Positions 1 through 64,000 of a stretch of 64,000 nucleotides of DNA are shown here, in pieces. The notes beneath the pieces are model-generated. The model had not been told where the DNA came from. It saw only the letters and a program-made list of their open reading frames with translations, and searched no databases. The position numbers and the translations under genes are program-made. Origin of the DNA: Octopus bimaculoides. Its lineage: Eukaryota. The stretch is taken from positions 41,553,536-41,617,535 of the forward strand of contig NC_069000.1 of NCBI RefSeq assembly GCF_001194135.2, read 5' to 3'. Numbering within the stretch: the first letter of the stretch is position 1; the number at the start of each line of letters is the position of its first letter.

Positions 1-130
1 TGTGCACGTGTCTGTGTTTGCTTCCGGCACCAACAAGTACTATCTCCAAAATGGTTCCATTATATATGTCCTATTATCTCTATCCCTTTCCCTCTGTATA
101 TCTATGTAACATTATTACTTTTTGTTCCAG

Positions 131-187
131 GCTACATAGAGAACCAAAGCATGTGTTAGCCTTTCTGTTAGCTGAATTGGGTACGAG
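131..187 (+). CDS. EIF2S2: eIF2-beta internal coding exon (LHREPKHVLAFLLAELGTS)
   Basis: ttccag acceptor at 130, gtgagt donor at 188; translation matches the conserved eIF2-beta segment LHRxPKHxLAFLLAELGTSG; phase 2 fits the next exon. Confidence 0.95.
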
Positions 188-1530
188 GTGAGTAGAAACT
201 GTTTTGATTTTAGAATCTGTCAGCATTTGTAAGGTGTTTTTTTTTTTTTTTTNNNNNNNNNNTTTTTTTTTTTTTTTCTCTTCCCTACTGTAATAATAAT
301 TCTTTCTATTATAGGCCCAAAGCCTGAAATATTTTAATTGGGTTGGGGCAAGTCAATTACAACAACTCCACTTCTCAAATGGTACTTAATTTATCGACCC
401 CGAAAGGGTGAAGGGCAAAGTCAACCTCAACAGAATTAGAACTCAGAACATAAAGACAGACAAAATACTGTAAGCATTTTGCCCGGCTTGCTAATGATTC
501 TGCCAGCTCGCCACCATCATAATAATAATAATGATAATGATAATAATGGTTTCAAATTCTGGCACAAGGCCAGCAAGTTCGGGGGAGGAGTAAGTCTATT
601 ACAGCAGCCTCAGTGCTCAACCAGTACTTATTTTATCAACCCCTCAAAGGATGGAAGGTAAAATTGGGTTCAGAATGTAAAACCAGAAGAAATGCTGCTA
701 AGCATTTCCCTTGCATGCTAATGATTCTGTCAGCTCACCGCTTTAATAATAATAATAATAATAATGACAATGACAATCTTGTCTACTAAAGGCACGAGGC
801 CTGAAATGGTGGGTGGTGGCTAGTTGATTGCATCGACCCCAGTGCTTCACTGGTACTTAATTTATCAATTCCGAAAGTATGAAATTGGTGGAATTTGAAC
901 TCAGAACCTGAAGACAGATGAAATACCACTAAGTATTTCTGCCAGTGTTCTGACGATTCTGCCAGCTCACCACCTTTCTAAAAATCTATATAATAATCTG
1001 CTTGTTTGTACACCTGTTGTACATTCGTTAATTAGAGATGGACAGAGGAAGAAGTTGAGAAAAGTGATTGAGGTCAACTTTGCCTTTCATCCTTTTGGGG
1101 GTCGATTAAATAAGTACCAGTTACGCACTGGGGTCGATGTAACCAACTTAAACCCTTTGTCTGTCCTTGTTTGTCCCTTCTATGTTTAGTGCACTGTGGG
1201 CAATAAAGAAATAAATACACTTAGTCCAAATGCATCACATGTTTGGCTGAAGGTTAGAGGCAAATAACGAGAGAAGTGGGGTGGCAAAGGAAAACTTATT
1301 GTTTGGTTAGAAAGTTAGCTGAAGAGAAAAGGCATGTTTAGGGTACAATATTTAACAGAGGGAGGTTAAAGACAGGTAGATAGAGAGAGATGGACAGGGA
1401 AGGCAGTTATATTGAGATTCAGAGAGAGGGGTGGTGCCAAATTTTTTTTTCTTTTAGCGACCATCGCTTAACACATGCACATAAGTGCAATTATTTATCA
1501 TCTGCTCGCCTAAAATTCATTAATATTTGT

Positions 1531-1900
1531 TTGGTAAGTATCTTGCTTACCAACCACATGGTTCCGGGTTCATTCCTACTGCGTGGCACCTTGGGCAAGT
1601 GTCTTCTACTATAGCCTCGGGCCGACCAAAGCCTTATGAGTGGATTTGGTAGACGGAAACTGAAAGAAGCCCGTCGTATATATATATGTATGTATGTGTG
1701 TGTATGTTTGTATGTCTGTGTTTGTTCCCCCAACATCGCTTGACAACTGATGCTGGTGTGTTTATGTCCCCCGTAACTTAGCGGTTTGGCCGATAGAATA
1801 AGTACTAGGCATCCAAAGAATAAGTCCTGGGGTCGATTTGCTCGACTAAAGGCGGTGCTCCAGCATGGTCGCAGTCAAATGGCTGAAACAAGTAAAAGAG
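1531..1900 (+). mobile_element. abundant SINE family A with internal (TA/TG)n; other copies near 2445-2640(-), 16125-16530(-), 19225-19745(+), 25225-25456(-), 38868-39690(+), 42340-42730(-), 60700-61080(-)
   Basis: many near-identical copies of ...ccaaccacatggttccgggttca...ggcaccttgggcaagtgtcttctactatagc...gcagtcaaatgactgaaacaagtaaaag. Confidence 0.85.
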
Positions 1901-2675
1901 TAAGGGCTAATTTAGCCTAAACTCTGAATTCACTAGAAACACGGTCACAAGCTGCCCAAAAAAGAATGCAAAGACATAGAGCACAGATCAGAGAGGAACA
2001 GTAGGATTTAAGAAAAAGAGATAAAAGACTGCACCACCAATGGAAGTGTGAGGAAATGAACGTAGACAAGCATCAAGAATATTTGAAGAAAACTAAACTA
2101 TAAATGCTATAAAAATGCAAATCCCCGTGTCTTTTTTAAATAGTTCCTCTTAATTTTTTTCCATTTTGTGGACTTACATGGGTCTTACTAGTAAAAATGG
2201 CTAGTGACAGTACTGACTGATTGACACCCACGCCAGTGAAACGTTAAAAGCACCATTCGAGTGTGGTCGTTGCCAGTGCCGCCAGACTGGATCCTGTGCA
2301 GGTGGCACGTAAAAGGCACCATTTGAACGTGGTTGATGCCAGTACCACCTGACTGGCCCTTCTGTTGGTGGCACATAAAAGTACCCACTGCACTCTGAGT
2401 GGTTGGCATTAGGAAAGGCATCTAGCATCAGTTGTCAAGTGATGGTGGGGGGACAGACACACACACACATATATATAAATATATATATATATATACGACG
2501 GGCTTCTTTCAGTTTCTGTCTACTAAATCCACTCACAAGGCTATAGTAGAAGACACTCGCCCAAGGTGCCAAGTAGAGCTAAACCCGGAACCATGTGGTT
2601 GGTTAGCAAGCTACTTGCCACGCAGCTACTTCTGTGCCTCAATGGTTTTTTTAATTTCTTTTTTATCTTTTCCAG

Positions 2676-2761
2676 TGGTTCAATCGATGGTAACAACCAA
2701 TTAATCATCAAGGGACGTTTCCAACAGAAACAGATTGAAACAGTTGTCAGGAAATATATTA
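2676..2761 (+). CDS. EIF2S2: eIF2-beta coding exon ([28 protein letters not shown])
   Basis: tttccag acceptor, gtaagt donor; near-identical to the eIF2-beta/eIF5 domain; phases fit both neighbours. Confidence 0.97.
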
Positions 2762-2898
2762 GTAAGTTACAATAACTACCATTTTTGGTCTTTCTTTTCT
2801 CTAACCCCTTTTCACCTTGCACACTAAGGAGCTTATTTATTTCTTTGCAGCCCTTACTGATCACCCTCCCTTTCTATTCTAAATCTGAGTAACCATAT

Positions 2899-3104
2899 AT
2901 GAGGAGGTATTGAAAAGCTCCTGGCTTTGGGTAACAAAAATAAATAAATAAATACAGAAGGGTCAGTTATGATTTTATTCAAAACATTCCCCTCTCAGAA
3001 TCACACACTTCCGTTTTTCTAGGTCCTGTAAAAGAACTCAGAAGGTTGAGTCTTCAAACAAGCCTTTTGTGATACCCTTAAAGCCTGGAACTTTTCAGTA
3101 CCTT
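2899..3104. mobile_element. mariner/Tc1-like MITE; tandem copy 3120-3290 and copy near 6775-6955
   Basis: TIR-like ends gaggaggtattgaaaagctcc / ggaacttttcagtacc shared by three copies. Confidence 0.55.
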
Positions 3105-4412
3105 TTTGGTGTGTGTGTATATGTGGAGGGGTAATGAAAAGTTGCTGACTTTGGGTAAAGAAAATGCAGGAGAATCGGTTAATTATGATTTTATAAGCCC
3201 TGTAAATGAACTCAAAAAGTTGAGCCTCCAGCCTGGCTTTTGCAATACTCTTAAAGCTAGGAACTTAACAGCACCCCCTTGTGGCTCCTCTACAGGGACC
3301 TTCTCTGCCCACTTCTCATATTCTAACCCCTTGGTTTTGATGTCTTGCTAGCTGTGTGGCAACATCACTAACACTGATGGAGCTAAAAATAGCATTTTTA
3401 CACGCTGTAAAGTGGTTGGCATTAGGGAGGGCATCCAACTGTGGAAACTGCCTGAGCAGCCACTGGTGCATGACGCAGTCTTTGGACGTACCAGATTTTA
3501 TCAAACTGTCCAGGCAATGCTAACATGGGACAGTCTTTACATCAAGTCCTGTATTGTCATACTGTCACACCGCATTATCTCCCTTCGTTATGTAACCCCT
3601 CCCTCTTTCTCTCTCTCTAATCACAGCATTGTCCTTTCTCTCTTTACTTATCCCTCCACATTTACCTATTTCTTCACACATTCTATTCTTCTCCTTAATT
3701 GACAACGTTTTAGAATCCTGTCATTTTTTTTTTACTCTCACTTTCAAAGCGTCTTCATTATTCCACAATAGATTTCTCTCTCTTTGTTTGTGTGTTTCCT
3801 TGTCTTGGAATTGCATAATTGTAAACGAGTGTCACTGTCTCACAAGCAGTGTCATTCTTGAGAAACATTACTTTGCATACATACAGTAGAGGGTGCCTGC
3901 CCAAAGTGTCTTGGAATAAAAGTGGCTTACTTGGAAAGCAAGAAGGGCACTTGGCTGTAAAATACTGCCTGAATCAGTTTTGTTCAACTTGTATCAGCAT
4001 GAAAGAAGCTCATGTAAAACTGATGTGTTCGTGTGTATGTACACTTACCCTTTTACTTGTTCTGGTCTCTCACACCTACCCTACAATGTCATTCCAAAGA
4101 TATATTATCACATCATTGAAATCTTGAAGCTACAAGAAAATGCAGGATTAATTCAAAATGACCAACTCTATTTGAGTACTGTAATCCCTCACCAGATTGC
4201 GGTTAATTATTTAAGCTTACATCGTTTCCTCCATGATGTTGTTTTGCATTTATAATGAAATAAATATATACCAATTATAAAAATAATAACAAAAAATATA
4301 CAGTACAGTACTGTTTCTACTTTAGGCTTTCACCTATCACAGGGGGATTTGGAACATAACACCTGTGATAGTCAAGAGATTACTGCATTTGAAACAGTTA
4401 ATTCAATTTGCT

Positions 4413-4716
4413 TTATTTACATTTGACGGCTATTTGTCCTCATCTTGTTTGTTGTTATCACAACATTTCTGCTGATATACCCTACAGGCATATGGCATAA
4501 TGGTTAAGAACACAGGCTATTAAACCCAAGATTCCGAGTTTGATTCCAGACAGTGATCTGAATAATAATTATAATAATACTGAAAAATACCTTAGGAATG
4601 AGAATTCTGGTTCGAAATTTCCCCAAGACACCTGGTGAAGGCTGGAGAGTATATCAGCCGAAACGTTGTGTTAACAACAAACAAGATGAGGACAAATATC
4701 CGTCAAATGTAAATAA
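4413..4716 (+). mobile_element. tRNA-headed SINE with hammerhead-like 3' module and inverted tail copy (copy 1)
   Basis: A box TGGCATAATGG and B box GTTTGATTCC at about 4492-4547; GACAC-CTGGTGA...GAAACGTT-GTGTT at 4627-4672; 4413-4483 is the reverse complement of 4646-4716. Confidence 0.75.
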
Positions 4717-5040
4717 TGTCCCCTAGTTTTTGTTTAGACATCTTTCTAGGAGAAGGAAGTTCTGAAATATCACCTGCCTTATTGCAAAGCTGGAGATCTT
4801 GCTCTCACTTGTTTTCTGAATTACTTGGCTTTGTTGGGGAGAGTGCCAGCAATGTTGTGCAAGTTGTCATTGACTTTAAATATTTGAATTTACATTGCTG
4901 ACAGCCATTGTCTTTAACATCTAGGATAAGATAATTTTTCAATGGTCATGTTTTTCTATTATATTTGTCGAATGTAAATAATGTACATAATCCCTCATCT
5001 CTTAAATATAGAATCAATTTGTTTTGTTTGTCTTTTACAG

Positions 5041-5216
5041 AGGAATACGTCACATGCCATACCTGCCGGTCTCCGGAGACCTTGCTCCAGAAAGACACAA
5101 GGCTGTTCTTCTTACAGTGTGAGACCTGCGGTTCCCGCTGTTCTGTCACAAGCATCAAGTCAGGCTTCCAGGCTGTCACTGGCAAGCGAGCTGCTATCCG
5201 AGCCAAAAATGCTTAG
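5041..5216 (+). CDS. EIF2S2: eIF2-beta terminal coding exon with C2-C2 zinc ribbon ([14 protein letters not shown]...[10 protein letters not shown]...RAKNA*)
   Basis: ttttacag acceptor at 5040, TAG at 5214-5216, recognisable eIF2-beta C-terminus. Confidence 0.97.
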
Positions 5217-5458
5217 ATTTCATCTCGTATTCTTGCTCAACTTTGAAAGCCAGTTATTGCACATGCATGCATGTGTGTGTATGCATACATGCATGCGTAG
5301 AAGATACACACACCTTTACAAATATATATATATATATAGTATGTGTATGTTGATATATACATACACATACATATGTGCATACATACATTTATACATACAT
5401 ACATACACATATGTATAATTCTTTGAAGGTGGAGAAAAATATAAAGGGAAAAATATTT

Positions 5459-5464
5459 AATAAA
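5459..5464 (+). promoter_or_regulatory. candidate poly(A) signal of EIF2S2
   Basis: AATAAA about 240 nt after the stop; not verified by transcript data. Confidence 0.35.
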
Positions 5465-8400
5465 AAGTCTTTTGTAAAAAAAAAAAAAGAGAGAGATGAG
5501 GGACAGTTAGAAGGTACAAAATGGGTCTTTTGTTGCCAAACATATAAGGAACTAATTGAAATCAAAACAAATAAATGATGTCAAAATTGTAGTGGTCAGT
5601 TCTTTGTCTTAAGATTCATCTCAGCTTCTCATATTATTTATGAATGGCTGTGATTATCTCTCTTTTTTATCTTTCATCCTTCGGATTACTTGTCTGTCGA
5701 ATGTAGTATTTATTTATCTTCTTTCTTTTACTCGTTTCAGTCATTAGATTGTGGCCATGCTTGGGCACTGCCTTGACCTTTTAGTCAAATCAACCTCTCC
5801 CCCCCTCCCTTTATAAAATCAGAAATATTTTTTTCTACTCTAAGCACAAGGCCCGAAAGTTTTGGGGAGGGGGCCAGTCAATTAGATCGACCCCAATACG
5901 CAATTGGTACATAATTTATCGACTCCCGAAAGGATAAAAGGCAAAGTAGACCTCGGCGGAATTTGAACTCGGAATGTAAACACAGACGAAATACCGCTAA
6001 GCATTTTGCCTGGTGTGCTAACAGTTCTGCTAGCTCGCTGCCTTTGGTGCTTAATTTATCAACCCTGAAAGGGCTGGCATGCTAATGGTTCTGCCAGCTT
6101 GCCCTCTGGAATTAGAAATATTAAATGGAAGTGGATTAGTAATGAAACAGAAATGTTCTCAAGTGACTCCTGGATGAATGATATACTTTTATAAACAAAC
6201 TTTGGAGCCCCTAGTGCATTGGTATTTTACAGAATGTGAAAGGAATCCTGAAATAGCTTAGAAAATTGGATAAATACTCTTCGTCTACAAAAAAAATTAA
6301 TTGGCTTTATTAGTGGTAGAAAAAGGAATGCGCTACAACGATTTGTATTATTTAGTCACATGGAATTTTACTAAAGCCAATTTGGTCAACTGAGCTCCTT
6401 TGAACCAGTGATCCAGCTTGGCCACAGTCTAATCACTGAAACAAGGAAAGATAATAAACAATACAGTTTGTTTTTGTTTAGATTTTATTGTCGTTCAAGA
6501 CGCATTTGAGGGGAGGGGGAAAACAACAGCTGTAGATATGAGGGTCATTGGGATTAGGGCTTTTTTTTTTTTTATGTGAGGATTTTACTTTATTGTTTAT
6601 CTTATTGGAAAATCAACAAAGTGCCAGAGTTTAGTCAACTGCCCCTCTAGCCCTTCATAACAACAGGAAAAGTCTCAGTCTTGACTAAGAGCTATGATCA
6701 AAAATATTCCAACCATGACCACCAAGGACGATTTTATCTGAGGTGTCCTTCCTCTTTTTTTTTAAGATGGTATAAGTGGGGTACTGAAAAGTTTCTATCT
6801 TTAGGTAAAAATACAAGATCATTTATAGTTTTTCAACATGTTCCCCTCTCAGGTTCACACATTTGGTGCAGTTTTTCTAAGCCCTGTAAATGAACTCGGA
6901 AGGTTGGGCCTTTCATAATACCCTCAAAGCTACGAACTATTTCAGTACACCCCCCACCCCCGCCCCCGTGTTATTTCAGGGGGATGTGGCTGCTATTCCT
7001 AGCAAATCAGCTGAACCCTAGCCATCTGATGAAACTTACCTCAGATAACTTATTAAAAACTTTCTAAACTTAAAACTAAAACAAAGTGAAGAAATGTATG
7101 GGGCACAGCGTGACATACTGTACCTTTTTTGCTGTTCTGTCTGCTCCTTCAGATGCTTCACACACAAGAACAAACATGCAGTTAGGAATAAAATGGGACA
7201 GTCTAAACCCTGTACACCCACATATAATGTAAAGAACCAAATGAGGTGTAATGCATCAATCTTGACATTGCACTATTTCTGTACAATTGCAGTGAGGATT
7301 CTGATAGGGTAAATTGGGACAATCTTGACAGCATTATCATCAGGTAATTACATAAGTAGTAATGAACAGAATTAGGTGAAATGCATTTGTCTTCATATTT
7401 TCTTTGTCTCTGTACAATTGCAGATGACAGTACATTCTGCATCAGTGTAAAATGGGACAGTTTGGACAATGCAGAATTTCTTTATCAACAATTACTGCAC
7501 AAGTTCAGTACACTTGCAGATAACTACACACTCTGCTGCAGCAGATACCAAATGGGGTATAACAATAGTGTTGATGTTGCACAATTTGTCCACCTGCATG
7601 TATCGCATACTCATGCAGTCAAAAGTGGGACGCTATAAAAACTTGATATTGCACATTTTCTGTACTTGCAGATTCTGCAATTAAGACCTCAAATAATGCA
7701 GAATGGTTACCTTTCTAGTATATCCTTATTCCATTTCCAAATCAGTAGGGTATAGTTTGAGGAAAATTTGGCTGCTACTTATAGCTGATCAAACAACCAG
7801 GTAGAGGCTCATAGAAGTGAGGTATCCATAGGGATGGACAAGGACACACATCTGCAGAGTCAGAGTGATGAAGTCAGCCAACACCACCATCATATTGATG
7901 AGTATGTAAAACTATTTGCATTGTTAATTATCATCTTGCTCCATAAAAAGCACATTTAACTCCCAATTAGTTTCACTATTTGCACAACATGCACACGTTA
8001 TATTTTTATATATATATAGTCTAACCCATGCCAGCATGGAAAGCGGACGTTAAATGATGACATGCATTTGTGTATTTGTTTTGCAAGATTCCTGATGTGA
8101 ATCCATGTGTTGAAATTGATCTTGTTACATTTGGGGATGGTCATATTTTTTTGCCAATTAATGCACCTGGTTAATTGGTAAAAATATAACAATACATATA
8201 TATATATATATTATATAAATATGTATGTGGTTAAGAGGCTTCCTTCCTGACTATATGGTCTTGAGTTCGGTCCAACTATGGCAACTGGGGTTCTTCTACA
8301 ATAACCCCAGGTTAGCCAAGGCCTTGTGAGTGGATTTCATAGATGGAAACTGTGGTATGACGTCAGCGACTGGTGAGCTGACCAGAAGAGGAAGAAGGGC

Positions 8401-10098
8401 AGAGGGAGCCTCGATCGGGATTTCATGCCCTTTTCGAATGGGGTTGTTGACGTGCCAAGTGATCGTCTAGGTTTGGGAGAAGCAGCTGCTATTCCTAGTG
8501 TTCTTCGGGTTGGGGCGAGCCACGAGGATCGGATACCGCAAGACAGACTCAGTCGAGGAAGGAAAACCGAGGTAAGGCGATTATAATACAAAGAAGTCAA
8601 TCGCGTGTACTATTTGCTTTCTGTCATATTTCGACCCCTTGATTCTTCAGACAAATTCCTCCACCATCCATGTTTTTTTTTTTTTTTTTTTTTAACTGCA
8701 TGGTAACCTCGTGAGTGCCAGTGCTACAAAATACAGTACTCGGTGCACGCTGTGTTATGGTCGGCATTAGAAATGGCAACCAGCCACAGAAACCATGCCA
8801 AAGCAAGCATAGCATGATAGAGTCCTTGCGTCCTCCAGATTTTGTCGAAAACATATTTGAATGATCATGGTGATGATGATGATGATTAACTTCAGATATC
8901 AGTTTTGAACCAACACATCTATGATCGAAGGCATTCCACCAATGACAAATATGTCCACTTCTTATTCTCTCTCTTTGCTTGGTGCCTTAATGATAATGAT
9001 AATGATAATGATAATATGATGGCAAGCTGGCAGAAAGGTTACCACGCCAGGCAAAACACTTAGTGATATTTCGTTTATCTTTACATTCTGAGTTCAAATT
9101 CCGCCAAGGTCGATGTCGCCTTTCATCCTTTCAGGGTCGATAAATTAAGTACCAGTTGCGTACCGGGGTCGATCTAATCGACTGGCCCCCTCTCCCCTCA
9201 AAAAATTTCGGGCCTTGTGCCTAGAGTAGAAAAGAATAATGATGATGATTTCATATTTACGCATAAGGCCAGCAAATTCAGGGGGTAGGAGGATCAGTTG
9301 ATATGAAACCCAGCACTCAAATAGTACTTATTTGATCGACCCGAAAGGTTGAAAAGCAAAGTTGAACTCAGAACATAAGGGACACCTTCCTAATAATAAT
9401 AATAATAAAAATAATCCTTTCTACTATAGGCACACACAAAGCTTGAAATTTTGGTGGAGGGGAGCAGTTGATTACATCAACCCCAGTATTTCACTGGTAC
9501 TTAATTTACCAACCTCAGTGGAATTTGAACTCAGAGTGTAAAGACAAATGAAATACAGTTAACAGCATGCTAACAACACCGCCAGATCTCCGTCTTCTGA
9601 ATAATGCAACAAAATAAATTTGAGATGAATCCATTTAAGTGTGTATGGCCTAGTGGTTAGGTAAGTTGCACTCATGATTGTGAGATCGTGGTTTCGATTC
9701 CTAGACTGGCTGTGCATGGTGCCCTTAAGCAAAGTATTTCATTTCATGTTGCTGAAGTCCATTCAGTTGTAAACAGGCCACCCTGCAACGGACTGGCTTT
9801 CTAACCAGGGAGAACGTTGGCCAGCTCCCCAAGCCGGCAGAGTGGCATCATTGAAAAGCTGAGACAGTGCAAAGTGCATTGTGACCAGTGATGTCTAACA
9901 ACAGCTGATAGTCTGGTCAATCACTTACACAGATTTATACATTTACGCATGCATACACATATTTCTCAGAAATGAAAACATATCTACACACACACACACA
10001 TTGTTTGATTGCTTTTCCAAAATAATACAAACAGGTTCTGTTTTACATGATATATATATATGGATGTGTATGCATATATATATATATGTGTGTGTGTG

Positions 10099-10145
<47 letters not shown>

Positions 10146-10216
10146 ATATATATATATATGTGTGTGTATATATATATATGTGTGTGTGTGTGTGCATATA
10201 TATATACATATATATA

Positions 10217-10549
10217 GCAATAAGAAAATGGAGGGGATTAATAGGTGGTATTCATCAACTTGCAGACATTGTATTATGTCAATTTACTTGTTTATTTGTT
10301 TACTAAGAGGACAATAATAACAATATACAAACACATGTGAAATATTATGTCATATCCGTAATTATAAAAATGACATATAGTAACAGAAGTCCACTATATG
10401 TCATTTTTATAATTACTGATATGACATAATATGTCGCATGTGTTTGTATATTGTTATTACTGTCCTTTTAGTAAACAAATAAATTAACATAATACAATGT
10501 CTGCAAGTTGATGAACACCACCTATTAATCCCTTCCATTTTCTTATTGC
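10217..10549. repeat. long inverted repeat (foldback), arms about 165 and 157 bp, 11-nt loop
   Basis: 10217-10381 is the reverse complement of 10393-10549 with few mismatches and one short indel. Confidence 0.9.
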
Positions 10550-11301
10550 ATTATAAATTAATGGTAAAATAACTTTTTACCCACACCCATTTATTGCACT
10601 TGGTAATGTAATTGCCATGCAATGAAAAAACACTAGTGTAATAATAATTGGGTATTCTTCCGGCAGTATATTGGATAGATATTATCCCTTAGTGGGTTGG
10701 ATTCACAACCCCTAACTTTCTTGGATATATATATTGATATATACATATACACACACACACACATGCATGTGTGTGTGTAGGAATGATCGACAAACAGTTT
10801 CAGGTGGTTAAATGCTTAATGAATGGACAGTAGCATTAATCCCAGCACTGATTAAATGTTTAACCCTTCAGCACTCGGATTATTCTGTCAAATATAATGC
10901 CTGTTCATTGCCATTGATTTGAATTAGTCAGGCGTTACCTTGTAGCTTTGAGACTTCAATAATAAGACTCTTTATTTGCAGAATAATATTGTCGGAAAAG
11001 TGCGAGAGGTCAGATCTGGCCAGTTTGAAGATAAAACAGGGCTGAATATTTTGGCTGGTTTAAATACTAAATGTTTAATTAACAACCTGTCTCGTTAATC
11101 ACAGCAGTGATTAAGTTGGTCTAATTGTGTAGCTCATCAAGACACTGGTCTATCACTCACTCCATCAACAGCAATGATTAAATGAGAAGATATATCACAG
11201 AAGTTGTAAAGAACCGGACACAGGTGAACAGTGAAGGGCACAATGGGCATGGGCTGAAACTCAACGACAGGCAGGCGAGTTTAGTTTCAGCTTGCAATGT
11301 T

Positions 11302-11441
11302 TTAGTATTTTACATCGTAAATGTTGAAGCGGTCATAATCATCTATTCTATCAATGTCCAGGCTGCTTTCTGAATCGGAATTCTCGTAATCTGGTAGAAT
11401 GGTCTGTGAAATTTCAGGAATTTTTGATACTTGTACTTTCA
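11302..11441 (-). CDS. TDRD12: TDRD12 terminal coding exon (VKVQVSKIPE...FNIYDVKY*)
   Basis: long T tract then gtag acceptor, phase 1, TAA stop. Confidence 0.82.
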
Positions 11442-11444
11442 CTA

Positions 11445-11489
<45 letters not shown>

Positions 11490-14400
11490 AAACAGAAAAA
11501 CAACAACAACAATAATACTTTCTACTGGAAGCACAAGGTCTCAAATTTTGGGGGTGGGTCTAAGTCGATTACATCAACCCCAGTGTGTAACTGGTACTTA
11601 TAATAATAATAATAATAATAATAATGGTTTCAAATTTTGGCACAAGGCCAGCAACTTTGGGAGGAGGTACTTACTTTTGTGAGGAGGGGACAATCAATCA
11701 CATTGACTCCAATGCTTGACTGGTACTTAATTTATTGACCACAAGAGGATGAAAGGCAAGGTCGACCTCAGTAGAATTTGAACTCAGAACATAGCGACAG
11801 ACAAAATACCACTCAGCATTTCACCCAGTGTGCTAACAATTCTGCTAGCTTGCTGCCTTAAATAATAATAATAACGATGATGATGATGATTCAGTCATCC
11901 CACAGCCATTGCCAGCCTATAACCATTTTTAGAATAATAATAATAATAATAATAATAATGATGATAAATGATTCTGACAGCCCACAGCCATTTTTATTAT
12001 AATAATAATAATAATCATCATCATCATCATCATCGTTTAACGTCTGCTTTCCATGCTAGCATGGGTTGGACGATTTGACTAAGGATTGGTGCAACCAGAT
12101 GGCTGCACCAGGCTCCAATCTGATCTGGCAGAGTTTCTACAGCTGGATGCCCTTCCTAATACCAACCACTCCGAGAGTGTAGTGGGTGCTTTTACGTGCC
12201 ACTGGCACGAAGGCCAGTCAGGCGGTACTGGCAACGGCCACGCTCAAATTGTATTTTTTACATGCCACCTGCAGAGGAGCCAGTCCAGCGGCAGTGGCAA
12301 TGACCTCGCTCAAATGTCTTTTCACGTGCCACCGGCACAAGTGCCAGTAAGGGGACACTGGTAACGGTCATGCTCAGATGGCGTTTTTTACGTGCCACCA
12401 GCATGGAAGCCAGACAGCTGCTCTGGCAATGATCACGGTCGGATGGTGCTGTTAGCGCTCCACTGGCACAGGTGCCAGTCATCGAATTTGGTTCGATTTC
12501 GATTTCACTTGCCTCAACAACAACAACAACAACAATAATAATAATAATAATGATACTGGTTTCAAATTTTGGCTTAAAGCTAGCAATCCCAGTGTTCAAC
12601 CGGTACTTATTTTATCAAGCCTTGAAGGATGAAAGACAAAGGTGACCCTGGCAGAATCTAGACTCAGAAGCATTTTACTCAGCATGCTAATGATCCTGCA
12701 AAATCACCACCTTATTTAATAAAAATAATAATAGTTTTAAATTTTGGCAAAAGAACAGCAATATTTTTAATGGAGAGAGCAAGTTGATTGCATAGACATC
12801 AGTACTAACCTACCCAAAACTATCCTGGGTCTATGATAAAAACATACTGTTTTAAAGTGATATAAATTAAAATTTTCCATCAAAGTTTCAAACTAATTTG
12901 TGTTCCAAACACCAGTTTAATAATGACAAAATTAAATTCAAACTACAACAAACGTAAACAAAGCGTTGAGATGTCTTAGAAAATTAAAGAAGTGATTTTT
13001 TAATTTCTCAACAAACGCAGGATAATGCTAATAATATAGCCTGAACAGGATAAACTACCCCTATTTTGCAGTAAAAGGTGTAGGAGGTCAGCTGTGGACA
13101 CGAACTCACATCTCCGTGATTACGCGTCACGATGCTCTGACCGATTGAGCTAAACTCCCCCACTACAGATTCCTCTGCAAATTTAAGATGTATTGAAATC
13201 TCGCTTTATGAGACACTATTATATGTTAAATTCAAATTATTTTATTAAATTCTTCAATACTTTTGAAACAAGGGCAGTATATTTCGACAAAAATATGGTA
13301 ACAGAAGGGTAAGAGTGATCTAAATTAATACCTTTTACCAAAATTTCATGTTAATTTATGTTCTAAAAACAACTTAATAATGGACGTTGGTAATCAATAT
13401 ATTATTTAGCTGTACGCATAACACATAACTTAGAAGTAGCACTACGGATGTGCCAGCACATATGAGCTTGAGATATGGCTAACCTCATGCACTTCTCATG
13501 AGGAATTTCAGAAGGAGCTTCATGAGACCACTGCTGAGACATTCCAAAAAAACAAAAAGCCATTGGAAAACCAATTATAGCAGCGACTCCATCAATTCCT
13601 AGGGATATCTGAAGAAGGAATTTTATATTCTGAAATATCATATCAGACTATAGATGATTAAATTTCAACAGTTATTAGAGTCCGTTGTTTGTATTATAGT
13701 GCGTTGCTGTGTCATTCAAAACAATTTATTCTTTAATGACAAAGTAATTTTACTAAACGCTACGTTATTTTTTTAGCCCTTAAGCATTGACAGATTACTC
13801 TGTCAATAATAGTTATTTCTTCACACTGTTTTGAATTTATCCTGCATTATCTTGGTGTGGCTGTTTATGTTTAAAACAACATTGTAGGGTAGGTGTGAAA
13901 GGTCAAATCTGGTTGATTTGAACATAAAGGAAGGAGAATATTTTGGCCAAATATGGCCAGTTGAAATCCCAAAGGGTTAAATCAGTTGAAGCAAAGAGAT
14001 GCATTTTGGTAGAATGATGGTAACAATGCTGTCCTACATCTACACAATAATGAGAGAAGGGAAATAAAATATCTACCTTTCAGTGTGAAAGGGTTATCGT
14101 CATCAGGAATGACTTCTTCCTCTTCAAAGGCCTTGTTATCATCATCATCATCAAAGTCCATTTCAAACCTTCCAAAGTCTTTGTGAATATTTGGAAACTG
14201 GAAAAAAAAAAGAGACACAACAGAAACGTGTGAATGAAGGGTTTCTAGATTTTTGCACAAATCCACAAATTTAGGCAGAAGTAAAGATCTGGTAGTTAAC
14301 TGGTAGTCAACCCCAGTACATAACTGGTACATATTTCATTATCAACCCCTATTCCAACAGGGATGAAAAATGAAATGCAAAAGGCAATACTGATCTTTGG

Positions 14401-16330
14401 AGGGTCTGAAGTGTTTTTTTTTTTTCCAAACCATGAAGTCTCATGTTCAATCACAGTCACGCTACACAGCATCTGGGCCACGTGTCTTCTTCGATAGCAC
14501 CAACCAAGTGGAATAAAGGCTGGTGAATGGATTTGAGAGAGAGAAACCAAAAGAAGCAGATCGCACGTGTATATGTGTATATATACATATATGTATGTGT
14601 GTGTGCATATATTTATATATTTGCATATCCATTATGTATGCGTGTGTGTGTGTTCAACACTTTGTATTTGCTGACCTGCCTGCCATTGTTTGACAAAACA
14701 GTGATGGTTTGTTTATGTCCCCGAAACTTAGTGGCTCGTCAGAAAGCAACGATAGACTAAGTTGCAGACTTTATCATCAAAAATGAGCACTGGGGTTGAT
14801 CTGTTTGACTTGACACTTCGAGGTAGTGCCCCAGCATGGTCACAGCTCAATTAGTGAAACAAGTAAAAGATAAAACGACAACGCTAAAAGCTCATACAAC
14901 AAAGACTACTTCTACCTTTTCTGTTGTCTCCAAGAGACGAGGCCAATAAGCTGGGTCTGATTTTGCCAGTGACATCTGTATCTTGTTTGGTTTGTGACGC
15001 ATAAAACACTTGGAGATGACCACTTTGTCATAAAGTCCATAGGTCGCTGAAACTGGTTCGTTGTTGACCACTGGCCTGAAAAGGAGAAAACAAATGTACA
15101 AAGACCATCTTGACCACATGTGAATGAGAACAAAATCTTAGAATATAAACATGCATTGGTTTCAAATTTTGACACAGGGCAGCAGCGGAACAAGAAGGAG
15201 TTTCAAATTTTAGAGAGGAGAGAAAAACTATCATTAGAATCAACTTACCGAATATGGATTGCAGTCTCCTCAAAGTCTGCAGTGAAATCTTCAGCGTGAT
15301 CCATCTCGGCTGTCACCAGTAACCGAAATTTGTTCTGGCACCAGTAAATTGCAGGGGAGCTGCAAGAAGATACCAGAAAGTAGAATGATTGAGTAAAATG
15401 TTAGATGAAGACCAACATGTTTTGGGGTTGATCAGATATAAGTAAATATATAATGAAAACCAGTTTAATCAGTTGGCAATGAATGAAATAGAAGACAGAG
15501 AGAAACTGCTCCATATAAGAGCTTTCCTATCGACACTGCCAATACTACCACTACTATCGTCACACCACAACAATTGATACAACACTATTGATCACCACTG
15601 TCACAACCACCACCACAACCACTGTCACCACTACCACCACCGTTACTGTTACCACCACCACCACCACCGTCACCATCAACACTGTCACCACCACCACCAA
15701 CGTCACTACCATCACCACTACCACCACCACCACCACCCATACATTCCAACAGGTAAATTAACACTCACCTGTTGTTTGTATCGCTGGTCGTCAGGAGGAG
15801 GCCATCGGAAGAAGGCTGTTGCTGCACATCGAGGCACGGTGTGACTCTCACAGTCAGGTTCTCAAGTAACTCTTCACAGAGTCGCAAAGAGTCTGCATCA
15901 TAACAGCTGCCAGCGGCACCACCACCACCACCACCACCACTACCATCATCATCATCAATATGATGACTACCACTATCATCATTATCAGCAGCAGCAGTAG
16001 AAGCAGAAGTCCCAACAGCAGCAACAGCAGCAACATTGGCTAAAGCTTCTTTAAAACTGAAATTAAAAACAAAGAATATATATCTATACATATAAACATA
16101 CACACACACATATTTCTCTTTTATTTCTCTTTTACTTGTTTCAGCCATTTGACTGTGGCCATGCTGGAGCACCGCTTTTTAGTCGAGCTAATCAACCCCA
16201 GGACTTATTCTTTGGAAACCTAGTACTTATTCTATCGGTCTATTTAGCTGAACCGCTAAGTTACGGGGACGTAAACACACCAGCATCGGTTGTCAAGCAA
16301 TGTTAGGGGGACAAACAGAGACACACAAAC

Positions 16331-16361
<31 letters not shown>

Positions 16362-19300
16362 TACGACAGGCTTCTTTCAGTTTCCGTCTACCAAATCCAC
16401 TCACAAGGCTTTGGTCGGCCTGAGGCTATAGTAGAAGACACTTGTCCAAGATGCCATGCAGTGGGACTGAACCTGGAACCATGTGGTTGGTAAGCAAGCT
16501 ACTTACCACACAGCCACTCCTACGCCTGCATTATTATATATAAACATGTGTGTGTGTTTATATATATATATGCATATACACACACCTACATATGCTTACG
16601 CTGGCAAAATATATTTGTACACAAACACAGAGCCATATATATACATTCTAGCACATATAGTGAGACTCACACCAGATCCTCCATACTGATGAGATCCAAC
16701 AAGATCGAAATAGCAGCAGTGTATGAACATCAAGGCATCTATAGTTGAAAGAAACGCAACAAACACAACCTACTTGCAAAAACAAAAAAAAAAAAAGACA
16801 GAAATTAAGGTGGTGCTCCATCATGGCCACAGTCAAATGGCTAAAACAAGTAAAAGAATAAAAGAATTACATGTATAAGTATGAATAAATGTATTCATAC
16901 TGTATTTGATGACAAGATGCACTTTTATTTACATTATTTACATTTGACGGATATTTCTCATCTTGTTTGTTGTTAACACAACGTTTCAGTTGATATACCC
17001 TCCAGCCTTCATCAGGTGTCTTGGGAAAATTTCAAACCTGGGTTCTCATTCCTATGGTATTTTTCGTTGTTGTTGTTGTTCTTCTTCTTCTTGTTATTGT
17101 TGTTATTATTATTATTATTATTATTCAGGTCACTGCCTGGAATCGAACTCAGAATCTTGGGGTTACTGGCCCCTGCTCTTAACCACTACACCATATGGCA
17201 TAGTGGTTGAAATAATGTAAAGATGCATTGTTGTCAGAAAAAAATTTCTGTTGTAAGAAGGAACACATTTTTTATATAATCTTATTCATGTCTAATGAGT
17301 CTTCATCATTCCCAAGAATTTCATTTTTACCCTGCTTGGGGTAATTTACCCCGATNNNNNNNNNNNNNNNNNNNNNNNNNNNNNNNNNNNNNNNNNNNNN
17401 NNNNNNNNNNNNNNNNNNNNNNNNNNNNNNNNNNNNNNNNNNNNNNNNNNNNNNNNNNNNNNNNNNNNNNNNNNNNNNNNNNNNNNNNNNNNNNNNNNNN
17501 NNNNNNNNNNNNNNNNNNNNNNNNNNNNNNNNNNNNNNNNNNNNNNNNNNNNNNNNNNNNNNNNNNNNNNNNNNNNNNNNNNNNNNNNNNNNNNNNNNNN
17601 NNNNNNNNNNNNNNNNNNNNNNNNNNNNNNNNNNNNNNNNNNNNNNNNNNNNNNNNNNNNNNNNNNNNNNNNNNNNNNNNNNNNNNNNNNNNNNNNNNNN
17701 NNNNNNNNNNNNNNNNNNNNNNNNNNNNNNNNNNNNNNNNNNNNNNNNNNNNNNNNNNNNNNNNNNNNNNNNNNNNNNNNNNNNNNNNNNNNNNNNNNNN
17801 NNNNNNNNNNNNNNNNNNNNNNNNNNNNNNNNNNNNNNNNNNNNNNNNNNNNNNNNNNNNNNNNNNNNNNNNNNNNNNNNNNNNNNNNNNNNNNNNNNNN
17901 NNNNNNNNNNNNNNNNNNNNNNNNNNNNNNNNNNNNNNNNNNNNNNNNNNNNNNNNNNNNNNNNNNNNNNNNNNNNNNNNNNNNNNNNNNNNNNNNNNNN
18001 NNNNNNNNNNNNNNNNNNNNNNNNNNNNNNNNNNNNNNNNNNNNNNNNNNNNNNNNNNNNNNNNNNNNNNNNNNNNNNNNNNNNNNNNNNNNNNNNNNNN
18101 NNNNNNNNNNNNNNNNNNNNNNNNNNNNNNNNNNNNNNNNNNNNNNNNNNNNNNNNNNNNNNNNNNNNNNNNNNNNNNNNNNNNNNNNATATATATAGTA
18201 AATCCCAAAAAATGAAGAACACCAAAAAACAACGCATGGGTGTGGTACATGTAAAGTATTAGCAGACGCTCAGGGAAGGATAGAAAGGTGGTTTTACATT
18301 TCAAGCAAAGCTCTTCTTCAGAAACAGGGGACAGAGGAAAGTCCAAGAGAAAACGAAGACGGAGGGGCAAAAAATCGTCAACGTTATATATATATATATA
18401 TGTATATTCACATCTCATCCATCACTGCTTGTTCCTATCCCAAATTTACATTTACTGCATATAAGGAAACTTCCAACAGCACCTCCTGCTGTTCACAGTC
18501 TTATTATGCGGTCCCGTTTAGTTGTGTCTTGCTAAAGCCTGGTCGGTCTCTCAAGTGTTGGTGCCATGAGAAAATGCATCCAGTACAAGTAGTTGGTAAA
18601 TGGGAAGGGCATCCAGCCTTAGAAACCAAACCAAATGACATGCACATGTACCAAGTCTTTTGAAGACTGTAGCTTTCAATGAGAGTAACTCAGACTTTGA
18701 TGACCCTTTCAACCCATACCAACATGGAAAGCAGATTGTCGTAGTCATCATCGTCGCCACCGCTGTCGTCATCTTCATTTAACGTCCAGTGTCCATGCTG
18801 GCATGGGTTGGACAGTTTAATCAGGGGTTGCACTAGACTCCAGTCTGATTTGGCATGCTCTCTGTGGCTGGCTGCCCCTCGGGTGCTTTTTAAGTGCCAC
18901 TGGCGCGGGTGCCAGTATCTGTCATCACTACGATTTCGCTAGGTTTGATGGGTCTTCTACTTGAGCACAACAAAAAACAATGACGATGATTAATAATCCA
19001 GAGAAATAATGGAACAAGGGCCTAATTTTTGGCATTCTCCAAGGACACTTACCTCATTAGAATTGGAACTATGTTCAATTCCAGGAGCAATGTTTTGCTT
19101 TTCCGGCTTTGTTCAGAAAGGTTCTTGCAGACTTGAAGACAAATATGAACACACTGCAATCAGAAGGCGAAGAGTGGGAAATGGTTACAGCATGGAATAG
19201 CATAGTATTGTACATAGTCGCAGGGTGTGGCTGTGTGGTAAGAAGCTTGCTTCTCAACCACATGGTTCTGGGTTCAGTCCCACTGTGTCGTACCTTGGGC

Positions 19301-19390
19301 AAGTGGCTCCCACAATAGCCTCAGACCGACCAAAGCCTTGTGAGTGGATTTGGTAGACAGAAACTGAAAGACGCTCATCATGTGCGTGTG

Positions 19391-19441
<51 letters not shown>

Positions 19442-19482
19442 ATTTATGTGTGTGTGTGTGTTTNNNNNNNNNNGTGCGTGTG

Positions 19483-19533
<51 letters not shown>

Positions 19534-22500
19534 ATTTATGTGTGTGTGTGTGTTTGTGTTTGTGTCCCCAGCATTGCTTGACAACCATTGTTGGTGTGTT
19601 TACATTAGCAGTTCAGCATAAGTGACCGATAGAATAAGTACTAGGCTTACAAAGAATAAGTCCTGGGGTTGATTTGTTCGACTAAAGGCGGTGCTCCAGC
19701 ATGGCCACAGTCAAATGACTGGAACAAACAAAAAGAATAAAAGAAAATAAGAATTACCTAACTTACAAGAATATGGTGAAAATTTGCCAAGTGCTGCTAT
19801 GGACTATCACAACTACAGCCTGATACCACAACTGTTGTCGCTACCACCACTACCATACAATGACTGCAAGACTACTGCTATAACCCTCATTATTACCGCC
19901 CAACACTAACTCTAATACCACCACCACCACAACAACTAAAACCTCTGCCACTCCCATCATAACTGCCATCATTGGCACTGCAACCACTACTAATTCTACC
20001 ACCACCACTACAACATCAACAACAACAGCAACAACAGTGAAATACCATTCACAAGAATAAGAAATTCATGATGGAAATGAAGAAATTGCGGAAAAACAAA
20101 ACCTGGCTGACCTACCTTGCTACACTTTCTGTCTTCGATGATCTGCAGTATGGAATGGATTGGTTTCTCACGCTTCAGTTCGTCAAGGCCACTGTGGAGG
20201 GAGAAGAAGAAGAAGAAGAAGAAGAAGAAGAAGAAGAAGATGACAACTAGTGTCAGCATCATCACCACCATCATCATCATCATCATCATCAACCACCACT
20301 ACCCTCTCCTGCTCCTCCTCCTTTCCATCACCATCCTCATCACTTCACTTCACTAACCTCCTCAATGCTATTATCGTAACCACCACCACCACCTCCTCAA
20401 CACACAAAAAAAAGAAAGGAAGATGGACAAAAAGAAGAGGGGAGGCAGAATAAAAGGAAATAGAGGAAGAAGAGGAGGTGAGGGATAGAGAGGAGGCAGA
20501 GGTGGAAGGTTAGTAATTATGACAATCTCCACAACCACCACCACCAATAACAACAACAACAACCATCATCTCTGTTACAATTGCCATATCATAACTTTCA
20601 TCACAACTTTGGCCTCAGTGTTTTGTTTTCCCTTCCTCTTCTTTAACTCTTTCATTGCCAACCCGGCTCAAACTGGCTCTGAGTACAAATGTTTTGTTTT
20701 CATAAGTTCTGAATTAAAATCTTCCACCAAACCTTAGTCAGTGTCTGTTCCTAACACTAGCTGAATGATAACTAAATTATTTCACTAAATTCTTTGTTAT
20801 ATTTAAAATTAATTGAAAGAAACACAGAGCATCTCAACAGAAATATGGTAAGGAAAGGGTTAACCTTTTCACAAAACAAAAAGTGGAAGAAAGAGAAATA
20901 AATAAAAATTACTATAAATATTTAAAAAATATTACCACAATACCTTTCCAACTTTATAAGAATACAGAACAATGACAAGTATGCTTCCAAGAGATCGTGG
21001 TCATCAACATTGACAAATTCTGCTATCAAGTGGGGGCACATGTGAGACTGGAGAAGCAGCAAACTCACCCTGGAATTGAAACAATGGTTTGGAATTACTA
21101 GTTAGAGTTAAGGAGATTGTTTATTTTAACATGAAAAATAAATTATTTAACACTAACCCTGGGGTTTTGAAAGCAAACTTAAATTTTTGACACCAAAGTG
21201 TTTAACATTAAACCTGAAGTTTTGACACCAAACCAAAGTATTTAATACCAGACAAAAGTATTTGACACCAAACCTGACGTTTTTGACACTAAAATAAAGT
21301 ATTTGCATCAAACCTGAAGTTTTGACACCAAACCAAAATATTTGATATTAAACCTCAAGTTTTTGACACCAAACTGAAGTATTTAACATGAAATCTGAAG
21401 TTTTGACACCAAACCAAAGTATTTGACATTAAACTTATGTGCTTGACACCAAACCTGAGGGTTTGAAACCAAACTGAAGTTTTTGACAGCNNNNNNNNNN
21501 NNNNNNNNNNNNNNNNNNNNNNNNNNNNNNNNNNNNNNNNNNNNNNNNNNNNNNNNNNNNNNNNNNNNNNNNNNNNNNNNNNNNNNNNNNNNNNNNNNNN
21601 NNNNNNNNNNNNNNNNNNNNNNNNNNNNNNNNNNNNNNNNNNNNNNNNNNNNNNNNNNNNNNNNNNNNNNNNNNNNNNNNNNNNNNNNNNNNNNNNNNNN
21701 NNNNNNNNNNNNNNNNNNNNNNNNNNNNNNNNNNNNNNNNNNNNNNNNNNNNNNNNNNNNNNNNNNNNNNNNNNNNNNNNNNNNNNNNNNNNNNNNNNNN
21801 NNNNNNNNNNNNNNNNNNNNNNNNNNNNNNNNNNNNNNNNNNNNNNNNNNNNNNNNNNNNNNNNNNNNNNNNNNNNNNNNNNNNNNNNNNNNNNNNNNNN
21901 NNNNNNNNNNNNNNNNNNNNNNNNNNNNNNNNNNNNNNNNNNNNNATTTGTTCAACCAGTTTTGTTCAAATCAGCCAGGTCTGGCTTCTCACACCCAACC
22001 TACAATGTCATTTTAAAATTAAACAATCACATCAATGAAATCTCAAAACTGAGATAATACATGGATAATTCAAAACAATCATCATCATCATTGTTTAACA
22101 TCTACCTTCCATGCTAGCATGGGTTGGACGATTTGACTGAGGACTGGTGAACCAGAAGGCTGCACCAGGCTCCAATCTGATTTGGTAGAGTTTCTACAGC
22201 TGGAAGCCCTTCCTAACGCCAACCACTCCGAGAGTGTAGTGGATGCTTTTACGTGCCACCGGCACAAGGGCCAGTCAGGCAGTACTGGCAACGGCCACGC
22301 TCAAAATGATATTTTTTACATGCTACCTGCAGAGGAGCCAGTCCAGCGGCAGTGGCGACGACCTCGCTTGAATGTTTTGTGAATAAATAAGGATTACATT
22401 TGACAGAGAAATCTGAATGTTAAAGGGTTAAACGAGAATTCTGTGAGAGGTCTCAATGTAATAAAATTCAAACTAGACATCAACAGGTTCAATCTCACCA

Positions 22501-25500
22501 TCCATATATATGACTTAATGAAGGACATGGGTTGTTCTTTATTTTCAGATTAATATATTTACACACACACACACACACACATGCATGCATGCATGTGCGC
22601 AAAGAGCAAGATGTTGAAGAATCATGAGAAGTCTTACGTGATATCATCCTGGCAGAGTGAGTACAACATCTGGCAAACTGATATTTTCATCTGGAAATGA
22701 ACAGAAAAATTAAATGCATGAGCAAAACAGATCAAGAAATAATGTTAGATTTTGTTAAGCTGGGAACTGTTATAGAGAGCTTTACAAAACTATATTATTA
22801 ATATTATTCATCGTTACTTGCACACTACAAGACAGATCTGTAATGATGGCTTGCATGGAAAAGCTACGGATTGGTGAAGAGAAGCTGTCAGCTGCAGCTG
22901 CGAAAAAGCAAGTCTGACGTAAGGGATCGACAGCCGACAGACCAGAATCCACACAGATGCGACCTACGCAGCCAAGACTGTCATTCTCACATTAGTCTCC
23001 ATAGCCACGGGAAGCACTGCTCAAGCCGAGCAGCCCAACCAAGACAATAAATGGACGGATGTGATACCCATGGCCAGCCATGACCGATGGTGGCCTTAGA
23101 GATCATCATCGTCGTCATCGGCGGCAGCGTTGTATGGTGACAAGATGGCAGAATCATTAGCACACAGGACAAAATGCTTAACAGTATTTCAACCATCACT
23201 ATGTTCTGAGTTCAGATTCTGCTGCAGTCAACTTTGCCTTTCATCCTTTCGGGGTTGATAAAGTACCAGTGAGACACTGGGGTCGATGTAATCGACTAGT
23301 TCCCTCCCCACAAATTTCAGGCCTTGTGCCAATAGTAGTAAGGATTATTATTATTATTATTATTATTTTCATTATTATGTTAAGGCGAAAAGCTGGCAAA
23401 ATGCTTAGTGGCATTTCGCCCATCTTTGCATTCTGAGTTCAAATCTCACCCAGGCTGACTTTGCATTTCATCGGTTCTGAGGTCAAAGAAAATAAGTACC
23501 AGTTACGCACTGGGGTCAATGCAATAAGCTATTCTCCATCTCCAAAATTTCAGGCCTTGTGCCAATAGNNNNNNNNNNNNNNNNNNNNNNNNNNNNNNNN
23601 NNNNNNNNNNNNNNNNNNNNNNNNNNNNNNNNNNNNNNNNNNNNNNNNNNNNNNNNNNNNNNNNNNNNNNNNNNNNNNNNNNNNNNNNNNNNNNNNNNNN
23701 NNNNNNNNNNNNNNNNNNNNNNNNNNNNNNNNNNNNNNNNNNNNNNNNNNNNNNNNNNNNNNNNNNNNNNNNNNNNNNNNNNNNNNNNNNNNNNNNNNNN
23801 NNNNNNNNNNNNNNNNNNNNNNNNNNNNNNNNNNNNNNNNNNNNNNNNNNNNNNNNNNNNNNNNNNNNNNNNNNNNNNNNNNNNNNNNNNNNNNNNNNNN
23901 NNNNNNNNNNNNNNNNNNNNNNNNNNNNNNNNNNNNNNNNNNNNNNNNNNNNNNNNNNNNNNNNNNNNNNNNNNNNNNNNNNNNNNNNNNNNNNNNNNNN
24001 NNNNNNNNNNNNNNNNNNNNNNNNNNNNNNNNNNNNNNNNNNNNNNNNNNNNNNNNNNNNNNNNNNNNNNNNNNNNNNNNNNNNNNNNNNNNNNNNNNNN
24101 NNNNNNNNNNNNNNNNNNNNNNNNNNNNNNNNNNNNNNNNNNNNNNNNNNNNNNNNNNNNNNNNNNNNNNNNNNNNNNNNNNNNNNNNNNNNNNNNNNNN
24201 NNNNNNNNNNNNNNNNNNNNNNNNNNNNNNNNNNNNNNNNNNNNNNNNNNNNNNNNNNNNNNNNNNNNNNNNNNNNNNNNNNNNNNNNNNNNNNNNNNNN
24301 NNNNNNNNNNNNNNNNNNNNNNNNNNNNNNNNNNNNNNNGCGTACCTTCCTTCATTGGACACTAAACTTCACTTGCGAAGACCTGTTGAGGCAAGTGAAA
24401 TCGAAATCAAGTTAAATTGGACACTAAACTCCACTTGCAATGACCTGTTGAGGCAAGTGAAATCGAAATCGAGTTAAATTCGACGACTGGCACCCATGCC
24501 AACATCGTCTCTTTCATTGGACACGAAACTCAGTATACACACACACACAACGTATGAACACATGTATACACACACAATGTATACACACATGCACACATAC
24601 ATGCATGCACATGTATGCACACACACGCATATGCACATGTATACACACACATACATGCATACACACATGTATACACAAAACTCATGCATACATGTATACA
24701 CACACACAGTCATGCATGCACACACACACACACACTTGGAAGAAAGAGTCAAAGTGTCAAAATATTGGGTTGTCCGGAAAGTTCATGCCGATTTATAGTA
24801 GCTTACCTTTCGACTTATTTGCCAAGAAACCACCTCAGTTCTGGGAAGGGTATTTTCTAGTTAAAGGAAAGATGGAGACGCATTGTGCAACAAAATGGTT
24901 CATATTTGGTTGATTAAAAATGTAATGGCAAGTATTTATTGATCTTTTTCTTTCCTCTAAAAATCAGCACAAACTTTCCAGACAACCCAATAGTTATTTA
25001 CCAACGTACCTGTCTGTAAAACTGTGCAAATCTGGAACCAGTTGTAACACTGCTTGGAGGATGGCCTCGTCTTTGTTCTAAGAAACCAGTAAGAAACGGT
25101 TATGATATTAGGGAACATGAGTGACAGAAAGAGATGATTAAGGCTTTGTTTATATTGTTCGTTAATTATATGTATGTATGTATGTTTGTATGTGTATATA
25201 TATATATATATGTTCTTCTATTCTTTTACTTGCTTAACTCATTTGACTGTGGCCATACTGAAGCACTGCCTTTAGTCGACCTCAGGACTTATTCTTTGTA
25301 AGTCTAGTACTTATTCTATTGGTCAGTTTTGCCGAACTGCTAAGTTACAGGGACATAAACACACCAACATCGGTTGTCAAGCAATCATGGGACACACACA
25401 CACATATATATACAGATGATGGGCTTCTTTAAGTTTCTGTCTACCAAATCCACTCANNNNNNNNNNNNNNNNNNNNNNNNNNNNNNNNNNNNNNNNNNNN

Positions 25501-25884
25501 NNNNNNNNNNNNNNNNNNNNNNNNNNNNNNNNNNNNNNNNNNNNNNNNNNNNNNNNNNNNNNNNNNNNNNNNNNNNNNNNNNNNNNNNNNNNNNNNNNNN
25601 NNNNNNNNNNNNNNNNNNNNNNNNNNNNNNNNNNNNNNNNNNNNNNNNNNNNNNNNNNNNNNNNNNNNNNNNNNNNNNNNNNNNNNNNNNNNNNNNNNNN
25701 NNNNNNNNNNNNNNNNNNNNNNNNNNNNNNNNNNNNNNNNNNNNNNNNNNNNNNNNNNNNNNNNNNNNNNNNNNNNNNNNNNNNNNNNNNNNNNNNNNNN
25801 NNNNNNNNNNNNNNNNNNNNNNNNNNNNNNNNNNNNNNNNNNNNNNNNNNNNNNNNNNNNNNNNNNNNNNNNNNNNNNNNNNNN

Positions 25885-25929
<45 letters not shown>

Positions 25930-28900
25930 CAATAATAATAATGATAATAATAATAATAATAATGATAATAATAATAATAATAATAAGCCAGACATAGTCT
26001 TAATTGAGAAAAAAAGCAAACTATGCTGGACCATAGATATAGTATGCCCTGCTGACAACAAGGTATGCAATAAGGAAGAAAGAAAAGTCGATAGATATGA
26101 CAGGTTAGCTTGGGAGGTTAAGCAGTTGTGGTCGATGAAAAAGGTGGTAGTAGTACCAATAATTATTGGAGCCCTGGGAACAGTGAGTAAAAATCTTGAG
26201 AAGTACATGGAACAAATAGGGGCTGCAATGAGGGTGGAGCATTTGCAGAAAACAGCACTACTTGGAACCACTTGAATACTCCGGAAGGTGCTTGAAAAAT
26301 AAGGGGTATTACCTTAGTTCACTGGTAGTGAAGATGCTGACACCGTAGTACATCTCTAGCATTAGAAGCTGTGCCAAGGCAATAATAATAAATAATAATA
26401 ATAATAATATTTTATAAGATTGAGGTAACTCCTCCAGAAGATATAGAAGCAAAAAAAAAAGAAGAGTGCCATTGTTATCAAGTGAACGATATTTCGACAT
26501 CTCGTGTGTCTTCCACAGGTTCAAAAAATAAACATGTCAATCTACTTCATTTTTGTCAGAGTCAAAAGTCTTGTGTACTGACTCCTCAGCCCTTGTTTGG
26601 TGAGTCACTTAAATCAGCTCTGAATGAGCAGATCTATGAACAAGGATGTTGAACTACATTACTATACATCTAATAAACACTTCCCTTGCTTGAGACAGGA
26701 AGGTATGATTCGATGGAGATTTAGCTACTACTTCAAGAAGGTCAAGCAGCCACATAATGGTTCCCTTAGCGTCCCACTGGCTCTGGACAGCCAACTGTAG
26801 TTCTCAATGTAGAACCACAGAAGAAGATAAGTTGTTTTACAGCAGAGCAACACTTCTCTTGATCTCTTACTTTCTTTCTACATACATACATACATACAGG
26901 AAGAAACCTGTGGAAGAAATAGACCCAGGAACCTCATGAGACAAGGAGGCAAGGCTTGATCTTCAGATGCTGGGTTTCACAAAGGTGGTGACAAGTGATC
27001 GAGACATATTGGCAATTAGCTGTGCCTCAGAGGACACATCAAGCCAAGCAAAATCGTAGTCGTGGTTAGTGCTAGTGGCACATAAGAGGCATCCACTACA
27101 CTCTGTGGAATAGTTGCCACGAGGAAGGGCATCCAGACATAGAAGTCAAGCGAAATCAAACAGGGGTCTGATACAGCTCTCCAGCTTACCAGTCCCAGTG
27201 CTGGCAGTTCAAGAGCCAAATGAAGGGCAGATTTTCAATCCCAGGATCATCCTGATTCCAAAAGGATATACTATGTCTATGGAAAGCAAATGTAAGCTGA
27301 GATACAGGGGTACCAGACAGACAGAATTTCACTTTTATTATTATAGATATACCTCGTGTACTCACCAAGCTTTGGTTGGCCTGGGACTAGAGTAAAAAAC
27401 ACTTGCCCAAGGTGCCAAGGACTGAACCTGAAACAATGTGGTTGTGAAGCAAATTTCTTAACAGCACAGCCACACCTGTGTCTATGATTGACTAAATCTT
27501 CAAAGGTAGAGCCCAGGGTAAACACAGTCCAATAGCTGGGACAAATAAAAGAATAGAACAAAAGAATATACCTTCGGTGTTGACAGAGTCCTTTGAGGAT
27601 TGTTATTAGGGTGTTAAAGATAACCAGGTCTTCTGTGTAGTTTAACAGTTTGAGCAGGCTTTCAGGGTATCTGTGTGCAATGAGTCTCTCAGGATACCTG
27701 GCAACAATGAAATTAACAAAAGGATTTNNNNNNNNNNNNNNNNNNNNNNNNNNNNNNNNNNNNNNNNNNNGGTAATCGTTATGTCCACTTTTTCCATGCT
27801 TACATGAGTCAGACAGTTTATTGAGGCAGATTTTCTTGGGCCAGATGCCCTTTCTGTCATCAACCCTTATCTGTTTCCAAGCAAGGTAATATTTCCCCCA
27901 TGGTCAGACAAGTTTTTATACGTGATTTCAAATGAAAGTCATTCATTTACAATTATAGTATAATGTCAACACATACACACATAAATATACTTATTTATAC
28001 AATGGGCTTCCTTCAGTTTTCATCAACCATTCCGAGAGCACCCATTATGCTCTCGGATTGGTTGGTGTTAGGAACGGCATCCAGCTGTAGAAACCTTGCC
28101 AGATCAGATTGGAACCTGGTGCAGCCTTCTGGCTTGCCAGTCCTCAGTCAAATCATGGAAAGTGGACACATGATGATGAAGATGAAACCCATTCACAAGG
28201 CTTTGATTGGCCCAGGGCATCAATGGGATTGAACCCAGAACTATGTGGTTAGGAAGCAAACTTCTCAACAACACAGTTATGCTTGTATCTAAAAGTTACC
28301 CCTCAAAAATTATGTTAACCTCAAAGTAATTAACGAACAAGAATGTTGTCACCTATTTTTCTGACCAGTGGTCTCATCCTTCTCCTGTCTACTGTTTCAC
28401 CATTATTATTCTGCTGCCCAATATTGTCACTCATCTTCTACTCCCCAACCCATTGCTCTTCAGCTTCCCTTGATCACTCCCACCCTCTCTTCTGAAATGT
28501 GAGTAATCATGTAGCTTCTCTACAGCAAGAAACTTGTTCCGCTTCGGTTCCTTCTCTTATACTTTTCATCTACTTAAATAAAGTTTCCCTTTCTGAGGTT
28601 CGTACTCCTGTAAACTGTACAATAACCTTGCTAGTGCTGGTGGCAGGAAAGAAGCACCCAGCACACACAATGTTCAGTGGTTGGCATTGGGGAGACATCC
28701 AGCTGTAGAAACGATGTGAAAGCAGACACTGGAGCATGATACAGCTTTTGGGCACATCGGATCCTCTCAAACAATCTGACACACGCCATCTTGGAACACA
28801 GATGTTAAATAATGACGATGAGGGAGAGATAGAGAGTGAATAAATGAATACAAGTGTTGGCTGTCATCATGCAGCCCTTATGTTTGTCAGAGCTTGGTGG

Positions 28901-31900
28901 TTCTTGTTGTGGCCTCTTCATATTAGATGGCTCTAGCCCTCCACATCAGTTATTAGTGAACAGCACTTGATGTGACACATGGTGCATTCGGTTCTCTCTT
29001 GTCTGTCATTAACTACGCCTTCTCTCTGTCTGTGACTGTGTGATTGTCTTTTTTTTTTTTTTATAAACTGTGTTTAGCTCACTCACGATTTGACTGATTT
29101 GTAATCTACAAGTTTTGATTGGTCAGTATTTTTGCTGGAGTCAGCCAATGAAATTGATGTATAGTTTTTGAAAGTCATTGATAAGTTATACTGTTTTTTC
29201 ATGACATCATCAGTAAATCTGTTTAACAACTAAGTTATTTTACTAAATTCTTCAGTATTTTCAGAGTTAATTATGACAAAGGCAGTGTATTTCAACAAAA
29301 ATATGGTAACAAAAGGGTTAAAGTGATCTAAATTCATCAAAATGTCATGCTAATTTATGCTTCAAATCCCCACATAATAAAGGACAAAATCATTAAACTA
29401 AATTCTTCATTATTTTCAAAATTAATTGAAACAAAAGCAGTGTATTTGAAAAGAAATATGGGAACAAAAGGGTTAAATTAAAACCTTCTATCAAAATTTC
29501 ATGCAAATTTAAGTTCCAAATGCCAGCTTAATCATATACAACAATGACAAAATTATTTTGCTAAATTTTTAAGTATTTGCTAAATTAATTGAAACAAAGT
29601 CAGTGTATTTCGATAGAAATGAAGTAACAAATGGGGTATTTCATTATTGAATCTACCTTTGTATACAGATACAGTTTATTTTTATGTTATGTCAGAGTCT
29701 TTATTTAGCACCAAGGTAATCCCCTAGGGTTCAGTCGCTAAGAATTCAATCCCAAAGCAGGTAACACTGGTTTACATGATTACTAGTAACTAGCAGACAA
29801 TTTCTGATCTGACCTGATGAGCAACTGACTTTCTAGAAGAGGAGAGAAGGGAAAAAGCAAAGGAGAAGCATTGGACACCTACTTGAGACAGACTTTTGTG
29901 TATTTTCCAAGCAAGTTAGCAGTGAGTTTAAGTCCCGACTTGTCCTGTAATAAAAATAGAAAGCAACATTATTGTCATCCAGATCCAGCAAATCTAAGCT
30001 CATAGACGTTCCATCTGTGACCATCCTATCTTTTTCTCATCAGATATAGTGTATCTGAGACCACATTATCCATTGTCCACTTCTCTTTATTAAATAACAG
30101 GCTGCTATTTCTAGCAAGATTAACAACCATGTAGAGGATCCCACATTGGTTGATGCAGTTAAAAAGATAAGGGAATGGGAAAGGGGGTTAAATTTTTATA
30201 TAAAGGTTATATTTTAGGGGACAGCTTAGCTGTTTTATTAAGGAAGAGAGGATAATATTTTAAGGAATGACTATTTTAGGTAAGGATGGCTATATTTTAA
30301 GGAAAGGCTATATTATAAGGGCAAGGGCTATATACTAAAGGGAGAGCTATATTTTAAGGGAAGAGTTATATGTTAAAGGAGGGATAAATTATAAGGGAAG
30401 ATTCTATTTTAGAGGAAAGTTATATTTTAAGGGGAGCTTGTATTGTAGGAAAGAGCTATATTTTAAAAGGATCTATATTTTAAGGGGAGGGTTTATTTTA
30501 GGAGAGGGCTACATTTTAGGGAAGTGGACTGCTCAAAATTACATGCTGTTGTGTCTAGAAATCGAACCCTAACCACTGGGCCACATGCTAAGGTAAAGGT
30601 TGACCTACATCAGGATAGAGGTAGGAAAAAGAGAAAAAGTCTTTTTAGAACAAACATGAAATATATGATAATAGCAACAGCAACATCAACACTGAATGAC
30701 AACAACAATAAGAACAGCAACAACTACAACAAATGACAATTATAGCAAAAAGAAAAATGAAGGAACAAACAATAATAAGTAAAACAATTGTCATGACAAA
30801 AACAAGAACAACAAATGACAATGATGGAAACAGCAAAGACAATGGGACAACAACAAATAAAACAACAATAAACAATGACAACAACTTTATGACAAGGAAA
30901 AGTCAAAATGAAACCAAAAAAAAAAAAAAGAAGAAAGTAATACGTGTTACCTTGGTGTGTGATCTACAACTTAAAAGGGTAATTACTTTAGGTTATATTT
31001 TAGTTTACTTTTCAATTTCTAGAAAACCCTTAACCCTTTCATTACCAATCCGGATGAAACCGGTTCTGGCTCTGAGTACAAATGTCTTCTTTTCAAAAGT
31101 TCTGAATTAAAATCTTCCACCAAACCTTAGTCACAATTTATGTTCCTAACACTAGCTGAATGATAACTAAGTTATTTTACTAAATTCTTTGTTATATTTA
31201 AAATTAATTGAAAGAAACACAGAGCATCTCAACAGAAATATGATAACAAAAGGGTTAAAATATNNNNNNNNNNNNNNNNNNNNNNNNNNNNNNNNNNNNN
31301 NNNNNNNNNNNNNNNNNNNNNNNNNNNNNNNNNNNNNNNNNNNNNNNNNNNNNNNNNNNNNNNNNNNNNNNNNNNNNNNNNNNNNNNNNNNNNNNNNNNN
31401 NNNNNNNNNNNNNNNNNNNNNNNNNNNNNNNNNNNNNNNNNNNNNNNNNNNNNNNNNNNNNNNNNNNNNNNNNNNNNNNNNNNNNNNNNNNNNNNNNNNN
31501 NNNNNNNNNNNNNNNNNNNNNNNNNNNNNNNNNNNNNNNNNNNNNNNNNNNNNNNNNNNNNNNNNNNNNNNNNNNNNNNNNNNNNNNNNNNNNNNNNNNN
31601 NNNNNNNNNNNNNNNNNNNNNNNNNNNNNNNNNNNNNNNNNNNNNNNNNNNNNNNNNNNNNNNNNNNNNNNNNNNNNNNNNNNNNNNNNNNNNNNNNNNN
31701 CGGCAGGGGATGGTGGCGAACCCTGCTGTACTCTTTCATCACAACTTTCTCTCTCTCTTACTTCCTGTTTCTGTTGTGCCTGTAATTCAAAGGGTCAGCC
31801 TTGTCACACTGTGTCACGCTGAATATCCCCGAGAACTACGTTAAGGGTACACGTGTCTGTAGAGTGCTCAACCACTTGCACGTTAATTTCACGAGCAGAC

Positions 31901-32854
31901 TGTTCCGTTGATCGGATCAACTGGAACCCTCGACGTCGTAAGCGACAGAGTGCCAACAACACCTTATTATCATTTACAAAGACATAAATGAAACATAGTT
32001 TTATTATTATTATTATTAAAAAGTAAGAATGTTGAAAAAATACCTTTACAATGCTAAATATGTACAAAAGAATTTATAAAAAATTTGTATAGCAATTTGA
32101 TAATTTGAATAACTTTATCAATGAATTGAGTGAACATCTGCTAGAAATGCAAGAACATCTTAAGGGTTTTTAGAAATTGAAAAGTAAACTAAAAAGTGAC
32201 AAAGTGTTCACTCTTTAAGTTATAGATCACGTACCAAAGTAGCATCAGGCAATACCATCTTGGTGTTATTTGAACTTACTTCCTTCCAATACAGGACACA
32301 GCATATTGTGACAAGCTTGTCAGCCGAAGGAGTGAATATCTGGAAAGCTGTTTCGGACTCTTCAAACACCGGCTTTAAAAAATTAGAAATAAAAAAACAA
32401 AATACATAAATTCATACAGTGGGGTCCTACATATACAAACATAATCTATTTCTTCACCTTGGTCATTAACCAAATTGTTTGTTACATGAATAACTGAAAT
32501 ACATATAAATAGAGGTAATCTATTCCATGTCACACCCAACTGCACAGGTAATGGGGAATGGTATGGAGAGTCTGAGAATTAGGCCTTGGCATATGTATGT
32601 ATTATTAAGCTGGAACACAATTAACACAAATTAACATTTTGATGGAAGACTATAATTTAGATCACTTTTAAAACAGTAAGTTTGTATCCCAGGACCAAGG
32701 ACAGTCTCATGTAGGCTGGTATTAGGATAGGTTAAAAATATGGAGCACACATATATGACAGGAATTAAGTGGTGGCTTGAAGTAATCTCACCTGAACATA
32801 ACCATCTCTGGACACTGCTTTCTTCCAGTTGACCAACTGCTGACCCACACTGTG

Positions 32855-32907
<53 letters not shown>

Positions 32908-35900
32908 CAGCATCAACATCATCATCATCATCATCATCATTACAGTCTTCAGAGCCAGCTGTTGCTGTATTATCCAGCAGTTCTACAGCATACGATGGAT
33001 AGCCATCTGTTTCAACATCATCCTTTCCAATGATGTCATTGTCATTATTGTTTGGTGCACAGGGTGACACAACCTGAAACAGCAAGAGGAACACTACATC
33101 ATTATCATCATGCTACCACCACCGCCGCTGCCACTACCATCATTCACCACCACCACCACCACCACCACCGTCACCCCTACCATCATTTCCACCACAATCA
33201 CTACTACCATCACCAGCATCACCCCCACACAACACACTTCCATATCCACCACCACTACATCATTTTTCCCATCACTAGCACACCCATCATCATAATCACT
33301 ATTATCGTCTTCTTCACAGTTGCCACCACTAACGACATCATCATCATCATCATCACTACCTGTCCCATCATCATCACAGCCAATGTTATTATCATCTCCT
33401 CCACTCGCACCATTTACTCAACTGTGCTTCATAACAGAAAAAGAAACATCAACTGGATCGGTTTCAAACCTGTGTTAGGACTTCATCAGCAACCATATAC
33501 ATGCTCCAACTGTCTGTGTCTGGGGAGATATCACTTGTGAACCCAGTATTAACACGGTCTTAAGTAAATCAGAGAGATTAAGTTTGTGAGGTAGTGGATT
33601 TAGACCAAAGAGCATGTAAGTTTTGAAAAAGAAGATGATCTCCTGTGTGCCAGTGGGTGTGAGTGATAGGGGATCTGGTGTTGGGAGCTAAGCTGGAGAC
33701 CAAGAGACATTGAGTAGAGAAATCAGCTGAGCAGAAATGGCAAGAGACAGGTGACCTGTTTCCAAGACAGATGTTTCTGATGTCCTCTGCAAATCTGTCA
33801 GACAATCAATAGCCATATTTGTCAAATGTGGATCAAATTACAGGGGAAAACACCAGAGCACACATATATAGCATTTAAACTGGCCATATCCAGTTCAAAT
33901 ATTCCACCGCTTGCAAGTTACTTGATGACCCCCAGTCCACACTGTCAAGTTGGTGTTTGGAAGAGCATCCGCCTGTAAAAACCATGCCAAAAAACAGGCC
34001 TCAAAAAAAAAAAAAAAACAGGTACCAGTGCCACATAAAAGGCACTCAGTCCATTCTGCAAAATGGTTGGCATTAGGAAAGGCATTCAAAACCCTGCCAA
34101 AACAGACAGTGAAGCCTGGTACAGTCTTCTGCCTAGCCAGCTCCTGTTAAACGATCCAGCATGGAAAATGGACATTAAATGATGATGATGATGATGCACA
34201 TGCTCAAACCAACCAGATCCAGCTTCTCATACCGACACTACATTGTCATTTTAAAAATAAACAATCATACTGAAACCACAAAGTAACAAGATAATGCATG
34301 ATTAATTCAAAACATTTGACAGAGTAATCTGAATGCTAAAGGGTTAAAAAACATAAACCCTTGGTTCGAAGGTGGAATATGAGGCTATGGGAATTCATGT
34401 GGACAATTTTAGCAATACAGAGGTTGAAATATGCTTACCTTTAGGGTCAAGATTTTGTTCTGTCCATCAAGGGATTGTGTGAGATTGGTAAACAATTCTG
34501 AGCTTTCACTGAATGAATGGCCTGTGTAGCAGGGCATGAATAAATAGATATATACACAGAGGAATTATTTAACGATCACTACCATCACAATAATAATAAT
34601 AACAACAACAATAATATTAATAATCCTTTCTGCTATAGGTACAAGGCCTGAAATTTGTGGGGAGGGAGTAAGCTAATCATATCGACTGCTACTTAATTTA
34701 TAAACTCCGAAAGGATGAAAGGCAAAGTCAACCTTGGCAGAATTTGAACTCAGAACATAGAGACGGATGAAATGCCACTAAGCTTTTCACCCAGCAAGCT
34801 AACAGTTCTGCCAGCTTGCTGCCCTAATAATAATGATAATGATAATAATAAAGGATTCAAATTTTGGCACAAGACCTGCAATTTTGAGAGAGGGGCTAAG
34901 TCAATTACATCAACTCCAGTGCATAGCAGGTACTTATTTTATCAACCCCAACAATTTCTAATGTAGCCTGAAGGAGAAGGTTAAACTCAGAACTTAAAAA
35001 TATATAAACTAATGAACACTAGCATATAAATGGTATTAGATTAATTGAACCCCTTAAGTGACAAAAGAAAAAATGGATAAATAAAAAAAAATTTTAATGG
35101 GCAATGCTAACTTTATCCCACGTGGGTGGGATTTGAACTTAGGAAATCTTGAAATGGAACATAAAACAGAAAACCAATAAAAGAAAGTAAAGAAGCAGTG
35201 TTAATAGTTTACCTGGCACTGGGCTGATATGAGCCAGGTGGCACCTGATCGCCTGAGCAGGGAGGCACATGAGCTGCTGTGACATGGTTCGAAGATCACT
35301 CAGTGGCACCGTGCCACAGTAACCATGGTCGACAAAATGGACATCGGCTTCGCTGTCAGTCACCTTCGTCAGCCGTACTCTGTGCCACCTGAATGTGGAA
35401 GGAGACACAGTTGTGGCATTTCATTATCAGTGTATAAAATTATCATTTGACTTATATACTTATTTCTTATACACTTTCTCCTCAACTTACGACCTACCTG
35501 ACTTATGACCATCCACACTTAAGACCACAAAAAATAGAAAATCCATTTTCGGACATTGGGCAGCCGCACGTATGACAATTATGGCAGCATCTGGCAACCC
35601 CTCAGATTACTGCCAGCCACTGTCTCTCACTCAGTTGCTCTCAAGCATCAGTTGCATTTGAATGAAAATAGTATTGAATGAAAATAGTATTGAATGAAAA
35701 TAGTATTGAATGAAAATAGTATTGAATGAAAATAGTATTGAATGAAAATAGTATTGAATGAAAATAGTATTGAATGAAAATAGTACATTGGCCTGAGGTT
35801 ATAGTAGAAGATGGCTCATCAGTCATCCTCCAAAAGATCAATTTCATGCTTATAACGAGGATAGGAGGCCGGTGCCCACCCCTACTCATTTAATGAGACC

Positions 35901-36095
35901 TAGACTACATAGTCAGACAGAGAGTGACCTCTTTCACTTACAGAGAATCAGACCAGATGGCCAAACAGTGCAGTCCTTCTGTCCAGTCACGTTTCGGTTG
36001 AGGTTTAGTTTCTTTCCGAACACTCTCCTGAATCTTCTCCATCAATTCGCTGAGGCTGCATGTAAAAGGAGAGAAAGAGTGTCGTAAATTAGATA

Positions 36096-36193
<98 letters not shown>

Positions 36194-39020
36194 AGAGAGA
36201 GAGAGAGAGTAAGATTTACATAAGCATCTATTAAGTAAGAGAGGACTTGAAACTTGGAACCTAAAGCTGGAAGTATTTGGTCTGATACACAAACAACAAC
36301 AACAATAATAATTTTTGTTGTGATCATAATCCATTCTACCATAGGCAAAGGGGTTGAAATTTTGCAGGAGGGGTTAAGTCAGTCGTGTTGACTCCAGAAA
36401 TTAATTGATACTTGTTTTATTGATTCTGGAACGATAAAAGGCTAAGTCAACTGTGGCAGAATCCGAACTCCAAAAGAAAAGGCAGAGAAAACATCACTAA
36501 GCATTTTGTCCAATGTGTTAACCCTTTCGTTACCATATTTAATAATAATAATAATAATAATAATAAAAGTTAACAACCCACCTATTTAGTTTGTCCACTT
36601 TCTGAACAAAGAAATGACCAGGATGGACAATGTATGAAATCACAACATTTTGGTTAGATTCTTCTGGAACCAGCGGCTCTGAGGTAAGATCACTTTCCCA
36701 ACCAGTTACTCTGTTCAGGAGAAAACAGAAATGAAACACAATAACAACACCAATGCACAAAGCAATACAACTCACTGGTATATAATATACATTTTTCCCT
36801 CATAAGAACATCTCGAAAAGAACCCCCTGCAAAGTTGGACCTCCTAAAACCTTTAATGCATTGAAAAAATTTCTTTCCTCAATATATGAGCGGTAGCCAT
36901 TCGGCTGTGTCTAAGATGCTGAGAATCTGAAGAGAGCAATGGTAGTTTTGCATCAGTAAACTGCGAATTCAGTAAAGGCACAGCAACAATGTGACATAAG
37001 TTAAGAAGAGTTCTTAATGGAATATATATATGTGTGTATAGACACCGATAAAACAAGTGCCAGGCTAAAAGCAAGTAAAAAGTACCGTGGTCGATTTGTT
37101 CGACTGAGATTCTTCGAGATGGCACCCCAGCATGGGCATGGTTCAGCCCACATGGATTGAAACAAGTAAAAGATATATACATACACATCAGCAGCACACA
37201 CACACAAACGCGCGCGTGCGCACAAAACACACGCACAACACACACTCACATATGCGCATGTGCATGTATGTGCACACACACACACACACGTACACATGCA
37301 AGCAAGCAAACACATGTATCTAGGGGCAGATGTATAGTTTGGTTAAAAATCTTCCGGCAACACGGCTGGAAAAAGACAAAGAAATATTTCTTTTTATATT
37401 TTCACTGACCTTGTCTTGGCTATGATGGAGGGTTTCTCATCAGGGAGGTACTTCTTAAATTTCTCTCGAAGAAGGACCAAGTGCTAAAAGTAGAAGGCAA
37501 GAGTATAAGCAACAAAAATAAACATGCAACAACAAAATATGAATCAATGAGGAAACCACCACATACTCACTCAACTTGCAAGAAATAGCAGCTAAGTTTC
37601 CCTCAAAACATACCCTAATCTGATCACAGGCTCACTTAATACTCTTAAGTTATAGATTTGAATTTTGTAGACAAGGTCAGAACAGTACTGGAGAGGTATT
37701 TTTCATCATAGACAATTGAATTTTGGAAGAGAAGCCTTGCAAGTCTACAGGATAGATGGAAGAGCGTTGTGGAAAATGAAGGAGAGTATATTTGAGATTA
37801 AAAAAGAACTTTATCTTCATTTTGAAAAACAAAAGAAGTATAAAAAAAAGCACATTATTTAAGGGATGACCCAATACATACATCATCATCATCATAATTT
37901 AATATCCTTTGTCCATACTGGCATGGGTTGGAATGTTTGACTAGGGCTGGATGCCCTTCCTAATGCCGAGCACTTTGTGTGTAATGGGTGCATTTGTGCG
38001 CCACTGGCACGGGTGCCATTTGCCTGACATACCCAAACACACACACACACACACAGAGGACATTTATATAATGTTCTGTAGTAACTAAGAAAAATATAAA
38101 TTTACTATGATGACAACGTAAAAGCACCGACTACACTCTCTGAGTGGTTGGCGTTAGGAAGGGCATCCAGCTGTAGAAACTCTGCCAAATCAGATTGGAG
38201 CCTGGTGTTGCCATCCGGTTTTCACCAGTCCTCAGTCAAATCGTCCAACCCATGCTAGCATGGAAAGCGGAAGTTAAACGATGATGATGATGATGATGAT
38301 GACGATGATGATAAGAAGAACAGACAACGATGATGACGCAAATGATGCTGAAGATACTAATGATTCTAATAAGCGATGACAATGACAAGCATATGCAAAA
38401 TACCTCAGGGTTATCGACTGCAAGTTTCTGATCCAACAGCTCCCGGCGCAGACTTGTGCCATTGGTTACCGAACTGATGTCCTTTAAAAAGATCCGTTCT
38501 AGAAGTGGATCGAGCCACAGTGAATTCTTTGTTCTGGAAAACAATAAAAAAAGAAACTTTTAACAATTTTTATACTTGGAATTTTACAAGCATCTGCACC
38601 GGTGCCATGTATAAAAAACCCCACGCCAGTGTCTCATTCAGAGCACCCAGTACACTCTGTAAAGTGGCTGGTGTTAGGAAGAGCATTCAGCTCTAGAAAC
38701 CAGGCTAAAACAGCAGACAATTGAAGCTTGGTGTAGTTCTCCAGCTTACCGGCCCCTGTCAAACTGTCCAACCCATACCAGCATGGGAAACACATAAGGA
38801 AAAGTGTATGTCCAAAATGTAATTAGATGTATTAGTTAGAAATATACATAGGCACAAGCATGGCTGTGTGGTAAGAAGCTTGCTTACCAACCACATGATT
38901 CCAGGTTCAGTCCCACTGTGTGGCACCTTGGGCAAGTGTCTTCTACTATAGCTTCGGGCCAACGAAAGCCTTGTGAGTGAATTTGGTAGACGGAAACTGA
39001 GAGAAGCTCACCATATACAT

Positions 39021-39055
<35 letters not shown>

Positions 39056-39436
39056 NNNNNNNNNNNNNNNNNNNNNNNNNNNNNNNNNNNNNNNNNNNNN
39101 NNNNNNNNNNNNNNNNNNNNNNNNNNNNNNNNNNNNNNNNNNNNNNNNNNNNNNNNNNNNNNNNNNNNNNNNNNNNNNNNNNNNNNNNNNNNNNNNNNNN
39201 NNNNNNNNNNNNNNNNNNNNNNNNNNNNNNNNNNNNNNNNNNNNNNNNNNNNNNNNNNNNNNNNNNNNNNNNNNNNNNNNNNNNNNNNNNNNNNNNNNNN
39301 NNNNNNNNNNNNNNNNNNNNNNNNNNNNNNNNNNNNNNNNNNNNNNNNNNNNNNNNNNNNNNNNNNNNNNNNNNNNNNNNNNNNNNNNNNNNNNNNNNNN
39401 NNNNNNNNNNNNNNNNNNNNNNNNNNNNNNNNNNTA

Positions 39437-39471
<35 letters not shown>

Positions 39472-42400
39472 GTCCGTCTGTCTTTGTCTTTTCCACCATC
39501 GCTTGACAACCGATGCTAGTGTGTTTACGCCCTATAACTTGGCGGTGCAGCAACAGAGACCAATAGGATGAGTACAAAGTTTACAAGGAATAAGTCCCAG
39601 AGTCAATTTCTTTGACTAAAACCCTTCAAGGCAGTGCTCCAGCATGGCCCCAGTCAAACGACTGAAACAAGTAAAAGAATAAAAGAACACATATGCATGC
39701 ACCCTGAAGCATCTGCAGATACAGAAAGAGGTGTGTGTGTCTTTGTGCTTGATGCCCTCCATTGCTTGGCAACCGGTGTTGGTGTGTTTATTGCCCCGTA
39801 ACTAAGCAGTTTAGCAAAAGAGAACAAACAAATAACTACCAGGCCTGGAAACAAATAAGTTCTGGGGGACAATTTGTTTGATTAAAAGATTTCTTCAAGA
39901 CGGTGTCCTAGCATGGCCACATTTTAACTGACTGAAACAAGTAAAAGGTGAAAAATAATAAAAAGAGAAAATAGAAAATTAAAAATACAAAGAGAGAAAA
40001 ACAACTTACACGAACTGAATTTTTCCATACAACATCTTCGACTCGACCCAAAGATTCGTGTAAGAATTGGCCTGTGAAAATAAATTATTTACAACTAATG
40101 CAACCGAGTTTCACAAAGCAACACCAAGACAAAATGGCACTAACACACACACACACACACACACACAAACAAAACTCAAAAAATTTTTTAAGAAGAACGT
40201 TGCAATCAACAAGAAGGTGAATCTCAGCGATTCTTTTTTGTGCGCACAGTTTGTGACAAGCCATACTTTTCTTTTGCTGGGCTCAAATCTCATTTGAGGA
40301 ACCATGAAAACCAAACCTCCCCCAACCACTCTGCCCATATGTGTACACCTGTCGATGTCATATGGATGGACGGGCGGGCGGGCAGACAGGCAGACAGACA
40401 GATAGATAGATAGATAGATAGATAAAGATATGAACTTACAAAATTAGACCAGCGAACATCACAGTCGACTGGTTGGAGTCGACAGAGGAATATTTCTACA
40501 GCTTGGTAAGGCACACGAGCAAACTGGTCAGGTATTGTGTACAGATTGCAAACCGGGTGTTCTTCGGTCTTGCCAATATCAACAAAGAACAACTGGAGGA
40601 GAAGGAAGAGGGTGAAGAGAAGTGAGTACATGTTAAAGAAAGGTGGGAGGGAATTAGAAATAAAAGGAGAAATGGAGATGCAAAACGTAAAAGATACATA
40701 AAATACAATAAAACAAATGAACTTAAGTCTACTCACTGAAGGCTGACCAAGGGTTAAAGAACAACAACTACTATGATAACAATGATTATGATGATGGTGA
40801 TGGCCACAACACAACACTCAAAGGTCAACAAGCCCCGAACGTCCAGTGATCAACTTGTATATACTTACGGTCACTGTGTTTTTCGAAGCACAATTGTTCA
40901 GTTTAGACACCGTCACACTGTAAAGAACACAAAAAATGAAAATTAAAACTAAGAAGAAATTGATAGCAATCATACGATTGGAAATGGAAGGAAAGAAGTG
41001 CCACAGCAGCAGTTTCCCAATGTCATGTAACTCACACATAAAAAGCACCTTTCAAGTACTGGGCCTCACGGGGTCAATGTCCAATGACCAAGACCTTTGG
41101 CAATATGCCATGCTTGAGCAGAAGACGCATCAAGCCAAGTGACATCATAGTCATGGCTGATGCCAGTGTCATGTAACTGGCATCCGTTACACTCTGTAAA
41201 GTGGTTGGTGTTAAGAAGGACATCCAGCCAGAGAAAGCATGCCAAATCAGTCTGGAGTTTGGTACAGCCCCTCAGCTTACCAGCCCTGGTCAAACAGTTG
41301 AACCCATGCCAGAATGGACAACGGACATTAAATGATGATGATGATAATGATGATGACCTGTTCCTGCCATTCTCCACTCTATGAAATTAACCCTTTTGTT
41401 ACCATATTTCTGTTGAGATGCTCTGTGTTTCTTTCAATTAATTTTAAATATAACAAAGAATTTAGTAAAATAACTTAGTTATCATTAGGCTAGGAACATA
41501 AATTGTGACTAAGGTTTGGTGGAAGATTTTAATTCAGGACTTTTGAAAACAAAATATTTCTACTAGAGTCAGAGGCAGTTTCAGGTGGGTTGGTATCAAA
41601 AGGATTAAGAATTGTTTCNNNNNNNNNNATGAAATTAACCCTTTTGTTACCATATTTCTGTTGAGATGCTCTGTGTTTCTTTCAATTAATTTTAAATATA
41701 ACAAAGAATTTAGTAAAATAACTTAGTTATCATTAAGCTAGGAACATAAATTGTGACTAAGGTTTGGTGGAAGATTTTAATTCAAAACTTATGAAAAGAA
41801 GACATTTGTACTACAGAGCCAGAGCTGGTTTCAGCCAGAGCCGGTTTCAGCCAGAGCTGGTTTCAACCAGAGCCGGTTTCAGCCAGGTTGGTAACGAAAG
41901 GGTTAAAGAAATAAGCCTCTCCCTCCCCACATGGTTATTAACAAGAAAGCAAATATGAAGATTGCGTCCATATATAATTCTTCTGTCTACATCATAGAGT
42001 TGGACAAGTTTAACAAATGTTAAGTGTATTCTTCTTCTTCTTTGTCATCATCATCATTTAAGGTTTTGTGTTCCATGCTGGCATGGGTTGATGGAGCATC
42101 AGACTTACAGACAATATTAATAATTTCAAATCTTTCATGAAAAAAAAATGTGTCTGGCCATGGGGAAAATATTACCTGACTTGGAAACAGGTGAGAGTTT
42201 GTGACAGGAAGGGCATCCAGCCACGGGAAATCTGCCACAACAAATTCTGTCAGACCCAGTAAGTATGAGAAAAGTGGATGTTAAATGATGACGACGTCTA
42301 TAAATATATACATCATCGCTTAACAGCCACCTTCCATATTGGAATTATTCATTTATTCTATTATTTGTCTCAGTCACCTGACTGTGGCCATGCTGGAGCA

Positions 42401-45400
42401 CCACCTTCAGTCGAAGAAATCCACCCCAGGAATTATTCTTTGTAAGCCTAGTACTTATTCTATTGGTCTCTTTTGCCAAACTGCTAAGTTATGGGGACAT
42501 AAACATACCAACACCAGTTGTCAAGTGATGGTGGAGAGACAAAGTCACACACACACACACAGATATATACGACAGGCTTCTTTCAGCTTCCGTCTACCAA
42601 ATCCACTCACAAGGCTTTGGTCAGCCTGGGGCTATAGTAGAAGACACTTGCCCGAGATGCCGCATAGCGGGACTGAACTGGGAACCATGTGGTTGGGAAG
42701 CAAGTTTCTTACCGCACAGCCACGCCTGCACCAATGTGTGTGTGTGTGTATGTATGTACGAACATATGTATGTGTATGTATGTATGTATTGTGATACTAA
42801 TAAACTGGTATAGAACTCAATATGCATGTTTCAGAATGAAGCATTAGTCGAGTACAGAGCAGTATAAGAGAAAAAGAGATGACAAAGGCATAAACAATTA
42901 TCTTATGCACTTCATTAGTTTACTGCACAACTGTTTCTGCTGTAAGATGCAGTGGACTTCAAACATTCAAACATGATGTGCAATTTGGGTTTCATGTTTT
43001 AGGCTCTGATGAAGGTGTAAGATGTAACTCAGACACTGAACTAAGAGTTCACTGCATTCTCATAGTGGAAACGACTGTAAGCTAACAAAGTTCATAACAT
43101 AAATCATTTATTCTTTTGTCATCCCTTTTTTTCTTATATACATATGTGTGTCCAGACAGATGGATGGCTGGGTAGGTAGATAGATAGATATATATATGGA
43201 GAGAGAGAGAGAGACAGACAAACAGACAGATTAAAGCAGAGAAGAAAAGGCAAACAGTTTGCCGAGATTTGCCAAGGACATTTAACTTAGCTATAAAAGA
43301 CTTGCCTAACCATTTGCTTCTTCATTTCTGTTTTAATCTATACCTACCAGGAAGGCAGTGAGCTGGTAGAAACGTTAGCATGCTGGCAAAATGCTTAGAA
43401 ATGGTTAGCATGCCGGCGGTAAGCTGGCAGAACCATTAGCACGCCAGGCAAAATGCTTAGCGGCATTTCATCTGCCGTTACGTTCTGAGTTCAAATTCCG
43501 CCGAGGTCGACTTTGCCTTTCATCCTTTCGGGATAAATAAATTAAGTATCAGTTACGCACTGGGATCAGTCTAATCGACTGGGCTCCTCCTCTAAAATTT
43601 CAGGCCTTGTGCCTAGAGTAGAAAAGAATTTATACCTACCAGCTCAAGGGGAAGTCACTTCTAGCTGCTTTAGAAAGGCAGTCACAAAATCACATGTTCT
43701 ACTGCAGTTCAAACTAAAATTTTAGTGGCATACCTATTTGAGCGCTTAGAATGAACATCTATTCATTTGAATCACCCTAACACAAACACCTCCTATTTTA
43801 TATATATATATATTTATGTATATAAATACACATGTACACATATACATATATACATGCATAGCTATGTGAACACAGGCACCTATACATATATACATACATA
43901 CACAAAGTCAATTCTGTGAATGTGTGCCCACTTTGAATTACAAAAAGATACTAACCGAAAGAATCCTTTTGATGTGTTAACTGTACACAGGATTCCAATT
44001 TCCAGTTTCTCTGTGGGATAAATAATTAAGAAAAGAAACAAAGAGAATAACAATTAAATAAATATGCATGAAAAACAAGCAAACAATACATTTATTAATG
44101 TGCACTATTCTAATGTATATGAATGAAGACAGTTGCATCAGGAAGTGCCGATCTCTAATCGTGGAAAGAATGTGTGGAATAGGTAGATCCAGGAAGACAT
44201 GGGATGAAGTGGGAAGAAAGTCAAAGAGGGGATGACAGAGAACCAAGATTTCTAGAGGTTTGTGAGCAGCGCTCCAGCTGGCCAGCACCTGTCAAACTGT
44301 CCAACCCAAGCCAGAATGGAAAACAGACATTAAATGATGATGATGCTATTTGATTCTGCTAAGGTGGCATGCTGGCAGAAACGTTNNNNNNNNNNGCCGG
44401 GCGCGTCTGTCTTTACGTTCTGAGTTCAAATTCATCCGAGGTCATCTTTGCCTTTAATCCTTTCGGGGTCAATAAATTAAGTACCAGTTGCGTACTAGGG
44501 TTGATCTAATCAACTGGCCCCTCCCCCAAAATTTCAGGCCTTGTGCCTATAATAGAAAAGGTTATTTGATTCTACTGGTGTAGTTGGACCCAGAGATGTT
44601 TAACTGTATACGTGTGCCTTTGGGTGGGCATGTATTGGATTAACTGTGCTTGTATTGGTTTCAGTAGACATATATTGGCTTGAGTGGACTCATTGTCTTA
44701 AGTGGCCATGTGCTGATATGAGTCATGGTTCCAGTGGATGTTTGTTGGTTTAATCCTGTTGCACCATAGTCATGCTGCAGCAGGGATAGCCTAAACGTTA
44801 TCTCTACCGGATTCCCATTACAACATATGTAGTCAAAAAGATGATAAAATGTGAAAAAATAGACAACCAACCATGTTGCAACTTTGGAGTCAAAGTCTGT
44901 TTTTGACTCATTGTTAATGGTGTCCCTCAGGCTGTTGTTTATTTTTGTTTTTAATTGATAAAAACCAATTTCATTTGCGATGAAACAAGTGTGTTATAGA
45001 CCCAACATTTTGTCTGGTAAACAAGCAAGATGTAGACGCTTTGCAGTCGGGGAAATTATGGATGATATTTATTCTTTGGATGAAGAGTTTATGCTTGTGC
45101 AGACAATCAAAGTGATTTGGACAAGCAAACTGGGGAAAGTGTTGAGGAAAGTAATGATTTGGGTGAATAAGTATGGTTGTTGAGAGATGAGCCTATCATT
45201 GTTATTCTCCTGAATTAATTTGTGATTCTGTCCATTAGTTTTCTTGCAATCATTATTCTTGTGCTGTGTATGCAACTATTTATATTTTTACTCAGGAGCT
45301 TAAGTGGAGGGTAAAGTTAGGCATAGGGGACCGGGTGTGAGAAGGTTAAGCAGACGTGTTGGCCCAAGAGGACAGTTGTTAGCTTATGAGAACGTACAGG

Positions 45401-48011
45401 CTTGAGTGGACATGTATTGCTTTGAAGCAGATTGCTGTTTAGTGCCAGAGAGAGGATTTTAGTGGTGGTACTTGGTGTTACAATTACACATACAGTCAAC
45501 AACAGAGCATTTGGATAAATGTTAGAAACATTTATACACATTTCTAATTTCTAGTGGCACGTAAAAGGCACCTGTGCCAGTGCTGTGTAAGAAACACCCG
45601 TGCCGGTGCCATGTGGAATATGGCAAGGCAGGTTAACTAGCAAGTTAGTTTTTGTTTGTGGCAGATGTTCAGGTGCAATAAAGACTGCAAACAAACAGGA
45701 AACAACTTCTATCTCATTCCAGGGTGAAAAACTAGAGGTAGTCGATAGCTTCCGCTATCTGGGCGACCAAGTTAGTAGTGGGGGTGGGTGCGCTGAAAGT
45801 GTAGCTGCTAGAATAAGAATAGCCTGGGCAAAGTTTAGAGAGCTCTTACCCCTGCTGGCGACAAAGGGACTCTCACTCAGAGTAAAAGGCAGACTGTATG
45901 ACACATGNNNNNNNNNNNNNNNNNNNNNNNNNNNNNNNNNNNNNNNNNNNNNNNNNNNNNNNNNNNNNNNNNNNNNNNNNNNNNNNNNNNNNNNNNNNNN
46001 NNNNNNNNNNNNNNNNNNNNNNNNNNNNNNNNNNNNNNNNNNNNNNNNNNNNNNNNNNNNNNNNNNNNNNNNNNNNNNNNNNNNNNNNNNNNNNNNNNNN
46101 NNNNNNNNNNNNNNNNNNNNNNNNNNNNNNNNNNNNNNNNNNNNNNNNNNNNNNNNNNNNNNNNNNNNNNNNNNNNNNNNNNNNNNNNNNNNNNNNNNNN
46201 NNNNNNNNNNNNNNNNNNNNNNNNNNNNNNNNNNNNNNNNNNNNNNNNNNNNNNNNNNNNNNNNNNNNNNNNNNNNNNNNNNNNNNNNNNNNNNNNNNNN
46301 NNNNNNNNNNNNNNNNNNNNNNNNNNNNNNNNNNNNNNNNNNNNNNNNNNNNNNNNNNNNNNNNNNNNNNNNNNNNNNNNNNNNNNNNNNNNNNNNNNNN
46401 NNNNNNNNNNNNNNNNNNNNNNNNNNNNNNNNNNNNNNNNNNNNNNNNNNNNNNNNNNNNNNNNNNNNNNNNNNNNNNNNNNNNNNNNNNNNNNNNNNNN
46501 NNNNNNNNNNNNNNNNNNNNNNNNNNNNNNNNNNNNNNNNNNNNNNNNNNNNNNNNNNNNNNNNNNNNNNNNNNNNNNNNNNNNNNNNNNNNNNNNNNNN
46601 NNNNNNNNNNNNNNNNNNNNNNNNNNNNNNNTAAAAGCACCCACTACACTCTCTGAGTGGTTGGCGTTAGGAAGGGCATCCAGCTGTAGAAACTCTGCCA
46701 AATCAGACTGGAGCCTGGTGTTGCCATCCGGTTTCACCAGTCCTCAGTCAAATCGTCCAACCCATGCTAGCATGGAAAGCGGACGTTAAACGATGATGAT
46801 GATGATGATGATGATGCCTGTACCATGTAAAATGCATCAGTGCCAGAGCTGTGTGCACACCACCCAGTGCCACTCTTTACAGTGGTTGGCATTAGGAACA
46901 GCATCCAGTCATAGAAGCCAAGTCAAATTAGACTGAAACCTGGTCAAGATCTCCAGCTTGCCAGCCCTGGTCAAGCTGCTCAACCTATACCAGCATAGAA
47001 AATGGATGTTAAATGATGATGATGATAGGTTTTTAAATAGAAACATATTTTTTAAACTTAGCAGTTTGGCAAAAGTGACTGATATAATAAGTGCTGAGAG
47101 GTCATTTGTTTGTCTTAAATTCTTCAAGGCAGTGTCCCAGTATGCTCACAGACTAACGACTGGAACAAATAAAAGATAAAAGACATGTAGATACTATAGT
47201 TAGAAGTATAAAATGCCGTAGAATATTGAGTACCTATGGAATGAAATATTTGGTTTCCTTTTCATATACCAATTGTTTGGTTCTTCCAGACAAGCTTTCT
47301 TTCCTACCTCAGTGCATTTTAGAAAAACAACTCTGGCTAACCACATCAAATTCAAGATAAAACAAATGATGAAAATGAAAATAAAATGACAAAAAAAAAA
47401 GACCTTACCCAAAGGTTTCTTGTTGGCCGGATCACAAAAGTGGGTGGCCATGCCGAGTGTAAGACTGGCCAAATCACTATGGACAGCAACAGACTTCTTT
47501 TGGCCTTGCCAGATTTCCAAGATCCTCCCAAAGAAGTGACTGGCTGACTTCACATGGAGGACCATAATCTGAAAGGTAAATATAGAAGAGATAACATGGA
47601 GAATTCCACAAGGTGACTCCACATGGGGGACCATAATCAGAAAGGTAAATACTGAAGAGATAACATGGAGGACCATAATCTGAAAGGCAAATATAGAAGA
47701 AATAACATGGAGGACTCTTCATGGAGGGCCATAATCTGAAAGGCAAATACTGAAGAAATAACATGTAGGATTCCTCATGGAGGACCATAATCTGAAAGGC
47801 AAATATTGAAGAAATAACATGGGAGGACTACAATCTGAAATGTAACAGAAATAAAGAACAAAGAGAGACATTATTTACATTTGACAGATATTTGTCCTCA
47901 TCTTGTTTGTTGTTTACACAACATTTCAACTCATGTACTCTCCACCCTTCATCAGGTGTCTTGGGGAAATTTCGAACCTGGGTTCTCATTCCTAACGTAT
48001 TTTTCAATATA

Positions 48012-48045
<34 letters not shown>

Positions 48046-48741
48046 TCACTGCCTGGAATCGAACTTGGAATCTTGGGGTTAGTAGCCCATGCTCTTAACC
48101 ACTACGCCATATGCCAGTGGGCAACAAACAAGATGAGGACAAATATCCGTGAAATGTAAATAATGTCCATAATTCCTCATCTCTTAAATATAGAACTAAA
48201 AGCTAGAGGCTTTCTCATGGAGAAGTGTAATCCGAAACAGAACTACAGGTAAAATATGTGGAGGGCTTAAAATGGGGTTAGGCTTTGCATTATCTTATTC
48301 TGCTCCTCGAAACAAGGCAGCAATTTTTTAAACTTTTTATTCTGGTGAGGAGTAAGATGTTTATAATTGACTAAATGTCAAGCCCCCAGTTCATGAATGG
48401 TATTTCATTTAGCCCTAACCACAACCCTTACAACAGTGATGGAGAGTAAAGTTGACTGTCATTGTGGGATTTGAACTCAAAATGCAACCAGAGCCATGAC
48501 CAATAACACAACGAGCAGCAGCAGCAGCAGTAGTAGTAGAATAACAGCAGCAGTAGCAGCACCTGCACCACCACCACCACCACCACTACTAATGCTTACA
48601 ATATTATCATTAGTACAAGCCAACGAGGAAGCACCTCACTGTGGTTGCTCCAATGGCTAAAAATAGCAGCCAAATTTATCTACTATTTTAAATAAAAAGG
48701 GAAGCAACATAGGATAATGTACTCTCAGGTCCTCTATTATG

Positions 48742-48774
<33 letters not shown>

Positions 48775-49570
48775 ACATTGTTTTAATAATGTCCGCTTTT
48801 CCATACGCACATAGTTGAGATAGAGTTCGTTGAGGCAATTTTTTTCTATGGCTGGATGCCCTTCCTGTCACAAATCCTCACCTGTTTCCAAATAAGGTAA
48901 TACTCCTCCGTGACCAGCTACGCTTTACCGGGAAGATTGGAAACAAAGGACACCGCCTGTATGACAGTGGCACTCATTTACAACTGCCATACAATGTCAA
49001 GACAAGGAGACACAAACACATGAATATTCATGTATGCATGTTTGTGTGTATATGGATGCATGTGTATATGTGTGGGGGGGGATGTATGTGTATGAGTGTG
49101 TATATGTATGCATGTGTGTATAAGTGTGCACACATGCATGTGTATGCATATGTATGCATGTGTGTGGAGGGATGTGTATGCATGTGTATATGTGTATGTA
49201 TGTGTAAATGTATGCATGTGGTTATATGTATGTGTATGTGTGCATAAATGCATATGTGTATATGTATGCACGTGTGTGGAGGGATACATGTGTATGCGTG
49301 TGTATAAGTGTGTATGTGTGTGGGGGTGTATGTGGGGAGTGTATGTGTATGTGTGTATATGTATATATGTAACAGGTGAGGGTTAGTGACAGGAAAGGCA
49401 TCAAGCCATAGAATACATGCCTCAGCAAATTCCATCTGACCATTGCAGGCATGGAAGACTAGACATTAAAAAAATGACAATAATGATGGTGGTGGTGGTG
49501 GCGATAATGGTGATGTTGTTGATAATGATGATGATGCTCTTGATGGTGGTGGTAGTGGTGATGGTGGGCA

Positions 49571-49618
<48 letters not shown>

Positions 49619-52600
49619 CTGGTGGTGGTGGTGGTGGTGGTGGTGATAATGGTGATGGTAGCGGTGGTGGTGAAGATGGTGACAATGACAATGGTGGTGG
49701 CAGCGGCAACGACAACGATAGTGGTGGTGGTGGTGGTGGTAGCGGTGATGGTGTTGATGATGATAATTGTGATGATAATGATGATGATTATGACGACGAC
49801 GACGACATCACTTACCCTCACATCTCCTTGATTAGGCAACAAGATGTGTTCGTCACTGCATCCATTCAAATCAACCTCTGGCAAAACGCTATGGCGCTGG
49901 TTGCAGTTGGAACAGCTCCTGAAACAGACAGAAGCACAACAAATACAGTCGTTACGGAACAAGAGAAGGAAGAGGTGTAGGAGAGGTGGACGGTACGAAT
50001 TGATACGCATAAGGAAGGTCCACTGGTCGATCCCACATGCAAATAACTGAAACAGACAAAAAGAATGAACCATACCTGCATTTTCCATACATTTTAATGT
50101 TATAACACAGAGCATTATCTGGGTTCCGTTCGTTCTCCTGGAAAAGAAAATAATAATGATAATAATAACAACAACAACAAGAGCACTCAGAGAGCGCAAA
50201 CCTCTGCAAAGGCAACACCAACGTTCTCTCAATGATTAGCCGGAGAGGAATTTTAAAATGAGAATATTTGAAATAAACTTGACTGCTCTCACAAATGAGA
50301 ATACTAAAAATGAACCTGACCGCTCTCAAAAATTAAGTAAAAAGAATCGGAAAAATAATCCGGAATCCTTGTCCGGTACTTGATCGATCCCAATGGTAGT
50401 CATGGAATATGAAGGTGGCTGAAGAAAATTTGGTAACAGTAATAAATAGTTTATCCTTATCTCATACAAGCCAAAGTTAACAAATTCACCATTCAAAATA
50501 GTTTCAAAGGTGGAGGTAATAATGATAAGGTCTAGTCAGGTATTTTTAAATGAATAGCATGAGACCTTTTCGTTTTCTCTTCTCTTAAATTCCGGCCTTC
50601 CTTTAGTATTCCTGCTGTTTTAGATTGATGTATAGATGTATGTATATATGTAAGTATACTATAGAGTGTTAGTGTTATTTAATTTCTGAACGGTTTTGCT
50701 GCCATTTGTTTATGTAGTTTGATTTCTTTCTCCGTCATTTTCTACGAAGATATAGACGCGAGTAAAATTAATAATAGAGAAACAAAAATAAAAAAATCTA
50801 GGAAGTCTAAAGGAAGATGATGACTGTGAAAGACTTGAAAGTTAACATAAGATCATAATCATGAATTAATGCAGAATGCAGTAGCAGGATACAGTGTTAG
50901 AATAAGAAGAGAATGCAGTGGCAGAATGAATACTTACTTCTTGTATTACAGAGAAAAATTTGATGGTTTCATCCCTATGTTGACCGCTGCTGTTGTTCAA
51001 CAATAAAGACTTTAGACTTTTCACTTTCTTTAAATCCATCTTACTCATCAGTATGTAAGATTTACCAAGTCGCAAAGGCACCTGGGAAAAAAATAATGCC
51101 TCAAATCTTTAAGTCAAATGAGAAAGAAGTCCCTATATGGTTTTTAGACATGCTAAAAATAACAACTAATACACGTACTAATCAGGTTCTTAGAAAATTG
51201 AAGAACAAAGTGAATATTTCAGTTTTAGTCTGTCGTTACCAATTGTCACTGAATACTCAGAGTGGCTGAATAGTTTAAGATGTTTGCTTTGCAACCACGT
51301 AGTCCTAGACTCAATCCTGCAAGGTGACATCTTGGGAAAGTGTCTTCAACCACAGTCGTGAACTGAACCAAGGTTTGTGAATGAAACTAGATAGATGGAA
51401 ACTGTATAGAAGCCTGTCAGATGGGCTATCATCAGCAGTCATGCCACGTGCATGGATCCCTGTGATTCTCAGTCACCATCCAATTCTTTGAATTGGGAGC
51501 CTGAGTCGTGATGATTCTTTCATTAGCTGATTACACAATCATGGACGCTGCCCTTATGGGTGAGCTGCAGTTACTCTGTTGACAGAGCTTAGTTCTCCTG
51601 ACCCTTGATCTTCTAGCATCAATCTAAGAAGAGTACAGTTGGCTCAGTTGAGCCCTTATGCTGTTTCTTCTCAATCTGTTACACTGTAGTCCTAAGTGGA
51701 ACAAATGTTAGGCTCTGCCAAAAGGCAGCCCGTAAATATAAGGGGCACAAACGTCACTCCATGAGGTATTTTCAAAATATTTGCATACCCGTAGATGGAC
51801 TATAACTCAATTTAAAAGTCGAACCTCATCACAGACTATGGATGGTTAAATTATAACAGTTATTATAGTGCATTGTTGTGCCATTCAAGACACATTATTT
51901 TTTACAAATAATATACAATGCTTCAAGCAAACTACAATACTCTCCTATTTGTTACTAAGTGATTTGAATATAAACTTTACACCAAAATATGATAATTTAT
52001 GTTCTAAATACTTGTGCAATCCTTTTGATACAAATCCAACTATAACTGCCCCTAGTTCTATTATACAAATTTCCTGTTTCAAAAAAGATTTTAATTTAAA
52101 CCAGCCAACAAATTTTATGTTAAATTATGTTCCAAATACCAAAGGAAAGACACACACACACACACACACACAATGTGAATGTACAATACATGTATGTATG
52201 TATCGTATGTATATACATACATATGTATGTGTATGTCTGTGTGTCTGTGTTAGTCAAACCCCACCACTGTTTAAGAACAGGTGTTGGTTTGTTTACACCT
52301 CTGTAACTCAGCGGTTCAGCAAAAAAAACTGATACAATAAGTCCCAGATTTAAAATAGAGTGATAAATAAATACTGGGGGGGGGGTCAAACTGTTCGAGT
52401 GAAACGCTTGAAGACAGTGCTCCAACATGGCCAGAGTCCAATGACTGAAGCAAGTAAAAAACAAAAAAAACAAAGTAAAAGATTGACAGAAAAAGACAAA
52501 CAACAAACAAATAAACAAGAGAAAGTCTTCCGGTTATTAATCTGTACTTACCGTTTTATCATTGTAATGGGGATAATATTTACTCATTGTCTGCATTCTT

Positions 52601-54732
52601 AGACCAACGTGAACCTTTTTAGATGGGAACTGATAATGAACAATGCAGGTGGCATCGGAAATCTTCAGGTCACAAAGCACACTATCAGAACACACTACAA
52701 AATAACAACAACAATAATAATAATAATAATGATGATGATAACAGTTTCAAATTTTGCCACAGGGACAGCAATGCGTGTAAGGGTCAGAAGGAATTTGCTC
52801 ATTGCTTGTAGCAATGAAATACAATTAAATATCCACAACAACCTCTGTAAAGTAATATTTAACCCTTTAGCATTCAGATTTTTCTGTCGTATGTAATGCT
52901 TGTTCATTCACATTGTTTTGAATTAATCTTGCATTATTTGGTAGCTTTGATATTTCAATGATCTGATTGTTTTTAGAATGATACTATAAGAAAGATGTGA
53001 GTAACCAAATCTGGCTAGTTTAAATATATAACAGGTAGAATATTCGGGTCGGATATGGCCGATATGACTACTAAAGGGTTGATAACACTGTGTAAGACGA
53101 TTTTTGTCTTTGGGTAACAACCATTATTCCCTATTTGTTTACCCCTGGAAACTATGAAAAATAGCTAATATTTCCTTCCAACTTTACTTTTGATACATTT
53201 ATTCAAACCCCTAAAGAATCCCTTTCAACATATGGCTACGATGCTTCCCCACTACTCATGCTCTTCAGCAGAGACGCACATATTGTCAGCCACTAAGGGA
53301 CATGCTCAACAAGTTAAGGTCAAGCAACTGACAAGCAAATTTGTGGTATTGAGCAGAATATTTGCTATAATGATATTTCTGCTTCAGCAACTCAGTGCTG
53401 AATCTGTCTAAAATGTAATGGAAAATTGGTCAGTTTGAAAACATTGATGTCCAAGTCACAAAAGCAAAATCTGAAGAGAATACTAGTAATTTATTTTGAT
53501 TTCTTCCTACTTACCAGAGGCAAAAACCAGAAAAATTTTAATTTTGTTACAGTATAATTTATAAATTATTCTCTTAAAGTTAGCTTTTATCTCATTCAGC
53601 ATTTTCATACATCTACTTCACGTCATAAAACCACAACTTATCACCTGAATTTTCATCAACAGCATCATTTTAACGTCCACTTTTCAATGCTTGCATGGGT
53701 CAGACAGAATTTGTTGGGGCAGATTTTCTATGGCCAGATGTCCTACCTATCACCAACCTTCACCTGCTTCCAAACAAGGTGACATTCCCCTAGGGCTAGA
53801 CATGTTCTGCTTGAAAAAAAGCCCTGCCCACCACAACAGAACTGATGTCCTAAAACCAAGATACCACGTAAGAAGCACTGGTGTGGATGCTGGCGCCATG
53901 TAAAAAATACTGGTGATGGTACTACATACAAAACGCCCAGTAAACTCTGTAAAGTGGTGGGCATTAGGAAGGGCATCGAGCTGTAGAAACCAAACAGAAA
54001 CAGACTAAGCAATCTGATGCAGCCCCTGACCATACCAGTTCCTCTCGAATCGTCCAATCCATACCCGCATGGAAAACAGATGGTTAAATGACGATGATGA
54101 ATGGTACATTTTGTATACAACCATCAGATAATGTCAAGACAACGAAAGACACATTCATGCACACACACACATATGCGATAGACATTTTTCAGTTTCTGTC
54201 TAACAAAGCCCAAGTCTATAGAAGAAGACACTCATCGAGAGTGCCATACAGTGGAAGTGAACTGGAGAAAATGTGGTTGGGAAGCAAACCCCTTACCACT
54301 CAACCATACATGACGATATATAAAATTTCTAGTTTATATTTTGCTACAGTTTTAATATTTGTAATACATATTTCGTTGTGAACACTCATCGACCAAAAAC
54401 AACAGGGGTTCATTTTATTTCCCCGTTTGATTTAATTGAACCCAGAATGTGGCTGATTTTCACACTACTGACCCCGAAAGATCATAGAGTAATGATGTCA
54501 ACCCTAGCAACCAAGTGTATGAAAACAGAAGGAACAGGAAAAAAAAAAAAGAAAAGAAAAAAACAGGAATTTTTTTGGATATGCCATGAAGTTAATAAAA
54601 TTTACCTAGGAAACGGTAAGGTTCGTTTTCAGACAGGGGTCGATGCCATTGCTTTGAGGATTCCTCACGTTGGGCTAAATACGAAGAGCTCCAGACTCCA
54701 ATAGCAGCTGATGTCAGGTAATTGTTCAATAA

Positions 54733-54770
<38 letters not shown>

Positions 54771-57700
54771 TGATGATGATGATGATGATGATAATAATAA
54801 CAACAATAACAACAATCATAATGATGGTCAATGATGGTCATCAAAAATGATAATGCAAAGATCCTATGGGACTTTATGATTCAGTGCGACCATGAGATAG
54901 AGAATAGGAAACCAGACATAGTGTTAATTGAGGAAGAAAGCAAATGATGCCAGATCATAAATATAGCATGCCCAGCTGATAACANNNNNNNNNNATCCTT
55001 TCGGGGTCGATTAAATAAGTACCAGTTACGCACTGGGGTCAATATAATCGCCTTAATCTGTTTGTCTGTCCTTGTTTGTCCCCTCTGTGTGTAGCCCCTT
55101 GTGGGCAATAAAGAAATAGGAAACTCTACAATATACAGTAGCCCATCATGTATACTGATGTGTGTGTGTGTGTGTGTGTGTGCATTCCTTGTTTTGACAT
55201 TGTCAACTCTGCCATGAAAAGTAATGTCCAGCAAATTGTACAGTCTGTCGTGTGAAAGCCATGGAGAATAAATACCACACTGAGAAACAAGAGTTGGTGA
55301 CAGGAAAGGCATCCAGCGCTAAACTGAATGTGACACTAAGAAGTCTCACTCAACTCCTGATCTCAGCCTAGGAAAATTAATGGTGGTGGTGGTGATGATG
55401 ATGGTGGTAGTGATGATGTTGGTGGTGGTGGTGGTGGTGGTAGTGATGATGTTGGTGGTGGTGGTGGTGGTGATGCTGATGGTCATGGTGGTTGTTGTGA
55501 TGATAACGATGATGGTGATAGTGATGGTGGGTAGTGATTGTGGTGGTGATGACGAGCATGACAACAACGATGCTGGTGATGACAATGACATTCTTCCAGG
55601 CCAAACAGAAGACATAATGGTCTCCAGCTCCCCAGACCTCACAAAAGTGTACTGTATCACCGACACTACAACTTCTGTAGTAACGGTTTGTGTTGATGAG
55701 GAAGGAGCATAGGAGAAGAGGCAGAAGAGGAGGAGATGTACTTACAAGTAAAACCTTGTGACAACTCTGATCCCCATCGGTGAAGATGATTACTTTCTCG
55801 CCTTGGATGGTCAGGTCAGGAAGAAGTTCGATTAGTTTCCTCTCACGGCCATCTTCTGTTGTAATCATTGGAATCTGAGAGAAAAAAAAAAAGGAAAAAA
55901 GAGTGAGAGAGGGAGAACAAGAGAGAAAGAGAGAGAGAGAGTAGGAGAGAAGGAAGGAGAGAAAAACAACATGTCGAGAAAATAGAAACTTATATCTGGA
56001 TATGTGAAACATAACTGCTTCCCAAGGTCACATGTTTATTATCAAGGTCATGTTTTATCAAGGACATATGCTTTATTATCAAAGTCGTATGCTTTGTTAT
56101 CAAGGTCATATGCTTCACTATCAAGGTCATATGCTTTATTATCAAGGTCAACGGTTTCATTATTGAGTTCACATCTAACTGCCAAAGTGCCTCACATCTA
56201 ACTTGCCAAAGTGTATCTAAGTACCAAAGTGCCTTGCAATGGGACTGAACCTAGAACAGTGTGGCTGGGAAGCAAACTTCTAACCACACAGACATGCCTG
56301 TACCAAATGTTAACCCTTCATTTTGTTACCATATTTCTGTTGCAATACACTACTTTTCTTTCAATTAATTTTAAAACAAATGAAGAATCCAGTAGAATAA
56401 GTTTTCAATTATAAAGCTGGAATAATCTTTTCTACTCTAGGCACAAGGCCCGAAGTTTTTTTTTGGGGGGGGGGGGCAGTCGATTAGATTGACCCCAGAA
56501 TACAAGTAGTACTTAATTTATCGACCCTGAAAGGATGAAGAGCAAAGTAGAAGACACTTGCTCAAGGTGTCACATAGAAGGACTGAACCTGAAACTTAGG
56601 AGTCACACAGTAAACTTTTTAACCCACAGCCATGCTTCGCTACGCCAGCACACTCATTCACACAGACCACACTACACTACATGGTAATCACTATTTGAGA
56701 TTACAGTCTCCAATTCTACACGAATTAGAGACTGTAAAGAAGAAATAAAATGAAAGTAAACTGCATCTAACTCACCTGTTTAACTCGGCCATAGATGGAT
56801 GCTTCTATCATGTCCGTAATGACAATAACAACATCCTCCAGTGCATTCATGGCAAATGTTCTGACATGAGACGTCCATTTACTACCAAAGAGCATCACCT
56901 GGTTTTGCAGGTTAGATCTCTGTTTCGAGAGCAGCACTTGCTTCTTCAGGGACCGCATAAGATCTCGAATCTGTAATGAAAAACAGAAATAAAATAAAGG
57001 TATGATGACATACACATTCATTCAGAAAATCTTCTGGCACATTTGGAAGTGATTAAGTCATGGGCTGTTCTTTCTCACCATTGGAGAACAACTCCTTTCA
57101 GGTAAGCATGTGTTCCTAATGCACTTGATTCCTTAGAGTGAGGGAACTTTGGGACACTTGGTGTTTCAACATTGCTGTATCTCCTCAGTCAAAGCTACTC
57201 TGGACTAATGAATCTAACAACTTTTCCTTTCAGATGAATGTGTGTTCATAATACATTTGATTTATTAATATAAGGAGATCTTGTGACACCTGGTGTTTCA
57301 ATATCATTGTACCTCCTCAGTCAAGGCTAACCCAGACTAATGAATCTAACAAGAATAGCAATGAACATATACAAGGTGAGTTCAAAAAAATGTCTGACTT
57401 TATTTTTAATTGTTTCTCTATTATATATATTTTAACCCTTTTGTTACCATCTTTCTGTTGAGATGCTCTGTGTTTCTTTCAATTGATTTTAAATATAACA
57501 AAGAATTTAGTAAAATAACTTAGTTATCATTAAGCTAGTGTTAGGAACATAAATTGTGACTAANNNNNNNNNNNNNNNNNNNNNNNNNNNNNNNNNNNNN
57601 NNNNNNNNNNNNNNNNNNNNNNNNNNNNNNNNNNNNNNNNNNNNNNNNNNNNNNNNNNNNNNNNNNNNNNNNNNNNNNNNNNNNNNNNNNNNNNNNNNNN

Positions 57701-60700
57701 NNNNNNNNNNNNNNNNNNNNNNNNNNNNNNNNNNNNNNNNNNNNNNNNNNNNNNNNNNNNNNNNNNNNNNNNNNNNNATATATATTTTAACCCTTTTGTT
57801 ACCATCTTTCTGTTGAGATGCTCTGTGTTTCTTTCAATTGATTTTAAATATAACAAAGAATTTAGAAAAATAACTTAGTTATCATTCAGCTAGTGTTAAG
57901 AACATAAATTGTGACTAAGGTTTGGTGGAAGATTTTAATTCAAAACTTATGAAAACCAGACATTTGTACTACAGAGCCAGAGGCGGTTTCAGCTGGGTTG
58001 GTAACGAAAGGGTTAATTAACAAAACAAACAAAGCAATGAAATACTTGCATCACTGTAGAAGTCTTCAAGAATGATATCAGCTTCATCAATAATCTGTTA
58101 ACAAGGAATTAGAGAAAAAAAAAACGATATAAAGGGATTATTGTGACTATGGTTGGACAGAGACAAACAGACAGAAGACAGAGAGATAATGTAAAAAAAA
58201 AAAGCTAAATAACAGAAGAATCATGAGTTCTAAACATTTAGATTTTATATCACCATCATCACTATAATTTCCGCTTTTCCATCCTTGCATGGATCTGACA
58301 GAGTTCGCTGAGACATATTTGCTGCAGCTGGATTCTCCTCCTGTTACCAACCTTCACTTGTTTCCAAGCATGCTAATGCTTCCACATAGTCAGGCATGTT
58401 TTCATGGAAGATTGAAAACAAAGGACACCATTTATACAATGATAACACTCATTTACAACTAATGCATGACATCAAGACAAGGATGCACATAATTACAAGG
58501 CTTATGGTTGACTAAAAGCCATAGAAGATATTGCTGAAGGTGCCATGAAAGACATAGGCTGTAAAATATTGCAACAATATATTGAACTAACCCATGCTAG
58601 TATTGATAGATGCAAAACAAACCAACAAACTAAAATATATGCAGATTCATCTCTTTCTTTCTTTCTCTCTCTCTCTCAGTCAGCTAGAGATGTGTAAAAG
58701 AACACTTACCAAATGACAAAGCCTGTTGAGGTTAGTGTACTGGTTGATCATCATTCGGCTGAGACATGGTAGGGTGGCCACCAGGATGTGACACCCATTC
58801 AACAAACTCACCTGAAATAACAAACACAGAAACAAAACAAAAAACATTTACAAAACACCAAATCACTAGTTATATAATGCACTACTCTCATACAAATATA
58901 TATACACATATATACTTTATGCATGTATATAGATGTGTGTATGTATTTCTATATATAAAGACAAAGCCATCAACCTGTGCCAGCATGAACAACCAACGTT
59001 AATAGATGATAATGATGCTGATATCTGATAAGTATGTAGGTATTATATATATAGTGTGGAGGTGTAATGGCCCAGTCCTACTGGTTAGGGCAGCGGACTC
59101 GCAGTCATAGGATCGAGGTTTCGATCCCCAGACCGGGTATTATGAGTGTTTATTGAGCGGAAACACCTAAAGCTCCATGAGGTTCTGGCAGGGGAGGTGG
59201 GGTGGCGAATCCTGCTGTACTCTTTCATCACAACTTTCTCCCTGTTTTTGCTGTATCTGTATTTCAAAGGGCCAGCCTTGTCACACTCTGTGTCACGCTG
59301 AATCTCCCTGAGAACTACATTAAGGGTACACGTGTCTGTGGAGTGCTCAGCCACTTGCACGTTAATTTCACGGGCAAGCTGTTCCGTTGATCGAATCAAC
59401 TGGAACCCTTGTCGCAACCGACAGAGTGCCACGTATATGTATGTATATAAAAATCGAATAAATAGAGTCAACAGAAAGGAGTAGGTCTAGACAGCTATTT
59501 AACAAACACTACACATGTTTCAATACTACACAGATCCACATATATACAGGATTTAAATTAAGCAACGGTCTACCTGTATAATGGGATCCAGTTGCATCTC
59601 CTCAGGTGATATATAATCACTGTCCCCCGTAAGTAAATCTTTGAATTTGGTGCTAACACCTCCAACTTTTATCTTGCACACACAATGAATGCCTAAGCCT
59701 AGAGTTGGAAAACTACCAGCTATTTGGTAATTCTAAGGGGTGAACGAGCTCTTTTGTATTCTAATATGTTCCTAACAGAATACACTTTAAATTATGTGTG
59801 CATGTGTGTGTGTATACCTATGTATAAACCCACATAACAGGTGTCACTATTGTGACACCTGGATTTTCTACACCTAAAGAATTTCAATCTTACCAACAAC
59901 TAGAATCCAACAGTGTAGGAATCCAAAAGTGCTGCATTGGAAATAAACCATTTTTCTATCCTCTCAAGACCTTACACACACACACACACACACACATTAT
60001 ATTTAATGGATATCAAGTATGTCAACAATCAAAGCTCATATCTTTCACAAAAAAAAAAAAAAGAAAATGAGGAAAAAAAAACAACGAGCTTACCGATTTA
60101 TTGTGTTCCGCACCCCCACCGTAGATGACCTCTACGACGATGTCTTTGTGCGCCGATGCCAACCGACGGCACTGCTCGTAGACTTCTTCAGCTTTGATCC
60201 AAGATGAGACCAAGATTATGGCTAAGGGCTATAGAATGAGAACAGAAGGACATTCATAGAATAAAATCGACGCCAACCATTAGTTAGAACTCTTACTATT
60301 TCTTTTTCTTTCTGTTGTTTTTAAGCGGCCACTTCCACCAGGCAAAACTAACACTCGCAAAAGAATAAAATAACAATATAAAAAAAAAAACAAAAGAACA
60401 ATGATATCCTCATTATTATCTAGCGTTGACTTTCTCATGCTTGCATGGGTCAGGTGTAATCTGTTCAGGCAGATTTTCTACGGCAGAATGCCCTTCCTGT
60501 AGTCAACCCTCACCTGTTTCCAGATAAGGTAATATTTGCTTGTGGCTGGACATGTTTTCAATAAAAAAAACTGGAAATGGAAAACCACACTTGTATGATG
60601 GTGAAGCTGTTTTACAAACATCACGTGATGTCTAATCAAGGATACACACAAACACACATGGACACACACACACACGGACACACATATATATTTCGTCTTT

Positions 60701-61210
60701 TACTTGTTCCAATCATTAGACTGCAGCCATGCTGGTGCACCATTTTAAAGGGTTTTTTTAAGCCTGCTACTTATGCTATTGGTCTTTTTGCCATACCAGT
60801 AAGTTACAAGGATGTGAACAAACCAACAACAGTTGTCAAGAGGTGGGACACAAATACATATCAAAAGACATATACATATATATATATATATATATATGTA
60901 TATTATCTTTTACTTATTTTCATCATTTGACTGCGGCCATGCTGGGGCACCACCTTGAAGGGTTTTAATCAAACAAATCAACCCCAGGACTTATTTTTTT
61001 CAAGTCCGGTACTTATTCTATAGGTCAGTAAGTTATGAGGAAATAAGCACACCAACACAGGTTATCAAGCAGAAGTGGAGGACAAACAATGGAACATTTA
61101 TTTGACCCCAAAAGGATGATTGGCAAAGTTGACCTTGACAGAATTTGAAGACAGACGAAATGCCACTAAGCATTTCACCCAGCATATGATTCTGCCAGCA
61201 TGCCGCCTTA

Positions 61211-61242
<32 letters not shown>

Positions 61243-63219
61243 TTCAAAATGAAACAAACAAAAACCACTGGAAAATCGGTAGTACTCCAATGAAAGAAGT
61301 AAAAGAGTTAATACTAACCCCATTGCTATACTGAATGTCTGCATACATTGTATACTGGCAGAGGTTGGAGAGAATTGGAACGAGGTAAGCCCAGGTCTTG
61401 CCAGAGTTCTGTGGAGAGATGCCAATGATATCCTTGCCACGTATGGCTGGGCGCCAACAATAAGCTTGAATGGTTCTTGGCTGCAGACTGGGAAAGTCTT
61501 TCAGAAACTGGAAATGTAGAAAGAAGGCACAAAGTTAAAGCCATGAAAGCTTGGGAAAAATTTCTTTTTCAAAAAAAGCAGGCGTTAAACTTACCTGGGA
61601 GATGGCATCAGGTACGTCAAAATTAAGTTTTGTACCTGTTTTAACCCTTTGACATTCAAATTACACAGTCACATGTGATCCTTATTTCCTCACATCATTT
61701 TGCAAGATATCAATGATGTGACATTTTATCCTAAAAATGATATTGTAGAGCAGGTGAGAAAGGCTGTATCTGGCTGGTTTGGGCATAAAACAGGCAGAAT
61801 ATTTGGGCGAGACATGGCCAGATTAAATGCCAATGGGGTTAATCCTTTAGCATTCAGATTACTTTGTCAAATGTGATGCTTATTTATTCACATTGTTTTA
61901 AATTAATCTTGCATTATTTTGCAGCTTCAAGATTTGGAAAATGTGATTGTTTATTTTAGAATGACATTGTAGGGTGGGTGTGAGAGGCTGGATCAGGAAA
62001 TTCTGAACAGGTAGAATATTTGGATTAGATACGACCAGTTTAAATTCTAACACTAAAAGATTAATTATATTTTATTTTATTTCTACAAAAAAATCCAAGA
62101 CCTTTGAAACATGCACAGATCCACACTCTACAATGTCCCCTCAACATTCGCCAGCCCTTTGTGTTTGTGTACCAACAACACCACTACCCCCTCACCAGGG
62201 GAAACTATGACCCAGATTATGAATTCCTTTCCTACACACACCTATAAACTGTTAGAAATAGTAGCCAAATCACACTTAACATTCTTGTAAAGACACAATG
62301 AAGAAGAATACAGTCCAAGATACACAATGTTTGAATACAATACAGGATGGCCATGACAGGATATCTTTGGATCAAAGACCTACTGAATCTGATTTTATTT
62401 CAGGATAAACTCAAAGAATATGAGAAATTCTACAGAAACCAGTCACTTATGTGTATGTGTGTGTGTATGGGGGAGTCTAACTGGACAAGGGTGTTTGGTG
62501 CTGCCGATACCTGAACAAGAGGACAAAGTTGTCTGGTCCTCACTGTATCGTCAGGTGTCTGATCCTCACTGTTTTGTTTTATAGTTTCGAGACTTGGACA
62601 CTGTCTGAAACCTTTGGGGGCTGCCTGAACTCCTCCAATATCAAGACATTTCGCAGAAGAACTATTCTCAGGAACCAGGATGCATCCTGTCACTTCTATG
62701 ACTCAGGATTGTCAACTCAGACTGTTTGGTCATGTTGTTCGATTTTCTGGGTTGGATCCTGTATATCATGTTCTCTTCTCTGAGGATCTGACAGGGGTAA
62801 TGGATCGTGTTGGTTGGCCACATCCCTCATGTTCACAGTGGATAAGGAAATATTTCACTAAGATGGTAAGTGACTGGGGCAGTGCTTTGAGGGTTGACTA
62901 GGGCAACCCAAGCAGATCTTGACAAATGATAGATGCAGTGACATGCTGCAACAATGCATGGTCCTACACCTGACCTGACCTCTATCAGTATGTGTGTGAA
63001 TGACCTCTATGCTGATTGTCCAATATTCTATTCACTTGACCATCTGAATATTCTATAAGGCAGTAAACAAAGAAATGCCAAGTAAGCAGGCATTAAAATT
63101 ACCTGGGAGATGGCATCAGGTACATCAAAATCTTGGAGATTGTAAATTGGTGGAGGAATCTTCTCAGACACAAACAGGACTGAATCATTCATCAAAATCA
63201 ACTCAGTTGTGAGAGGATC
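11302..63219 (-). CDS. TDRD12: TDRD12-like gene, 5'-partial: DEAD-box-like helicase + CCCH zinc finger + 2 extended Tudor + helical region + CS domain; 37 exons, 4467 coding nt in window
   Basis: Exons chain with consistent splice phases into one open frame. Q motif (IQAYCW), Walker A (SGKT), DEAD, Tudor FVDxG motifs and C-terminal CS domain give the TDRD12/SoYb/BoYb architecture. Confidence 0.88.
12033..12510 (-). mobile_element. abundant non-autonomous retroposon ending in (GAT)n; copies near 22085-22380, 38117-38310, 46632-46815, 63690-63865
   Basis: recurrent ...gagtggttggcgttaggaagggcatccagctgtagaaactctgccagatcag...catgctagcatggaaagcggacgttaaacgatgatg. Confidence 0.8.
13081..13159 (-). 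pseudogene. tRNA-like sequence (anticodon position CGT, Thr-like); pseudogene or solitary SINE head
   Basis: GGGAGTT-TAGCTCAATCGGTCAGAGC D arm, perfect CGTGA/TCACG anticodon stem, GTGAGTTCG T arm (degenerate), TTTT just downstream; G at position 33 and an insertion before the 3' acceptor strand. Confidence 0.6.
14077..14197 (-). CDS. TDRD12: TDRD12 exon, p23-like acidic tail (FPNIHKDFGRFEMDFDDDDD)
   Basis: ttttttccag acceptor, gtagat donor, 121 nt, phase 0-1. Confidence 0.87.
14916..15075 (-). CDS. TDRD12: TDRD12 exon, CS domain (...KIQMSLAKSDPAYWPRLLETTEK)
   Basis: ccttttcag acceptor, gtagaa donor, 160 nt; LxK-WPRL CS signature. Confidence 0.9.
15249..15359 (-). CDS. TDRD12: TDRD12 exon, CS domain start (SPAIYWCQNKFRLLVTAEM)
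   Basis: ttcttgcag acceptor, gtaagt donor, 111 nt; PxIxWxQ CS/p23 signature. Confidence 0.9.
15769..16056 (-). CDS. TDRD12: TDRD12 exon, low-complexity linker (Ala/Asp/Gly tracts) before the CS domain
   Basis: taatttcag acceptor (alternative at 16048), gtgagt donor, open frame. Confidence 0.75.
16687..16769 (-). CDS. TDRD12: probable TDRD12 exon (VVFVAFLSTIDALMFIHCCYFDLVGSH)
   Basis: tttgcaagtag acceptor, gtatgg donor, 83 nt, phase 0-2; further exons could hide in the 17356-18189 gap. Confidence 0.55.
16921..17200 (-). mobile_element. same SINE family, copy 2 (intact CTGATGA core)
   Basis: head TGGTGTAGTGG...GTTCGATTCC, (AAT/AAG)n middle, hammerhead-like motif at 16975-17020. Confidence 0.75.
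20116..20191 (-). CDS. TDRD12: TDRD12 exon (GLDELKREKPIHSILQIIEDRKCSK)
   Basis: ccctccacag acceptor, gtaggt donor, 76 nt. Confidence 0.82.
20944..21069 (-). CDS. TDRD12: TDRD12 exon (VSLLLLQSHMCPHLIAEF...LIKLES)
   Basis: caattccag acceptor, gtattg donor, 126 nt, phase 2-2. Confidence 0.82.
21180..21490. repeat. minisatellite, about 20-bp subunits in a 40-bp dimer (aaacctgaagttttgacacc-aaaccaaagtatttgacatt), running into gap
   Basis: visible tandem periodicity. Confidence 0.85.
22805..23100 (+). mobile_element. 3' end of a degraded RTE LINE
   Basis: translates (with a stop and a frameshift) to KLRIGEEK...RK...HRCDLRSQDCHSHISLHSHGKHCSS, the RTE C-terminal CxxCxxxCxSxIGLxSH motif. Confidence 0.7.
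25010..25077 (-). CDS. TDRD12: TDRD12 exon (NKDEAILQAVLQLVPDLHSFTDR)
   Basis: gtttcttag acceptor, gtacgt donor, 68 nt, phase 0-2. Confidence 0.78.
25985..26374 (+). mobile_element. R4/Dong-clade non-LTR element 3' end encoding restriction-like endonuclease
   Basis: KPDIVLIEKKSKLCWTIDIVCPADNKV...KVDRYDRLAWEVKQLW...VVPIIIGALGTV...LQKTALLGT; (TAA)n on both sides. Confidence 0.82.
26898..26907 (-). CDS. TDRD12: putative 10-nt TDRD12 microexon (GTTTCTTCCT; R-F-L-P)
   Basis: tctatttcttccacag acceptor, gtatgt donor; supplies the needed phase 2-to-0 shift. Confidence 0.6.
27572..27697 (-). CDS. TDRD12: TDRD12 exon, helical region (YPERLIAHRYPESLLKLL...GLCQHR)
   Basis: gttgccag acceptor, gtatat donor, 126 nt, phase 2-2. 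Confidence 0.82.
29883..29944 (-). CDS. TDRD12: TDRD12 exon (DKSGLKLTANLLGKYTKVCLK)
   Basis: tattacag acceptor, gtaggt donor, 62 nt, phase 0-2. Confidence 0.78.
30200..30525. repeat. degenerate 18-20-bp minisatellite (gctatattttaagggaaga)
   Basis: about 15 diverged tandem units. Confidence 0.8.
32235..32372 (-). CDS. TDRD12: TDRD12 exon (PVFEESETAFQIF...); alternative in-frame donor at 32280
   Basis: ttttaaag acceptor; donors gtaagt (after 32280) and gtacgt (after 32235), both phase 0. Confidence 0.7.
32792..33073 (-). CDS. TDRD12: TDRD12 exon closing extended Tudor B, with poly-Asp/poly-Asn tract
   Basis: ctgtttcag acceptor, gtgaga donor, 282 nt open. Confidence 0.82.
34439..34521 (-). 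CDS. TDRD12: TDRD12 exon (GHSFSESSELFTNL...ILTLK)
   Basis: ctacacag acceptor, gtaagc donor, 83 nt, phase 1-0. Confidence 0.85.
35213..35388 (-). CDS. TDRD12: TDRD12 exon, Tudor B core (WHRVRL...VHFVDHGYCG...LPAQAIRCHLAHISP)
   Basis: cattcag acceptor, gtaaac donor, 176 nt; textbook extended Tudor. Confidence 0.95.
35660..35785. repeat. perfect 16-bp tandem repeat (gaatgaaaatagtatt), 7 full copies plus one partial
   Basis: exact repeats. Confidence 0.95.
35942..36055 (-). CDS. TDRD12: TDRD12 exon, Tudor B (LSELMEKIQE...GLHCLAIWSDSL)
   Basis: acatgcag acceptor, gtaagt donor, 114 nt. Confidence 0.9.
36582..36710 (-). CDS. TDRD12: TDRD12 exon, start of extended Tudor B (VVISYIVHPGHFFVQ)
   Basis: cctgaacag acceptor, gtgggt donor, 129 nt, phase 2-2. 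Confidence 0.88.
37410..37483 (-). CDS. TDRD12: TDRD12 exon (HLVLLREKFKKYLPDEKPSIIAKTR)
   Basis: cttttag acceptor, gtcagt donor, 74 nt. Confidence 0.85.
38404..38533 (-). CDS. TDRD12: TDRD12 exon (TKNSLWLDPL...LRRELLDQKLAVDNPE)
   Basis: gttttccag acceptor, gtattt donor, 130 nt; matches the TDRD12 LWxDP...DNPEH motif. Confidence 0.92.
40010..40071 (-). CDS. TDRD12: TDRD12 exon (ANSYTNLWVESKMLYGKIQFV)
   Basis: tttcacag acceptor, gtaagt donor, 62 nt. Confidence 0.87.
40440..40592 (-). CDS. TDRD12: TDRD12 exon, Tudor A (LFFVDIGK...YQAVEIFLCRLQPVDCDVRWSNF)
   Basis: ctcctccag acceptor, gtaagt donor, 153 nt; QAVE-F-LCRxxPxD-W signature of TDRD12. Confidence 0.93.
40869..40917 (-). CDS. TDRD12: TDRD12 exon (VTVSKLNNCASKNTVT)
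   Basis: ctttacag acceptor, gtaagt donor, 49 nt, phase 2-0. Confidence 0.85.
41635..41906. mobile_element. piggyBac-type MITE family 1 (TTAA-CCCTTT...AAAGGG-TTAA); copies at 20643-20863, 31030-31258, 41387-41608, 57432-57563, 57787-58016
   Basis: terminal inverted repeats ttaaccctttyGTTACCA / TGGTAACgaaagggttaa with TTAA flanks. Confidence 0.8.
43419..43628 (+). mobile_element. abundant SINE family B (tRNA-like head gctggcagaa...gagttcaaattcc); many copies, e.g. 300-510(-), 775-970(-), 5823-6045(-), 9020-9240(+), 23395-23568(+), 34625-34830(-)
   Basis: recurrent ...gtcgactttgcctttcatcctttcggggtcgataaattaagtaccag... core, usually ending in (AAT)n. Confidence 0.85.
43956..44010 (-). CDS. TDRD12: TDRD12 exon, Tudor A core (EKLEIGILCTVNTSKGFFR)
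   Basis: tcccacag acceptor, gttagt donor, 55 nt, phase 1-2. Confidence 0.85.
45625..45907 (+). mobile_element. RTE-clade LINE ORF2 fragment (end of RT domain), continues into gap
   Basis: translation LEVVDSFRYLGDQVSSGGGCAESVAARIRIAWAKFRELLPLL...KGRLY is the typical RTE RT C-terminal thumb region. Confidence 0.85.
47409..47568 (-). CDS. TDRD12: TDRD12 exon, start of extended Tudor A (IMVLHVKSASHFFGRILE...)
   Basis: acctttcag acceptor (innermost of a tandem array), gtaagg donor, 160 nt, phase 0-1. Confidence 0.85.
47552..47840 (-). repeat. tandem repeat of a 42-43-bp unit containing a splice acceptor and the first exon bases
   Basis: six copies of ttcttctatatttrcctttcag/attatggtcctccatg. Confidence 0.9.
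47870..48197 (-). mobile_element. same SINE family, copy 3, with inverted tail copy at 48121-48197
   Basis: head TGGCGTAGTGG...GTTCGATTCC; degenerate hammerhead-like motif at 47914-47960. Confidence 0.72.
49816..49918 (-). CDS. TDRD12: TDRD12 exon, second half of CCCH zinc finger (SCSNCNQRH...LPNQGDVR)
   Basis: ctgtttcag acceptor, gtaagt donor, 103 nt, phase 2-0. Confidence 0.87.
50076..50137 (-). CDS. TDRD12: TDRD12 exon, first half of CCCH zinc finger (LCYNIKMYGKC)
   Basis: ttttccag acceptor, gtatgg donor, 62 nt, phase 0-2. Confidence 0.87.
50938..51081 (-). CDS. TDRD12: TDRD12 exon (VPLRLGKSYILMS...SVIQE)
   Basis: tttcccag acceptor, gtaagt donor, 144 nt. Confidence 0.85.
52552..52694 (-). 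CDS. TDRD12: TDRD12 exon with degenerate motifs V/VI (VCSDSVLCDLKISDATCIVHYQFPSKK)
   Basis: ttttgtag acceptor, gtaagt donor, 143 nt, phase 1-0. Confidence 0.9.
52859..53080. mobile_element. piggyBac-type MITE family 2; copies near 10860-11078, 13775-13980, 61641-61842, 61839-62066
   Basis: TIRs ttaaccctttagcatt / aatgctaaagggttaa with a shared internal sequence. Confidence 0.72.
54606..54732 (-). CDS. TDRD12: TDRD12 exon (LLNNYLTSAAIGVW...EPYRFL)
   Basis: tattcag acceptor, gtaaat donor, 127 nt, phase 0-1. Confidence 0.85.
54845..54985 (+). mobile_element. second R4/Dong-like fragment
   Basis: NDNAKILWDFMIQCDHEIENRKPDIVLIEEESK*CQIINIACPADN, directly after a (TAA/TGA)n array. Confidence 0.75.
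55746..55874 (-). CDS. TDRD12: TDRD12 exon, start of second RecA domain (EKVIIFTD, motif IV)
   Basis: ttctctcag acceptor, gtaagt donor, 129 nt. Confidence 0.88.
56030..56150. repeat. 21-bp minisatellite (atcaaggtcatatgctttatt), about 5 copies
   Basis: visible tandem periodicity. Confidence 0.8.
56776..56970 (-). CDS. TDRD12: TDRD12 exon with degenerate motif III (QVMLFGSKW)
   Basis: cattacag acceptor, gtgagt donor, 195 nt. Confidence 0.9.
58050..58094 (-). CDS. TDRD12: TDRD12 exon with motif II (IIDEADIILEDFYSD), GC donor
   Basis: gttaacag acceptor; the frame requires a gcaagt donor; 45 nt. Confidence 0.85.
58710..58811 (-). CDS. TDRD12: TDRD12 exon with motif Ib region (VSLLNGCHILVATLPCL...LNRLCHL)
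   Basis: tatttcag acceptor, gtaagt donor, 102 nt. Confidence 0.92.
59055..59430 (+). mobile_element. tRNA-derived SINE family C; partial copy at 31701-31962, diverged relative near 9646-9920
   Basis: A/B-box head (taatggcccag...ggtttcgatccc) and shared body ...aagggtacacgtgtctgtggagtgctcagccacttgcacgttaatttcacg. Confidence 0.75.
60094..60228 (-). CDS. TDRD12: TDRD12 exon with motif Ia and GG doublet (PLAIILVSSW...IYGGGAEHNKS)
   Basis: ctatag acceptor, gtaagc donor, 135 nt. Confidence 0.92.
61319..61507 (-). CDS. TDRD12: TDRD12 exon with Q motif and motif I (PRTIQAYCWRPAIRGKDIIGISPQNSGKTWAYLVP)
   Basis: catttccag acceptor, gttagt donor, 189 nt open. Confidence 0.93.
62480..62950 (+). mobile_element. 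degraded RTE-like LINE ORF2 C-terminal fragment
   Basis: LDKGVWCCRYLNKRTK..., VLFYSFETWTLS, QLRLFGHVVRF motifs across frameshifts. Confidence 0.7.
63103..63219 (-). CDS. TDRD12: TDRD12 exon (DPLTTELILM...FDVPDAISQ), just before the Q motif
   Basis: ttttacag acceptor, gtaatt donor, 117 nt, phase 0-0. Confidence 0.85.
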
Positions 63220-63951
63220 CTGTAAAAAGAAAAATGATAAAAATAACAAGAACCAGTGAAATACTAGTTGATGGAATTGAATTCTCGCTCCCTTCGAGAT
63301 TGTTGGTCTTGAGTCAAAATTTGAAACCATTATTACCACTATTATTATTATTAAATTCTGCTGAGGTGGACTTTGTCTTTCATCCTTTCAGGGTTGATAA
63401 ATTAAGTACCAGTCAAGTACTGGGGTCAATAAGACTAACTTACCCACACCCTGCAAGTTTCCACTCTGCAGAGAGGCTGGCATTAGGGAGGGCATCCAGC
63501 CACAAAAACCCTGCCAAAACAGGCACAGTAGCCTGGGATAGTCTTCTACCTGGTCAGCTCCGGTCAACAGTCCTACTGATGCATGCATGGAAGACAGATG
63601 TTTAATGATGATGATGATGATGATGTTGATATATATATATATATATATATATATATCATTATCATCATCAACATCATCATCATCATCATCATCGTTTAAC
63701 GTCTGCTTTCCATGCTAGCATGGGTTGGACGATTTGACTGAGGACTGGTGAACCAGATGGCTAAAACCAGGCTCCAGTCTGATCTGGCAGAGTTTCTACA
63801 GCTGGATGCCCTTCCTAACGACAACCACTCCGAGAGTGTAGTGGGTGCTTTTACGTGCCACCGACACATATAATCCTCTTCAACCCATGCCAGCATGGAA
63901 AATGGATATTAGATGTTGATGACAATGATATATGTATTTACATATGTGTGC

Positions 63952-64000
<49 letters not shown>

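Follow-up and report, generated by a model that had tools for sequence, protein, structure and literature searches.

In Octopus bimaculoides, an exon of the TDRD12 gene is preceded by a row of copies of its own splice acceptor, which raises the questions of which copy is used and whether the array controls the dose of a piRNA factor. The locus was analysed within a window of 64,000 nucleotides (contig NC_069000.1, positions 41,553,536 to 41,617,535), and all coordinates below are those of the window. The repeat is genuine, but any regulatory effect on TDRD12 is hypothetical. The preferred reading, to which we assign a probability of about 0.6, is that of a lineage-specific minisatellite at an exon boundary, a neutral to mildly harmful by-product, with acceptor 47568 predominant and minor leakage to upstream copies.

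Host gene and authentic acceptor

The gene is a mollusc-type TDRD12 orthologue, in which a DEAD-box helicase and a CCCH zinc finger are accompanied by Tudor domains and by an end putatively homologous to CS. Its closest relatives are molluscan TDRD12-named proteins of about 2000 aa (top HMMER matches 36-40% identical), and the matches from scallop, abalone, oyster, and Dreissena carry the name "putative ATP-dependent RNA helicase TDRD12". The exon translations from 61510-58707 matched Pfam DEAD (E 6.1e-13), and the helicase regions of the orthologues were also matched by tblastn. The exons at 36710 and 35388, C-terminal to the helicase, matched Pfam TUDOR (E 1.9e-17). The HSPs are collinear with orthologue residues from about 610 to 1990, from the helicase to the CS region. 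The orthologues contain three TUDOR stretches, and the N-terminal Tudor would fall beyond coordinate 64000, outside the window. The 57-aa exon 15086-14916 gave no Pfam match by itself; it aligns to oyster residues 1935-1991, overlapping the oyster Pfam CS domain (1903-1976). Sister-species contigs (SRR11869385/391/394, via P0145) cover a single exon, 57220-56730, and contain 10 differences in 198 nt of the exon (3 nonsynonymous and 7 synonymous) versus 36 in 248 nt of the flanking intron. By this comparison, the gene is under purifying selection, so that enough productive mRNA must be made.

The earlier note recognized a TDRD12 Tudor exon, and both the identity of the gene and the opening of a Tudor domain by this exon are borne out by Pfam, the HMMER relatives, and ungapped alignment with orthologues. 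The upstream exon (acceptor tgtttcag/GAGCTG at 49918) aligns to the zinc-finger region of the orthologues, and its donor GT at 49815-49814, in phase 0, was confirmed. The junction GDVR/IMVLHVKSASHFFGRILE (GDVR/IMVLHV...) aligned gaplessly with G.VKVLVTHV.DASHFYARILE in 15 orthologues. Since the orthologues align across it without gaps, the authentic acceptor is, by protein conservation, the last copy (47568), the only one to reproduce the conserved protein. For the exon at 40413, tblastn E-values reached down to 2e-11. The features of the locus are listed in Table 1.

Table 1. Features of the TDRD12 acceptor array and its surroundings (a slash marks the exon-intron junction)
Feature	Position	Strand	Remarks
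Upstream exon	49816..49918	-	Second half of CCCH zinc finger and linker ...LLPNQGDVR; ends in phase 0
Intron donor GT	49814..49815	-	AGG/GTAAGT; intron of 2,247 nt to the authentic acceptor
Interspersed repeat, ~300 bp	47867..48167	-	46-nt terminal inverted repeats, tRNA-like stretch, (AAT)n run
Intron end upstream of array, read as ancestral; outermost acceptor	47835..47866	-	Pyrimidine tract tctctttgttctttatttctgttacatttcAG, PWM 9.6
Unit 1, 43 nt	47792..47834	-	Most diverged (ATTGTAGTCCTCCCATG...); use of acceptor shifts frame, stop 47777
Unit 2, 56 nt	47736..47791	-	Acceptor 47791 frame-shifting; extra cttcAG, exon start 47749
Unit 3, 56 nt	47680..47735	-	Acceptor 47735 frame-shifting, stop 47639
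Unit 4, 42 nt	47638..47679	-	Acceptor 47679 in frame, +37 aa
Unit 5, 69 nt	47569..47637	-	Own acceptor dead (TG); ~26 exon bases duplicated (ATTATGGTCCCCCATGTGGAGTCACC)
Authentic Tudor-domain exon, 160 nt	47409..47568	-	IMVLHVKSASHFFGRILEIWQGQKKSVAVHSDLASLTLGMATHFCDPANKKPL; donor TGG/GTAAGG at 47408
Probable next exon, Tudor core	43931..43999	-	IGILCTVNTSKGFFRLVSF; weak: tblastn E 13-20, motif GxxCxxxxxxxFFRV
Exon, C-terminal part of the same Tudor	40413..40592	-	VDIGKTEEHPVCNLY...QAVEIFLCRLQP; Pfam TUDOR E 5.9e-05, profile 86-119

Structure, signals, and coding consequences of the array

The motif (Y)AG/ATTATGGTCCTCCATG was found on the minus strand at exon starts 47834, 47791, 47735, 47679, 47637, and 47568, against a chance expectation of 0. 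These are exactly the six coordinates given by the earlier note, including the mutated copy at 47637, where CTG (TG for AG) stands in place of the CAG present in five of the six copies. The intact splice-site consensus is thus reiterated, with CAG kept in four of the five upstream copies. The acceptors are true duplicates, as had been claimed: the 22-mer TTTCAGATTATGGTCCTCCATG had five matches in the window at no more than 3 mismatches versus 0.00 expected (100 shuffles). Greater divergence is seen in the copy at 47834 (ATTGTAGTCCTCCCATG), which has gained a C and differs in its intron part. Two pyrimidine-tract CAGs, with exon starts at 47749 and 47651 (the latter a cttcAG in unit 4), have to be added to the six sites originally listed; both are out of frame.

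The minisatellite units (43, 56, 56, 42, and 69 nt) lie across the intron-exon boundary. They were called by TRF as a period of 56 at 47664-47829 (2.9 copies, 90%) and a period of 42 at 47621-47715 (2.3 copies, 88%). In each of copies 2-6, the branch-point-like motif GTTAT is accompanied by a pyrimidine tract and by 16-26 bases from the start of the exon, and the 42-nt modules of these copies share 85.7-97.6% identity (2-14% difference). The duplication of exon sequence had been put at 16 bases; it is longer in three units, reaching about 26 nt in the 69-nt unit. Unit 4 ends in CTG, by which the AG of the following copy (47637) is lost, and the 3' part of unit 5 is the source of the GTTAT motif, tract, and CAG of the authentic acceptor.

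The interspersed repeat upstream of the array stops at 47867, at a distance of 31 nt from the outermost AG, and has other copies at 4413-4720 and 17200-16931. According to self-BLAST, 48167-48122 matches 47867-47912 in inverted orientation (95.7%). Within the repeat, ARAGORN found 0 tRNAs and Rfam 0 matches, and the tRNA-like stretch was seen by eye only. The description of this element as a SINE about 35 nt upstream is correct as to the presence of a repeat, but the terminal inverted repeats and the ARAGORN and Rfam results led us to reject a plain SINE. The repeat looks MITE-like and may be composite.

The acceptors were scored with a crude PWM built from only 13 sites, all from the same gene, which ranked the outermost acceptor (47834) best at 9.6 and gave 47679 and 47568 both 6.4. 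The outermost acceptor also has the best pyrimidine tract, in agreement with the earlier note. The sole strict yUnAy (TTTAT, A at 47852) lies 17 nt upstream of it, and GTTAT lies 23 nt upstream of the acceptor in copies 2-6. Every AG has a branch-like motif without an effective AG in between, the AG-free stretch being 35-48 nt per unit. By sequence, the upstream acceptors look competent, equal to the authentic site or, for the outermost, better. No stable RNA structure that could mask the upstream sites was found (z = -0.87). That the upstream sites are not weaker, and that the one with the highest score and the only strict yUnAy is also transcribed first, speaks against the preferred reading. 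The array was rejected as a cassette exon, having no strong donor-like GT inside by eye (unscored), and recursive splicing was rejected because the AGs are not followed by GT.

Translation reproduced all the frames and stops previously assigned. Both 47679 and 47637 share the frame of 47568, while 47735, 47791, and 47834 shift it. Use of 47834 leads to a stop at 47777-47775 (codon 20), use of 47735 to a stop at 47639-47637, and use of 47791 to a stop at 47479-47477. All three stops precede later junctions, since their own exon ends at 47409 and at least eight exons lie further downstream. The acceptor at 47679 adds 111 nt, or 37 aa (IMVLHVISSVFTFLIMVPHVESPCGILHVISSIFTFQ). No counterpart of this extension was found in the 15 TDRD12 orthologues aligned; it is hydrophobic and repeats the first beta-strand motif, and it was rejected as a likely functional isoform. 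Whether or not the upstream sites are used, automated models could choose any copy and so produce a frameshifted or insertion-bearing TDRD12.

A collection of 5.8 billion proteins was searched with three queries: the 90-aa extended exon gave no candidates, the 529-aa gene composite gave generic DEAD-box matches only, and the six-frame ORFs of 47150-47900 gave no match. These are weak negatives, since the word index is non-exhaustive and missed P0145, which was later found by HMMER. Exact-sequence look-ups of four window ORFs returned no record, so the species is seemingly absent from the collection. The junction motif had 0 matches in a metagenome scan.

Origin of the array and rival readings

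The array would have arisen when slippage or unequal exchange duplicated a 42-69-nt segment straddling the boundary in tandem, several times over. Since this segment includes both sides of the junction, the first copy would retain its original intronic surroundings and the last copy its original exonic ones. In this reading, the five upstream copies are intronic pseudo-acceptors; four of them still have AG, and each of copies 2-6 is a self-contained 3' splice-site module. About 15 minisatellite arrays (period of at least 16) were found in the window, so a chance strike on a boundary is unremarkable and the simplest view of the array is that mutation produced it as a by-product. It would be a neutral to mildly harmful product of a minisatellite-prone genome and no tuned regulator. 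Productive splicing would go mostly to 47568, aided by the purine-rich exon and the close donor, and the upstream sites would probably leak a minority of frameshifted, NMD-eligible transcripts. There is a slightly better than even chance that at least 5% of transcripts use some upstream site. We infer the predominance of 47568 from protein conservation and not from the splicing signals. Silent or marginal upstream sites would be in line with donor-side precedents, in which pseudo-sites are silent or marginally used.

It is unlikely that the upstream acceptors, the outermost or others, dominate and make the allele a strong hypomorph, either as a deleterious individual variant or as early gene decay. 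Such dominance would agree with the signals of the outermost site (best tract, best PWM score, only strict branch motif, first to be transcribed) and with the rule by which the first AG after the branch point is favoured. However, every TDRD12 exon detectable in the window is open and follows the order of the orthologues, and the exon compared with the sister species is less diverged than its intron, with mostly synonymous changes. Moreover, the differences among copies 2-6 imply that the array is not of very recent origin and has existed alongside a gene under constraint. Divergence between copies averages 8.6%, compared with 14.5% between the two species, from which the sister species would be predicted to have a smaller array or none.

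We also consider it improbable that the upstream copies take no part in splicing and act as decoys, unproductively binding U2AF/U2 or pyrimidine-tract proteins and thereby slowing removal of the intron or causing its retention. The copies are complete modules (branch-like motif, tract, and AG) with UCUU-rich tracts in every unit, and decoy acceptors and decoy exons are known in other genes, such as caspase-2 In100 and the decoy exons in erythroblast intron retention. On the other hand, neither a stable RNA structure nor any other special feature was found in the array.

An adaptive splice rheostat, in which competing acceptors would give normal, 37-aa-extended, and NMD-targeted mRNAs and individually variable copy number would set the TDRD12 dose, had been proposed by the earlier note and appears quite unlikely. 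The array does offer four AG-bearing modules upstream of a nearly identical authentic one, and use of any of three upstream sites would shift the frame and lead to an early stop before many downstream junctions. The uneven decay of the copies, one without AG and copy 1 diverged by an indel and a different tract, argues against such a role, as do the abundance of unrelated minisatellites in the region and the lack of an orthologous counterpart of the extended product. In addition, the vertebrate junction rule of NMD may not be the rule in molluscs. Minisatellites are typically length-polymorphic, the F7 array ranging from 5 to 9 repeats, but the known donor-side pseudo-sites are silent or only the two nearest are used (PMC1557585). 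A variable mRNA drain is also more likely a cost than a control, because vertebrates that lose TDRD12 are sterile (PMC5485951, PMC13495564). Very doubtful is the further proposal of a copy-number-dependent diversion into degraded transcripts, by which repeat number would set piRNA-pathway capacity and transposon control or fertility in each individual. Any use of the upstream sites, under whichever reading, would mean that an essential germline gene carries a built-in, possibly variable mRNA drain.

An assembly artefact is scarcely credible: the draft genome is gap-rich (14 N runs in the window) and short-read assemblies can mis-size repeats, but the units are uniquely placeable because their lengths and 2-14% of their bases differ, the nearest gap (46631-45908) lies about 780 nt beyond the donor end of the exon (47409), and assembly errors normally collapse identical repeats and do not create diverged ones.

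Comparison with known systems

Several known systems resemble the array in part. In CFTR intron 8, the amount of functional mRNA obtained depends on the length-variable (TG)m(T)n tract at the exon 9 acceptor. There too a repeat is located at an acceptor, but it consists of simple sequence and acts on the strength of a single acceptor, whereas the TDRD12 array consists of duplicated acceptors. Alternative splicing coupled to NMD ("poison" sites) likewise involves frame-shifting alternative sites with stops before downstream junctions. Established cases are conserved and often autoregulated, whereas for the TDRD12 array both use and conservation are hypothetical. The rule of AG choice after the branch point predicts the AG that is used, and each TDRD12 unit has its own AG-free stretch; the work behind the rule dealt with single 3' splice sites whose branch points are distant, whereas the TDRD12 array is made of tandem full modules. 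In NAGNAG acceptors, tandem AGs also compete at one intron end, but they are separated by 3 nt, rely on a common branch point and tract, and never shift the frame (PMC3250501). The TDRD12 array does not belong to this class, as its sites are spaced 42-69 nt apart and each has its own module.

The closest likeness is to the boundary minisatellites that reiterate donors: human F7 IVS7 (37 bp, 5-9 copies), IFI6/6-16 intron 2, CBS IVS13, LMNB2, and PDGF (PMC1557585). Like these, the TDRD12 array is a head-to-tail minisatellite with one monomer across the exon-intron boundary and an authentic site beside a row of pseudo-sites, and it poses the same problem of how one site gets chosen. Pseudo-sites are silent in F7, LMNB2, and PDGF, and only the two nearest are used in IFI6 and CBS (PMC1557585). 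No acceptor-side boundary minisatellite was found in the literature searched, which is not proof that none is known. The F7-type arrays consist of 5' splice sites downstream of the exon, whereas the TDRD12 array consists of full 3' splice-site modules upstream of it, in an invertebrate host and in a gene for a germline piRNA factor. In F7, the authentic site is the first met in 5'-to-3' scanning; in TDRD12, it is the last, so that a simple scanning or first-come rule would choose the first TDRD12 site, and wrongly. The array is therefore a natural test case for splice-site choice. If its upstream sites are silent, it would be a natural counterpart, on the acceptor side, to the donor minisatellite of F7, with four intact, near-identical pseudo-acceptors and one dead copy ahead of the real site, and a clean substrate for how the spliceosome picks the last of several equal sites.

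Anatomy of the repeated intron-exon boundary

TDRD12 is encoded on the minus strand of the window. A regular-expression scan for (C/T)AG followed by ATTATGGTCCTCCATG, close variants included, found exon starts at 47834, 47791, 47735, 47679, 47637, and 47568, exactly the six coordinates of an earlier note that had described duplicated splice acceptors in front of a Tudor exon. The loss of AG recorded there for 47637 also holds, the preceding triplet being CTG and not CAG; the list of six copies was correct but lacked two CAG sites in the pyrimidine tracts, 47749 and 47651. A junction-spanning 22-mer gave five matches at ≤3 mismatches, all within the array (0.00 expected from shuffles). The duplicated acceptors are confirmed as a real, correctly described feature.

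Tandem Repeats Finder resolved the array into two overlapping repeats, one with a 56-nt period (47664-47829, 90% matches) and one with a 42-nt period (47621-47715, 88%). Division at each exon start gives units of 43, 56, 56, 42, and 69 nt, followed by the real exon. Their common core comprises 26 intron bases (TTATYTCTTCWRTATTTRCCTTTCAG) and 16 exon bases; the 56-nt units contain a 14-nt internal duplication of TCCTCCATG, and in the 69-nt unit about 26 exon bases are duplicated (ATTATGGTCCCCCATGTGGAGTCACC vs. ATTATGGTCCTCCATGTGAAGTCAGCC in the exon). Across copies 2-6, identity between the 42-nt modules is 85.7-97.6% (mean 91.4%). Copy 1 has only TTTCAG and a diverged exon part in common with the other copies, and its intron side corresponds to the native end of the intron. 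Such an arrangement, with the ancestral intron flank on the first copy and the ancestral exon flank on the last, is the expected outcome when a segment across the boundary is duplicated in tandem.

Gene identity and the authentic acceptor

The earlier assignment of the gene to TDRD12 is upheld by several lines of evidence. Pfam placed DEAD in exons 61510-58707 and TUDOR in the exons at 40592, 36710, and 35388, and an exhaustive HMMER scan retrieved relatives of ~2000 aa with 36-40% identity, the molluscan ones (scallop, abalone, oyster, and Dreissena) being named 'putative ATP-dependent RNA helicase TDRD12' by their sources. The relatives are collinear with the window exons from beyond 61510 down to 14916, and the last collinear exon (ending 14916) overlaps the oyster CS domain. 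A 77-aa protein with 89% identity to part of the query emerged from the HMMER scan but was overlooked by a word-indexed protein search, whose negatives therefore carry little weight for short proteins.

A CCCH zinc finger, CYNIKMYGKCRSCSNCNQRH (C-x8-C-x5-C-x3-H), which Pfam did not report, is split over exons 50137-50086 and 49918-49816 (minus strand) between the helicase and Tudor domain, and its Cys/His columns are conserved in aligned mollusc, sea-star, and tick TDRD12. The second of these exons ends in phase 0 (...LLPNQGDVR, then AGG/GTAAGT); the exon that starts at 47568 reads IMVLHVKSASHFFGRILEIW... and extends to 47409 (TGG/GTAAGG). In 15 orthologues (molluscs, sea star, and ticks), the zinc finger passes without gaps into G.V(K/R)(V/I).V.HV.DASHFYARILE. 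This junction is reproduced only by splicing to 47568, and the amino acids added by 47679 have no counterpart in any of the 15; on these grounds, the last copy, 47568, is the authentic acceptor. On the same strand, 43931-43999 is a probable core exon of this Tudor domain (IGILCTVNTSKGFFRLVSF), detected only by permissive tblastn (E 13-20). In the intron that leads to the array, GTAAGT is directly followed by long (GTC)n/(ATC)n-type triplet runs (49460-49815, minus), readable on either strand as open frames for poly-Asp, poly-Val, or poly-His.

Predicted coding outcome and weight-matrix (PWM) score of each acceptor
Exon start	Site	Frame	Outcome	PWM score
47834		shifted	stop at 47777 (codon 20)	9.6
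47791		shifted	stop at 47479-47477	3.2
47749	extra CAG	shifted	stop at 47479-47477	4.7
47735		shifted	stop at 47639	6.7
47679		in frame	+37 aa	6.4
47651	extra CAG	shifted	stop at 47639	5.0
47637	AG absent	in frame	unusable	
47616	weak GAG	in frame	would add 16 aa	
47568	authentic			6.4

The frames and stops stated previously (47679 in frame; 47735, 47791, and 47834 shifted; stops at 47477 and within 20 codons) agree with this table. The matrix is crude, with 13 further TDRD12 acceptors as its basis; real sites score 0.4-15.1 on leave-one-out, and the 95th percentile of all window AGs is 5.2. Judged by sequence alone, the upstream acceptors match 47568 and the outermost surpasses it. In copies 2-6, GTTAT lies 23 nt upstream of every main AG with no effective AG between; the only strict yUnAy motif in range of an acceptor is TTTAT, 17 nt upstream of the outermost site. 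No RNA structure set any acceptor apart (z = -0.87). Under the first-AG-after-the-branch rule (PMC1431707), a branch in an outer unit commits to its own AG, so the concern about competing acceptors is legitimate. It is protein conservation, not the splicing signals, that suggests a predominance of 47568.

Neighbourhood and age of the array

The 64-kb window is very rich in minisatellites, with about 15 arrays with a period of at least 16 (range 16-155), several of them in TDRD12 introns (examples from the window: 35658-35785, 21192-21488, 29235-29611, 50255-50333, and 56023-56150). Among the arrays are a perfect one of 16 bp x 8 and another, of 37 bp x 2, that lies a short way upstream of the zinc-finger exon. 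At this density, one minisatellite on a splice boundary is not remarkable. As had been noted, a repeat (47867-48167) ends just upstream of the outermost AG; the distance is 31 nt, and the label of a plain SINE fits poorly: its ~300-bp family (other copies 4413-4720 and 16931-17200) has 46-nt terminal inverted repeats (GACATTATTTACATTT...GTTTGTTG), an internal tRNA-like stretch, in which neither ARAGORN nor Rfam called a tRNA, and an (AAT)n run. Overall it resembles a MITE or a composite element. Inside a TDRD12 intron, an ORF at 45600-45907 (plus) resembles by eye the C-terminal portion of a retroelement reverse transcriptase and runs into the assembly gap (N run) 45908-46631.

Short genomic contigs from the runs SRR11869385, SRR11869391, and SRR11869394 (contig 511-1000) are 88% identical to 57220-56730, one TDRD12 exon with flanks and not the array exon, and evidently belong to a related, sister species. 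The species of the window itself is seemingly absent from the collections searched, in which neither a transcript nor a second individual nor an orthologous copy of the array region was detected. Between window and sister-species contig, the intron differs at 36/248 positions and the exon at 10/198 (3 nonsynonymous and 7 synonymous, counted from the alignment); TDRD12 is therefore under purifying selection. Mean divergence between array copies is 8.6%. This suggests an amplification younger than the sister-species split, yet not recent, a rough estimate given the short sequences and possible gene conversion.

Interpretation and comparison with known systems

The evidence best supports a minisatellite across the intron-exon boundary, with its last copy as the working acceptor. 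The copies upstream of it would be pseudo-acceptors, probably leaking some unproductive mRNA, and the whole array a mutational by-product, tolerated, we propose, because enough productive mRNA is made. Since loss of TDRD12 makes germ cells fail in zebrafish and renders men infertile (PMC5485951, PMC13495564), such a drain would matter if large. A strongly hypomorphic allele with dominant outer sites, in keeping with the score of 47834, is unlikely; equally so are decoy sites that stay unspliced and slow intron removal. Slightly less probable still is the adaptive copy-number rheostat of the earlier note, whose functional account is more likely wrong than right. An assembly artefact, conceivable because the window is draft sequence with many gaps (14 runs of N), is very improbable given the differing unit lengths and 2-14% divergence between units.

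The array offers a natural model for studying how 3' splice sites are chosen and calls for caution in gene annotation. No acceptor-side boundary minisatellite was found in the literature searched, which is not proof of absence. The closest known counterparts are minisatellites in which the exon-donor boundary falls within the first monomer: F7, LMNB2, and PDGF use the authentic donor only, whereas IFI6 and CBS also splice from the two nearest pseudo-donors (PMC1557585). The TDRD12 array is their acceptor-side mirror, with the awkward difference that its authentic site is met last, not first.
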